Shown here: piece after piece, positions 1 to 64,000 of the stretch
How the letters are laid out: each line of letters starts with the position of its first letter
How positions within the stretch are numbered: the stretch's first letter is position 1
NCBI GenBank assembly: GCA_964016885.1
Contig: OZ024741.1
Location: forward strand, 364,250,001-364,314,000
Source: Eledone cirrhosa
Lineage: Eukaryota
Length of the DNA stretch: 64,000 nucleotides
Direction of reading: 5' to 3'
The notes under the pieces: model-generated
The model's input: the letters and a program-made list of their open reading frames with translations, nothing else
Database searches by the model: none
Told to the model about the DNA's origin: nothing
Position numbers and translations under genes: made by a program

Positions 1-1544
1 GATTTCCCCCATCCTCCATTGTTGACATAGGTCATCATTTATAATAATTTCCAATTATATGCAACTTATTTTAAAATATTTTTTTTTTCATCCATCTCTT
101 TGTCTACATCTTAAGAAATATAGGCTATTTCTTTGGAATAGGATTTAAAAAAAAAAATCCACTTTAAACATAATTATCGCTTGTAATAATTATCCAGGCC
201 GACGCTCATGCCTCTGGCAATGTTAAGATCAACGGTAATTCTCTGTCACTGGTGTCAAGGTAACCCAGTGAACACAAACAATGCGAGCCCCAAATCAGGC
301 CATTCTGTCTTGTTACTTTATCAATATCAGTAGTAAAGTGACACTATATATCCTTTTCTTTAGTTCCTTTTGCTACCCATGGAGCATTGGATGACGACGT
401 TATACTGTATATACATTGGCATAAACATCATTTAATATCTTCGAAACTATGGAAGCTGCTTAACTGCAACGTGTTTTCCAGCAAATAAATAATCCAAATT
501 ATTATAACTAGGATTATGTTTACGGAACGAGTCGACGGAATTTATATATATACATACACCCACGCATAAAGACCGGCAGATAACGAGTGATAGACAACGC
601 TTCACAGAACACTTGATTTCTAGTATGAATGAAAGCATATTAGAACATTTAGCCCTGCTCCCTTCCCACCTTAGTTGTCTTACATTTGTGTTCCATGAAT
701 TCTATCTACGTAATCTAAATAAGAATATTAAAACGTTTTCGACATACCGTAGCGTTTGTGTAGTAGCCGGACAAAAAGAAAAAAAAAAGCAATACAGTTA
801 TTATACTATAGATATCTAAGAATGAAATTGATATCTAAGAAAGAAATTGATCTTAACTGGGACAGTTTATAATAATACAGTAGAGTGTATTTGAAGTTTA
901 TTTAAAAATTAGCATCAAGTTAAATTTAAAAAAAAAATCAAACAACGAAAGCTATTTTAGCCTTTCAATAGATGGTTATTCTGATGAATTTAGCAAAAGA
1001 ATTAGCCTTTTTTTTCTATAATGATTTATTTACTAACCGTAGTCACTGTTACATCTACGAAATATCATACGATGTGTTATTCAATGAAAATAATAATACG
1101 ATTTATAACATTCAATAATAGCTCTGAATAAGTACAAACTTCATCTGTGACCTGCCCAATCCCTTGCTGGCAGGGAAAGCGGACGGTAAATGACCACGGC
1201 GATGATGATAAATAGTAGAATTAGTAATCATAATTGTTGTTGGTAATTATATAATGCAAAGGGACATTGAAACAAAAATGTCGTAACAGATTTATTTTGT
1301 GGGCATTTTCTGACTGGTTGTTGAACATTGCACAATTTTGCTGTCATCCCCATTCTAACTCTAGTTTCTTTAATTGTGTGAAAGAGAAAGAGAGAGAGAG
1401 AAAGAAAGAGATAGACAGATAAATATATATATATAAATATAGAGAGAGAGAATGTCTATCTATCAGGCATGCTTCTCTGTTTCGTTGTTGGTGGCTGTAG
1501 CCTGACACCGGTAGTGAATGGAGAGATGTCAGTTATTGAGGGTT

Positions 1545-1875
1545 TCAGCATAGCCTAATGGTTAAGTGGTTCGCTTTACAATCATTAGGTCTCAGGTTCA
1601 GTCCCACTACACGACACCTTGGGCAAGTGTTATTTACCATAATCTCGAGACGACTTAAGCTTTATTGGGTAAACGGAAATTGTTTGGAAGGCCGTCGGAC
1701 GGACCGTGCCTGTAATTCAAGGGTGAGCCTTGTCACACAGTGTCATGCTGAATCTCTTGGAAAATTCCGTTTAGAGTACACGTGTCTTTGAAATGCTCAC
1801 CTTCTTCCACGTAAATTTTATGAGCAGGCTGTTCCATTGATGGAACTGGAACACATCGTCGAAACCGACGAAGGT
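1545..1875 (+). mobile_element. tRNA-derived SINE, family 3
   Basis: A-box-like TAGCCTAATGGT, B-box-like GGTTCAGTCCC, body CACCTTGGGCAAGTG; related heads at 32729 and 50128. Confidence 0.65.
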
Positions 1876-2016
1876 TTATTCTGTTTTGACAAGTAGCATC
1901 ACTATCGTTATATCATCGCATCGTTGATACTGTGTAAAAATTGAAATAATAATAATAAACAATAGAATTGTTATAAAATAACTACTCTAATTAGTAGCCA
2001 TGACTACATACACACT

Positions 2017-2096
<80 letters not shown>

Positions 2097-2214
2097 CACA
2101 CATATAGCTGCTAGTGTGTGTTCTATCCAAAAGGAGCACTAGAAAATACAGTGATTATACCGAAAGACAGAGCGTCTTTCGGTATAATGGTAAAAGTGGC
2201 GTGCAAGCTTCACT

Positions 2215-2960
2215 TCTAGTAGTCAGAAACAAAACAAAGATGCGGTGATGGTGGTGGAGGAGATGGTGATGATAGTAGTATGGTGGTGGTGGCAGTAATT
2301 GTAATAAATGCAGTTGTAGCAGCAGCAGTAGTAGTGGTGGTAACAGCTGCAGTTGTATCAGTAGTAGTAGTAGTGGTGGTGGAGGTGGTAGTGATGATGA
2401 TAGCTACAGTTGTATCAGTAGTAGTAGTACTGGTAATAGCTGTAGTTGCACTAGTAGTAATAGTAGTAGTAGTAGTGGTGGTGGTAATAGTTGCAGTAGT
2501 GGTAGTAATAGCTGTGGTTGCACGAGCAACAGTAGTAGTAATAGTGGTAACATGCAGTTGTTTAACTAGTAGTAGTAGTAGTAGCAGTAGTAGTAGTAGA
2601 AGCAGTAGTAGAAATAGTAGTAGTAGAGGTAGTAGTAACAGTAGTAGTAGTAGTTTATGTGCTTGTGTTGTAATAGCGACCGTTGTACCAATATTATTAT
2701 TATAAAATAAAGTACCAGTCACGCACTGGGGTCGATTTAATCGACTTTCCCCTCTGCCAAAATTGCTGGCCTTGTGCCTATACAAGAAACAATTATTATT
2801 AGTAGCGGTATTCGCTGCAATTGTTATGAGTAGTAATAGTAGTGGTAATATCTGTAAGTAGTATTAGTAATAGTAGCAGTAATAATAGCAATATTAGTAG
2901 TAGCACCAGCAATATTAGTAGTAGCACCAGCAATAGTAGTAGTGATATTAGTGCTGCTGT
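2215..2960 (+). repeat. Degenerate (GTA/GTG)n trinucleotide tract
   Basis: AGTAGT/GGTGGT runs, interrupted by a SINE 3' half at ~2703-2800. Confidence 0.9.
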
Positions 2961-3756
2961 TGTTGGATGGGGCGAGAGGCTGTACTGTACTGTCGTTGCA
3001 GAGAGAAGGCAAAAGGCAAAGCACAAAGCATAGAAAGAAGAAAGAGCCGCCGCAACAACAACAGCAGCAACATCATCACCATCATCATTATCATCACCGC
3101 CACCAGCATCATCATCATCACCATTATCAGTAGCAGCATCATTAGCAGCATCAACAACAACGACAGCAGGAGGAGCAGCAACAGCAGCAGGAGTACGTAG
3201 CAGCAGGAGCAGGAGCAGCAGCAGCAGCAGCAGCAGCCACAGCGCGGCATCTTCTCATGGCGCTCCACCACACCAATCGATTCTATTACCTCCTCTATGT
3301 TAAGTCTAAGCGAGCTGTCATGAGATATGGCATCCTGGTCAGGAGCTCTGCTTCTGACTAACAACGTTTGCCTTATTTTCATTTTCATTTTTATTTTTTT
3401 CCCTCCTCCACCACCTCTAGCACTGCTCCCCTAGGGGTGGATATTTTTTCTCGGGCCCCGCCACCCCTATTTTTTTTTTATTTCCTTTACAAGTAGTAGT
3501 AAGTAGTAAGGATATTTTGTTTGTTTTTTTTTTAAATTTAAATAATCATAAAATCTGGAAGAAAAAAAGGGGTAGGTAGGTAAACAACAACACAAAATCC
3601 CTTATAAGCTACTAACCCCTAAAAAAAAACATCAACAACAAGAACACCACCACCATCAACAACAACATCAAAACTAACCCCTAAAAGATCTCATCATCGC
3701 TATTGATTGGAAAAAAGTAAGAATAAAAATAACAAAGAGAAACACAACATTCCAAG
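2960..3756 (+). promoter_or_regulatory. Probable TSS region and long 5' UTR of the BRSK gene, with CAG/CAT repeats
   Basis: CpG-retaining, TE-free sequence directly upstream of ATG 3757; in-frame TAA at 3724 and 3730; TSS position inferred only. Confidence 0.45.
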
Positions 3757-3832
3757 ATGTCTCATAGTCAGAAGGAGGAGCAGTACGTCGGACCATACCG
3801 GTTGGAGAAGACATTAGGCAAAGGTCAAACAG
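3757..3832 (+). CDS. BRSK2: First coding exon of BR serine/threonine kinase (BRSK1/2, SAD-1/Sff family)
   Basis: Encodes MSHSQKEEQYVGPYRLEKTLGKGQT-G; QYVGPYRLEKTLGKGQTG is the BRSK N-terminal kinase Gly-loop; AAG-ATG context, upstream in-frame stops, phase-1 donor AG|GTATGT at 3833. BRSK1 vs BRSK2 cannot be distinguished (invertebrates usually have one gene). Confidence 0.92.
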
Positions 3833-3981
3833 GTATGTAAAAAAAAAAAATCACTAAGTTATCGAGATAAAATTATATAAAAAAAGAATACTTTATTGGC
3901 TACGGGGCCGTTTCTTTCTTTAATAACCACAAGGGCTAATACAAATATCAAAGACAGTACAAGATGATACAGTGCGAGTCT

Positions 3982-4208
3982 AATAATAATGGTTTCTTAT
4001 ATAGGCACAAGACCAGCAATTTGGAAGGAGGGGAAAGTCGATTAAATCGACCCTAGCGCGTGACTGGTACTTTATTTTATCGACCCCGTTAGGATGAAAG
4101 GCAAAGTTAACCTCGGCAGGATTTGAACTCAGATCATAAACGGCCGTAGCTCTATGCTGCAAAGCATGGCGTCCGACCCTCTACCGATACTGCCAATCCA
4201 CCACCCTT
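3982..4208 (-). mobile_element. tRNA-derived SINE, family 1, full length
   Basis: Minus strand TGGCAGTATCGGT (A box), GAGTTCAAATCC (B box), GGGGTCGATAAAATAAAGTACCAGT body, (ATT)n tail; flanked by AGTGCGAGTCT at 3971 and 4210. Confidence 0.85.
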
Positions 4209-4220
4209 TAGTGCGAGTCT

Positions 4221-4365
4221 AATAATAATTGTTTCTACTGTCGGCACAAGGCCAGCAATTATCCCAGTGCATTACTGGTACTTTATTTTATCGACCCCGT
4301 AAGGATGAAAGGCAAAGTTAACCTCGGCGGGATTTGAACTCAGAATGGCAAGGGCCGTAACTCTA
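4221..4365 (-). mobile_element. SINE family 1, 5'-truncated
   Basis: Same body and tail as 3982-4208. Confidence 0.8.
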
Positions 4366-4474
4366 TAATAATGATTTCTTTATTGACCACAAAGGGTTAA
4401 CAAAAAGCACGTTAAGGACGGTACAATACGATACAGTGGGGTTTTGTGGGAAGATGTTCAGATTCCTCATATCA

Positions 4475-5185
4475 CACTACTATACCACTAACCATCATCA
4501 TCGTAATTATACCACCACCACCATCATCGTAATTATACCACCACCACCACCATCATCATCGCAATTATACTATTACTACTACCACTCCCACCATCATCAT
4601 CGTAATTATACTATTATTACTACCACCACCACCTCCACCATCATCATCGTAATTATGCTATTACTACTACTATCACTACCACCATCATCATCATTATCAC
4701 GATATCACATTCAGCATCATCACCATGAACCGCCATACGATTATACCACTATACAACCAGTACCACCACCATCACCATCATGATAATCATCATACTACTA
4801 CCACTATCACTAACATCACCACCACCACTATCATCATACTCATAGAACCACCACTATCGCTACTGTCACCGTCAGCATCATCATCATCATCACTGATCTT
4901 CAATATCACATCAAACGAACCACTACTATCACTACCATCGCTATCATACCACTATATCACTATCATCAGGATCATAACCATACTATTACCACCACCAGCA
5001 GCATCATCATGATCTTGATCATCCTTATCTACCATCACACAACCATACCACTATCGTTGTCATAATCGCGATACTACTACTATTACTGATACTACTGTCA
5101 GAATCATCATCATCGTCATCAATGTATTATTGCTGCCATCTTCATATTCACCATCATCATAACATTCGTCATCATCATCAACAAC
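4475..5185 (+). repeat. Degenerate (CAT/CAC/TAC)n tract
   Basis: Direct inspection. Confidence 0.9.
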
Positions 5186-5411
5186 ACTAGAAACACGCCT
5201 AAAAACAATAACAAAAGACATTACTCGAGTACATTGTTTCACATATTTGTCGAATGTAATGCATATATATACTGTGCTTATATATAAATGTATATATTTA
5301 AAATATTTAACTCTACTTCGTGTATTGGGTTCTTATTTTTCATTTACTGTTGGGTGCTTTTATATATAATTAAAAACATCTGCATCTATTTATCTCCATA
5401 TATATATATAT

Positions 5412-5497
<86 letters not shown>

Positions 5498-5682
5498 TAC
5501 CTTTTGTTTTAGTGCCTCGTCTGTCCATGCCATTCAACAACCACCATTATGTATATATACATAAGGTTCATTCATCCTTAAAACCAACAACACTTAGATA
5601 ATTCTCATATTTAAATTACACTTTAACAGTATTTATAGATCATTAGTCCTTGAAATATATAATTATATAATATAATAATAAT

Positions 5683-5762
<80 letters not shown>

Positions 5763-5974
5763 CTCTCCACCGCAATACTGTAAAATGTTACACATTTCAA
5801 CATCATGCATTTCAATCCGTAGAGTTAATTTGTCTTGTATGAGAAGACCAATCGAAGATGCTAATGTAATAACATGCATACAGGTAGACACACATATGTA
5901 TCTATGTATGTATATATGTATGTATATATGTATGTATGTATGAATGTATGTATGAATGTAGGTAAACATGTATG

Positions 5975-6008
<34 letters not shown>

Positions 6009-6203
6009 TGTATGTATGTAGCAATGGAACTGTCTCAATGACCATGTCGCAGTCAGTGCGACGAAAATTTTGACACTAAGAAACAAATGATAAATGTAAC
6101 GTGAATGATTGAATTCATCAGTTTCTCTATGTTTTTGAATGGCTAAAATCACTCTCACGGCGGTGTAAATGCGATATATATATATAATTGGTTATTCGCT
6201 ACC

Positions 6204-6267
<64 letters not shown>

Positions 6268-6342
6268 GATATCGAATAACCAATTTAGACTTATATATGT
6301 ATATATGTATATATATATATGATACAGTACGAAGGACCTTTT

Positions 6343-6702
6343 TGTTGTGGTTTAGTCCCATGTCAGCTCTGAAAGACCAGGTCTGTCAATAACGAAAGAT
6401 GATTCAGTTGTGACTATATTGTTCATTTTTGTACATCTACTGTATATCTGTAACTTCATTTATATGACGAAGCAAATAGGGAACCCTCTCTATACTTGGT
6501 TGTTTTCCTTGCTAGATAGATATGGCTGGCAAATCCCCCTCGAACCACACCTTACTGTTTTAATGAAGGAACGGACATATTAGAATATATTAGATAATGT
6601 TCGACATAACCCTAAAGATGGTGCGATGGATACGGCTAGAATGTTTTTGATTATCATAGGTGTCTTTGATCAGAGGATGATCTTCGGCTAAAATACCACA
6701 AC
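6343..6702. mobile_element. Unclassified MITE-like repeat with imperfect terminal inverted repeats
   Basis: GTTGTGGTTTAGTCC...GGCTAAAATACCACAAC termini; related pieces at ~8690, ~38650-39330 and ~43740-43930. Confidence 0.4.
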
Positions 6703-8854
6703 TATATTTATATTTATCTAATGTCTGCTTCCGTTATTCTGTTATGAAAGGAGGCTAGCTGCCTGTTAGCTGTTATTTCTAACAGGTCCAGCGTCCACTT
6801 AAGGAGGCTGAGACCCCCTCCTCCTCTCAGAGTGCAACCAACCGGCTTCATTTTACCTTATTGTTAGCTTTGGAAATCAGTTTAAAAAAATTAAATAACG
6901 AATCTAACACTTTAAAAAAATATCAAAGACATGTAATTACACACACATTCGTGTGTGTATGTATGTATGCATGTATGTATGTATAATGCTAAATAATTCC
7001 TCTTCTTTCCAATGACTATCCGATGTGTTAAGTATGTATATATTACGATGTCAAGCACCGTCGCCATAACGCACATCCGACATGGAATAATACAACTAAC
7101 TCTCTCTTAGCCGTCTGTGTTCTTCAGTTCTTTATATTATATTACATATATGTATAAATCTGTTGTCAAATAGGAAACATAGTTCTTTGTGCCCAGTCAC
7201 CTAAAAAAAAAAAATTCTCCTCTACTAAATAATAAATTCATTCTACTTATTTACTGTAAAACATTTTATCCTAAATTACTCCCATCCTTCCATCAGCCAC
7301 CTTAAATGTATTGATGTGTCCCACTAATTACATTGATAACCAGGCTTCTTTTTTTCTTTTTGTTTGAATCAGTTTTTATTACGGCTTCGAACCCCGTCAA
7401 TGTCTATCTATCGATATCACACACATACACACACATGTAAAATCATTATTATTATTTCTAATTTCTCCTTTAATGTATTGCTGACTCTGAAGAAATATTT
7501 TTGTTCTTTATATTTTGCATACATGTTTTATTATATATACATATATTATTTAATTTATAGTAATAAAAGACAGAATAGTAAAGTGTAATATATATGCGTG
7601 TGTATGTGCGTGCGCGTGCGTGTGTGCGGATAAGATGTGACTAATTATGACTAGTTAGACCATTATTTAACTTAGTACTCCGTACATTAAAGAAAACAGA
7701 TGTAGATATTAAATAATATGTATTAAATAATATCTATCTATTTCTCTATCTATCTATCACGATTTATCTTTCCCGTTATATATATGTAAGCGTACGTATA
7801 TGTGTGTATATGAATACGCATTTTCTATATGCATATGCACATATGCAGTTACTTTGAATGAACTAAAGGTTCAATTATCTTGTATAACTTGACTGTGCAC
7901 TTAATATTTGCATTGGTTGTTATCGGATGATGATTTTCACCGAATGTCTTAATTGTATGGCTGTGTCAGATATATGGTTATCGCGATGATTAAATATATC
8001 TTTCTGATAGTTGTTATACGTATATACAATATATGGTTGTTAACTGAAAAATGTCAACTGTATGTCTGATTTTATGGCTGTATATCTAGTGTATATTCAG
8101 TATATTTGTGGGCTTAGAAATATATCTATCTTTATATCTGTCTGTCTGTCTATCTATCTCTGCCTGTCTGCCTATCTATTTATCTATCTAAGAAATCTAT
8201 CTATCTACCTACCTACCTACCTACCTACCTATCTATCTATCTATCTATTTATCTGTCTTTTATGTTATTTATCTGTTATTTTATTATATCTAGTTTATTG
8301 TTATTTATTAACGTTAAAGTTATTTTTATGTAAAACCCCCGCCGCCACGTCTTGTAATGCCCCATTTTTGTACGCCCCTGTGGCAAATAAAGAAAGATAT
8401 CTATTTATCTATGTCTATCTGTCAACTTGCTTGTCTGTCTGTCAATCAGTCTGTCTGTTCACACATATCTATGTGTGAGACTATATGGTTGTGAACTGGA
8501 TGTTCACTATATGTCTGTTTGTATGGTTGTTATACCTATGTTCACTGTATGTCAGATTGTGTGGTTGTCTGGATGTTCATTATATGTGTATGATTGTGCT
8601 TTTATCTGTATGTACGCCGTATAATTGATCTCTAAATGGTCACTGATGAATGTCCCTTGTATGACATAACTGTTTTCTGGATGATAACCGTGTTGTTTAG
8701 CCACAGGTCAGTCAACCCTGATGGAGCAGACTTATGACGAAAAACCTTCCATCTTTATTTTTTAAGGTTTCGATATGAGAACTACATTATCTAATGTGTA
8801 CTTTTACTACCACCATCACAACGACGACAACCACCACCACCATCATCATTATTA

Positions 8855-9280
8855 GGATTGGCAGTATCAGTAGAACGTCGGAGAACATGCTTTGCGGCAT
8901 ATAATTACGTCCCTTTACGTTTTGAGTTCAAATCCCGCCGAGGTTAGCTTTGTCGTTCATCTTTACGGGATCGATAAAATAGAGCACCAGTAATGTACTG
9001 GAGTCGATTTATTCGACTTTCCCCTCGCTTAAAATTGTTAGCCTTGTGCCTAAATCAGAAACCATTATTATTTTTTATATTAGGGCGGTGAATTGGCAGT
9101 ATCGGTAGAGGGTTGGACGCCATGCTTTGACGCATAGAGTTACGGCCCTTGCCATTCTGAGTTCAAATCCCGCCGAGGTTAACTTTGCCTTTCATCCTTA
9201 TGGGGTCGATAAAATAAAGTACCAGTAATGTACTGGATAATTGCTGGCCTTGTGCCAAAAGTAGAAACAATTATTATTTT
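8855..9280 (+). mobile_element. Two tandem SINE family 1 copies (8855-9075, 9082-9280)
   Basis: A/B boxes, shared body and ATT tails. Confidence 0.85.
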
Positions 9281-9536
9281 TTATATTGAAGGTAGGATGT
9301 TACTTAAGAGATATCTGCCTGCTATTTCTAGCAGGTAGAATGACCACGGTGGTTTATTTAGTTCAAAAATAAATCGCTGGTTAATCTACTCAAGAGCATT
9401 CGGATACTCAATGTTTGTTGCTTGGGTGGTCGCTGATAAAAGAAATTCATTGCAAACATTGTTTTGCAACCATAGCAAAGGTTGAGACAAATGTATTTTT
9501 TTTTTTCAATATGATTTCGATATCTACACACACACA

Positions 9537-9568
<32 letters not shown>

Positions 9569-9960
9569 TGAGAGAGAGAGAGAGGGGAGAAAGAGAGAAA
9601 AGGATAAAAGAAAAATAACACGTAACGTCCATTTCATTGTCAAAGAGAATACTACCGGGTGCCTCAGCAATTTATGCTGAAGACAAACCAGACAATAGAT
9701 AAATCACACACACACACATATAGAACATACATACACATAAAATTAATTTCCGATTACAAATAATTCATCGTTTCTAGTTATTTATCCGCAGATAGCATCT
9801 ATAATGAAAGACATTCCAACCGAGACCATCTGGGCTTTTTTCCGCATAGTGTAGTCTAGGCTACATTTTCGAATTTATTCTTCCTTTTTCATTTCAAGTG
9901 TGATTTAAGGAAAGTTCCTATTGCTAAGACTCTAGTGTTCTTTTATGAATCTGATACAAA

Positions 9961-10178
9961 CCCTTTTGATACCAAACTGCCTGAAATCGCCTCTCGTCCT
10001 ATGATACAAAGCTATTTATTTTAAAGTGTTTATATTTATTTAAAATTTTCCATCATTTGTTCTTTGCCCAGCTTATGAGAAAGTTAGAAGTAAATCCCTC
10101 CAAATTCTTGATTATTTAAAATTTTTTTTTTGAAAACCATAGGTAGTGTCTTTCATTAGCAATATGGTAACGAAAGGG
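9961..10178 (+). mobile_element. piggyBac-type MITE family A
   Basis: CCCTTTTGATACCA...TGGTAACGAAAGGG|TTAA termini; other copies or pieces at ~26190, 36111, 50706, 60400 and 60824. Confidence 0.65.
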
Positions 10179-10971
10179 TTAAGCTATCAATCTCTCTTCT
10201 AACTGATATTCCGATGTCAAGTTCTCAAATTTACAACATGCTTTTTTACTTCTGATTCTTTTGCCGGTGGCATTTGTTTTTCTTCTTCTCTTTCTGAGTA
10301 AGTGAGAATAAAGATAGCAAGAAAGAAAGAATAAGGAACAGAGCAGCAGACTCTACCACGTTAGTCTGTCTATTCACAAGTGCACCTTTCTCTTCCCATT
10401 TATCTCCCCTCCTTTGCTCACATTGCTTGCTTTTCTCCGTCACATACAGTATTGTTGTTTTCTACTTTCAATTTCAACCCCCCTCTCTCTATATATACAT
10501 TCATTAAGATATATGCAAGCAGTCTTTCGGATATAACTGCTCATATTTATCACCGTTGCCGTCTGTTTGCCAGTAGAATTTATTAAATACTCTTTAGTAT
10601 TTAGTTGTTTGCCATTCTGCCTCAAAAGAGTTATGTCGGCTCTTTCGTATTCTCTCTTTTTAGTTGCCTATTTATCATCATCTTTGTATGTAATCTCTCT
10701 CTCTCTCTCTATATATACATACACACACACACACAGATACTACAAGGGTAAATATCGAAGTAAAAGGAAGAGTTACCAAATACATTTTGAGCTCAGATTC
10801 AAACACACATTTAATCATTAATTTTTGAGTCAACGTTCAGATTGTAATATATGAATACATCAGTATTTATATTAATAAAGGAGCTTGAGTTTTTACTTCT
10901 TTTCTATTTTATTTTGTCCATTTTGTGTCGGGGAAAATAAAATAGCTTAATTTTCATCTCTGCTTTTTTAC

Positions 10972-11008
<37 letters not shown>

Positions 11009-11143
11009 CAACGTGAAATCAAGTGTCTTACTCAAGAACACAACACACAGCCCAGTCTGGGAATCGAACTCACAACCTAACGATTGTAAGCCCGACATTC
11101 TAATGACTATATATATATATATGTGTATATATATATATATGTG

Positions 11144-11222
<79 letters not shown>

Positions 11223-11477
11223 ATATATATACGCACAGACATATAGGCATTGGCTTTTTACTAGACAGCCCCTTCCATCTTTGAAAGAGTGGTGAGTCAG
11301 TGGCTAAACTCCTTAAAATTAAAATGTGACAGACACAGATAAAACCATAACACACATACACACACTGTATAATAAATATATCGTTTGCTTTGGAAACCGA
11401 ACTTTTTGATAGATAACAAACATGTTATATTTCTCCGTGTAGATTTAGTTAAATCAGTGACGATTAGATAAATTGTT

Positions 11478-12010
11478 ATTGCCTCGTTTAAGATAGATCT
11501 TAATATATGTATGATTGTGTATGTGTTGTATGGTAATAATATTACAACAGATTTGTCGTAGACAAAATAACAAAATTTGCGTAGTTTAGGATAGATCTTA
11601 ATGTATATATGATTACAAATGTATGCAACTGTACTGTAGTGCATGTTATTCTAAGGCAGGCTGGTAACAATAACAATATTTGCCTCGTTTAAGATACATC
11701 CTAATGTATATACGATTGTGTGTGTCGTGTATGTTGTATTAAGACAGGCTGGTAATAATGTTACATCAGGTTAGTAGCTTAAAACAACAAAATTGACCCC
11801 GTTTAAGACAGATCTTAATGTATGTATGATTGTATAGACAGAATGGTAATAATGTTAAAACAGATTTAATAGTACAAATAATAAAATTTACCTCGTTTAA
11901 GATAGATCTTAATGTATGAATGATTGTAATTGTGTAAGTGTACTTGTACTGTATGTAGTACGAAGTAAAACAGGCTGGTTGTGTTACAACATATTAGTAG
12001 TACACAAAAT
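11478..12010. repeat. Tandem array of about five ~100-bp units
   Basis: Recurrent TTGCCTCGTTTAAGATAGATCTTAATGTAT...GGCTGGTAATAATGTTAC at ~11480, 11577, 11680, 11793 and 11888. Confidence 0.8.
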
Positions 12011-13309
12011 AACTTCTTTTTCTCTCTCTTTATTTCCCGATTGAGGAATAGCTTCTTAAACGTGACAACTAGAATTTTTCAAAGAAAATTCCTAACGTTC
12101 AGTATTTTTTTTTTTTTTTGTATTTTGTTTTCACTACTCTAATAATACTACATCCAATAAAGCAAGCGAAGATCAATTGCACAAACTACTGCCTTCCAAA
12201 CATCTTATAGCTTGGCACACGCATCCTGGATAAATCTGGGATATAACTAATTATCATACTGATATCCCAACAAGAGTACACACACACACATATATAATAT
12301 ATACTCGTCTGTCCGTTTTAGTTTTGGAGGAATATATCTTGTATTATAAGAATAATTTCCTCGTTAACCTACATTCTCTTCGTTTATTTTTTGTGGTAAG
12401 CTATGCTAGGCTTATCATTCAGCCTGATAGGTTTTCATACATTATCTTTTATAGAAATGGTCCTATTTAACGAACAGTTTTATCGATAAATGTTAGATAG
12501 AGATCTGATCTGATTATTATTTTTTCCACACTCCTCCTTGCAAATAATAGCTCTCTCTATTCATTCTGTTTCTGTGCTGTCTTGTTCAAACAAGCCAAAC
12601 TAGTTAAATATGAAAGTAGCATCTATCTGTGACGGGCGAAATTTATTCGTTCGAGAAGTACACATATGGGCATATGGTTTAACATACTATAAGAATAATG
12701 TTAATAATCATGTTAATAATAATATTAATGTTTCTTTTTTATCGACCCCGTAAAATAAAGCACCAGTAAAGCACTGACGTAATTGCTGGCCTTGTACCAA
12801 AAAGTAGAAACATTATTATTATTATTAATAAATAATAGTTTCATTTATTGGCCACAAGGACCGACATATAGGGGACAATACAATTGACGAGGACAATGGG
12901 GATAATAATAATACTATTATTTTTGCCATTTCCTTAACCCTAACTAATTATAATTATCAATATTATTGCTTATTATTGCTCTGAAGAGGGGGGGGGGGGG
13001 GCTCAAACCAACAACAGTCACTTTTATATCATATATTTCTGTGTCGGCATTTGAGGCTATTTTTTTTTTTACTTTTTCCTAATCGTCGACCTTGAATTGA
13101 TTTGATTTATACTATTTTGGATCTGATATATACATATAATCAAAAATTTATTTTATATAGAAATTACTCCTACAGGACTAGAACTGGTTAATTTGTTTGA
13201 AATCATGTTTTCGAATGAATAAAACGGTTCTAGTCCTGTATAAAATAAATTTGCATCTTCTTTCGCAATGTATTGAGTAGCCTATTTAACTGTGCTTCTC
13301 TTCCATTCC

Positions 13310-14930
13310 CTCTTCCGAAAACCATTCTTAATTATGGGACCATCAGATAAGATACTTGCTATTGCGAAGATGATGATTGAGGAACTTGGTCATATGGGCC
13401 TCCATATCAACAGTTCTAAATGTGAAATCTGTATCTTCAACCAGCTGGTTTCACAACACCAACAAAGAGTAGACCTGTTTACTGAATTTTCCCCTCCATC
13501 GTGGTCCCTTCCTCATCAGCATGGTACTTCCTAGGAGCCCCAGTTACTCACCTAGCGTTCAAGCCCACCCTTTCCTATAAGATTGCAAAACTCGAGCAAT
13601 TACTCAAAAACATTGATGCATTTGAGTACCATCAATTTTGTTTTTATACTTTTATATTTCCTAGCTATTCCTAAGTTATTGTATGGCCAGGACCAGTCTC
13701 TCATGTAGATTCTTGTCAGCTCTGCAGCGTTTTGATAAGCTAATCTTCAGTAAATTTGAATGCTTAGTCAATATCAAGCCCTTTAGACTCCTATGACCAG
13801 GCTGTATTACTTAAATGATTTAGGTGCCTAGGTCTATGTAAATGCTTGTCTTTGTGTCTTCCTTGCTTTCTTTCTTCCATCTCTGCTTGCTCTCCTCTAG
13901 TGGGTAACATCCTCTTCTTTCCCACAAGGACTAGCTCCAAGTGAGAGATGGACGAAGCTCTACTACAGCAGAGGGAGCTGGGTTGTCAGATCCTGATACA
14001 GAGGAGGATAGATTGAAACAGAACCTGGGATAACTTACATTTGAGAGACACTTTAAACTTTCTCTTTAATCAATCTTAGTTCTCAAGGTGCTGCCTGCTT
14101 TCTGCAAGTGTAGAATTCTTAGGGAATTAGGTTGATGCTTTACCCATGGCCAACATCAGTAGCCTACTCAGTCTGGATGATCTCTGCATCTCCATTACGC
14201 TCATAGTTGAAGCTGATGTCTGTGGGGTATTTAAATGTTATGGCAAACCAATTGACTCCACAGGCTTTCATGGGTTGTCTTTCTGCCTGAATATAGTTCT
14301 TTTTACTTGTCATACTGGCTGAAACTAATTATCAAGTGAGCCTTGGCTAGAGTCAGTATCCTTTCAATTCTGGAACAAGCTGGATTGTCCAGGGTTAATA
14401 GGAAGAGGCCAGGTGGTCTTACCATTTGGCCCTGGGTATGAGGGAGATGTCTCATTTGCAATGTCACAGTTAGTGACTCTTTTGCTCCCTCCCACATCAT
14501 AGATGATGTGATAAGTTGAGGGTCACTGAATCCATTCCTGAAGGGAATAAAATGCAAAAAAAACAGGAATTATTGGCAAACTATTTTTTCAGCTGAGGGT
14601 GATGGGTCACTGACACCTAATTTATTGTATTTTGTTGGTTTGCCTTTCCAAAATATTAGGTAATGCTCAGTTATTCCAGAATATTAATTAGCTTTGCTAT
14701 CACTTGTAGCAATGCAGTGGATGTGTTGACTTTCCTAAAAAAATTATCAGGGGGAAACTCCAGCCGTCCTGGGTGAGGGGTTGTGTGTGTGTGGATCTAC
14801 TCCAGACTCCTGGGTGGGGTGTTGTGTGTGTGGGTCTAATCCAGCCTTCTCTTTATTCTTTCATGAACTGAGTGCATTTTCGATTAACTTCCAACTTTAT
14901 GTTGAAAATGAATAATATCAACTGGGAGTT
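13310..14930 (+). mobile_element. Decayed CRE-clade non-LTR retrotransposon (RT C-terminus, Zn finger, restriction-like endonuclease)
   Basis: GLHINSSKCE; CYGKPIDSTGFHGLS; GLSRVNRKRPGGLTIWPWV*GRCLICNVTVSDSFAPSH matches the CRE pattern RxDGKRPDGxTxxPWxxGRxLxWDxTxxD; many stops and frameshifts. Confidence 0.7.
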
Positions 14931-15183
14931 ATAGATATATATATACTCTATATATGTCAAAGTTGATCTAAAATCACTGAATCTCACAGGAGATGACTGG
15001 AGGGATGTTGTGCTGGAAAGAACCCATACAAATGGTTGTACTAATTGTGTGTTGGTAGCTAATTAAGATATTTAAGAGGTGCGCTAAGCAGCTGAACTGT
15101 ATGTCCGTTTCAGAATACTACTAAGAGCGAATGGGTATATCAGCTCATCAAATACGTGTTTCCTGTGGTTGTTTAGATGATAT

Positions 15184-15233
15184 ACATGCCTCTGATGAGG
15201 ATCCAAATAGGCCTGAAAATCGGTTAAAGGTGT
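15184..15233 (+). ncRNA. Degenerate minimal type I hammerhead ribozyme motif (Penelope pLTR-like)
   Basis: ATGCCT-CTGATGA-GGATCCAAATAGGCCT-GAAA-ATCGGT-TA-A-AGGTGT; near-palindromic stem III AA(T)CGGTT; stem II weakened. Confidence 0.5.
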
Positions 15234-15536
15234 TTATCATTTTTTTCAATTTACAGGGTAATTTGTATTTTCTGGCATGTTTACACTTATAATGCTAGCT
15301 AGTTATTTTACTGATAGATAACAGATGGCCCTAGAATATGTTCTTCTTTCTAGGACTGGTACTGTAAATCCCATCGTCAGGAAAATTTATCTATTGTCTT
15401 CTCTGCGAGGTCACAAGTCACTTACTTGGTGGGCATGTTTGTAAGGCAAAATAAAGCACTGTAGGAAAACATTTCTTTTGCTACACACACACATATGTAT
15501 GTAAACATATACATGTATGTATACACACACACACAC

Positions 15537-15782
15537 ATCATCATCATCATCGTTTAACGTCCATCTTCCACGCTTGCATGGGTTTGGACGGGAGTTTTCC
15601 CACTTGAGGCAAGATTGGTTGTCCTGCTCATATAGGACTGTCTGGTGGGTTTTCTACGACTGGATGCCCTTCCTAACACCAACCACGTTTACAGTGTGGA
15701 CTGGGAGGTTTTTACCGTGTTACCTACATGGCCACATTACAGCGTGGACTGTGTGTTTTTTTGTTGTGACACCTACACGTCA
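15537..15782 (-). mobile_element. RTE 3'-UTR fragment, same subfamily as the intact element
   Basis: Reverse complement of 55660-55910 including the (TGA)n tail. Confidence 0.85.
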
Positions 15783-16460
15783 TATATATATATATGTATA
15801 TAGCAAAGTTGGATACTAACAAAAAAAAATTATGTGAGGCAAATGTACAGAAGCATTAAAACTTCCTCTTCAGCCACCCTTGGGAAATACAATTTTCTGC
15901 ATAAGAATGTTGCATAATGGTATTGCAAAATATTGAGGCCAGTTTGCATGACAGCTTAGAAAAAGCTACAGGTAAGATGCATATGAGACAACACAAAAAC
16001 AGAGACAGGGGTGAAGAAGTGAGTTTTGTTAGACTAGGGCAGAATATGTGCAGACAATTTGTGCAAATGGTAACACCAGAAGGAAGGAAATATAAATAGA
16101 CTTTCATAAAAAAAAGGTGAGAAAGTGTGTGAATGTGTGTGTGTGTGAGAGAGAGAGTTTCCCTTTTCTAAGTATATTTATATATATACATTTATATATA
16201 TATAAAGGTAGAACACTGGAAGGTAATATCCATAGTTGTAGAGCACTCAGTCCATGGGATGAGTTTGGTAGAAGTAGTAACACAACAGTTAGTTCACCAT
16301 ACCGAGAACAATTGTTTCACCTTGCGGATCTTCAGTTCAGACTGATCGCAAAGTGAAACAATTGTTCTCAGTATGGTGAACTAAATGTTGTGTTACTACT
16401 TCTATATATATTATAAAATAACAGGAGGCTGGACTCGTGCAATTCCTTAAAAGGTTCATT

Positions 16461-16534
16461 ATACTATCATCATTTCAATGATTGGGTTCAGTATGAATCC
16501 GGTGACATCATCAGGTATTCAAAGTGTGTGTGTT

Positions 16535-16605
<71 letters not shown>

Positions 16606-17082
16606 CAAGAATAAATGAAACAAACACAGGGATGCAAAAACAAAGTCTTATTAAGTTCATGTTTGGGAATGAAGACAAAAAAATAGAAAAAAGAAATAGA
16701 TAAATGACTCAATGTATCGGACATAAGTCTTTTATCAGGAAAGAGCAACGTTTGGAGAGAGGATGTTGGAAAACAGAATCATATATATATTTAAGTATAT
16801 ATATTTATGTGTGTATATATATATTGTACGTGTTTCAGTGAATTACTGGCGGCGGTAATGCATGTGATATATACATATAGATATTAATATATACATATAG
16901 ATATTAATTTAACAATGAAAATAATAACAAAGTCAAGTTATTTTACCTATTCATATCATTGTTTTACGATCGTTTTGGAGGGTTGATCATATTGACGTAG
17001 TGACTGATCTATAGCAGTTATATAACTGTATACTATCAGACTACATATATAGGTTTGATCAGACTGTCTTCTTTGGAAACAA
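16461..17082 (-). ncRNA. Cluster of three decayed hammerhead-like motifs (16461-16518, 16708-16741, 16959-17082)
   Basis: ATAC-CTGATGA...GAAA-TGATGA-TA-GTAT; TTC-CTGATAA-A-AGAC-TTAT-GTCC-GATA-CA-TT-GAG; TTGTTT-CCAAAGA...CTCC-AAAA-CGATCG-TA-AAACAA. Confidence 0.45.
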
Positions 17083-17331
17083 TAGAGTAGACCACATTGA
17101 AATATATATATATACACACACACACATATATATAGATATATACAATATATACACACACATAATTAATGGATATTTTTTCAGAAAATGAAGTTATTACTCT
17201 GTTCATACGAACTGAGTCTTTCAGTTGATGTATGAATATTTTAAGTACAATGGTATTTAAAACAGCCACTTCAATGTGTGTGTGTATAGGTGTGTGTGTG
17301 TTAAAATATTTCCGTACATGCATATGTATAT

Positions 17332-17677
17332 GCATGGCTTAGTGGTTAGAGCATTGGCCTTGCAATCAGAAGGTTGTGAATTCAATTCTCAGACCGGGTG
17401 ATGTGTTGTTTCCTTGCGCAAGACACTTTATTTCACATTGCTCCAGTTTACTCAGCTGTAGAAATGAGATGATAGGGACTGGGGTCCCTATCATTCCACT
17501 GCAAAGTGGTCGTGGAGGTGCCACGGCAAAAAAGCACCCAGCACTCACTGTAAATGAGGTTGGTGTTAGGAAGGGCATCCAGCTGTAGAAATCAAGCCAG
17601 AATCGGTTCCCGTCCCACCCTTGCAAGCAGGGAAAAGTGGACGTAAAAATGAAATGATGATGAAATGATGATGATGT
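17332..17677 (+). mobile_element. tRNA-derived SINE family 2 with RTE-derived 3' part
   Basis: TGGCTTAGTGGTT head, CCTTGCGCAAGACACTT body, then RTE 3'-UTR modules and GGACGTAAAA(TGA)n tail. Confidence 0.8.
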
Positions 17678-18016
17678 ATAAGTGTGTGTATGTTACAAAA
17701 AATAGCAGTATATAGTTCATATTTGATTGATTGCTATCTAGAACTATTGTATTTCATGAAATATAGGAAGGAAGGTAGCTGGTTCATTAATTCAAAGTAA
17801 ACAATAGTGGCAATCATACATTGTAGTAATTAACTGATATTGAAATTGTAACTAAAATTGTTATGTAATGAGCTTGCTTTCTACATCAGAATAAAATATG
17901 GGATTTTCTGGTGCCACAATAAAATTCAACTAGTACACACTGCAAAAGGGTAAAGCTGTTCCTACAATATCTTCCAATCACACACACAATATATATATAT
18001 ATATATATATATTATT

Positions 18017-18123
<107 letters not shown>

Positions 18124-18230
18124 ATATATATAGTAATAATAAATGTGAAGACTAAAATCTGAAGAGGGCTTGATAAGGATTATATATATATATATATATA
18201 TAAACCCATAGAGTTTCAGAAGATCCCGTT

Positions 18231-18277
18231 AAGGGTGAAAGCAACGATTCTTTGCTTAAACTTTAATCTGTTCTTAT

Positions 18278-18313
<36 letters not shown>

Positions 18314-18360
18314 ATAAGAACAGATTAAAGTTTAAGCAAAGAATCGTTGCTTTCACCCTT
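18231..18360. repeat. Perfect 130-bp palindrome: 50-bp arms around (TA)15
   Basis: 18231-18280 is the exact reverse complement of 18311-18360. Confidence 0.95.
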
Positions 18361-19149
18361 GGTTGCTTTCACAACTTGGTGCTACTGGTTGCTTTCACAT
18401 CTTGGTGCTACTGGTAACATGTATCCCAGTACAACCTGTCTCATGGTCGGGTCGTTGGCGACTAAACTGGCAACCCCACCAAGATTTCTTGGTGAGGAGG
18501 GTGACTTTGGACATCCTGCAGGACTAAAAACAAAACCTGTCAAAGGGCAAAGGAACTCCTGGGAGCTCTTAGAGCTCTTGGAGTCAATGGCCATCCAAAA
18601 CCAGCACGGCCCGCCAAAAGGCGCTGCAGTGCCGGAAAAGTCACATTCCCTGACGTTACTTCCTGCTACTAGTATGCTGGTAGGCTAGTACAACGTATCT
18701 CCAGACGGATAGAGTGGGTCCGTAGCTTTGGTTAGCGACTACTCTAGTGCTTGCAACACGAACAATTAGGGCGAGGGTATAAATGCCAGGTTGGTATCTG
18801 GCGCCGGGTAACCCACCACACGGAGGAGAAAGCACCTTCTTCAAGACTTGGCTGTCAAATTCTTTCACATGTGTGTAGTAGTGGTGCCCACACACATTAT
18901 TAGCTATTTGAAAAGATGATGGATTTCGCAACTAACTGCACCAGGGTTCCTGTTCCTCAGGGAACCACACTATATGGTATACCTGTTGATATAGGTCCAG
19001 CCCCTGTTTCCCGGGTCCTGTTTCTGAGCATAATGATCTCTAGGTATACGGGAATCAGTAGACAGGACCTGGGGGCAGCCATGGGAGACAGGGAATTCTG
19101 GGGCATGAGAGTGAGATCCGTCATCTCGACAGTAGTCGACGAATGATGA

Positions 19150-19152
<3 letters not shown>
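18361..19152 (+). mobile_element. Internally deleted, bipartite RTE/RTEX-like non-autonomous element
   Basis: GC-rich structured 5' part joined to a LINE C-terminus (ISRYTGISRQDLGAAMGDREFW) and a (TGA)n tail, inserted in (TA)n; similar C-terminus at 51135-51400. Confidence 0.6.
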
Positions 19153-19204
<52 letters not shown>

Positions 19205-19788
19205 CAGAATGGATATTCAATTTGTTGGTAATTCAACAAATATAAATGTTTATAACTGATTCAGAGCACTCGACAGGTTTTCTGGAGTTTAATATACAAT
19301 GATATTAAATAAATCGAAACTATATTTATAAAACCATATTTATTCTATTATATATATTTCAAGGAAAAACTTGAACCGTTAAGGTATATTCTCTTTGGTT
19401 ATGTCAAAATTTATAAAACACACTTCGTATTTTATGATAGCGTACCAAAATTTTGGTATCCTTGAATATAATAGAATAAATATTGTTTTATAAATATAGT
19501 TTCCATTTATTTAATATCATTGTATATATATATATATTTATATGCATAAACACATAGATATGTATGTGTTTCTACTTTAGACACAAGGCCAGTATATTTG
19601 TGGGAAAAGTATATTTGTTGCATGAACCACAGTACATCACTGGTACTCTATTTTATCGACCCTGAAATGATGAAGGCAAAGTTGACTTTGGCAGGATTTG
19701 AACTCAGAATGTAAAGTGCTCTAACTAAATGCAGCAAGGCATTTTATCTGATCTAATGATTTTGTTAATTCACCATCCTAATATATAT

Positions 19789-20043
19789 ATCATCATCATC
19801 GTTTGATGTCCATTTTCTGTCCATAGTATGGGTAGGTCGGACTGTCCCTTTGGGAGAGATAGGTCAGAGGACCATGTTTCGCTCACACAGGGCTGATTTT
19901 GGCTTGGTTTCTACAGCTGGATGCCCTTCCTAATGCCAACCACATTTACTGTGTGTGGCTGGATGCTTTTTGTCATGTCATCTACATGATCTCTTAACAG
20001 CGTGGACTGGACACTTTCTGTTATGTTGCTAATACGACCACTT

Positions 20044-20047
<4 letters not shown>
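19789..20047 (-). mobile_element. RTE 3'-UTR fragment
   Basis: (ATC)n tail and CTACAGCTGGATGCCCTTCCTAA motif. Confidence 0.75.
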
Positions 20048-20084
<37 letters not shown>

Positions 20085-20089
<5 letters not shown>

Positions 20090-21216
20090 AAGTATGGGTG
20101 CATAAAAGATGTAGTGGGATCACAGGTAAGCTAACTAAGAATATAGATTTTATATGTGGCCGGTGCTCAGGTGCAATAAGTAGTAGCAAGTGCCCACAGG
20201 ATATTAGCTCATTCCATTGCCCAGATGGTTCTATAGAAATAGTGGACACCTTCCGTTACCTGGGTGATAAAATCAGCAGTGGTGGAGGGTGCTCTGAAAG
20301 TACAGTAGCTAGAGTCAGAATGGGATGGAAAAAGTTCAGAGAGCTTATACCACTATTGGCCGCTAAAGGTTTCTCTCTAAAAATGAAAGGCAGGCTGTAT
20401 GATGCCTTCATACGAACAGCAATGTTACATAGCAGTGAGACATGGGCATTGTGTGCAAAGGATCTACGCAGACTGGAGAGGAACGAAGCTTGCATGCTCC
20501 GTTGGATGTGTAATAGTAATATACATGAACGGCAAAGCATAAATAAGAGAGAAATTAGGAATAAGAGGGATCAGATGCTGTTTACTCGAGAGAAGACTAC
20601 GTTGGTATGGTCACATGATGCTCATGAAAGACGACAGCTGTATAAAAAAGTGCAGGGCGATAAAAATAGACGATAGCTACGGAGTAGGCAGACCCAGAAA
20701 AACCTGGGACGACTTGATAAATTCCAACCTTGCTCACTTACACCTCTCCAAGACAATGTCACTGGACCGAGATCTTTTTGGCGCTACGCAGTAATATAGA
20801 AGACCCGCCTTGCCTAAGTACAAAGCGAAACCTACGATCAGTAGGCACCTCTTAACCAAAATACACCCCCGTCCCACTAACCCTACCCTCACCCCCATCT
20901 ACACCACTCCTTTCGATGTAAAGTTATGTTGGTACCACAACATCCAGTCCTAAATAAATGAGGTAGTGTAGCTGTCACGACAAAAAAAAACACACAGTCC
21001 ACGCTGTAATGTGACCGTGTAGGTAACACGGTAAAAACCTCCCAGTCCACACTAAACGTGGTTGGTATTAGGAAGGGCATCCAGCCGTAGAAAACCTGCC
21101 AGACAGTCCTACACAAGCAAGACAACCAATCTTGCCTCAAGTGGGACAATTCCCGTCTAAACCCATGCTAGCGTGGAAGATAGATGTTAAACGATGATGA
21201 TGATGATGGTGATGAT
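20085..21216 (+). mobile_element. 5'-truncated RTE copy, same subfamily as the intact element
   Basis: CKVWVHKRCSGITGKLTKNID...FRYLGDKISSGGG near-identical to 54810-55910; frameshift near 20545; (TGA)n tail. Confidence 0.93.
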
Positions 21217-21229
21217 ATATATATACATA

Positions 21230-21349
21230 TCACTTTATATATACGACTTTGCATATATATATATATATATACCACTTTATATATATATATATACATATAT
21301 ACTACTTTGCATATATATATATATATATATATACATATATATACCACTT

Positions 21350-21399
<50 letters not shown>

Positions 21400-21403
21400 A
21401 CTT

Positions 21404-21490
<87 letters not shown>

Positions 21491-21533
21491 GCAAAGTGGA
21501 ATATATATATATATATATATATATATGCAAAGT

Positions 21534-21577
<44 letters not shown>

Positions 21578-21613
21578 GGTATATATATATATATATATAT
21601 ATATGCAAAGTGG

Positions 21614-21644
<31 letters not shown>

Positions 21645-21650
21645 TGGTAT
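21230..21650. repeat. Palindromic minisatellite of ACCACTTTGC(AT)n and (AT)nGCAAAGTGGT units
   Basis: Forward units 21230-21410, inverted units 21490-21650. Confidence 0.85.
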
Positions 21651-21691
21651 ATATATATATATATCATCATCATCATTATATATATATATAT

Positions 21692-21987
21692 ATCATCATC
21701 ACCATTTTATGTCCGTTCTTCCACGCTAGCATGGGTTAGACGGGTTGTCCTGTTGTGGGCAGTGTCCGGTTGGCTGACCATGCCTTGCTCATACGGGAAC
21801 TGATTCTGGCTTGATTTCTACAGCTTGATGCCCTTCCTAACACCAACCTCATTTACAGTGAGTGCTGGGTGCTTTTTTTCCATGGCGCCTTCATGTCCAC
21901 TTTACAGTGTGGGCTGGGTGCTTTTTTGCCATGGCACCTCCACGACCACCTTGCTGTGGGAGGGTGTGGGGGCATATTGTCTATATG
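21692..21987 (-). mobile_element. RTE 3'-UTR fragment, subfamily C
   Basis: Near-identical to 58343-58647. Confidence 0.85.
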
Positions 21988-22099
21988 TATATGTCTATAT
22001 ATTGTCTATATTTATATGTCTATATATATATATATATTCATATATTAAGGCATGTGGATTGCCATGCAAGTAGATTAGCAGTGGATTCTCATGCAAGGA

Positions 22100-22560
22100 G
22101 AATTACGCAGCACAAGAATAGTTAAGCACCTATCTCTCTCTACTCTAAACTCAAAGAAGCAAAGTGGTGGTGCAAACTCAGGTCCCACCTTCAGCCTGCC
22201 AGTATACTCCAAAATTCCCTGCCAGCATGCCTCTGATCCCCTTCTCCACCTTAAACCGAAAGAAGCAGAGAGAGATGGAACAGCTTTCAGGTCTTCACCT
22301 GCTAGTATACCCCTGACTTCTTTGCTCAACCTATAGTATTATGGAAAGCCAAGACGAAACTTGACAGATACACCATTCTAGCTGAACCCTTGCACCTGCA
22401 ACACTTTCCCAACCCAAGAAAGCTTGACACACTCCAAAGTGACAGACGCTGCCACCTACCTTACTCTAAGCAGTATATGAATGCTACTTTTAGGCCTTCA
22501 AGGGAAGCTGTTCACACTTCATAGTATGTCTGATGCCATCTATTTGCTTCAAAGCCACCA
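22100..22560 (+). mobile_element. Possible decayed Penelope-like RT/GIY-YIG linker fragment
   Basis: Weak motifs YGKPRRNLTD and LGLQGKLFT; heavily decayed. Confidence 0.25.
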
Positions 22561-23269
22561 CCATGACCCCCCCCCCCCTCAAGCAGTGCAATATCTATAC
22601 CTTAGCCCTCAACTTCCACTAATGCGTTCCTAGCAAGACCAAGTACACTGAGTGCTCTAGTAATGTAACGAGTAGTGCGTGTTCCATGACAAAAGCACCA
22701 AGTTCAATCTCTAAGGTGGTAGTGTCAGAATGATATAATGCTCCTAGTACATGCTGTAAAGTGGTTGGTGTTAGGAAGGCAATATATCCATAAAAAAACA
22801 TGCCCCCCCCCCCCCCCCCCCCCAGTCCCTGTAAACTGGTTGGCATTGGGAAGGGTATCTAGCTGTAGAAACCAAGCCAAAACAAAGCATGCGAGCAAAA
22901 TCTAGTTACCTGACATGTTTTTCCCTCAATATATGACAGCCACAAGCATGAAAAATAGACATTATATGGTAGATGATGATGATAATGACTACGACAACGA
23001 CGATGATGATGATAATAATATATGTATATATGCATATATATTGATGATGATATACATATAGAAAAAAGCATTAAAAGGACAAAAGTAAGGATGATAGTTA
23101 TCTCAATATGATTGAAGGCCTTTGGCTAAATAATGACTTTTCCGATTATAATGTAAGGAAAGTACTTTAGAAATGAATTTAGTTATTGTACCACTCGCTG
23201 ATCAAAATACTTGATTAACTCTAATTATTAGCCTTATGAAATGATTTCTGTTTCACATACACATATATA

Positions 23270-24205
23270 TCTCTATATATATAAAACAGAGGATGTCTGT
23301 CTGTCTAAATTCCTAAATCTCGAGAAGTACCCGACCGATTTTTTTGAAACTTTACACATAAGTTCCTTATATTTATTGAAGTGCAATGGGCTAAAAAGAA
23401 TTTAACTTTTTCTGCCCTAGGGCCTGCATTAGGCGAAAAACCGCATTTTTTAGGCTTTTTTGAGGCGTAACTCAAAGATAACCCAGTTGATTTCCTCAAA
23501 ATTTGCAGCACACATTAGTTAGTCCGATTCCATTAATGGTTTCTAGGAAATTTACGAATTAGCATTGAGCATTACATACTATTTTCATTTTCAATACAAA
23601 CGCTACTTAAACATCGTAAGTAGTGTATAATATTTCGTTAAAAGTTTGGTTTATTTAACAGAGGACACAGCATTAAGCAGGACCATTTTCGGGGGATTGA
23701 GGAAATGAGGAGGACCTTCAAATTTTTGTTGGCGCCCTGTTGACGCTTCGTGCTTTCATCATGCGCAAATCTGGGCCCTGTGTACGTTACCGTGTTATTG
23801 ACACCGTAAAACTCACGTCTGTGCTACTTCTACCTAGACCCCTTTTGTTGCACCTACATTTCGTCATCTCAATATCCCTACTTAAACGTACATCCCTACT
23901 CGGTTTTCACACAATTGACTACGTCACTCCTTCAGAGTGACGTGTGTTCCCCATCCGTGACTTAATTCGTGAATGGACTTACAACATACATCGCCCCACA
24001 ACACTTACTTACTCATTTCGCATACAGGATTTCCGCAATCAGCCTACTGACACTGCTACTACTGGATTTGGCCTGCTGGTGTTCTACGTTTCCAGTAGAT
24101 AAACAATCATTCCCTGAGAATAAGGGAATTCAAAAAGTACACAGCTACATTCCTCAATCTTTGCATGTGTGTTGCTATTTCACGTTTCCTACCCCATGCT
24201 GCTAG
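23270..24205 (+). mobile_element. Non-autonomous Helitron
   Basis: A|TCTCTATATATATAAAA start followed by (GTCT)n, CTAG|T end, no TSD; subterminal hairpin not evident. Confidence 0.6.
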
Positions 24206-24239
24206 TATATATATATATGTATGATATATATGTATGATA

Positions 24240-24284
<45 letters not shown>

Positions 24285-24664
24285 AGGGCGGGTAAAGAAT
24301 TCTCTCATCTCTTTCTGACATACGTTAAAGGTGTGACAAATTGAAAACTGAGGCTAGGTAAAGAATGCCACAAAAGCCACTACAGCAACACAAATACAAA
24401 CAGGTTAATACGAACCTGGACCTGGACCTGGTCAATAGATATTATAAAATATCTTCGATTGGTTTCTTTGAATCTCAAATCAACAATCCAAACTGCGCAA
24501 TATGCGAGTCAGTATTGTATCCTAAGATCGAATGTGGATTCACTTTTTCAACAAGCATTTCGTTCTGTATATCAACAGCTCGGTGTGATGGCACCATTGC
24601 TTATCACTATAGTATCACCTATAGCAGCGGGGTCACGTGTTCTTTCTCAAGGAAGGAGTAAGAA

Positions 24665-24667
24665 TCA

Positions 24668-24699
<32 letters not shown>

Positions 24700-25327
24700 C
24701 CATTCAACATCTATTTTCCATGTTTGCATGGGTTAGACGGGTTGTTCATGTCAGTAGACAAGTCTGGCCAGAATTGGCCACGCTGTACCTTGCTCCAACG
24801 AGACTGTAAATTTGGCCGGGGTTTTTACAGCTGGCTGCCCGTCCTAACACCAACTACATTTATAGTGTGGAACTGAATGGCACTGTTCTGAGGAGGGACA
24901 GGCCAGTTGGCCACGCTGAACCCTTCTCACAACGGAATCATAGTTTGGGACCCGTTACCACATTTACAGTGTGGAACTAGATGGCATTACTACACGGAAG
25001 GACAGGCCAGCTGGCTGTGCTGAACCCTTCTTGGAGCAGAACCACAGTTTGGGAGCTTGGCAACTAGATGGCACTGCTATAAGAGGGGACACGCCACTTG
25101 GCCGTGCTGAACCCTTCTTACAGCAGAACCATAGTTTGGGTGCCGCAACCACATTTGCAGAGTGCAACTCGATGGCACTGCTATGAAGAGGGATAGGCCA
25201 GTTGACTGTACCAAACCCTTATCACAGCAGAACCACAGTTTGGGAACTATGACCACTTTTACAGTGTAGAACTGGATGGCACTACTACGAGGAGGGACAG
25301 GCCAGTTGGCCACGCCGAACCCTTCTC
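24665..25327 (-). mobile_element. RTE-type 3' end carrying five tandem ~100-bp units
   Basis: (ATC)n tail and RTE terminal motifs at 24665-24860; units start at ~24858, 24961, 25062, 25151 and 25255. Confidence 0.8.
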
Positions 25328-28300
25328 AAAAAAAAAAATGTATATATATATATTATGAACTTTTATAGTATCTATGCGGTTGAGCACAACATCATCTTTT
25401 ATACTTTTATATATATATATAAATATATATATTCTTTGTGCTTAAAAGTCCAAAATTTCGGCTTACGTAGATTGTTTATGCATATATGTATGTATGTAGA
25501 TTCTAGAGATGGAGGGCTTGTCAAGGTCATGGGCACTGTTCCTTCCACCAAACCTATCAAGTAAAATAAAAAAAATAATAAAACGCCTGTATGGAAAAAA
25601 CATAATGTGATGATGGTTTAATCAAATTGTCATTTTATTTTAGTGAGGTCAACTTACTTGAATTAAGAAAGCATTGAATTCTTGGATAAAATTAGCAGCT
25701 TTTAGATTTTTTATTACACAGAATGGTTTGTATTTGTTTAAAGTTGTGTTAAATTGAGATCTGTATAATTTCATGGTTGGATTACATAAAATTTGTATAT
25801 TTATGGATGTCTTTGTGCTGGAAGGTGTTCATAATAGAGATCCCATTACTAGAACAGAAGTCTAATATAGCCTCTCCATTCATATTTAGATCAGGATTGC
25901 CATTCCTTCCAATCACTCCTTTCCATGTCAGTGCCAATATATGCATTAACGTTTCCCAATAGTATATAAGACTTAGTCTTAATTACATCTAATGCTGCAG
26001 TGATTTCATCAAGGAAGGATCTGTAGTCAAACTCCCTCGGCTTGTCTTGCTTGGGGATCCAGTCAGATCAATTGGAGACAGTTGTTTCTGACAGAACCTG
26101 AAGAATGAACTAATTTATTATTAAATGTTCTAATTTGACTAATGTCATTTACTGTATCATCATCATCATTTAAATATTAAAAATAGTTAACCCTTTTTAT
26201 ACCAAACCACCTGAAACTGCACCTGGTTTTATGGTATACTGTTTGTCTGAAAATGTATATACTTATCAAAAGATCTTCCACTATAACTTTAGATGAGAAC
26301 CCTTGTTAAGTTATAGTTTGAAACAATGTTTTACAACTGGATGCCATTCCTGTATGTATGGTTCCATAATCATAGGGGCACCATAGTGACATGGCATTTC
26401 TTTGGCATTTTAAAGCCTGGTGGAGCCCATCTCTTTTCAGGTCTGAACACAGAATATTTCTTCCAGAGAAAGATAGAATGACTCGACCCCAGTACTAGAC
26501 TGGTACTCTTTTTATCAACCTTGAAAGGATGAAATGCAAAGTTGATGTTGGCGGGATATGAACTCAGAGAGCAGAGAGCCAGAAAGAATACAGGGAAGCA
26601 TTCTAGCTGATGTTCTAATGATTCTGGCAATTTACCGCTCTTACCCATCATTAAACACTCAATAAACCTCCCATGAGATGCAACCCCCAGAAAGTAAGCA
26701 CAACCTACACAAATATAAGTTGTAACAATAAGGATTTGTGGAATTATGACAGTTTCGGACAAAATATCTTGCAGTGTTTATTCTGACTCTTTGCATTCTG
26801 AGTCTCATTGAGATCTACTTTGCTTTTCACCCTTCCAAGTTCAATAAATAAAGTGCCTGTCTAGGGCAGTTGACTGATGGATTTGTTAGAATGTTGGACT
26901 TGTGGTATTTCTTTTAAACCTTTGTGTTCTGAATTCAAATCCTACTGTGACCTACTTGGGTAGGACTTCATCCATCACCTGGTTTAACACCACCAACTGG
27001 TCTTTGGGTGTCATTAGTAATGTCCACTTCATTGCAAGCATTTGGGCTAGGTCTCCAGTTTGAGGACACCTTCCATTCAACTCTCCTTTGGACTTGGATG
27101 TCCTAAAAAGGTTTATGGGCATTGCCCTTCCTCCTGACTTAATGATAAAACCAGGATAACCAAGATAACCAGGATGTTTCCATATTTCAAGAGTTTTATT
27201 CCATGGAATTTCTTCTATATTAGTTTCTGTTGATATATTTTTGTTTAATATTTGTTATCTTAATTTTGTTATTTATCACTGGCTTAGTCACAGGAGGAAG
27301 AAGGACAGCAACCATGACCCTTTTCAGGGTCTCAGTTAGGAAGTTTACTTCACACTGGAGTCCCCACCTGAATGCTTGCAATGGCCTGATGAGTTAAAAC
27401 TTTCCTGACCATATTTTAATAAAATATACTGGTAATTAACTCTTAACATCCTGTAATTATCTAACCGAAAACATATCTAAAATATGTTTTTTTAATTCAA
27501 ATGATTATAGTATCTTTACTAATGGACAGATCATTGTAGAGAATTACATTATTAGAATAAAGACTTTAATTTTTACTGCGATGCAATCATAGTGCTGTTT
27601 TATACATTTTAAGAAGATCTTGAGCATGTGGTTTCATACAGTACAGGGTGTTACGAGGTAAAAAAGAATTTGGAGTGATTTTCTGAAATTATTTCATTTC
27701 AAAGGTTCTCATATTAAATTATATTGGAAGGTTTTAAATAGGAGCCTATTAAAAGTGTGTGTGTGTGTGTGGTGGGGGTTGTGTTATAGGACTATAGGCA
27801 GTTTTGGATGGGTTAGTATCAAAAGAGTGAATCTGGGCAATGATGTAAATCTATCATCACAAGTACAACTCCCTCTTTCATTATCAACATCTTATGTCTG
27901 TTTTCTATGCTTGCATACTTTGGATGGGTTGTTACAATACAATTCAGTTTTTAATAGTGTTACTGCACATCGAGGTAGCTTGGGTACCACATCATGCCTG
28001 CATGTTCTATAAAATTTAACACGCAAGGATTTGGTTCACTTGGCACCAATCTGCTTCACAGTGTATTAAACCTAAGACCATGTAATCATGAAGCCATGTC
28101 TCTTCCCCACTATATTTATATATGACAGGCTTCTGCACAGTTTCCATCTACCAAATCTCTCTCACTACCTGAGGCTACAGTAGAAGACACTTTGCCAAAA
28201 GTACTTTGTAGTGGAATCAATTATGGAATCATATAGTTATGTGGTGAACTTCTTAACTACACTGTTATTCTTATCCTTGTTGATAATTAGTGAAAAATGT

Positions 28301-30286
28301 TTTATGGTCTTGGATTTCCTAAAACATAAGAACACCATGAACTACATAAGAAAATAAAGCTTCTTTGAATGTTTTGCTTCTATTTATATTTGTTACTCAT
28401 TTTGAATAATGATATTAGATTTAAATTATATCTTTGTAGTAGTGTTCATATGTAATTGCCTAAGTGATGCTATGTAAAGAACTTCTTAGCTGGTATTAGT
28501 TTTAAGATATAGGAGCAGGGCTAGACAGATGAGGTTAGTCTAGTTTTGAGAGCAACAGTATAAGTTTTGTTCCTGAGCATATCAAAACATGAAGAGGGTA
28601 CATGAAGAGGTTATATGAAGAGGGGAGTGACTTAAGTGGAAGCAAGCTAAGCTATAAAAAAATAGCTGGTGGGTGAAATATATGATGATAATTCTTCTAA
28701 GCATGGAAAAACAGCTAAAAGGAATGAATAGTATATATATAGAATATCAAAGTTGGAACGATTGCTAATGTGTCAAGGTTTAGTATCCAGTTTGAAGTTT
28801 TGATACTGCTTTCAGTAGGAATTTCAAAATACCATCAAATTGTAGACACTATCCTTTTACCAAAAAATGAAATTAATGACTCATAGTTACTTCTCTACAT
28901 ATAATCATCTAAAACAATATACATTTTTTTGTTGTTGCTTTGTGTTTTGAGTACTATTAACCCACCTGACACTGCCTTTGGTTTTACTATACTAAACCAT
29001 TCGTTTTAAAGTGTTTATATCTAAAAACTTTCCATCATATTTTTATGTAAGAAAATTAGAATTTGATTTTTTGCTGTAACATATGTTACATAAATGTAAA
29101 TATGGGTTGTATCGAATAATAATAATTGTTTCTACTTTTGGTACAAGGCCTGCAATTGTCCCAGTGCATTACTGGTGCTTTATTTATCGACCCTGTAAGG
29201 ATGAAAGGCAAAGCTAACCTTGGCGGGATTCAAACTCAGACCGTAAAGGACTGTAACTCTATGCTGCAAAGCATAGCATCCGACCCTCTACTGATACGGC
29301 CTCATAAGGCTATGGTTTTGTTTTTGATGACTATTGTCATCCGTTTGTTCAACAGTAGCATCGAGGAACAATCAACATGTTTCTAGGTCATTTCTCTTCA
29401 TCAGGACTGTATACATCTCTGCTACTTGATTGAACTGTTGAAAATGTATAGTATTTTCTAAAGTATACATCAGCTGATAAGCCTCATTTGTATACTGAGC
29501 GATTTTAGGGCTGTCCTTGCCGAAAATTAAAAACAAAATTAGAATTTGATTTTTCGCTCTAACATAGCACATAAATGTAAATATGGGTTATATCGAATAA
29601 TAATATTTGATTCATTTGCAAGCAAGCAGCCTCATTATGCTATGTTTTGTTTTGATTACTATTGTCATCCATTTGCTCAACAGTAGCATCAAACAGTAGC
29701 GAAAAATCAAATTCTAATTATAATATATATATATTGTTATATTTGGGGAGGGTCATGTTGTCCTAATATTGCCAGAAAAAATAGTAAAACACACTCACTG
29801 TTTGGTTTGGGTTTCAGTATGTTTTTATATTTCTATAAATAATTTAGCTAGCAATCAATGTTTATCATTGATTGACCAACAGTTAGAAATATAAATATAA
29901 ATATAGTTTCTCAAAGTTCTTTCATCACACATATCTGTGACATCTTCACTGATTATCATGTTCCCTCCTGTTGGGTTCCTACGTTTTTTTATTCTATTTA
30001 TTCGATTTATCTTTTGGGTTGTCTCTGTTTCTGCATGCATTTGTGTGCGTATATTCTGTTTGATGCGAGCTTGTGTATTCATGCCTGAGTCTGCGCGTGT
30101 CTATGTGTTTATATTCTATCTTTGGTCACTAGTGTGTGTTTGTGTGTGGGTGTTGTTATTGCATCTGCGTATATTTATATTCTATCTTAAATCACTAGTG
30201 TGTGTTTGTGTATTGTTGTTATTCCATTCATATTTTCTGTTCAGCCTAGGCTGAACAAATACATTGCAAAACAAATACACTGCCAC

Positions 30287-30323
<37 letters not shown>

Positions 30324-30994
30324 GTATATATATTGTAGCCATTTTGAGGTCGATGAATAAAACACCAGTTTAGTATCTGAACACCAGTTCAGATGAATAA
30401 AACACCAGTTCTTCACTGGAAGAAAATCAGTTGTGTTAAAATCTGAAGAGGAATGGGTCTCTGACATGTTTAAAATTCCCAAGATACACCATATGTTAAA
30501 AAGACACCCCTATGACTCCACCAGGAATTAAGAGTCTTTTCACTTTTTTTTATTTTTACCTTTTTATCATAGTATGGGTTGGATGGGTTAAATAACCATG
30601 TCTTGCTCATACATTCCCCAGTTAAAAAAGCTGTCGGACTTTCTTTTGCCAGAAAATCAGTGTTGTTCCTGTATACATCAACTATAACTTTGCCTTTCAT
30701 CCTTACGGGGTCGATAAAAAAAAGTACCAGTCATGCACTAGGGTCGATTTAATCGACTTTCCCCTCCCCCAAAATTGCTGGCCTTGTGCCTATATAAGAA
30801 ATCATTATTAAAAAAAAAGAAAAATACTATTTGGAAAAGAAATATCAAGACCAAGACATCATTGGCAGTATTTTATTTGCAGGTCCTCTCCCCCCTCCCC
30901 GACACTCACAGATATGGATTAGACAGGTTAGTAGATAATCAAACAGACTCAACCAACCTAAATCAGCATTGGAAAATTAAAAATAAAATAAAAA

Positions 30995-31245
30995 TTACAA
31001 AAAGATGATGATGGTGATGATGAGGGTGACGATAATGATGGTGATGATGAGGGTGATGACGATGATGATGATGATGATAATGATGATAATGGCAGTGATG
31101 ACGATGATGACAATGGCAATGATGATGATGATGATAATAGTGATAATAATGATTCTGATGATAACGATGTTGACGTTGATGATGGTGAAGATGATAGTGA
31201 CGACGATGATGGTGATGATGATGATGATGTTGATGATGATGATAA
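30995..31245 (+). repeat. (GAT)n tract
   Basis: Direct inspection. Confidence 0.9.
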
Positions 31246-32499
31246 CCTTACGCTCTTTTTCGTTTTTTTTTTTCTAAATATACTACTTAGCCCATTAGTC
31301 AGAGGTAAAATGTAAAGATTTATCTATTGATTGCTTGTTTAGGTTTAAGAGGAGGGAGAATAGAGAGTGAAAAAGAATAACATTCCTTTTAATTAAAAAA
31401 AGAAGCCAAAAACATTCCCAAACCCAGTCTGCTGTTTTAATGCTATTTGATAGAAAAAACAACGAAAAAGAAAAAGAAAAAGAAAAAGAAAAAGAAAAAG
31501 AAAAAGAAAAAGAAAAAGGAAATTTCTTCTCAATATATAAGTCTTTACACTTAAAGTAATTTAATTAATTTTTTAAAACTAGTTTTTCTAACCTATTTGA
31601 TATCAACCCGGCCAAAATCAACTCTGCTTCGGCAAAAAAAAAAAAGAAAGGCACCCATTTTGAAGGGTTCTTATTTAAATTAATATCTTCCTACATAATT
31701 TTATATAAGAACCATATGTTAAGTTACTATCTAATATATAATGATTGGAGAACTGCGAGACTGTGTCAGGGATTTTTTTCTGAAGGCATTATTAAAATAA
31801 GTTGGATTACTTTGAATAAATGATGAATGAATATTATGTAATTTATCTACTAAATTTCGTAGCTCTTGATTAAATATAAATATTCTTATATATAAATATT
31901 CTTATATATAAATATTCTTATATATGCAAGCGTGGAAGATGAACGTTAAACGATGATGATGATGATGATAATGTATTGCTTATTTTAAGATTCACTTCTT
32001 TTAAAATTTTCAAATGTCAACATTTCCAATTAGTGTCCATTATATCATAACATTTCGGCGTACACTATATCACATTGTTTATATAAATGTTAATATATTT
32101 GCATCGTTATATAATATTTATATTTCTGTCGCTAATTTTCTCCTTTTTTGTTTTCATAACATTTCGCCATAATGCAGTTTATATATAATATCGTCTTTTT
32201 TAAATGTATCATGGATTACTTTACTGATTACAGAAGAGAGTGTAACACAGTCTCTCTTCAATTTCTGTGTATATTGTCAATTACGATTTTATTTGACGTA
32301 TTATATATATGTTCATATATATTTGCATATAATATCAATATGCACACTACACATGCTAGTAGAAAACCATCTAAAGGGTGGTTTTTCTGCTTGTCTTAGT
32401 AATGTAATAATTTATAATTTTAGTAAATCACATGGATATTTGAATTAATTAATTGGAATGGAGTGTTTTTCATTACAAATATAGTCACAAAAGGTTCAA

Positions 32500-32714
32500 C
32501 CCTTTAGGATTTACATTGCTCTGCTATTATATTTTCATGGTAAAGGCCTTATCTCACATAATATGGAATCTATGAGATTTTGATGATGTTATTTTGATGA
32601 TGTTATTTTGAGAACAATACTTTAATGTCAGTATGAGTGGCTGGTTGTGGCTGGTTTGAACAGAAAGAGGTGAGAGAATTCTGACCAGATATGGCCAGTT
32701 TAAATGCTAAAGGG
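32500..32714 (+). mobile_element. piggyBac-type MITE family B
   Basis: CCCTTTAG(G/C)ATTTA...TAAATGCTAAAGGG|TTAA; copies at 47173, 49519 and ~63790-63948 (-). Confidence 0.7.
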
Positions 32715-32728
32715 TTAAACTATATAGG

Positions 32729-33090
32729 TGCAGCAGGCGTGGCTGTGTGGTTAAGAAGTATACTTCAAAACCACATGGTTTTGGATTCAGTTCAGACCCA
32801 CTGCATGGCATCTTGGGTAAATGTCTTCTACTATAGCCGAGTTGACCAATGCCTTGTGTGCGAAATTTTTTAGATGGAAACTGTGTGGAAGTCTGTTATA
32901 TGTGGCTGTCCATGTGTGTATGTGTTTGTTTATATCCTGTAACTTACAAAAAGAGATTGATAAAATAAATACCAGATTTGATAAAAGAAAGTACTGTGAG
33001 TGGCATGGTTGACTAAATCCTTTCAAGGCCAGTGTCCCTGCATGGTTGTGCTGCAATGACTGAAACCAGTTCAAGGACAAAAGAATACTC
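32729..33090 (+). mobile_element. SINE family 3
   Basis: GCAGGCGTGGCTGTGTGGTTAAG head, CATCTTGGGTAAATGTCTTCTACTATAGCC body, AATGACTGAAACCAGT 3' end. Confidence 0.75.
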
Positions 33091-36000
33091 AAATTCAATT
33101 CAATGATTATATGCTGCTTTCTAATTGATTTTGATTTTATGTATATTTAATAAACAATGAAATTTAGTTATGAAAATAAACATTGGGTTGACTGGGTCTT
33201 CATGATTTGCCTTTAGTAGCTTATTCAACCTATCTGTTTTGGAAATGTTTCAAGATTATATTGTGTAAATATAACAGTTATTACTTAGAACGTTTGCTGC
33301 ATCATTAGATCATTGGTATTTGCTCTGGCTCACAGCACCTCTCAGTTCAAATCACATCAAGATCAATTTTGCCTTTTATCCTTCTAGGGTTGCTAAATAA
33401 AGATCCAATCACTTCTTTCCCCTAAATTGCTGGGTTTGTGCTCAAATTAGAAATTATTATTAAGAGGGTAATGGATTAGTAGAATCAGTAGAACCTCAGA
33501 AAAATGCTGTGCAATATTTTTGCCATCTTTTTAGGTTCTGAGTTCAAATCCACCTAGGTCAACTTTGTCTTTCATTTTTTCGGTTGTTGATGAAATAAAG
33601 TACAAGTCAACTAACTACTGTGGTCGATATAATTGACTTTCCCCTCCACCTAAATTGCTAACCATGTGACTAAATCAGAAATCATTAGTATTTCCTCCTC
33701 TATCTGAGGTTGTGTGGAACCATCTGAGCAACTTCACAGTGTTCACTTAATGACTGTTTTTGCTGCCAATTACTCTTGTACATCCTATGCTCTAAAGTTC
33801 TGTTTCTTTGACAGTCTGCCAGAGATCCCACTGTGTCTTTTTTGTCTGCCTGCTACTTGCACTGAATACATACTATTGAGTTCCTACTATCCCCCTCCCT
33901 AGATATTCATAAGTAACACTTAAATTTTTTTATAATAAATATAGTTTACAAAAGAAACAAATCAATAATAATCAGAGAAAAATGCAAAAAAAAAAAAATG
34001 GGAGAGGACTTGCACACTCATTTATACACTGCTGTTGGTGTTTCTCTCTAAAAGTTTTTGAGGCAAGCCAAGATATTCATGGCATTACCATGAGTGATAG
34101 CAAGGCAAAAGCATTGGATTAGCCAAACACCCTTATGAACATCAGTCGATAATTCAGATGAGCTGCCAACAATGACAAAAACCTTGTCAGCAACCTAGCT
34201 CCCCTGAACATCTTGAATGCCACAGGCTGAAAAATGTAGTTAACTGATAAGCCACAGTATTTTTTGCCTATGGACTTCCACCACCACTGTAGCATCTAGG
34301 ATGTGAGAAGGAGAAGACAGTGGTATTCTAGATGAGCCCAGGTCTAACTAATCAGCTGTCTGCTAAGACAGTTGACTAGGATTTTGTTTTCTCTGTTACT
34401 GACTTTAGTCAGTTTGTTTGGACATCATTGAAGAAGCAACTGATGTTTTGTCATAAAATATTCCTCACATAATCTTTTTTTTTTTTTTTTTTAAATATTG
34501 ATTCCTAATTTAGACACAAGGCATGCAAATTTTTTGGTAAAGTTGATTAAATTAACCCCAGTATGACTTGTATTTTATTTTATTGACTGAAAAAGTTAAC
34601 CTTTGCAGGATTTTTACTTAGAATGTAAAAAGCCAGAACAAATACCACAGTGGCATTTTAACCATCATCTTAACTGCCAATCCACCATCTTTTTTTTTCT
34701 TAAAAATATCAAAAGTGAAAAAATCTCAATTAAGACAATATATAAAGTATCGTAATGATGAAAAGAAAGTAAACAAAAAACAAAAAAACAACAACAAAAA
34801 CAAAGAAAGAACTTGTGGAAAGAATGGCTAAGGAAAGAATTGCTGAACAGTTTTACAGGCGAAGCCAGCCAGCTAGACACCGAGAAGTAGACCACAAGCA
34901 AGAAGGTTTCATAACATCCAGAAGCTCAATTAGTCTTGTTTGAGCATCTAACCAGATCATTTGGAGATGGTTTCTTCCGATAAAACTCTGAAAGGCATGT
35001 TTGGAGGACTCTGCCCTCATGACCCTCTGGTGAAGAAGAAAAAGAAGAAAAGAAAAAATGTGGGGAGAGAGATAGGGAGGGGGAACTCTACATTCCTTGC
35101 TTGATGACATATCTCAGCTGTACTCAGGACAAGATGACAAAAGTGTTACCATGGAGAACAGTCAGCAATACTTGCTGCATTAGCCATTCCACCTTATGGG
35201 ACTCCTTCTTTGGGCATGGTGCTTTTGTCCTGATTTGGCAGAGGAAAATGTCAGATTGGGGACTGAAGACACAATACATAGGTCAACCCAAAGCTATGTT
35301 AGAAGACACCTGCTTAAGGTACCACACAGTGGAACTGAACCTGAAACCATGTGGTTGTGAATCAGACGCCTTAACCATATAGCTTTGTCTGCATCTATAT
35401 AGAATTGATAGAGAGAAGGTCATTGGCACAGACAAGCAAAGTGATTAGTGCTTGGAGAAGTCCTGAGTTGTTTGGACATGTGTGTGTTTGTCTATTTATA
35501 TGTGTGTTTATATGTGCATGTGTGTGCGTGTGTGTTATTGTGGCTATATGTGTATTAGTGAGTTTGTATGTGTGTGTTTGTATGTGTGTATGTCTATGTT
35601 AGTGTGTCTATATATGTGTGTGTACATGTTAGAAACAGTTCTATCAACACGTGATGCTAGTGAAGAAAGCAAAGCTATCAATACATTTAAAAGACTATAA
35701 TCTCAGTCTATAGCTGGGTGATATTTCATGCCAGATTTGCTAATGTCTGGATCAATAATTTTTTGACCTCCTCTTTTCTTTCAATCTATCATTTTAGATT
35801 TCAAATAAAACTTCTTTTAACCTGGTCTCCGGAATTATCCTTTCCTCACCTTTCTGAATAATGTCACATTGCTTTCGCTCATCTTCAAGAAAGATATCAC
35901 AAAAGAAAGCTTTGAGTCATTCTACTTATTGCCTATTGCAATTGTGATATATAGAATTTATTTAAATAAGTGTTGTGAGATACATTAGAAAAAGAAAAGT

Positions 36001-36547
36001 CGAATTTATGATTTTTTTTATGGTCTGTTAATATTTTCCTTTATGATTTATTGAAAAACTAAGTTTTCATATGAATATAATATATTTCTATAACTTTTCG
36101 ATTCAGTTAACCCTTTTGATACCAAACCACTGAAACTCTCCTTAACTATACAAAATTATTTATCTTATAAAGTTTGTATTAATCTAAAAACCTCCCATCA
36201 TAATTTTATGGAAGATCCTTTGTTAAGTTATACTCCAAACCGTAGCTTAATAATGAGAAAGTTAGCTATTTTACTAAATCCCTTCCAATATTCTTTTTAA
36301 AACTATTAGAAAATCACAGGTAGTATCTTTTATTAGAAATATGGTTATGCAACAAGTGTTTTAAGGCCATTTCCTTCACTAAATCAGGGCTTAGACTTTT
36401 GGGCCCAAATAAAGGGTTCATGCTCATCATGGGGTCCTTTCTGAAGCAATGTTTTTGACTGGATGTCATTCCTGCTGCCAGTCCATGAAGTGTATCTATT
36501 CTATGACAGTGTATCTATTCTATGACCAGTATATTAGAAATTGTGTA

Positions 36548-36830
36548 GGCACATGGCTTAGTGCTTAGAGCATTAGGCTTACAATTGTGCGGTTCTGAGT
36601 TTGATTCCTGGACTGGGTGGTATGTTGTGTCCTCGTGCAAGACATTTTATTTAACGTTGCTCCAGTTCACTCAGCTGTAGAAATGTGTTGTAACATCACT
36701 GATGTCAAGCTGTATCAGCCGTTGCTTTTTCCTCAGACAACATCAGTGGCATGGAGACTGTTATGCTTGGGTGACTGCTGGTCTTTCACAAAACTTTTCC
36801 CTTGGAGGGTGAACTTTCTAGGTGCAAATA
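36548..36830 (+). mobile_element. SINE family 2 with a different 3' end
   Basis: GGCACATGGCTTAGTGCTTAG head, CTCCAGTTCACTCAGCTG body. Confidence 0.7.
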
Positions 36831-37344
36831 CCGTGTGTGTGTGAGTGTGTGTGTACGTGTGTATTACAATTACATCGTGAAAGATTTATTTTAGTCACAC
36901 AGAGTGGAAAATTTATTTAAGACAACACAATAGCTGTTAAATTTCCTTTCTCTTTAGTTCGTAATACTACAGTCTATTGTGAAGTGGACTGGCAGAATTA
37001 TTAGAGTATCTGATTTTTTTTTATATTAGAAATATGGTAATGAATAGGTTAGAGAATATTTGATGTAATTTTGATGTTTATTGATTAAGATATTATTATT
37101 AATCTGGCAATTATGTAGAGTTTTGCTGGATTAGAAAAAAAGGAAATTTTCTTTTTAATTGCCTCCTGCTCAAGGCCACTTCTTCCTTTTCTTACTCACA
37201 GATGAAATAGAATGTCTAAGATGAACATTTCTACACATTTATTTAGAATTATTGTATACATATTTAAAGTATACAATAGGAGAAAATATGTTAAAATATA
37301 TTAATCACCATCATCAAATATTTATAAAATAATCTTAATGTCTA

Positions 37345-37694
37345 TCATCATCATCATCATCATCATCATCATTTTACGTCCACTTTTCCCTGCTTGCAAG
37401 GGTGGGACAGGAACTGATTTTGGCTTGATTTTTACAGCTGGATGCCCTTCCTAACACCAACCGCATTTACAGTGAGTGCTGAAGCTTTTTTATCTGTGGC
37501 ACCTCCACAACCACTTTGCAGTGGAATGATAGGGACCTCAGTCCTTATCATCTCATTTCTACAGCTGAGTAAACTGGAGCAATGTAAAATAAAGTGTCTT
37601 GCTTAAGGAAACAACACATCATCCTGTCTGAGAATTGAACTCACAACCTTTCGATTGCAAGTCCAATGCTCTAACCACTAAGCCATGTGCCTCC
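37345..37694 (-). mobile_element. SINE family 2 with RTE tail
   Basis: Reverse complement of 17332-17677. Confidence 0.85.
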
Positions 37695-37698
37695 ATAT

Positions 37699-38085
37699 AT
37701 AAAAGCACCCAGCCCACACTGTAAAGTAGTTGTGTAGGTTTCATGACAAAAAGCAACCAGTTCACTGTAAAGTGGTTGTGTAGGTTTCACGACAAAAAGC
37801 ACCCAACCCACACTGTAAAGTGATGATGTAGGTTTCATGACAAAAAGCACCCAGTTCACACTGTAAAGTGGTGATGTAGGTTTAATGACAAAAAGCACCC
37901 AGTACTCACTGTAAATGTGGTTGGCATTAGGAAGGGCATCCAGCTGTAGAAACCATGCCAAAATCAGTTTTGTATGAGCAAGACAAGGTCTTTTGACCTG
38001 GCATTTCTCACAACAGGACAACTTGTCTTACCCATGCCAGCGTGGAAAAATGGACGTTAAACGTTGATGATAATGATGATGATGA
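37699..38085 (+). mobile_element. RTE 3' end with five tandem ~44-bp modules
   Basis: AAAAAGCACCCAG..CACTGTAAAGTGGT.GTGTAGGTTTCATGAC repeats, then AGGAAGGGCATCC and a TGA tail. Confidence 0.85.
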
Positions 38086-38419
38086 CATATATATATATGT
38101 GTTAGTTTGAAAATGCATTGATTCTATGGTGTTTATCACACAATGAAGTAAATATACTATTATAATTTCTTCACTGCTATTCTAAAACTACTAGGAATAA
38201 TTTCAATTTCTTCATTATCATCATTAAACATCCATTCTTCCATGTGTATATCTCACATATCTTGTTCTCTGGATATTCCATATTTCAATCTATTCTCTGA
38301 CTCCATTCTGTATATTCTGACAGTTATAACTGTTGACCAAGTGTGACGTAATGTAGCCCCCAATACATTTATATAGTTTTATTGTTGTCTAGACTGTTCT
38401 TGTGTAATTGATGCCTTCA

Positions 38420-38531
38420 ATGATTACAAATGGACGTTGATGTGTAACAGTTACAACTCTCTGGATGACACTTGAATGATTACAAATGGACGTTGATGTG
38501 TAACAGTTACAACTCTCTGGATGACACTTGA
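38420..38531. repeat. Exact 56-bp tandem duplication
   Basis: ATGATTACAAATGGACG...GACACTTGA twice. Confidence 0.9.
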
Positions 38532-39469
38532 GCTAGTTGGAAACCAATAACTTTCATAATTTGGAACTAATGTGGCCATTGATGTTGTAGTGGCATATAT
38601 AGTGACATATGTGTTTTGTGCTTTGAATTATGTGATAGGGTCACTGTTTGTTTTTTGCCGTTTTTCTACTCCCAAGTCTGCCCTGTTTAAGTAGACCTGT
38701 GATCAAAATGTTTTTTTTTTGTATATCATGGCCTACATTGTTCAATGTGTCATTCCTTTTTTAAGAGGGTAGAATGTTATTTAAGGGAGATTTCACTTCT
38801 ATTTCAAGCATGTTCAGAGATCACATAGAAGTGTTGTCGTTGAGCCATTGAGCTATTGAGAGACAGACTATTTAGAATGTTTTCTATAATTTTAGTATTT
38901 TGTTGATATCTCTTTGTCGGTGTCCTTCCTTTTTTTAGGTGGTAAAATGTAATTTATGGCAGATTTGTCTGCTGTTTCTAGCATGCTGAGAGATCACATA
39001 CAAATTCTGACATCGAGCCATTGATGGACAAATGTTTTAGAATGTTTATAGTATTTTGTTGATATTTTTTGTCTAATGTGTCCTTCCTTTTTTTAGGTGG
39101 TAAAAAGTAATTTATGGCAGATTTGACTGCTGTTTCTAGCATGTTGCGAGCTCACATACAAATACTGTCATCAAGGCATTGATGGACAAATGTTATATTT
39201 CTTTATCTACAGTGTCTTTCCTAGCATGCTGAGAATTCTGATAGAGATGCCCACATTGAGCCATTGAGGAACAAACTTACTTTTCAGAACGTTGGTGTGT
39301 TATTCTAGTACATTGTTGATATTTCTAAATGTAATGACTGGTTAGATATCTTGTTACAAAGGTTGTGTATGTTGGAACAGCCAGTAGCTACGATGGATGT
39401 TATTTTGATTTTGAATGATATATATTTCTTTCTAGGCTGTGACTGTGAAAAGAAATATATATGTATACA

Positions 39470-39544
<75 letters not shown>

Positions 39545-39602
39545 TATATATATAAATATATATATATACACACACACATATATATATATACACATATATA
39601 TG

Positions 39603-39668
<66 letters not shown>

Positions 39669-39915
39669 CACTCACATACATATACATACATATACATAAT
39701 ATATATATATATGTATATATATATGTATGGTTTGATATATATATATATATATGGGTTCCAAGCCATATTTTCATGTTGAAAATACACTAGTGTCATTTTT
39801 ATTTGATAGTACCATACTTGTTGGTTTTCTCACCAATGTTTACATCATTTGCCAATGTATTGTGGTGAAAGGTATACATATATACATAAATAATACATAC
39901 ATTCATACACATATA

Positions 39916-39997
<82 letters not shown>

Positions 39998-40245
39998 ATG
40001 TGTGTGCATATAACAGGCTTCCACACAATTTCTGTATACTGAAATTTTATTCATGCCAAGGCTTTGGCAGAATCACACCATTCTATCATGTTGATATCAC
40101 ATATATTTACACAAACTGTCACATGCACACACACATACATACCACATGCACACACACATACATACACATGCACACACACACACATATACATACACATGCA
40201 CACACACATACATACACATGCACACACACACATACATACACATAC
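39470..40245. repeat. Compound (TA)n/(CA)n/(TG)n microsatellite block
   Basis: Direct inspection. Confidence 0.9.
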
Positions 40246-40269
40246 TTCTTCTGTGGTTTGTTGAATCAG

Positions 40270-40560
40270 TGATGATGTTCCCCCTGGTAACGTCTCCACA
40301 CATATGCTCTCTCGTGTGAATTCAGGCCGATCTGGGATCTGCACTTGCTGCTGTAAATATCACATCTATAGACTGTTGTAGAGGTTGAAGTGCTGTTGTG
40401 CTCATGTTCCATGTGAGATAAGCGTTGGCAAGCCTCGTCTACTCTGAGTATCTATATCACAGTAATTCCTTGGGGGATTGTCGCTTACCTGACCTTCCTG
40501 TCCATAGCTAGGGTTTGCCAATCTGCCCATGGTATTTGACATTTGTTCAGTGTATTGCAA
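40270..40560 (-). mobile_element. BovB-like RTE 3' remnant
   Basis: LNKCQIPWADWQTLAMDR then CDIYSSKCRSQIGLNSHER (CxxCxxxCxSRIGLxSHxR finger). Confidence 0.55.
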
Positions 40561-42049
40561 AAATCATAGACACATGCACACATACAGGCCCTATGAGCGG
40601 GGAGGGTGGGTGGGGGGGGGGGGCAGTTGGTACTATGTTCTGGGGCCCAAGAGCTAAGAAGGCCCCACAGCAACATCCATTTTAAGAAAATTCTTTGCCT
40701 ACTTTGGGCCCTGAAGGGGTCAATTTCTCTTGGCGGCCCCACACGCACACACGCCCCCCCCCACACATACGCACACACACACACCAACACACACACACAT
40801 ACACATACACACACATATGCGCTCCCTGCAATTTTTTCTATACTTAATCTTTTGTGACAATATTTCTAATGAAATACATACTAGTTTAATTAATCGATAA
40901 AGAATTTTGAGAGATTTACTTAAATTATTCATTATTTCATTACTAAGATAGTAATTTAAAATATGGTTCTTATATAAAATTATGTTGGAAGATTTAAAAC
41001 TAAATCCAAAGCCATTAAAATGGGTGTTTTTTTCCATAGATCCAGAGCTGGTTTTGGGTGGGTTTATTATGGGTTTATTATAAAAGGGTTAATTCTTTTA
41101 GTGCATATTTGACATTAGACCCTAGTTTTTGTATACTGTAACCTACTATCACTTTCTTCCTGTCTGCCATTAACTACATACAAAATATTTTTTCTCCTAT
41201 AATTTTTTTTCCTTCTCTTCTTTCATATATCTTGACAGAGAATAACTGCCTGGGACTTTGATATTTCTTCCTTTCCTTCGCAGCTTGATGCACTATACAT
41301 GGTGTAGTGGTTAAGGTGTTGATAAGGTTATGGGTTTAATTTCTGAACCAGGTGGCACATTGTGTCCTTAAGCAAGACATTTCATTTCATGTCACTCCAG
41401 TTCAATGTATCTAGTCCAAGGAGTAATCTTGTCATAAACATCCGAGAAACTCCTATGAGATAGGAAGCCAGTTAAATCTACATAGGTGTGAGCTGCGACA
41501 ACAACAACAGTATATTGACTTTGTATTCCTATTTTTTTTTTGTTGGAATTTGCTATGGATTACAGTACTTATCATACTGACTCAGAACAAACTTGTGTAC
41601 ACTGATACTGAATTTTTATGATAGAAAACACTTGTTAAAAGTGTTGAGTTGTATGATCAAACCTCGAATTACATGGCGACATAGCAAACTTTGTAATCGC
41701 GCAGCCATGGCTAGGAACTGTGGATATAGACACTATATGGCTGTCTATATTGTAACTTAATCTACTTAATCTAGCAGCCATTGTCATTTAAAATGTAACC
41801 ACACTGTTATTTATTTATTATATATTTTAGTAAATCTTTCAAAATTCCTTATTGATTAATTGAAATAGAATGTATTTCATTGGAAATACAGTCACAAATG
41901 GGTTAAGAAAGGTTCTTATGATGGTAAGATTTTAGATAAATATAAATATTTCAAAACAAACAGTTTTGTATTTCCTAGCACTAAATATGTATCACAAAGA
42001 ATCACAGCTCAACACAATAAGCACTGAAAATTGTATAGTAAAATAACTA

Positions 42050-42760
42050 ACAAATGCTTATATATGTATATATCCTGTAGCTCCAATAATAATAGATATG
42101 AAACTGAAATTTGGGTACTGGATCTGTAAACTCCTCATCAATGGTTCATAGATATCCTACTGCTTTTGTATTTTTCTTACTAAATTGATATTGAGTGGGC
42201 AGCAGATAGCATGTTTTTAATCTGTGGTCCTAAACAACAATTTCAAGCCAGTTGTGTTTTAATTTAGTGGTAGTTAATACTTTTAGGTTCCATCAGTATT
42301 CCTTTGAGCCATCACTCTCAACATATTTCTCTGTATTTGTTGTTATTTTTCTCTTGCATAGTGTGTTCCAGATTATTCTGGCTACTACTTCATGCCTCAT
42401 AGGAAGTTAGTAATGAGATTACATTCTTTCACAGTTGGCGATAATGTGGCTAACATCTCCAGTATTCATTTTACACAGCCTACATTTATTGTTAACTGCT
42501 GACATACCTCTTTTGAGCAGTAGGTACTTATGGGGATTTCTTGTCTCTGGATTGCATGGAGGTATCCTTCAAGATGAACTTGTTGGAACTCTGTGTCAGG
42601 ATTTTAGTGTGGTTTATCCCTCTAAGGTCAGCATTTTTTGCTTCAAGTACTCATGTACAACCTTCTCAGTGAAGTGGTTTATTTTCTTATTTTGTTTGAG
42701 CATTGAGTAGAGCTTTCCAATGTTCCTGGGCAAGAGTTCTGTGTCAGCTTTGTATCTTTT
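42050..42760 (-). mobile_element. Decayed R4/Dong-clade non-LTR retrotransposon (CCHC finger + restriction-like endonuclease)
   Basis: KCRLCKMNTGDVSHIIANC...RHEVVARIIW...LKHNWLEIVV (cf. HNRPDIVV). Confidence 0.6.
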
Positions 42761-42789
42761 AGCATTATATATTATTGTGTTCTTTCATT

Positions 42790-43290
42790 ATCCCTTCTGT
42801 TAGATTGAAGTATTCTGAGATAGTTCTCACTTCTGCCCAGGTATTTTTCAGTCTTCTTCTTTTGCAACTTCATTCTACTGGGAGTTCTTTGCATTTCTTC
42901 ATCCAAAGATTATCATCCATATGAATTACATGTCTAGTGTAATCTTTTCTCTTGTACACTGCATCTTATTTCTTTTTATGCATAGTTTTTGTCTTAGCTC
43001 ATTTGTCCTTCATCATTCATGCACATTAACATTACACATCCAGTAGAGCTTGCTTGAATTGTTTCTCTCCAGCCTTCCCTTTAACTCTGCATTTATTGTC
43101 CATGTTTCACTTCGCATGCAAGCATAATACAACCTATTCTTTATTGTTAACAGGAACAGTAGCTTCCTGAACTTTGTCCACTCTGTTCTTATTCTAGTGA
43201 CTATGCTTTCAGAGCAATGCAACCTCCCACACTGTTAATTAGGTCACATAGGCAACAAAAACTATTAATTACATCTATGGAACCTTCTGT
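42790..43290 (-). mobile_element. Old RTE ORF C-terminal fragment
   Basis: CSESIVTRIRTEWTKFRKLL...SETW...LERN similar to the intact RTE. Confidence 0.75.
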
Positions 43291-44389
43291 ATCGCACATT
43301 TCAAAAATAGATATCAAATAATACAATATTTATAAGTATTCAGGCATCTTATAATAGTAAAAAGAGACTATCAACATAGATTTTCTTCTATTGTTTCATC
43401 CCCAAAGTATATCAGCACACACTTATCAACAGCCTGTTCAACATGGCCCTATAGCTAATCCTCATCAACAAAGGTGCAAAATACAGGTAGTGGAAACCAA
43501 ATGTGGACTCTACAAAGCTTAGTCAACAGCACCTCATATAAAGCCTCAAACTATATGTGCTCTACATGTAGCCATTATTTCTATGCCAGAATCCTTCTTA
43601 TTGGCTATCTATAGTCACATAACAATTAATTGTGTAGTAAAAATCATGGTTATTATTGACTAGCTTCTATATATTGACTAGCACACTATTGATGTTTCCA
43701 AACATCAGAAATTTCATCCACTTAATTAAGACAACAATGGATATTCAATGCAGTCACTTAACTTGATAGAAATATCAGCCAAATCTCCCTCATTACACAT
43801 TATTGTTTGAAAAGGGAAGGATACATTAAACAATGCAGTCAAAGTTAATCCTAAAAGCTAGTATGGTCATGGCTAAGATGCTTTGGATCATAGGTTTATT
43901 TCATTATATTCGACCTGGGGCTAAAAAAATGACTAAAACAATACCTAATTTTCTAGAATGTCATAATCACACTGTAGGTAAGATTACACAGACAAGTTAA
44001 AGTAGGTTTTTAGTTACTATAGACTTATCCCTCACCCAAACCTTTTGTTTTTTGAATTACAATAAACATGAAATGAAGATAATTCAAAGAAAGAAGTCAA
44101 TCATTAAATTAGACTAAGAAAACAATGTTTCCATTAGTCTTCCCATTGCTGACACTATCTGCTGATCACAACTCCCAGCAGAAGTGTCACTATTTTTCCA
44201 GTGACAGGTGGCAGGATTTGAACTCAGAATGCACAGCACTGGAACAGATACCACAAAGCATCACTTTAACAATTCTGCCAATTCATCATCTTCTGTTAGT
44301 TTTATTAATTGACTCTGAAAAATATGAAAGACAAAGTTGACCTTAGCTGGATGTGAACTCAGAGAGCTGGAAGAAAGACTTAGGCAGCT

Positions 44390-44785
44390 TAATAATGGTT
44401 TCTGATTTAGGCACAAGGCCAACAATTTTTAGGGAAAGGGAAAGTCAATAAAATCGCTCCCAGTGCATTACTGGTATTTTATTTTATTGATTCCGTAAGG
44501 ATCAAAGGAAAAGCTAACCTTGACAGGACGTTGTTCGATGCTCTACCAAATCTGCCAATCCACTGCCCTTCAAAGTTATCTAATAATGATTTCTATTATA
44601 GGCACAAGGCCATTTGTGGGGAGGGGAAAGGTTGTTATATCGACCCTAGTACGTGACTGGTACTTTATTTTATCGACTCTGAAGGATGAAAGGCAAAGTA
44701 GACCTTGGCGGTATTTGAACTCAGAATGTAAAATACTGGAATAAATGCCGCAAAACACTAATAGTTCTGCCAATCCCCTGCCCTA
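44390..44785 (-). mobile_element. Two tandem SINE family 1 copies
   Basis: Family 1 body and tail, duplicated AAAGTTATCTAATAAT flank. Confidence 0.75.
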
Positions 44786-46479
44786 AAGTTATCTAATAAT
44801 AAAACTATTTATTGCTTAATAACAAAATAACAGCAAAAAAATATAGCAGGAATAGTACAAACTGCCTTTGGTTTTATAATACAAAATTGTTTATCTTATA
44901 GTGTTTATATTTATCTAAAATATCGTCCATCATAATTTCATGTGAGAATCTTTGTTAAGTTATGTTCCAAACACTAGCTTAATAATATGGAAACTGGTTA
45001 TATTACTAAATCCTTCCAAATTCTTGATTATCTTCATGATTAATTGAAAAACATAGGCATCTCCAATACTTTTACAAGGGTAGTCCCCAGCATGACCTCA
45101 GCCGGATGGCTGGAACAAGTAAAAGAGTAATCTCTATCATTAAAAATATGGAAATGAAATGGTTAAGGTGTTCGCTTGGAAACCATGTGGTTTCCGATTA
45201 AGTACGGGGGGGTCGATATTATCGACTAAATCCATCTTTTCAAGCTGGTGCCCTAGCATGGCCGCAGTCTAATAACTGAAAGCAGTAAAATAATAAAAGA
45301 TCTAAATAAATGAACAATCAAACTACCCAAATAATTGTGAATGTAATAATGAAATTTTCTGAAAGAAATGAAACTGTGCAATACAATAAAAGATTATTTT
45401 CAGTAACTAAAATGATTATTACGAAATGTATTTAGAAATCCATATTTAGTTATTGATTAATTACACATGTTTTTATCACATTCAAAAGTAAAATTAATCT
45501 TACTCTACAAAAGATTCATTTTAATGTAATATAAAAAAAAATCAATCGTTATTCTGCTTTGGTGGTAGTATTGTCCACAAGTAGTCATATATAGTCAGTC
45601 TCCTCATGTACGTTGCTATGAATATTCATAAATCTTTGACTTGAAGTTTACCGGAAATTTCACAGATTTACACCTGTTTTAGATTAATATAATTCTTATA
45701 TAGGTATTGTAGTAATTTTGTTAAAAAAAAAGATTGAGGAAAAATTGAGTAAATATATTTTGTCTGAAGTTCTAGGATGGAAGGCTTTTCATTGTTATAC
45801 AATATAAAGTGATTGGTTTTAGGAAGGGCATCCATTTAGCTGTAGAAATCATGTCAAACAGGGTTGAGAAGACTTTAATTGGGGATAGGACATGACAACC
45901 TCCCTAGTGTGGCCAGTACACTCTGTATTGTTGCTGAAGAAGAGTGTCTCAATAAAAGGCAGCCAGTGCATATTGTTAAGTTGTTATAGAAACCATACCA
46001 AAACCCAAACCAGGCAGGTTAGTACCAAAAGGGTTAAAAGTTAGCATGAAGTTAGCATGGTGTCTAGAGTTTCTAAAATTTATGAAAGTATTAATATTAG
46101 TTGTGATGTCAATGAATCATTAAGGAGTGGTGTAGCAGGTATGTTCCTTGATATGTGCTGTGTCTGGCTGCTGTTGAATGAGAATGATGACTATGTTGTG
46201 TCCTCATTAGAGAATGTTTTCAAGATTTGTTTTCATGGAAGTAATGCTTGTTTAAGGTGTGAGGTTTCTTAGCTGTGTGTGGATAATAATAACATGTGTG
46301 TGGAAAAAGTTATTGAGGAGTGAATATATATCATCTGCATAGGAATGTGTATGCATGTGTATGTGTGTGTGTGTGTGTGCATGTATGTCACTGTCTGACA
46401 GTGACGTTTTTTTATGTCCTGTATAAACTTTGGCCTAGCAATTCAATGTGTAAAGATCAGTACCTTATTTTAAAAAAAC

Positions 46480-46685
46480 CCACCACCACCATCACCATCA
46501 TCATCATCATCATCATCATCACCACCATCATCATCATCACCATCATCATCATCACCATCATCATGACCATCATCATGACCATCATCATCATCACCATCAT
46601 CATCACCATCATCATCACCATCATCATCATCATCATCATCATCACCACCACCACCACCACCTTCATCATCATCATCATCATCATT
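46480..46685 (+). repeat. (ATC/ACC)n tract, an expanded tail of a minus-strand RTE 3' end at 46680-46800
   Basis: Followed by TTCCATGCTGGCATGGGTTGGATGG. Confidence 0.8.
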
Positions 46686-47172
46686 TCCATGCTGGCATGG
46701 GTTGGATGGGTTTTCATGTTCTGAGAAGTCAGATGACGATGTTTTGATTATGCATTTCATTTTGATATAGTTTCTATGGCTAAATGCCCTTCCTAATGCT
46801 GCAGTATCAGTAGAGGGTTGGATGCCATGCTTTGCAGCATAGAGTTACGTTCCTTTGCAGTCTGAGTTCAAATCCTGCCGAGGTTAACTTTGCCTTTCAT
46901 CCTTACGTGGTCGATAAAATAAAGTACCAGTAATGCACTGGGATAATTGCTGGCCTTGTGCCAAAAAGTAGAAACAATTATATACTTAGTGCATTTTATT
47001 GTGACACTGGCATTATCACTTTATAACATGGACTGGGTACATTTTATCATATTTATATGTATCTAAAAAACTTTCCATCCTAAATCTCTCTAAGAAACTT
47101 TATGTTCTGCTCCAAACACCAGATAAATAATGAGAAAGTTAGTTATGTTAATAAATCTCTCCAAATTCTTAA

Positions 47173-47692
47173 CCATTTAGCATTTACATTACTCTATATA
47201 TACTATTGTGGAGGCACGTAGCCTAGTGGTAAGGGTGTTGGACTTACGATCATAATGTCGTGGGTTTGATTCCTGGATTGCGTGTTGTGTTCTTGAGCAA
47301 AACACTTAATTTCATGTTGCTCCAGTATACTCAGCTGAAAATGAGTAACAGCAATAGCTGGGGGTTTAACTTTGCAATGGACTGGCGTCCTGTCCAGGGG
47401 GGAAGTCTTGTACTCTCAGTCGCTTCATGCCATGAAACCAGGATAAGCACTGGCCAAATGAGTCTTCTGGCTTAAGAGAGACTTTAGATTTTAGATATAT
47501 ACTATTATATTTTCATGATAAAAGCTTTACCTCACATAATTATCTCACATAATATCGAATCTATGAGATTTTGATATTATTTATTTTAAGAACAATACCT
47601 TAACATCCATAGGAGTGGCCAGTTACGGCCAGTTTGAACAGAAAGAAGTGAGAGAATTCTGGCCAGATACAATCGGTTTAAATGCTAAAGGG
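47173..47692 (+). mobile_element. piggyBac-type MITE B containing a SINE, nested in MITE A
   Basis: TTAA TSDs at 47169-47172 and 47693-47696. Confidence 0.75.
47208..47494 (+). mobile_element. SINE family 2, full length with 12-bp TSD
   Basis: TSD ATATATACTATT at 47196-47207 and 47495-47506; tRNA-like head. Confidence 0.85.
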
Positions 47693-48934
47693 TTAATTAT
47701 TTTTAGAATGATTTGAACATTATAGGCAGTGTCTTTCATTCGAAATATAGTAACTAAAGGGTTAATACAGCCACAAAGTAATTTCCTAAAAGAAAAGGAA
47801 ATAAAAAATAATTTCCTTTTAGGAGCAATATAAATCTAAAAATAATACTAGTTAGATGAATAATTGTTTTTCAGTTTTTGTTTTAATTTAACAAAGGTGC
47901 TTAAGTAAAATTGTGATGGGATGTACTTTATTTTTGTATTTGTTTTGCAAGATTATAGATGTCTGATGATGTGTTGAAATAGATATTGTACTTTGAGAAG
48001 GTCATTCTGCCATTTTAATTGGCCACATGACCCTCCTGAAGTACAGCAATATGACGGAAGGTTTCTAAACGTATAAAGACTTTAAACTAAACAGCCTAGT
48101 ATTATATAACCAGGAATGGGTTTAGGCAGCTTAGTATCAAATGGGTTAAGGTTATGTATTTATTTTTATTTGCTTTTACATATGTGTTGTGAAATTACTT
48201 TCTTGCCAAAATTGGATATTTTAGTGTAAAAGTATTGAGTAAATAAGAACTAAGATTAGATTTGCTTCACAGAGAAAACATATTCATTTCGGATTGTCAT
48301 TTATAAATTCCATTCAGCATCTTTGTAAGAATCTTTATTAAGTTATGCTCCAAATACCAGTGGCTAGTGTATTTCATTGGAAATATTGTTACAAAAGGCT
48401 TAAATCACATCCTTCTACCGGAAAATATAAATAATATATTGGTTATTGGCAAGATGTGCACAGGGCAACAAAATCGTCCTGCATGCACTCATCATATGTC
48501 TGAGTATTTCTGACTTGTCGTGTGTAGGATGGTGTGCAGGGTGACAAAACCATCCTGCATGCACTCGTCATATGTCCGAGTATTTCTGACTTGTTGTGTG
48601 TAGGATGACTATCAACTGAGTCCATCATGAAGATCACTTTGCTGTCTTCCTTTAGCAGGGAAGGAGAGGCAGTTTTTAACTGCCTGGTGGCTAAGGCTTT
48701 TAATGAAAGATGTAAGGCAATTAGGGACTTCTTTCATCAAAAGTCTTAGGATCCCTGACTTCATAGGCAGTGCCCAAATTTCTACCATCATTAGCACTGC
48801 CTGAATCCTGCATAACATATTGAGCCTCTGTGATCAGGTACTGATCTGAGGTCAATTAACATCAGATAGCAACCGATTGCTAGAGTTTTTGAAAGATGTG
48901 ATTATTATTATTATTATTATTATTATAATAAATA

Positions 48935-49102
48935 CCATATTTCCCGGCGCTGAAGATGCTTCGTCCTCGAGGACGCACCCTAATTTTGACAACCAAAAAT
49001 TTGAAAAAAAATAATAAACAGCCTTCAGCCTTCAGGATGCATGGTAGATTTTTGAGATTTATTTTAGGAAAAAAGTAGCATCTTCGACACTCGGAAATAC
49101 GG
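48935..49102. mobile_element. pogo/Tigger-type MITE
   Basis: TA|CCATATTTCCCG...TCGGAAATACGG|TA. Confidence 0.7.
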
Positions 49103-49518
49103 TAACTAGTGAATGTAACTATTATTTCATATATTAATAGTTGCACTCACTTCCCCTAATTTGAATAATGGTCTAACTAGTCTTACACCCACCTCTCTCT
49201 ATCTCTTTCTAAATAACAACAATAATAACAACAACAGCCCTCAGACTGTGCAAACAGCCTAATTGAAAATTCCAACAATTGCTTCTATCGAAATGCAAGA
49301 AATTTAACATATTTAACATAAGAGGCAGCAGTATCGTTTGTCTGTTCCATATATTACATAGCTTATGAACATGAAAATCTCATCTGTTAAAGACATCTCG
49401 ACAGCTGTCAGAATGAGGAAGTTACTGTTACTATTGCAGCATCTGATAGGTATCATTATGTATTAACTCTGCCTAAAATTGCTCCTGGTTCTAGGATTTA
49501 AAAAAATGTTTGTTTTAA

Positions 49519-49733
49519 CCCTTTGCATTTTCATTACATTTCATTATATTTATTATTGTATTTTCGCAGTAAAGGCTTTATTTTACATAATTTCCTCACA
49601 TAGTATCAAATCTATGAGATTTTGATATTTATTTTGAGAACAATACCTTAACATCAGTATGAGTGGTCGGTTACAGCTGGTTTGAACAGAGAGAGGTGAG
49701 AGAATACTGGCCAGATACAGCCGGTTTAAATGG
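49519..49733 (+). mobile_element. piggyBac-type MITE B
   Basis: TTAA-flanked; same internal sequence as 32500-32714. Confidence 0.7.
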
Positions 49734-50127
49734 TTAAAAAGTTTATGTTTAGAGTTGATAATATAGTCACCACATGCAGATAACTATAATAATTGTTTCC
49801 ACTTTTGGCACCAGGCCAGCAATTATCCCAGTGCATTACTGGTACTTTACTTTATCGACCCCGTAAGGATGAAAGGCAAAGTTAACCTCGGCGGGATTTG
49901 AACTCAGATTGTAGATAACTATAATAATAGTTGATAACTATAAATAATAGTTGAATATATTGGGGGTAAAGTACTTCTGGAGATAGAAGGTGGTGAACAA
50001 TGAAATGAGGAGCTGGAAAACTTTTCATGCTTTGCTGGATGGAACATTTCAGCTGTACCCCGTGGACAAGATTCAAGTAAATCCCTTCAAATTCTCAATT
50101 ATTTTCAAAATTATTTGAAAATTGTCA

Positions 50128-50470
50128 GCAGACATAGCTGTGTAGTTAAGAAGTTTGGCTTTACAATCATGTGATTCTGGGTTCAGTCACACAGTGTGGC
50201 ACCTTGGGCAAGTGTCTTCTATTTTAGCCGTGGGGTCACCAGTACCTTATAAGCTGAATTTGGTAGACAGAAACTGTAGAAACATGTCATGCATACAGTG
50301 TATGTGTTTATGTTCTGTAATTTATTGGTTTGACAAAAAAACAAAGCAAAAAAAAAAATTGTATCAGATTTGAAAAAATAAGTACTGGAGTCAATATGGT
50401 TGATTAAATCAAGGCCCAATGGTTACAATCTAATGGTTACAATCTAATGACTGAAACAAGTAGAAGCATA
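50128..50470 (+). mobile_element. SINE family 3
   Basis: tRNA-like head and GGCACCTTGGGCAAGTGTCTTCT body. Confidence 0.7.
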
Positions 50471-50530
50471 ACAGAGTGTATTTCATGAGAAATATAGTAT
50501 GAAATGGTTAAAGAAACTGTATTCATTATA

Positions 50531-50633
50531 CAAGGTATCCCCCCCAAAATGTATACAAACTGCAACAGCATTCTAATAAATATTGCCTGCACAGGTAATC
50601 AAAGTGTTTATACATTTTTTTTGGGACACCCAT
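50531..50633. mobile_element. Tc1/mariner-type MITE
   Basis: TA|CAAGGTATCCCCCCCAAAATGTATAC...TATACATTTTTTTTGGGACACCCAT|TA. Confidence 0.55.
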
Positions 50634-51134
50634 TATATTTCAACCAAAAGATAACAATTACCACAAAATTTTCAAAAAAGTGTTTTATGTTGGGAAGTAA
50701 CCTAACCCTTTTGATATTACCTGTTCAAAAACTGCCTCTGGTTCTTTGAAACATAGCAACCCATTTTAAAGTGATCCAATTTAAATTAAAACTTCTCACC
50801 ATAATTTGATATAAGAACCTTTTGTTAAATTATGTTACAAATACCATCTTAATAATGAAATAATTTAATAATTCTAGTAAATCGCTCCAAATTCTTCATC
50901 AAGTAATTCTAATAATGTAAATTTCATTAGGAATGCAGTCATAAAAAAATATATTAAGAAAAAAATCTATGAAGATTGCCTGTAGGTCAGCTCCAATTTC
51001 CTTAGTTGATAATTTAATATGATATTCAATAGGATTCTTACATTTGATAATTGAAATTTTAAATTAGCATGATTGTGTGATTAAGGAGCTCACATTGCAA
51101 CCTCATAGTTTCAGGTTCTTCATGTCATTTTGGA

Positions 51135-51400
51135 GACATTTGACTTTGAAAGAAATATATGCCGGCCTCCCACATATCTGTAAAAGGAGAGTAAGCTTTG
51201 CTGCCCACTGCCATCGCGCCACCTATGAGGCTGTCCCCCCACTAGTGCTTTGGAAACCACAAGCAGTCACTATCCCGATGTCATCTCCAGAGATTCTGGT
51301 ATTGAAATCCAGGACTTGGCAACAGCAATGAATAACAGACCCACGTGTAGATCAATTGTTGAGTCTATTTTGGCTGAGGCTGTTGGATGTTGATGATGAT
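51135..51400 (+). mobile_element. RTE/RTEX-like 3' remnant inserted in a family-3 SINE
   Basis: KRRVSFAAHCHRA...LVLWKP followed by a TGA tail. Confidence 0.55.
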
Positions 51401-51809
51401 CATATATATGTGTGTATGTCTGTGTGTGTTTGTGTGTGTGTCCATGCCTTTGTTTATGTTTACTGTTTGTTTATATCCTGTAACTTTGAGGTTCAACAAA
51501 AAGAGATTGATAAAATAAGCACCATACTTTAAAAAATAACTGGACTGATATGATTAACTAAATCCCTTTGAGGTGATGATCTAGCATGGCTGTTGTATAA
51601 CAACTGAAACCAGTAAAAGAATATCATCATCATCATTGTAAATGTGAATGCCGTTAGGAAGGGCATCCAGCCAAAGAAACCTAGCCAGAAACAGTTCTAT
51701 ATGAGCAAGACACGGTCACCTGACCCAACTTACCTATAATGGGATAACCCATCTAACCTATGCTAGTGTGGAAAATTGACGTTGAACAATGATGATCATC
51801 ATCATTAAT

Positions 51810-54800
51810 ATTGTTTTATTCACTTTCGCCAATCCATTGCTGCTTCAATTATTCCTACTACGGTGTACCTATGTAATCGTAACGTACAAAATTTTTCTCT
51901 ATCTACTCCACGCTCAATTTCGTACATAGTCCAAACATCTAATCTCGCAAAATCCGAAATCTGTATTTTTTGTTATTTATTTAAGGTTTAAATACGGTGT
52001 TTTTGTCGTATTGAACAGAACAAATCTTGCAGTTTTGCTTTTTGTTAAATCGCTTGTTAAACATTCATAACCTTCCAGCTAGCTACCCCATACCCCTCCC
52101 ACCCGCCCCCACACACCACCATTCTTAATACGTGGACCAATCATAAGCCAGAGCCCCCCCCCCACGCATCACCATTATTATTATAAGCCAGACCCCCCCC
52201 CCACGCATCACCATTATTATTACGCGGACCAATCATAAGCCAGAGGCCTATACTATCGCTTGCCCGGTGCCTTCGATATATGATGGATGGATGGATGGAC
52301 GGACGGACTGCGGAATCCTGGAGAGTGGAAGGGAGCGAAAATGCCAAAGTTAAAGTCAAATTCACCTCGTGGACGAGAATGCGAGCACTCCTCTTTGTTT
52401 CGTGGACGAGAATGCGAGCACTCCTCTTTGTTTCGTCCGCGGATGGCTAACATAACCCTATCTCCCCCCGCCCCCCACCACCCCCACCCTCCAAACGCAA
52501 CCCCAAACTTCAGAGTTGGTACCATTAATGTAGGCACCCTAAAGGGTCGCGCTAACGAGGTTGTAGAAATGCTTGAACGTAAGGAGGTCGATGTTTGTTG
52601 TATTCAAGAGACCAGGTGGAGGGGTGGGTCTGCTAGATTCATTGAGGGTAAAAAACGATGTTATAAGCTTTTCTGGGTGGGAAACGACGATGGGCTGGGT
52701 GGAGTAGGAATCATGGTAGCAGAAAAGTGGGCAGATAAGATAATAGACGTAAAAAGAGTGAACGACAGAATAATTAAAATACGACTTGTCCTCAATAGAA
52801 CTACGGTGACAGTAATATCTGCGTACGCACCCCAATCCGGACTGCCCGGCACTATAAAAGACAGATTCTATGAGACACTGTTGCTAACTACCTCCCAAAT
52901 ATCTGACAGTGACTATATAATTATTGCTGGCGACCTAAATGGTCACGTTGGACAACATTGTGACGGCTACGACGAAATCCATGGAGGCTATGGGTTTGGT
53001 ACTAGAAATGAGGAAGGCTCCAGAATCCTGGAATTCTGTGATGCAAATAACCTAACTATCTGTAACACTAACTTCAAAAAACGTGACAATCACCTGATCA
53101 CCTATAGATCTGGGGAACACACAAGCCAGGTAGATTATATCCTTACCAGAAGACGTGACAGAGTGTCTGTTGTAAACACTAAATCCCTCCCCCATGAAGA
53201 ATGCACCTCCCAACATAGACTGATAATTAGCGACCTCATAGTCAGGACGAGACGTACTCGACAGCAGAAGAGGACTATCCTCAGGAGGAAAATATGGAAG
53301 CTAAAGGACCCCACAGCCAGAAATAAATTTCAAAGCATATTACTTGATGCTTTCGACAGTAAGGAAGAGCATCTAGAATCGGACAATATAGAGGGACAGT
53401 GGGATTTTCTGAAAGCAAACCTGCTGTTGGCGACAGACGAAGTCTGTGGCTGGAGCAGGCCTGTAGGCAGGAGGAGAGTAACATGGTGGTGGAACAGTAA
53501 GGTGGAGGGGTCAATTAAGGCCAAAAAGCAGGCTTGGAAAGTATGGCGGGATGGGGCAAGTAGAGTAGACTATCAAGTGGCCAGGAGGGAAGCTAGGAGA
53601 GAAGTGTACTTAGCAAGAAGGGAAGCTGAGGAAAGAAAGTTCAAGCATGTTCTACAACGCGATGACCAAAAACGTGAGGTGTTCAGGATTGCTAGGCAAT
53701 GCGTCAAGGAAAACCGTGATATTGTCGGGGAGAAGTGTGTACTTAACGATGATGGCATACTTGCCATCACCGACACTGATAAGAAGGTAGCTTGGAAGTG
53801 TCACTATGAAAGGCTACTAAATGAGGAGAATAAATGGGAGAAAGACAGTCTCCCCCATATCGACCCAATAGAGGGACCAGCAGTGTTAGTCGAGGGGAGT
53901 ATAATAAGTAAGGCAATCAAGGATATGAAGACGGGTAAGGCGGCTGGGCCTTCGGAAATAGTTGCTGAGATGCTGAAGGCATCTGGCACGGTGGGACACA
54001 CCATGGTCACCCGCATAGTTAACCAAGTCGTACAGAATGGGGTTGTTCCGAAGGACTGGCATAGCAGCATCATCGTTAACTGTTATAAGGGTAAAGGAGA
54101 CGCCCTAGATAGGAGTAACTATAGAGGCATTAAATTAATCGACCAGGTCATGAAGGTCACGGAAAAAGTAATAGCGCAACTAATCAGAGAGAGAATTGAC
54201 CTAGATGAAATGCAGTTCGGGTTTGTGTCAGGCAAAAGCACCACAGACGCTCTTTTCATAGTACGACAACTACTGGAGAAGTACCTAGCTAAAGGTAAAC
54301 CCCTCTACTTAGCTTTTGTCGACCTGGAGAAAGCCTTCGACAGAGTCCCCCGCTCCATTATCTGGTGGGCTCTTAGAAAACTAGGCATTGACGAATGGCT
54401 TGTGAGGGCTATACAAGCCATGTATAAAGAAACAGTCAGCAAGGTTAGAATTAACAACGAATATAGTGAAGAGTTTAGCGTAAAAGTTGGCGTCCATCAG
54501 GGCTCTGTTCTCAGCCCCCTACTATTTATTATTGCCCTTCAGGCTATAACAGAGGAGTTCAAGACAGGCTGCCCATGGGAACTCCTATACGCAGACGACC
54601 TGACACTCATAGCGGAATCAATGGCCGAGCTAGAGAAGAAATTCCAAACATGGAAGCACGGCCTAGAGTCAAAAGGACTTAAAATTAACCTGGCTAAGAC
54701 CAAAGTTCTAGTTTGTAGGAAAGAAAACAAGGCGGCGGTCCCTTCTGGGAAATGGTCGTGCTCGGTGTGTAGGAAAGGCGTAGGTAGAAACTCCATTTTA

Positions 54801-55910
54801 TGTCCTAAATGCAAAGTATGGGTGCATAAAAGATGTAGTGGGATCACAGGTAAGCTAACTAAGAACATAGATTTTACATGTGGCCGGTGTTCTGGTGCAA
54901 TAAGTAGCAGCAAGTGCCCACAAAATACTAGCTCTTTCAATTGCGCAGAGGGTTCTATAGAAATAGTGGACAGCTTCCGTTACCTGGGCGATAAAATCAG
55001 CAGTGGGGGAGGGTGCTCTGAAAGTACTGTAGCTAGAGTCAGAACTGGTTGGAAAAAGTTCAGAGAGCTTATACCACTATTAGCTGCTAAAGGGTTCTCC
55101 CTAAAAATGAAAGGCAGGTTGTACGATGCCTGCATACGAACAGCAATGTTGCATGGCAGTGAGACCTGGGCATTGTGTGCAGAGGATATACGCAGACTAG
55201 AGAGGAACGAAGCTTGCATGCTCCGCTGGATGTGTAACAGTAATATACGTGAACGGCAAAGCATAAACGAACTAAGGAAAAAATTAGAGATAAGAGGGAT
55301 CAGATGTTGTTTACTCGAGAGAAGGCTACGTTGGTATGGACACGTGATGCGCATGAAAGTCGATAGCTGTATAACAAAGTGCAGGGCAATAAAGATAGAC
55401 GGTAGCCACGGAATAGGCAGACCTAGAAAAACCTGGGATGAGCTGATAAACTCCGACCTCACACACTTACACCTCTCCAAGACAATGTCACTGGACCGAG
55501 ACCTTTGGCGGTACTCAGTAACAGAGAAGACCCGCCTTGCCAGTAGGCATCTCTAACAAAATACACCCCGTCCCGCCACCACCCCCACCCCATCCACACC
55601 ACCCGCTCTATGTAAAGTTATGTTGGTGCCGCGCCATCCAGGCCGAAACAAATGAGATCGTGTAGGTGTCACGACAAAAAAACACACAGTCCACGCTGTA
55701 ATGTGGCCGTGTAGGCAACACGGTAAAAACCTCCCAGACCCACACTGTAAATGTGGTTGGTGTTAGGAAGGGCATCCAACTGTAGAAAACCTACCAGACA
55801 GTCCTATGCGAGCAAGACAATCACTCTTGCCTCAAGTGGGACTACCCCCGTCCAAACCCATGCAAGCGTGGAACACGGACGTTAAACGTTGATGATGATG
55901 ATGATGATGA
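51810..55910 (+). mobile_element. Apparently full-length RTE-clade LINE
   Basis: Uninterrupted ORF, CpG-retaining 5' region (5' boundary uncertain, no TSD found), ~350-bp 3' UTR, GGACGTTAAACGT(TGA)n tail. Confidence 0.9.
52443..55556 (+). CDS. RTE ORF: AP endonuclease + reverse transcriptase with inserted PHD finger (frame open from 52287)
   Basis: APE motifs GTINVGTL, IQETRW, AYAPQ, GDLNGHVG, VDYIL, SQHRL; RT motifs NYRGIKL, QFGF, FVDLEKAFDRV, GVHQGSVLSPLLF, LLYADD, FRYLG; RRLRWYGHV; GRPRKTW. Confidence 0.95.
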   Translation: MANITLSPPAPHHPHPPNATPNFRVGTINVGTLKGRANEVVEMLERKEVDVCCIQETRWRGGSARFIEGKKRCYKLFWVGNDDGLGGVGIMVAEKWADKIIDVKRVNDRIIKIRLVLNRTTVTVISAYAPQSGLPGTIKDRFYETLLLTTSQISDSDYIIIAGDLNGHVGQHCDGYDEIHGGYGFGTRNEEGSRILEFCDANNLTICNTNFKKRDNHLITYRSGEHTSQVDYILTRRRDRVSVVNTKSLPHEECTSQHRLIISDLIVRTRRTRQQKRTILRRKIWKLKDPTARNKFQSILLDAFDSKEEHLESDNIEGQWDFLKANLLLATDEVCGWSRPVGRRRVTWWWNSKVEGSIKAKKQAWKVWRDGASRVDYQVARREARREVYLARREAEERKFKHVLQRDDQKREVFRIARQCVKENRDIVGEKCVLNDDGILAITDTDKKVAWKCHYERLLNEENKWEKDSLPHIDPIEGPAVLVEGSIISKAIKDMKTGKAAGPSEIVAEMLKASGTVGHTMVTRIVNQVVQNGVVPKDWHSSIIVNCYKGKGDALDRSNYRGIKLIDQVMKVTEKVIAQLIRERIDLDEMQFGFVSGKSTTDALFIVRQLLEKYLAKGKPLYLAFVDLEKAFDRVPRSIIWWALRKLGIDEWLVRAIQAMYKETVSKVRINNEYSEEFSVKVGVHQGSVLSPLLFIIALQAITEEFKTGCPWELLYADDLTLIAESMAELEKKFQTWKHGLESKGLKINLAKTKVLVCRKENKAAVPSGKWSCSVCRKGVGRNSILCPKCKVWVHKRCSGITGKLTKNIDFTCGRCSGAISSSKCPQNTSSFNCAEGSIEIVDSFRYLGDKISSGGGCSESTVARVRTGWKKFRELIPLLAAKGFSLKMKGRLYDACIRTAMLHGSETWALCAEDIRRLERNEACMLRWMCNSNIRERQSINELRKKLEIRGIRCCLLERRLRWYGHVMRMKVDSCITKCRAIKIDGSHGIGRPRKTWDELINSDLTHLHLSKTMSLDRDLWRYSVTEKTRLASRHL

Positions 55911-56265
55911 TATGTTTATCTCGGGTTCAATTGGGGGTTACCACAGTCAACAAAACAATTACTAGACTTGAAAAAAAAGTACTTTGATCATTATATTCAA
56001 CTTTAAGGAAGTGCCCCAGTATAGTCACAGTTAAATGACTGAAACGAACAAAATGAAAAACGAACAAAGTAACGGTAATTTATTAGCAAATATAGCTTGT
56101 GCATAATCATGACATTCGCTTTTGCAATTCTGTCTGCTGGAACAATGAGCCAACATCCACTTCAGGTTTTGCACTTTAGTAAGACAAAACATGAATGAAA
56201 GACTGTGATAACCTTTCATTGGTTGATTTATGATGTTACCATTAATATATAAACGGAAAAAAATT

Positions 56266-56903
56266 AAACGAAATTTCATTTCTCACTCTTAGTACGGCTG
56301 TTACTTAAATATAAGTATGTATACGTACATACATATATGTATACAGACATACAGTAGTATGTATATATATATACATACATGCACACATATATATATGTAC
56401 GTATGGATTCACCAAACATTTATTATAATGCTCGGTGTGCATGTATGTATATATATATACATACTACTGTACGTCTGTATACATATATGTATGTACGTAT
56501 ACATACTTATATTTAAATAACAGCCGTACTAAGAGTGGGAAATGAAATTTCGTTTCATTTTTACTGTTTATTGTTTTCGGTACCTGCTCAGCCGTTAATA
56601 TGCATAAGGAAAGTATATACTTACAGACGTTCAATCATCTGGCAGGAAGGTATACGTTGCTGACGATAGCTAATAAGCTTGAAACTAGTACAGCGTTCCT
56701 TTGTCAGTGTTGAACAAATGAGCAACGATGGTTGCTGGACACTACGGCTTAATACGGGATGTTTGTTTACAAACACACCGGGCATTATAATAAATGTTCG
56801 GTGAATCCATACGTACATATATATATGTGTGCATGTATGTATATATATATATGCATACTACTGTACGTCTGTATACATATATGTATGTACGTATACATAC
56901 TTA
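56266..56903. repeat. Inverted triplication
   Basis: 56266-56386 inverted at 56435-56555; 56312-56439 inverted again at 56774-56903. Confidence 0.9.
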
Positions 56904-56905
56904 CA

Positions 56906-56959
<54 letters not shown>

Positions 56960-57102
56960 CATGCTAGTGTGGAAAATGGACATTAAACGATGATGATATA
57001 TATATATATATATATGTAAAAGGTAAACAGAAATAACAACACAATCGGTACAGTATATGGAAGGTTTATATTAGGTTAATGCTTGATATAGCAGGAAGAG
57101 GG

Positions 57103-57138
57103 TCTTAACATTTCGGACGCTAGTCCTTCATCAGAAGA
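57103..57138 (-). ncRNA. Minimal type I hammerhead ribozyme motif (Penelope-type)
   Basis: TCTT-CTGATGA-A-GGAC-TAGC-GTCC-GAAA-TG-TT-AAGA: 4-bp stem I, 4-bp stem II, intact core boxes. Confidence 0.65.
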
Positions 57139-57172
57139 AAGTATGAGAAATAAAATAGATTGCAAAACTCAT

Positions 57173-58079
57173 ATCATCATCATCATCATCATCATCATTT
57201 TACGTCCGCTTTTCCCTGCTTGCAAGGGTGGGACGGGTCTTATTCAGCACAGCATCTCTCCACTCGTCACGGTCCCTCGTCATCTCCACCGTGAGCTTCA
57301 ATGATCTGAGGTCTGTTCTCACCACCTCCGCCCATGTTTTTCGTGGTCTACCTCTATCACGTCTTCCTTCAACTGGCATTTCCTGGCACTTCTTCACCCA
57401 TCGGTCATCCTCCATGCGCATCACATGTCCATACCACCTCAGTCTCCTCTCCCGTACACTACATTCTATCCCTCTCAGACACAGTTTCTCTCTCAACACA
57501 TTTATGCTGGGTCGTTCACGCACATTTACACTGCACATCCAACGGAGCATGCTTGCCTCATTTCTCTCCAGCCGTCGCATATCCTCTGCGGTTGCTGCCC
57601 ATGTCTCACTACCATGCAGCATCGCGCTCCTCACACAGGCATCATACAACTGGCCTTTCGTACGCAGGGAGAAACCCTTCTTCGTCAACAGAGGAAGCAG
57701 CTCCCTAAACTTCTTCCAACCCGTCCTTATTCTAGATACTATGGCCTCGGAACACCCTCCTCCCATGCTAATCTGATCTCCTAGGTACCGGAAGCTATCC
57801 ACCACTTCTATAGCGCCCTCTCGCATTTGAAAAATGTGTCTATCAGTGCGACTTCTACTGTCTAATTTCCCTGTACATCTACTGCATACATATTTCTCCC
57901 TACCTGTTAGTTTGCCTGCTATCCCGCTACATCTCTTGTGTACCCAGGACCTGCATTGTGTGCATTTTATAGAATTTATGCTAGTTCCTTTTCTGCATAT
58001 CGAACATGGCCATTTCCCTGACGGAATCAGGGTTTTGTCCTCTTTTCTACTCATCAACACTTTTGTCTTAGCTAGATTT
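57173..58079 (-). mobile_element. 5'-truncated RTE, subfamily B (uninterrupted 286-aa C-terminal ORF 57200-58060)
   Basis: PHD WPCSIC...WVHKRC, FRYLG, RRLRWYGHV; stop codon directly before the (TGA)n tail. Confidence 0.93.
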
Positions 58080-58341
58080 GTATATATATATATATATTTG
58101 TATATATATATATATAGTTAATAAATGAAACACAGGAGGCAAGTTTTACACATTTATATTAGGTTCATGCTTGGTGGAAGTGGAGGAGGTTTCAATGTTT
58201 CGGTGAAATAAAGTGTTTACCATGAAAATACAATAGTTTATATAGAGTAATGTAAAAGCTAAAGGGTTAAACAGCATAAACCTAAGTAGTAGCATCAACT
58301 AGATGAACGCTGGCATGAACTAGACTATATGTTTCCTGTAA

Positions 58342-58914
58342 ATCATCATCATCATCATCATCATCACCATTTTACGTCCGTTCTTCCACGCTAGCATGGA
58401 TTAGATGGGCTGTCCTGTTGTGGGCAGTGTCTGGTCGGCTGACCATGCCTTGCTCATACAGGAACTGATTTGGCTTGATTTCTACAGCTGGATGCCTTTC
58501 CTAACACCAACCTCATTTACAGTGAGTGCTGGGTGCTTTTTCGTGGCACCTACACGTCCACTTTACAGTGTGGGCTCGGTGCTTTTTTGCCGTGGCACCT
58601 CCACGACCACCTTGCAGTGAGGGGTGTGGGGGCATATTGTCTATATGCTTCAGCTTGTAACCATGGGAGGTCGGGTACTCTGTATTACTGCGTGACGCCA
58701 GAGGTCACGGTCGTGTGTCATCACCTTTGAGAGGTGTAATTGGGTAAGGTCGGCTTTTATCACCTCATCCCAGGTCATCTTGGGTCTCCCCACTCCGCGG
58801 TTTCCATCGACTTCTCGTGCTCTGCACCTTTTTATGCAGCTGTCATCCTTCATACGCATCACATGTCCATACTAACGCAACTGCCTCTCCTGCACACAGC
58901 ATTTGATTCCTCTT
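58342..58914 (-). mobile_element. 5'-truncated RTE, subfamily C
   Basis: MRMKDDSCIKRC...GRPKMTWDE, modular 3' UTR and TGA tail. Confidence 0.88.
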
Positions 58915-59146
58915 ATATATATATATAATATATATATATATATAATATATCTAATATATATGTAATATAAATAATATATTAAATAATCAACGCTATTTTC
59001 TTTTCAGATTCTATTTTGCTTCTTTACTTCTCACTTGACTTTGTGTTCTTAGTTTTCTATTTCAAAACCACACCTTTTGTAATTTCAATCTATCTACATT
59101 TTCAAAGACATATCCTTCTACCTGTATCAGAAGTGTATATATATAG

Positions 59147-59203
<57 letters not shown>

Positions 59204-59568
59204 TTTATTTTATCTACCATGGAAAGATAAAAGGCAAAGCTGACTGGCAGAATTTGAACTCAGACTGTAAAGAATTGGAACAAATACCGTGAGGCATTTA
59301 TATATATATAGATTACATTTAACTTAAATCTGCCTTCCTAACAAATCATCTCCGATTGATCCTTTAAGACCCTCAGAGGGATACTCCCCTGATAATGGGT
59401 TTTTAAACCTGAAAATATTTGGGCTTATTAAATTTATGGTAAGATTCTTTTGTTATCTTGGCAATTTTAATTTTCAAGTGCATTGTATGGTTTTCAAAAA
59501 TATTTAAATATATATATATAAAGAAAGAGTTTGTGGGAGAGAGAGAGTGGGAGAGGGGAGAGAGAGAG

Positions 59569-59632
<64 letters not shown>

Positions 59633-60823
59633 TTGTTTTACATATAATTTTACTTGATTCCACTGGGCAATCAGGACTAACCTGCGACTAAAGAACAATA
59701 ACTAATATAAAAACATAGGCATGTTGGTTGGGCAGTTGGTTTAACATCAAATATTTTTTCCTGATTTAAAAATACATTCATTCACTCATTGGTTTCATCT
59801 TACTGATGATCTCATCCTATTTACTCCTAGGAAGTATTTCAGGCTTTGCCTGTTAATAAATAGTCATGGGAAAAGATGTAGGATGTATAGAACACGTCAC
59901 AGTCCTGAAATATGGAAAACACTGTTCTCTTGCACTCTGGGAAATATCTTGAAAGAAGTAAACACACAACTTTCTCTCTCATGGCCTTTGGGTATCCTTT
60001 ACTAAGCCTAGAATAATATACACTTAGAATCTTGAGTAACTGTGCAGATTATATGAGGGTGCTACATAAAATTTAAATTAACTGTTTTGATACCAGGGTT
60101 AATAGGGGATGAATTGGCAGAGTTGTTACAGCATGAGATTAAATGCCTCTGTATTTGTTCCAACTAAACACATTCTGAGTTCAAATGCTACTGAGATCAA
60201 CTTTGCCTTTAATCTTTTCAGGAGTTGATAAATAAAGTGCCAGTCATATAAGGAGTGGAGGATTGGCAGAATAGTTAAAGAGTCAGTCAGGATACTTTGC
60301 AGGATCTGATTTGGCTTGGAGTCTCCTAAGTTCAAATCACACTTCCTTCTTTCAGGTGTTGGGACTGGCAGATAGTTTCCTTGGTCTGAGCTGATTATTG
60401 ACTTCCATTTTTTTTTATACCAACTTCCTTAAACGGCTACTAGTTCTATAATACTAAGCAGTTTATGTCAAAATGTTTATTTTTATCGAAAAACCTACCA
60501 CAATAATTTTACGTAAGAACTTTTGTTGAGTTATATTCCAAACATTAACCCAATGACAATGATGAAATATTTAGTTATATTACTAAATCTCTCAAAATTC
60601 TTGATTATTTTCAAAATGAGTTGAAATTCATTGACTGTCTTTCAGTAGAAATTTAGTAATGAAAGGGTTAGAGTAATTGACATTAAATATTTGTAACACC
60701 ATTCCAAAGTTGTAAAACAATATAAATAATAGATTTTTTTTTATAACGGTAATCAATTCTGCTTCATGCTATAATATATAGTCTTATGTTTGTTATTCAG
60801 AAATGTCATTGACAAATATTTAA

Positions 60824-61054
60824 CCCTTTTGATACCAAATCTCCTGAGACTGCACATAGTTCTATGATACAAAACTTTGTTTTAAATGCTTTATATTTGA
60901 TATAAGAACCTTTCTTACATTATGGTCTAAATGCCAGCTTAATAACAAGAAAGCTGGTTATATTACTAAGAATTCCTCCAAATTCTTAATTATTTAAAAA
61001 ATCCTTTGAAAATCATAGGCAGTATCTTTCATTAGAAATTTGATAAGGAAAGGT
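60824..61054 (+). mobile_element. piggyBac-type MITE A
   Basis: TTAA|CCCTTTTGATACC...AAAGGT|TTAA. Confidence 0.65.
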
Positions 61055-61889
61055 TTAACTAAACTTTGAATCAAGCCAAAAGAATTTTTAGAGTTCATAT
61101 TAATAGTGGTAGAACAACTTCTTAGTAAAGAGGAACAGATATTTTTTAATTAGTGGGAACATTTGAGAGTATTTTACTTTCTTAATGAAGTACTTGCAAT
61201 TTTGAATGCAGAACTTATGCAGAAACTTCTCAAGTAGATATTTCTAATATATGCCAGTCTAAGCCAAAGCAGATGAATATTTATTTATATTTGGTTAATA
61301 TGGATTGAAAGAATCTAATAGATATCTTGGAATTCTTAGTATTTATAAGATTTTAAAGCAGGCTTGTTTATATTAAGAGTGTAATTCAAACAAAATTTTT
61401 AACCCTTTCATTACCATATCTCTATGAAAGATACCATGTATGATTTTCAAATCATTTCAAAAATAATCAAGAATTTGTTTATTGATGCATCACTGATATA
61501 TATGTAATATAATAGGGGTGCATATGAAAACATATATAAACATATGGGTAGCCTCACTATCAAAGAAAAAATATTTTTTCGTAATGAAAATATTATTTTT
61601 CTCTATTTTTCACTGTGGATATATCACAGAGTTTGTCAGTACAGTCGAGAATGCCAGACATCATTGTTTCAAGACTTGTTAATTTGTCATCACTCAACTG
61701 GTAGTGACATTAAAATCGACTAGAGTCTAAATAGAATTTTGCGTGATGAACATTTGCTGGAGTTGGTCATTTGCATATAACGGGAAGTTGGCTGATTATA
61801 ATTAATTGGCAATAGTACTAAGACAGCATTTAAACATAATTGTATACAATAAATATACGAAAAGCCCCTCATTATGATTAAATGCAGTA

Positions 61890-62077
61890 TCGGTGGATTG
61901 GCAGTATCGGTAGAGGGTCGGACGCCATGCTTTCCAGTATAGTTACGTCCCTTTACGATCTGAGTTCAAATCCCATCGAGGTTGACTTTGCCTTTCATCC
62001 TTACGGGGTCAATAAAATAAAGTACCAGTAATGCACTGGGTAATTGCTGGCCTTGTGCCTAAAGTAGAAACAATTAT
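61890..62077 (+). mobile_element. SINE family 1 (a further partial copy at 62265-62378)
   Basis: A/B boxes, body and tail. Confidence 0.85.
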
Positions 62078-63284
62078 GTTTAAATGCAGTATTAGTGCTA
62101 TTGCCAATTATATATATATATATATATTACTCTGTCTGTTTGTCTCTCTTTGTATATTATTAATGTCAAATAGATTTTATACTAAACTTTTAGGGTCTAC
62201 TGTGTGTATGTATATGCTTGAATATGTAAATTTTGGACAGATTTACTAACATTATTAATAGTCTCAAATCCCGCCGAGGTTGACTTTGCCTTTCATCCTT
62301 ACGGGGTCGATAAAATAAAGTACCAGTAATGAACTGGGTAATTGCTGGCCTTGTGCCTAAAGTAGAAACAATTATTAATAGTCTCATTATTAAGATTGCA
62401 TTTGTAAGATAACTTAACAAAAGTTTCTTATATTAAATAATGTTGGAAGGTTTTAATTTAAATGAGATCTCTATAAAATTAGTTGTTTTGCTGCATAGAT
62501 CAACTGTTGGGCAATTTGATATCAAAATTTGAATTGATATTTAGATATGAAGAAAAGATGGAAATACTTCATTCTAATTTAGGACAATGTATTGATGCCT
62601 TTCATAAGCCTGGCATTAAACCAATCATAACACACCATGGATCAAAGAGATAGATTAAGAATGATAAAGAACTGAAATGACAAGTAAGGACATAAGATGT
62701 TCCATGGTAACAGAACTGATGTTCTTTTAGATTATTATTCTTTTACTGATTTCAGTCATTAGATTGCAGCCATGATGAAGTACCACCTTGAAGGGATTTT
62801 ATTTAGTCAATCACATCGACCCCAGTACTTTTATTTTTCAATCCTTTAACAATTTTACAAATTCACTACCTTTGGAGTACTACCTTATTTATCAACCCCT
62901 AAAGGATGAAAGGTAAAATTGACATTGGTGGGATTTTAACCTATAGTGTTGTGATCCAGTAGAAATCCCATACCATTTAACCCAATGCCCTTATGACCCT
63001 GCCAATTTGCTGCCTTAGAAAGAGTACAAAATAAAACAAGTGATTGAAAGACTAAGAATAGGGTCAGCGAGAGTTTGTCAGGCAGGCAATATAAATATAG
63101 TTAATTAATTCAAACATGAAAAATAGATCAAAGAGCACTGATCTTTATGATCCAATATAATAATAATATGCTATCGATGTGTATTTTGATATATTTATAT
63201 TTTTGGTCTGTAACTTTGTGATATGACACCATTTTATTTGTCTTCATTTATACCCAACTCCTATGTAATCATGTACATATATGC

Positions 63285-63324
<40 letters not shown>

Positions 63325-64000
63325 ATACACACACACACAAACACACACATACATACATATATATCTGCATACACATACATATATATTCAAGCATATACAT
63401 GCTGTGTATCTCATTATAGACATGGTAACAAAAGGGTAATAAATTTACTTTCCAGATCCGTAGATAAGTTCCTTGCAAATATCAGCTAACATTCTTGCTT
63501 CAGATACTCTTTATTATTTTTAAGCTAAATCTTATGTTTTACATGGTTGAGGAATTTAACAGCTCATTCCCCCTCCCCACAAAGAAAAACACACAATAAA
63601 TAAAAGAAAAAGAAATGCACACAAAAATAGAAAATTACATTAATTCTAGATTCTAGCAAGTTTAAATGAAAACCTCGAGAAATATAGCCTCAATCACGTT
63701 TGTTTTAGTATATTTTATTTAATTATCAGAATGATCAAATGATTATACTTGGTAAGCCAAACATAGAGGTTGGAGAATGCAGCAATACTAAAGGGAACTG
63801 GCCACTCATACTGATGTTAAGGTACTGTTCTCAAAATAAATGACATCAAAATCTCATAGATTCGATATTATGTGAGATAATTATGTGAGGTAAAGATTTT
63901 ACCATGAAAATACAATAATATATATAGAATAATGTAAATGCTAAAGGGTTAAGAGATTTAGCATAAGAGATAACAGTCTGTCACAGAGTTAACACTCAGC

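What the first reader, a model, noticed from the sequence alone, without database searches (positions are those of the whole stretch)
52402..55656. RTE 3' UTR is complementary to its own start-codon region: candidate 5'-3' panhandle switch
Seen: 52424-52456 CTC-TTTGTTTCGTCC-GC-GGATGG-CTAACATAAC (ATG 52443 inside) can pair with 55617-55656 GTTATGTTGG-(TGCCGCG)-CCATCC-A-GGCCGAAACAAA-T-GAG: about 30 bp in blocks of 10, 6, 12 (one mismatch) and 3, over 3.1 kb. The same 5' strand can instead form a local hairpin (GTGGACGA 52402 / TCGTCCGC 52440) and lies in a 33-bp tandem duplication. The older copy keeps GTTATGTTGGT at ~20923. Inference: RNA cyclisation that hides the AUG, toggling translation versus reverse transcription as in some RNA viruses. 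It might explain why non-autonomous RTEs keep both ends. I do not know of this being described for LINEs.
Basis: partly seen in the sequence, partly recalled or inferred. Interest (0 to 1): 0.78.

Follow-up and report, generated by a model that had tools for sequence, protein, structure and literature searches.

The report
LINE with paired RNA ends
A young RTE-type jumping gene has a stretch near the start of its protein gene that is complementary to a stretch of its tail 3.1 kb away, and older subfamilies keep this match despite changed letters, so the RNA likely folds into a loop, as known for yeast Ty1 and flaviviruses, but its function is untested and the likely start codon lies outside the match.

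Summary
The complementarity is real: about 30 predicted pairs between 52424-52456 and 55617-55656. Alone it is unremarkable: 4th of 23,871 window pairs in the element. The support comes from relatives. A ladder of subfamilies, about 13% apart at its ends, keeps both arms. The oldest sampled copy keeps 24 of 25 pairs against about 19 under random change (p 0.0005-0.007; 0.01-0.10 under the strictest null), with two compensatory pairs. Against: the 5' arm shows no deficit of pair-breaking changes (8 of 21 versus 27 of 63 private), an abundant young subfamily breaks several pairs, the antisense strand pairs as well, and two sister RTE families lack the arms. The AUG-hiding switch is not supported as stated: ATG 52443 is ACG in one subfamily, and an upstream in-frame ATG (52341) is the likely start. 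The 33-bp duplication is private to this copy. No internally deleted copies keeping both arms were found (0 of 30). Verdict: likely a weakly selected, lineage-specific end-to-end pairing; function untested; not found described for LINEs in my searches.

The parts
51815..55912 (+). Full-length young RTE-type non-LTR retrotransposon (family A, subfamily A0)
   Evidence: Other genomic copies align from 51815 to about 55912 at 95-99%; single ORF with endonuclease, RT and PHD-type finger
51815..52340 (+). 5' UTR with short internal repeats; this copy has a private deletion of about 22 nt near 52335 that joins ATG 52287 to the ORF
52341..52343 (+). Likely start codon (inferred)
   Evidence: Intact in 103 of 107 copies; spacing to ATG 52443 in classes of 66-84 nt, multiple of 3 in 100 of 107
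52341..55556 (+). Single ORF, 1071 aa in this copy: endonuclease aa 61-296, RT aa 591-791, PHD-type finger aa 807-850
   Evidence: Pfam PF03372, PF14529, PF00078, PF00628
52367..52432 (+). Exact 33-bp tandem duplication, in frame, private to this copy
   Evidence: absent from 107 other copies
52402..52441 (+). Predicted local hairpin that competes with the long-range duplex
   Evidence: chosen over the long-range duplex in the minimum-energy fold of a whole 4079-nt A0 copy
52424..52456 (+). 5' arm, inside the coding sequence (about codons 17-28 of a copy without the duplication)
52443..52445 (+). Second in-frame ATG, inside the arm; ACG in subfamily A2
   Evidence: intact in 82 of 107 copies
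52457..52495 (+). C-rich tract just inside the 5' arm, length-variable; a similar tract lies just inside the 3' arm (55565-55604)
55617..55656 (+). 3' arm in the 3' UTR, with a 7-nt bulge at about 55627-55633; a diverged paralogue of the unit at 55743-55790
55657..55800 (+). Strongly conserved tandem units of the 3' UTR; the last resembles a motif that family B carries in its 5' UTR
   Evidence: 0.05 and 0.16 shared changes per site
55890..55912 (+). Trinucleotide microsatellite tail
20082..21218 (+). 5'-truncated older copy (subfamily A5 type); 3' arm at 20923-20962
   Evidence: 86% to the focal copy; arm type matches A5 copies

Best explanation
The element's RNA likely closes into a loop by pairing a 33-nt stretch of its early coding sequence with a 40-nt stretch of its 3' UTR, and weak selection likely keeps this pairing in one RTE lineage. 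Shown: the complementarity, its persistence across the subfamily ladder, and the arm's place downstream of a conserved in-frame ATG. Inferred: the 5' arm began as an inverted copy of the first 3'-UTR unit; ribosomes would open the duplex while translating, so it would form only on RNA that has left translation, competing with the local hairpin; the closed form would hold the 5' end near the 3' UTR where reverse transcription starts, and would raise the share of full-length insertions. It is a helper, not a requirement.
For: Oldest sampled same-copy arms (L144) keep 24 of 25 alignable pairs; random change of the 5' arm by the same number of letters gives 18.9 +/- 1.4 from A0 (p 0.0005) and 20.0 from A4b (p 0.005); codon-class null p 0.0005-0.007. 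Two compensatory pairs: 52430:55649 is A-T in D and A5 and G-C later; 52437:55642 is A-T in D, a mismatch in A5 and A4a, C-G later. It is the only one of the 25 strongest intra-element duplexes with two double changes (controls 4 in 24; Poisson p 0.012). Shared 3'-arm changes break a pair in 1 of 11 events against 12 of 24 private changes (p 0.02) and gain one in 4 of 11 against 0 of 24. Indel variants of the 3' arm in D0, D1 and D2 still pair in shifted registers (for D0 same-copy only in L127 and L151). The 3' arm is the best partner of the 5' arm in the element (-37.2 against -27.5). Endonuclease-start to ORF-end motif counts: 2869 to 17,699 (16%) in the lineage with arms, 174 to 4089 (4%) in family C without.
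Against: 5'-arm shared changes break pairs as often as private ones (8 of 21 versus 27 of 63, p 0.45). A synonymous site (52436) lost its pair in A2, A1 and A0. Subfamily A2, 33 of the first 100 listed arm matches, keeps only 26-27 pairs. With changed positions fixed, p is only 0.01-0.10; energy-based p 0.05-0.10. The antisense strand pairs as well or better in 5 of 10 representatives, so there is no G-U signature of sense RNA. The 3' UTR just downstream is as conserved as the paired arm positions, so other constraints could explain them. One-sided gains on the path to A0 are inflated because the feature was picked in A0. The D-to-A energy ratio (0.63) is no better than in chance duplexes (0.40-0.99). 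D copies are not significant in an unbiased scan (8, 12 and 13 of 30 shuffles as strong). The whole-RNA fold prefers the local hairpin. The full-length ratio is one comparison of two families with unequal pattern sensitivity. All subfamilies descend from one origin.
Confidence: 0.45

Rival explanations
1. Relic: the 5' arm is an old inverted copy of the first 3'-UTR unit. The match survives because the 3' UTR is constrained for protein binding and the 5' arm is coding, perhaps with occasional copying between the arms by template switching; no pairing is selected.
For: The 3' arm is a paralogue of downstream conserved units; the oldest copies have only Watson-Crick pairs (24 of 25); no strand bias; side-branch changes in the 5' arm look neutral.
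Against: Random change from D towards the young arms keeps 18.3 pairs against 24 seen (p 0.0003); duplex energy rises from D (about -22 to -24) to A4 (about -42) instead of decaying; changes at 55645 and 55649 arose stepwise in at least one copy (L258).
Confidence: 0.2
2. Chance: a duplex of this strength occurs somewhere in any 4-kb element, and this one happens to join the ends.
For: Three stronger duplexes exist in the element; families B and C lack it; only two double changes.
Against: End-restricted shuffles 4 of 2000 and 0 of 500; retention in D is independent evidence.
Confidence: 0.15
3. The selected pairing is on the minus strand (first-strand cDNA folding back on itself at the end of reverse transcription), not on the RNA.
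For: Antisense duplex energies are more even across the A lineage (-37.6 to -42.0, A5 excluded) than sense (-32.8 to -42.9); the A2 breaks are A-C in sense, G-T in antisense (RNA parameters used for both).
Against: No RNase H domain was found, so the cDNA should stay bound to the RNA (inference); no excess of 5' truncations at the arm (3 of 77 in the bin -150 to -100).
Confidence: 0.1
4. One reading: pairing hides the initiating AUG and toggles translation against reverse transcription.
For: A competing hairpin is predicted in 11 of 11 A-lineage representatives; the A0 change at 52436 that breaks a long-range pair lengthens that hairpin.
Against: ATG 52443 is ACG in A2; the conserved upstream ATG lies about 50 nt before the arm in copies without the duplication; the hairpin is absent in 3 of 3 D representatives.
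Confidence: 0.1

Closest known systems
Ty1 CYC5/CYC3 cyclisation (yeast LTR retrotransposon; PMC7969010, passages read)
   Same: A 5' and a 3' sequence of a retroelement RNA pair over kilobases; the 5' partner has an alternative local pairing.
   Different: Ty1 is an LTR element and its pairing is tied to tRNA priming; here a non-LTR element with target-primed reverse transcription. Ty1 has genetic support; this has none.
Flavivirus genome cyclisation (search listing and abstract starts only; position of the 5' sequence in the capsid gene is recalled)
   Same: Complementary end sequences with competing local hairpins; 5' partner downstream of the start codon.
   Different: Invariant and essential in flaviviruses (recalled); here variable, lineage-limited, and the enzyme is an RT.
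R2 5' and 3' RNA elements (PMC12222951, passages read)
   Same: A non-LTR element for which a role of 5' RNA in integration has been proposed (R2Bm), besides the 3' UTR structure.
   Different: In the passages read the ends are recognised by protein, not paired to each other; R2Tg may not need the 5' UTR.
Two-ended (bipartite) non-autonomous RTEs and the conserved RTE 5'-UTR domain (PMC5786205, passages read)
   Same: RTE clade; a conserved UTR motif reused in tails; family B has such a motif in its 5' UTR and families A and C in their 3' UTRs.
   Different: No two-ended derivative found here; the paper removed complementary-strand hits, so it could not see this. Identity of the motif with its domain was not checked (figure and supplement not seen).
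RTE-2_OV of Octopus vulgaris (PMC9115989, passages read)
   Same: Single-ORF RTE of about 1100 aa with endonuclease, RT and finger; 5' UTR of about 600 nt.
   Different: Its 3' UTR is described as mostly microsatellite; sequence not compared, so sameness is untested.

Membership tests
RTE-clade non-LTR retrotransposon | Single ORF with APE-type endonuclease and RT, no ORF1 | tested here: met
RTE-clade non-LTR retrotransposon | Microsatellite tail, no LTRs, frequent 5' truncation | tested here: met
   versus 68
RTE-clade non-LTR retrotransposon | RT groups with reference RTEs in a tree | not tested
   No named reference RTE sequences were fetched; the clade name rests on architecture and recalled knowledge
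Functional 5'-3' cyclisation element (Ty1 CYC or flavivirus type) | Complementary sequences near both ends, beyond chance | tested here: met
   End-restricted tests; not exceptional element-wide
Functional 5'-3' cyclisation element (Ty1 CYC or flavivirus type) | Covariation across relatives | tested here: inconclusive
   Two double changes, p 0.0005-0.10 by null; no depletion of breaks in the 5' arm; no strand bias
Functional 5'-3' cyclisation element (Ty1 CYC or flavivirus type) | Present throughout the family | tested here: not met
   Absent from sister RTE families B and C
Functional 5'-3' cyclisation element (Ty1 CYC or flavivirus type) | Forms in the RNA and is needed, shown by disrupting and restoring mutants | not testable with these tools
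   Needs probing and retrotransposition assays
AUG-sequestering translational switch | The paired AUG is the initiator | tested here: not met
   (indirect: frame and conservation)
AUG-sequestering translational switch | Mutually exclusive local structure conserved | tested here: inconclusive
   Predicted in 11 of 11 A-lineage and 0 of 3 D representatives
Bipartite non-autonomous RTE | Amplified internally deleted copies keeping both ends | tested here: not met
   0 of 30 loci sampled in genome order from 2390 arm matches; rare ones are not excluded

The most novel reading that the evidence does not exclude
A LINE lineage invented RNA cyclisation: it copied a 3'-UTR unit in reverse into its N-terminal coding region, and the resulting duplex, opened by ribosomes and re-formed after translation, holds both RNA ends together during target-primed reverse transcription and gives about four times more full-length insertions than a sister family without it.
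Probability: 0.25. Interest if true: 0.75.

Novelty: new variant of a known kind. Interest (0 to 1): 0.47.

Why it matters
Most LINE insertions are cut short at the 5' end, and how the 5' end is held for integration is open. A base-paired link between the two RNA ends would be a simple, mutable handle on that question, known from Ty1 and flaviviruses but not found for non-LTR elements in my searches. The subfamily ladder supplies natural disrupted and restored pairs to test. If it only reflects an old inverted copy, it is a minor note on how LINE 5' ends are built.

Tried and rejected
Close copies were too alike for covariation. Metagenome relatives (37 loci) gave no locus with a long 5' region and a 3' UTR; those read (4 of 37) have short tails, and none was tested for pairing. 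A short candidate pairing in family C seen by eye was not significant. Rfam: 7 weak matches, all far below gathering scores. Sequencing runs: no RNA holder listed. Contigs of other organisms gave no linked arms; one contig each showed A2-type letters at 52436/52444 (X16, depth 3.9) and 55639 (X19); the high depth at 52463-52494 is the C-rich tract, not the arm. No pile-up of 5' truncations at the arm (82 copies). The cross-subfamily duplex matrix (p 0.02) is driven by D alone and its rows are not independent, so I give it little weight. The test combined arms of two copies (L144, L141); one search repeats it on one copy. Pairing of the 5' arm with the two downstream units is weak (-16.0, -17.1 against -37.4). 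Earlier findings: none. Paper searches with no relevant hit. PMC3308841 was not held. RT tree with named RTEs, protein homologue search and structure prediction were not run.
Full report
What the element is. The finding lies in a full-length non-LTR retrotransposon at 51815-55912 (+). Other copies in the 3.0-Gb host genome align over this span at 95-99%. It has one ORF with an APE-type endonuclease, an RT and a PHD-type finger and a microsatellite tail. That is RTE architecture (recalled; no tree was built). The host looks like an octopod cephalopod from its repeats (recalled resemblance, not tested). Exact motif counts give 2869 endonuclease starts and 17,699 ORF ends for this lineage.

The observation. 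The arms at 52424-52456 and 55617-55656 form the duplex described, -35.3 kcal/mol. With only the two end regions as search space it beats shuffles: 4 of 2000 by alignment score, 0 of 500 by energy, 0 of 30 in a sliding scan. With the whole element as search space it does not stand out: 4th of 23,871 window pairs. The 33-bp duplication is exact but private: the spacing it creates occurs in 0 of 107 copies. The minimum-energy fold of a whole 4079-nt copy uses the local hairpin instead. With the two regions joined by a 30-nt linker, which ignores the cost of a 3-kb loop, the long-range form wins by 2-17 kcal/mol in 14 of 14 representatives.

The start codon. An in-frame ATG at 52341 is intact in 103 of 107 copies in which both motifs were found (of 133 examined). 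Its distance to ATG 52443 falls in classes of 66, 69, 72, 75, 78, 81 and 84 nt, a multiple of 3 in 100 of 107. ATG 52443 is intact in 82 of 107; subfamily A2 has ACG. So the arm most likely lies in coding sequence, about 50 nt after the start codon. This is inferred from conservation, not measured.

The subfamily ladder. Copies sampled by similarity and in genome order gave 97 entries with both arms called, the window included; two were false calls (L216, L246). They form a ladder D, A5, A4, then A3, A2, A1 and A0. A0 and D differ by 13.5% overall and by about 0.47 changes per fourfold site summed along the path. All keep both arms. The window's older copy at 20082-21218 is of A5 type. Mean same-copy duplex energies run from -22 to -24 (D, decayed copies) through -30 (A5) and -42 to -43 (A4b, A4c) to -32 to -40 (A2, A3, A1, A0).

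Evidence that pairing is kept. Pair 52430:55649 is A-T in D and A5 (also in 7 of 7 further copies with both arms among 20 fetched) and G-C from A4 on. Pair 52437:55642 is A-T in D and in intermediates L354 and L360, a mismatch in A5 and A4a, then C-G. Two sites switch between Watson-Crick and G-U. A1 changed both arms and re-pairs in a shifted register (3 of 4 copies). In one D copy (L144; I placed two gaps by hand) 24 of 25 pairs hold. Randomising only the 5' changes gives 18.9 +/- 1.4 from A0 (p 0.0005) and 20.0 from A4b (p 0.005); keeping codon classes, p 0.0005-0.007; keeping positions and randomising letters, p 0.01-0.02 and 0.06-0.10. Among the 25 strongest duplexes of the element it alone has two double changes; the other 24 have 4 in all. 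Using 81 of the 97 entries, private changes in the 3' arm break a pair in 12 of 24 cases. Shared changes do so in 1 of 11 (14 listed; I merged three counted on two edges), and gain a pair in 4 of 11 against 0 of 24.

Evidence against. In the 5' arm shared changes break pairs in 8 of 21 cases against 27 of 63 private ones (p 0.45). A fourfold site at 52436 lost its pair in the three youngest subfamilies. A2 is abundant (33 of the first 100 listed of 2390 arm matches) yet keeps 26-27 pairs. The C-T mismatch at 52437:55642 lasted through two subfamilies. Antisense arms pair as well as sense arms, so the G-U signature expected of sense RNA is missing. The 140 nt after the 3' arm are as conserved as the paired positions (0.05-0.16 changes per site). 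One-sided gains towards A0 are biased because the feature was spotted in A0. D copies are not significant in the unbiased scan, and D's energy retention is ordinary among chance duplexes. Everything traces to one origin, so the number of independent events is small.

Other families. Family B (window 57160-58078, minus; 64% amino-acid identity) has a very short tail and carries the conserved UTR motif in its 5' UTR. Family C (58345-58916, minus; 70-79%) shares the downstream 3'-UTR units but lacks both arms. Neither shows a significant end-to-end duplex (1 B copy and 2 C copies tested). Both are young and active-looking, so the pairing is not needed by RTEs in general. The 3' arm aligns with the downstream unit at 55743-55790, which suggests that the 5' arm began as an inverted copy of the first unit; it pairs with that unit only (-37.4 against -16.0 and -17.1).

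Predictions tested. Two-ended deleted copies: 0 of 30. Truncation pile-up at the arm: none, 2-6 per 50-nt bin from 0 to -400 among 82 copies. Full-length share: 16% against 4% in family C. Pattern sensitivity on known copies was 18 of 20 and 14 of 34 (5', A0 and D), 18 of 19, 5 of 22 and 38 of 60 (3'), 5 of 7 and 19 of 22 (C); this does not remove a fourfold gap, but it is one comparison, open to age, expression and enzyme differences.

Mechanism. Most likely the RNA forms an end-to-end duplex when not being translated. Ribosomes starting at 52341 would open it, so a passive alternation with translation is possible without hiding the AUG. The closed form would place the 5' end beside the conserved 3'-UTR units and could help finish full-length copies. 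Formation and function are untested. I put maintained sense-RNA pairing at 0.45, relic with other constraints at 0.2, chance at 0.15, minus-strand pairing at 0.1 and the AUG-hiding switch at 0.1.

Relation to what is known. It would work like Ty1 CYC5/CYC3 (PMC7969010, passages) and flavivirus cyclisation (listings only). It does not pass as a member of that class: covariation is inconclusive, it is not family-wide, and no mutant data exist. PMC5786205 (passages) describes two-ended RTE derivatives and a conserved RTE 5'-UTR domain but removed complementary-strand hits; its figure and supplement, which I did not see, bear on whether the motif here is that domain. PMC9115989 and PMC13282606 (passages) describe octopus RTEs; the passages seen mention no such pairing. 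PMC12222951 (passages) covers R2. Seven searches of the open-access library found no report of end-to-end pairing in a non-LTR element; subscription papers were not searched.

Verdict. Real, lineage-specific and probably maintained, but with modest statistics and several results against. New variant of a known kind; interest 0.47.

Noticed in passing
window 57160-58078 (-); full copies L108, L109, L111: A second young RTE family (B), 99% identical among copies, with intact ORFs, a tail of only about 20 nt before the microsatellite, a long T run in the 5' UTR and the conserved UTR motif just before its start.
   Followed up: partly
window 58345-58916 (-); L172-L177: A third RTE family (C) whose 3' UTR, like family A's, ends in tandem units resembling family B's 5'-UTR motif: autonomous LINEs seem to have taken a two-ended or SINE-like tail.
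   Followed up: partly
L004, L027, L046, L033, L025, L044: Many full-length copies carry tandem repeats of their own 5' end (units of about 27 to 540 nt), suggesting repeated slips at the end of reverse transcription; the window's 33-bp duplication may be of this kind.
   Followed up: no
window 52457-52495 and 55565-55604: Similar C-rich tracts lie just inside both arms; G-rich on the minus strand, so possible quadruplex or poly(C)-binding-protein sites.
   Followed up: no
window 54759-54890: A PHD-type finger sits inside the C-terminal part of the RT region in families A and B.
   Followed up: no
window 52360-52372 and 55657-55670: In several subfamilies the joined fold extends the duplex with a second helix between the first codons and the conserved unit just after the 3' arm.
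   Followed up: partly
L040, L275, L221: Apparent recombinants between subfamilies: 5' arm of one type with the 3' arm of another.
   Followed up: no
G000:C1:39998198-40046644 and C1:7352399-7364719: Clusters of RTE 3' ends at regular spacing or head to head, probably tandem or inverted segmental repeats.
   Followed up: no
window 51634-51805 (+) and about twenty other places: Short copies of the shared 3'-UTR units are scattered through the window; the focal element inserted right after one of them.
   Followed up: no
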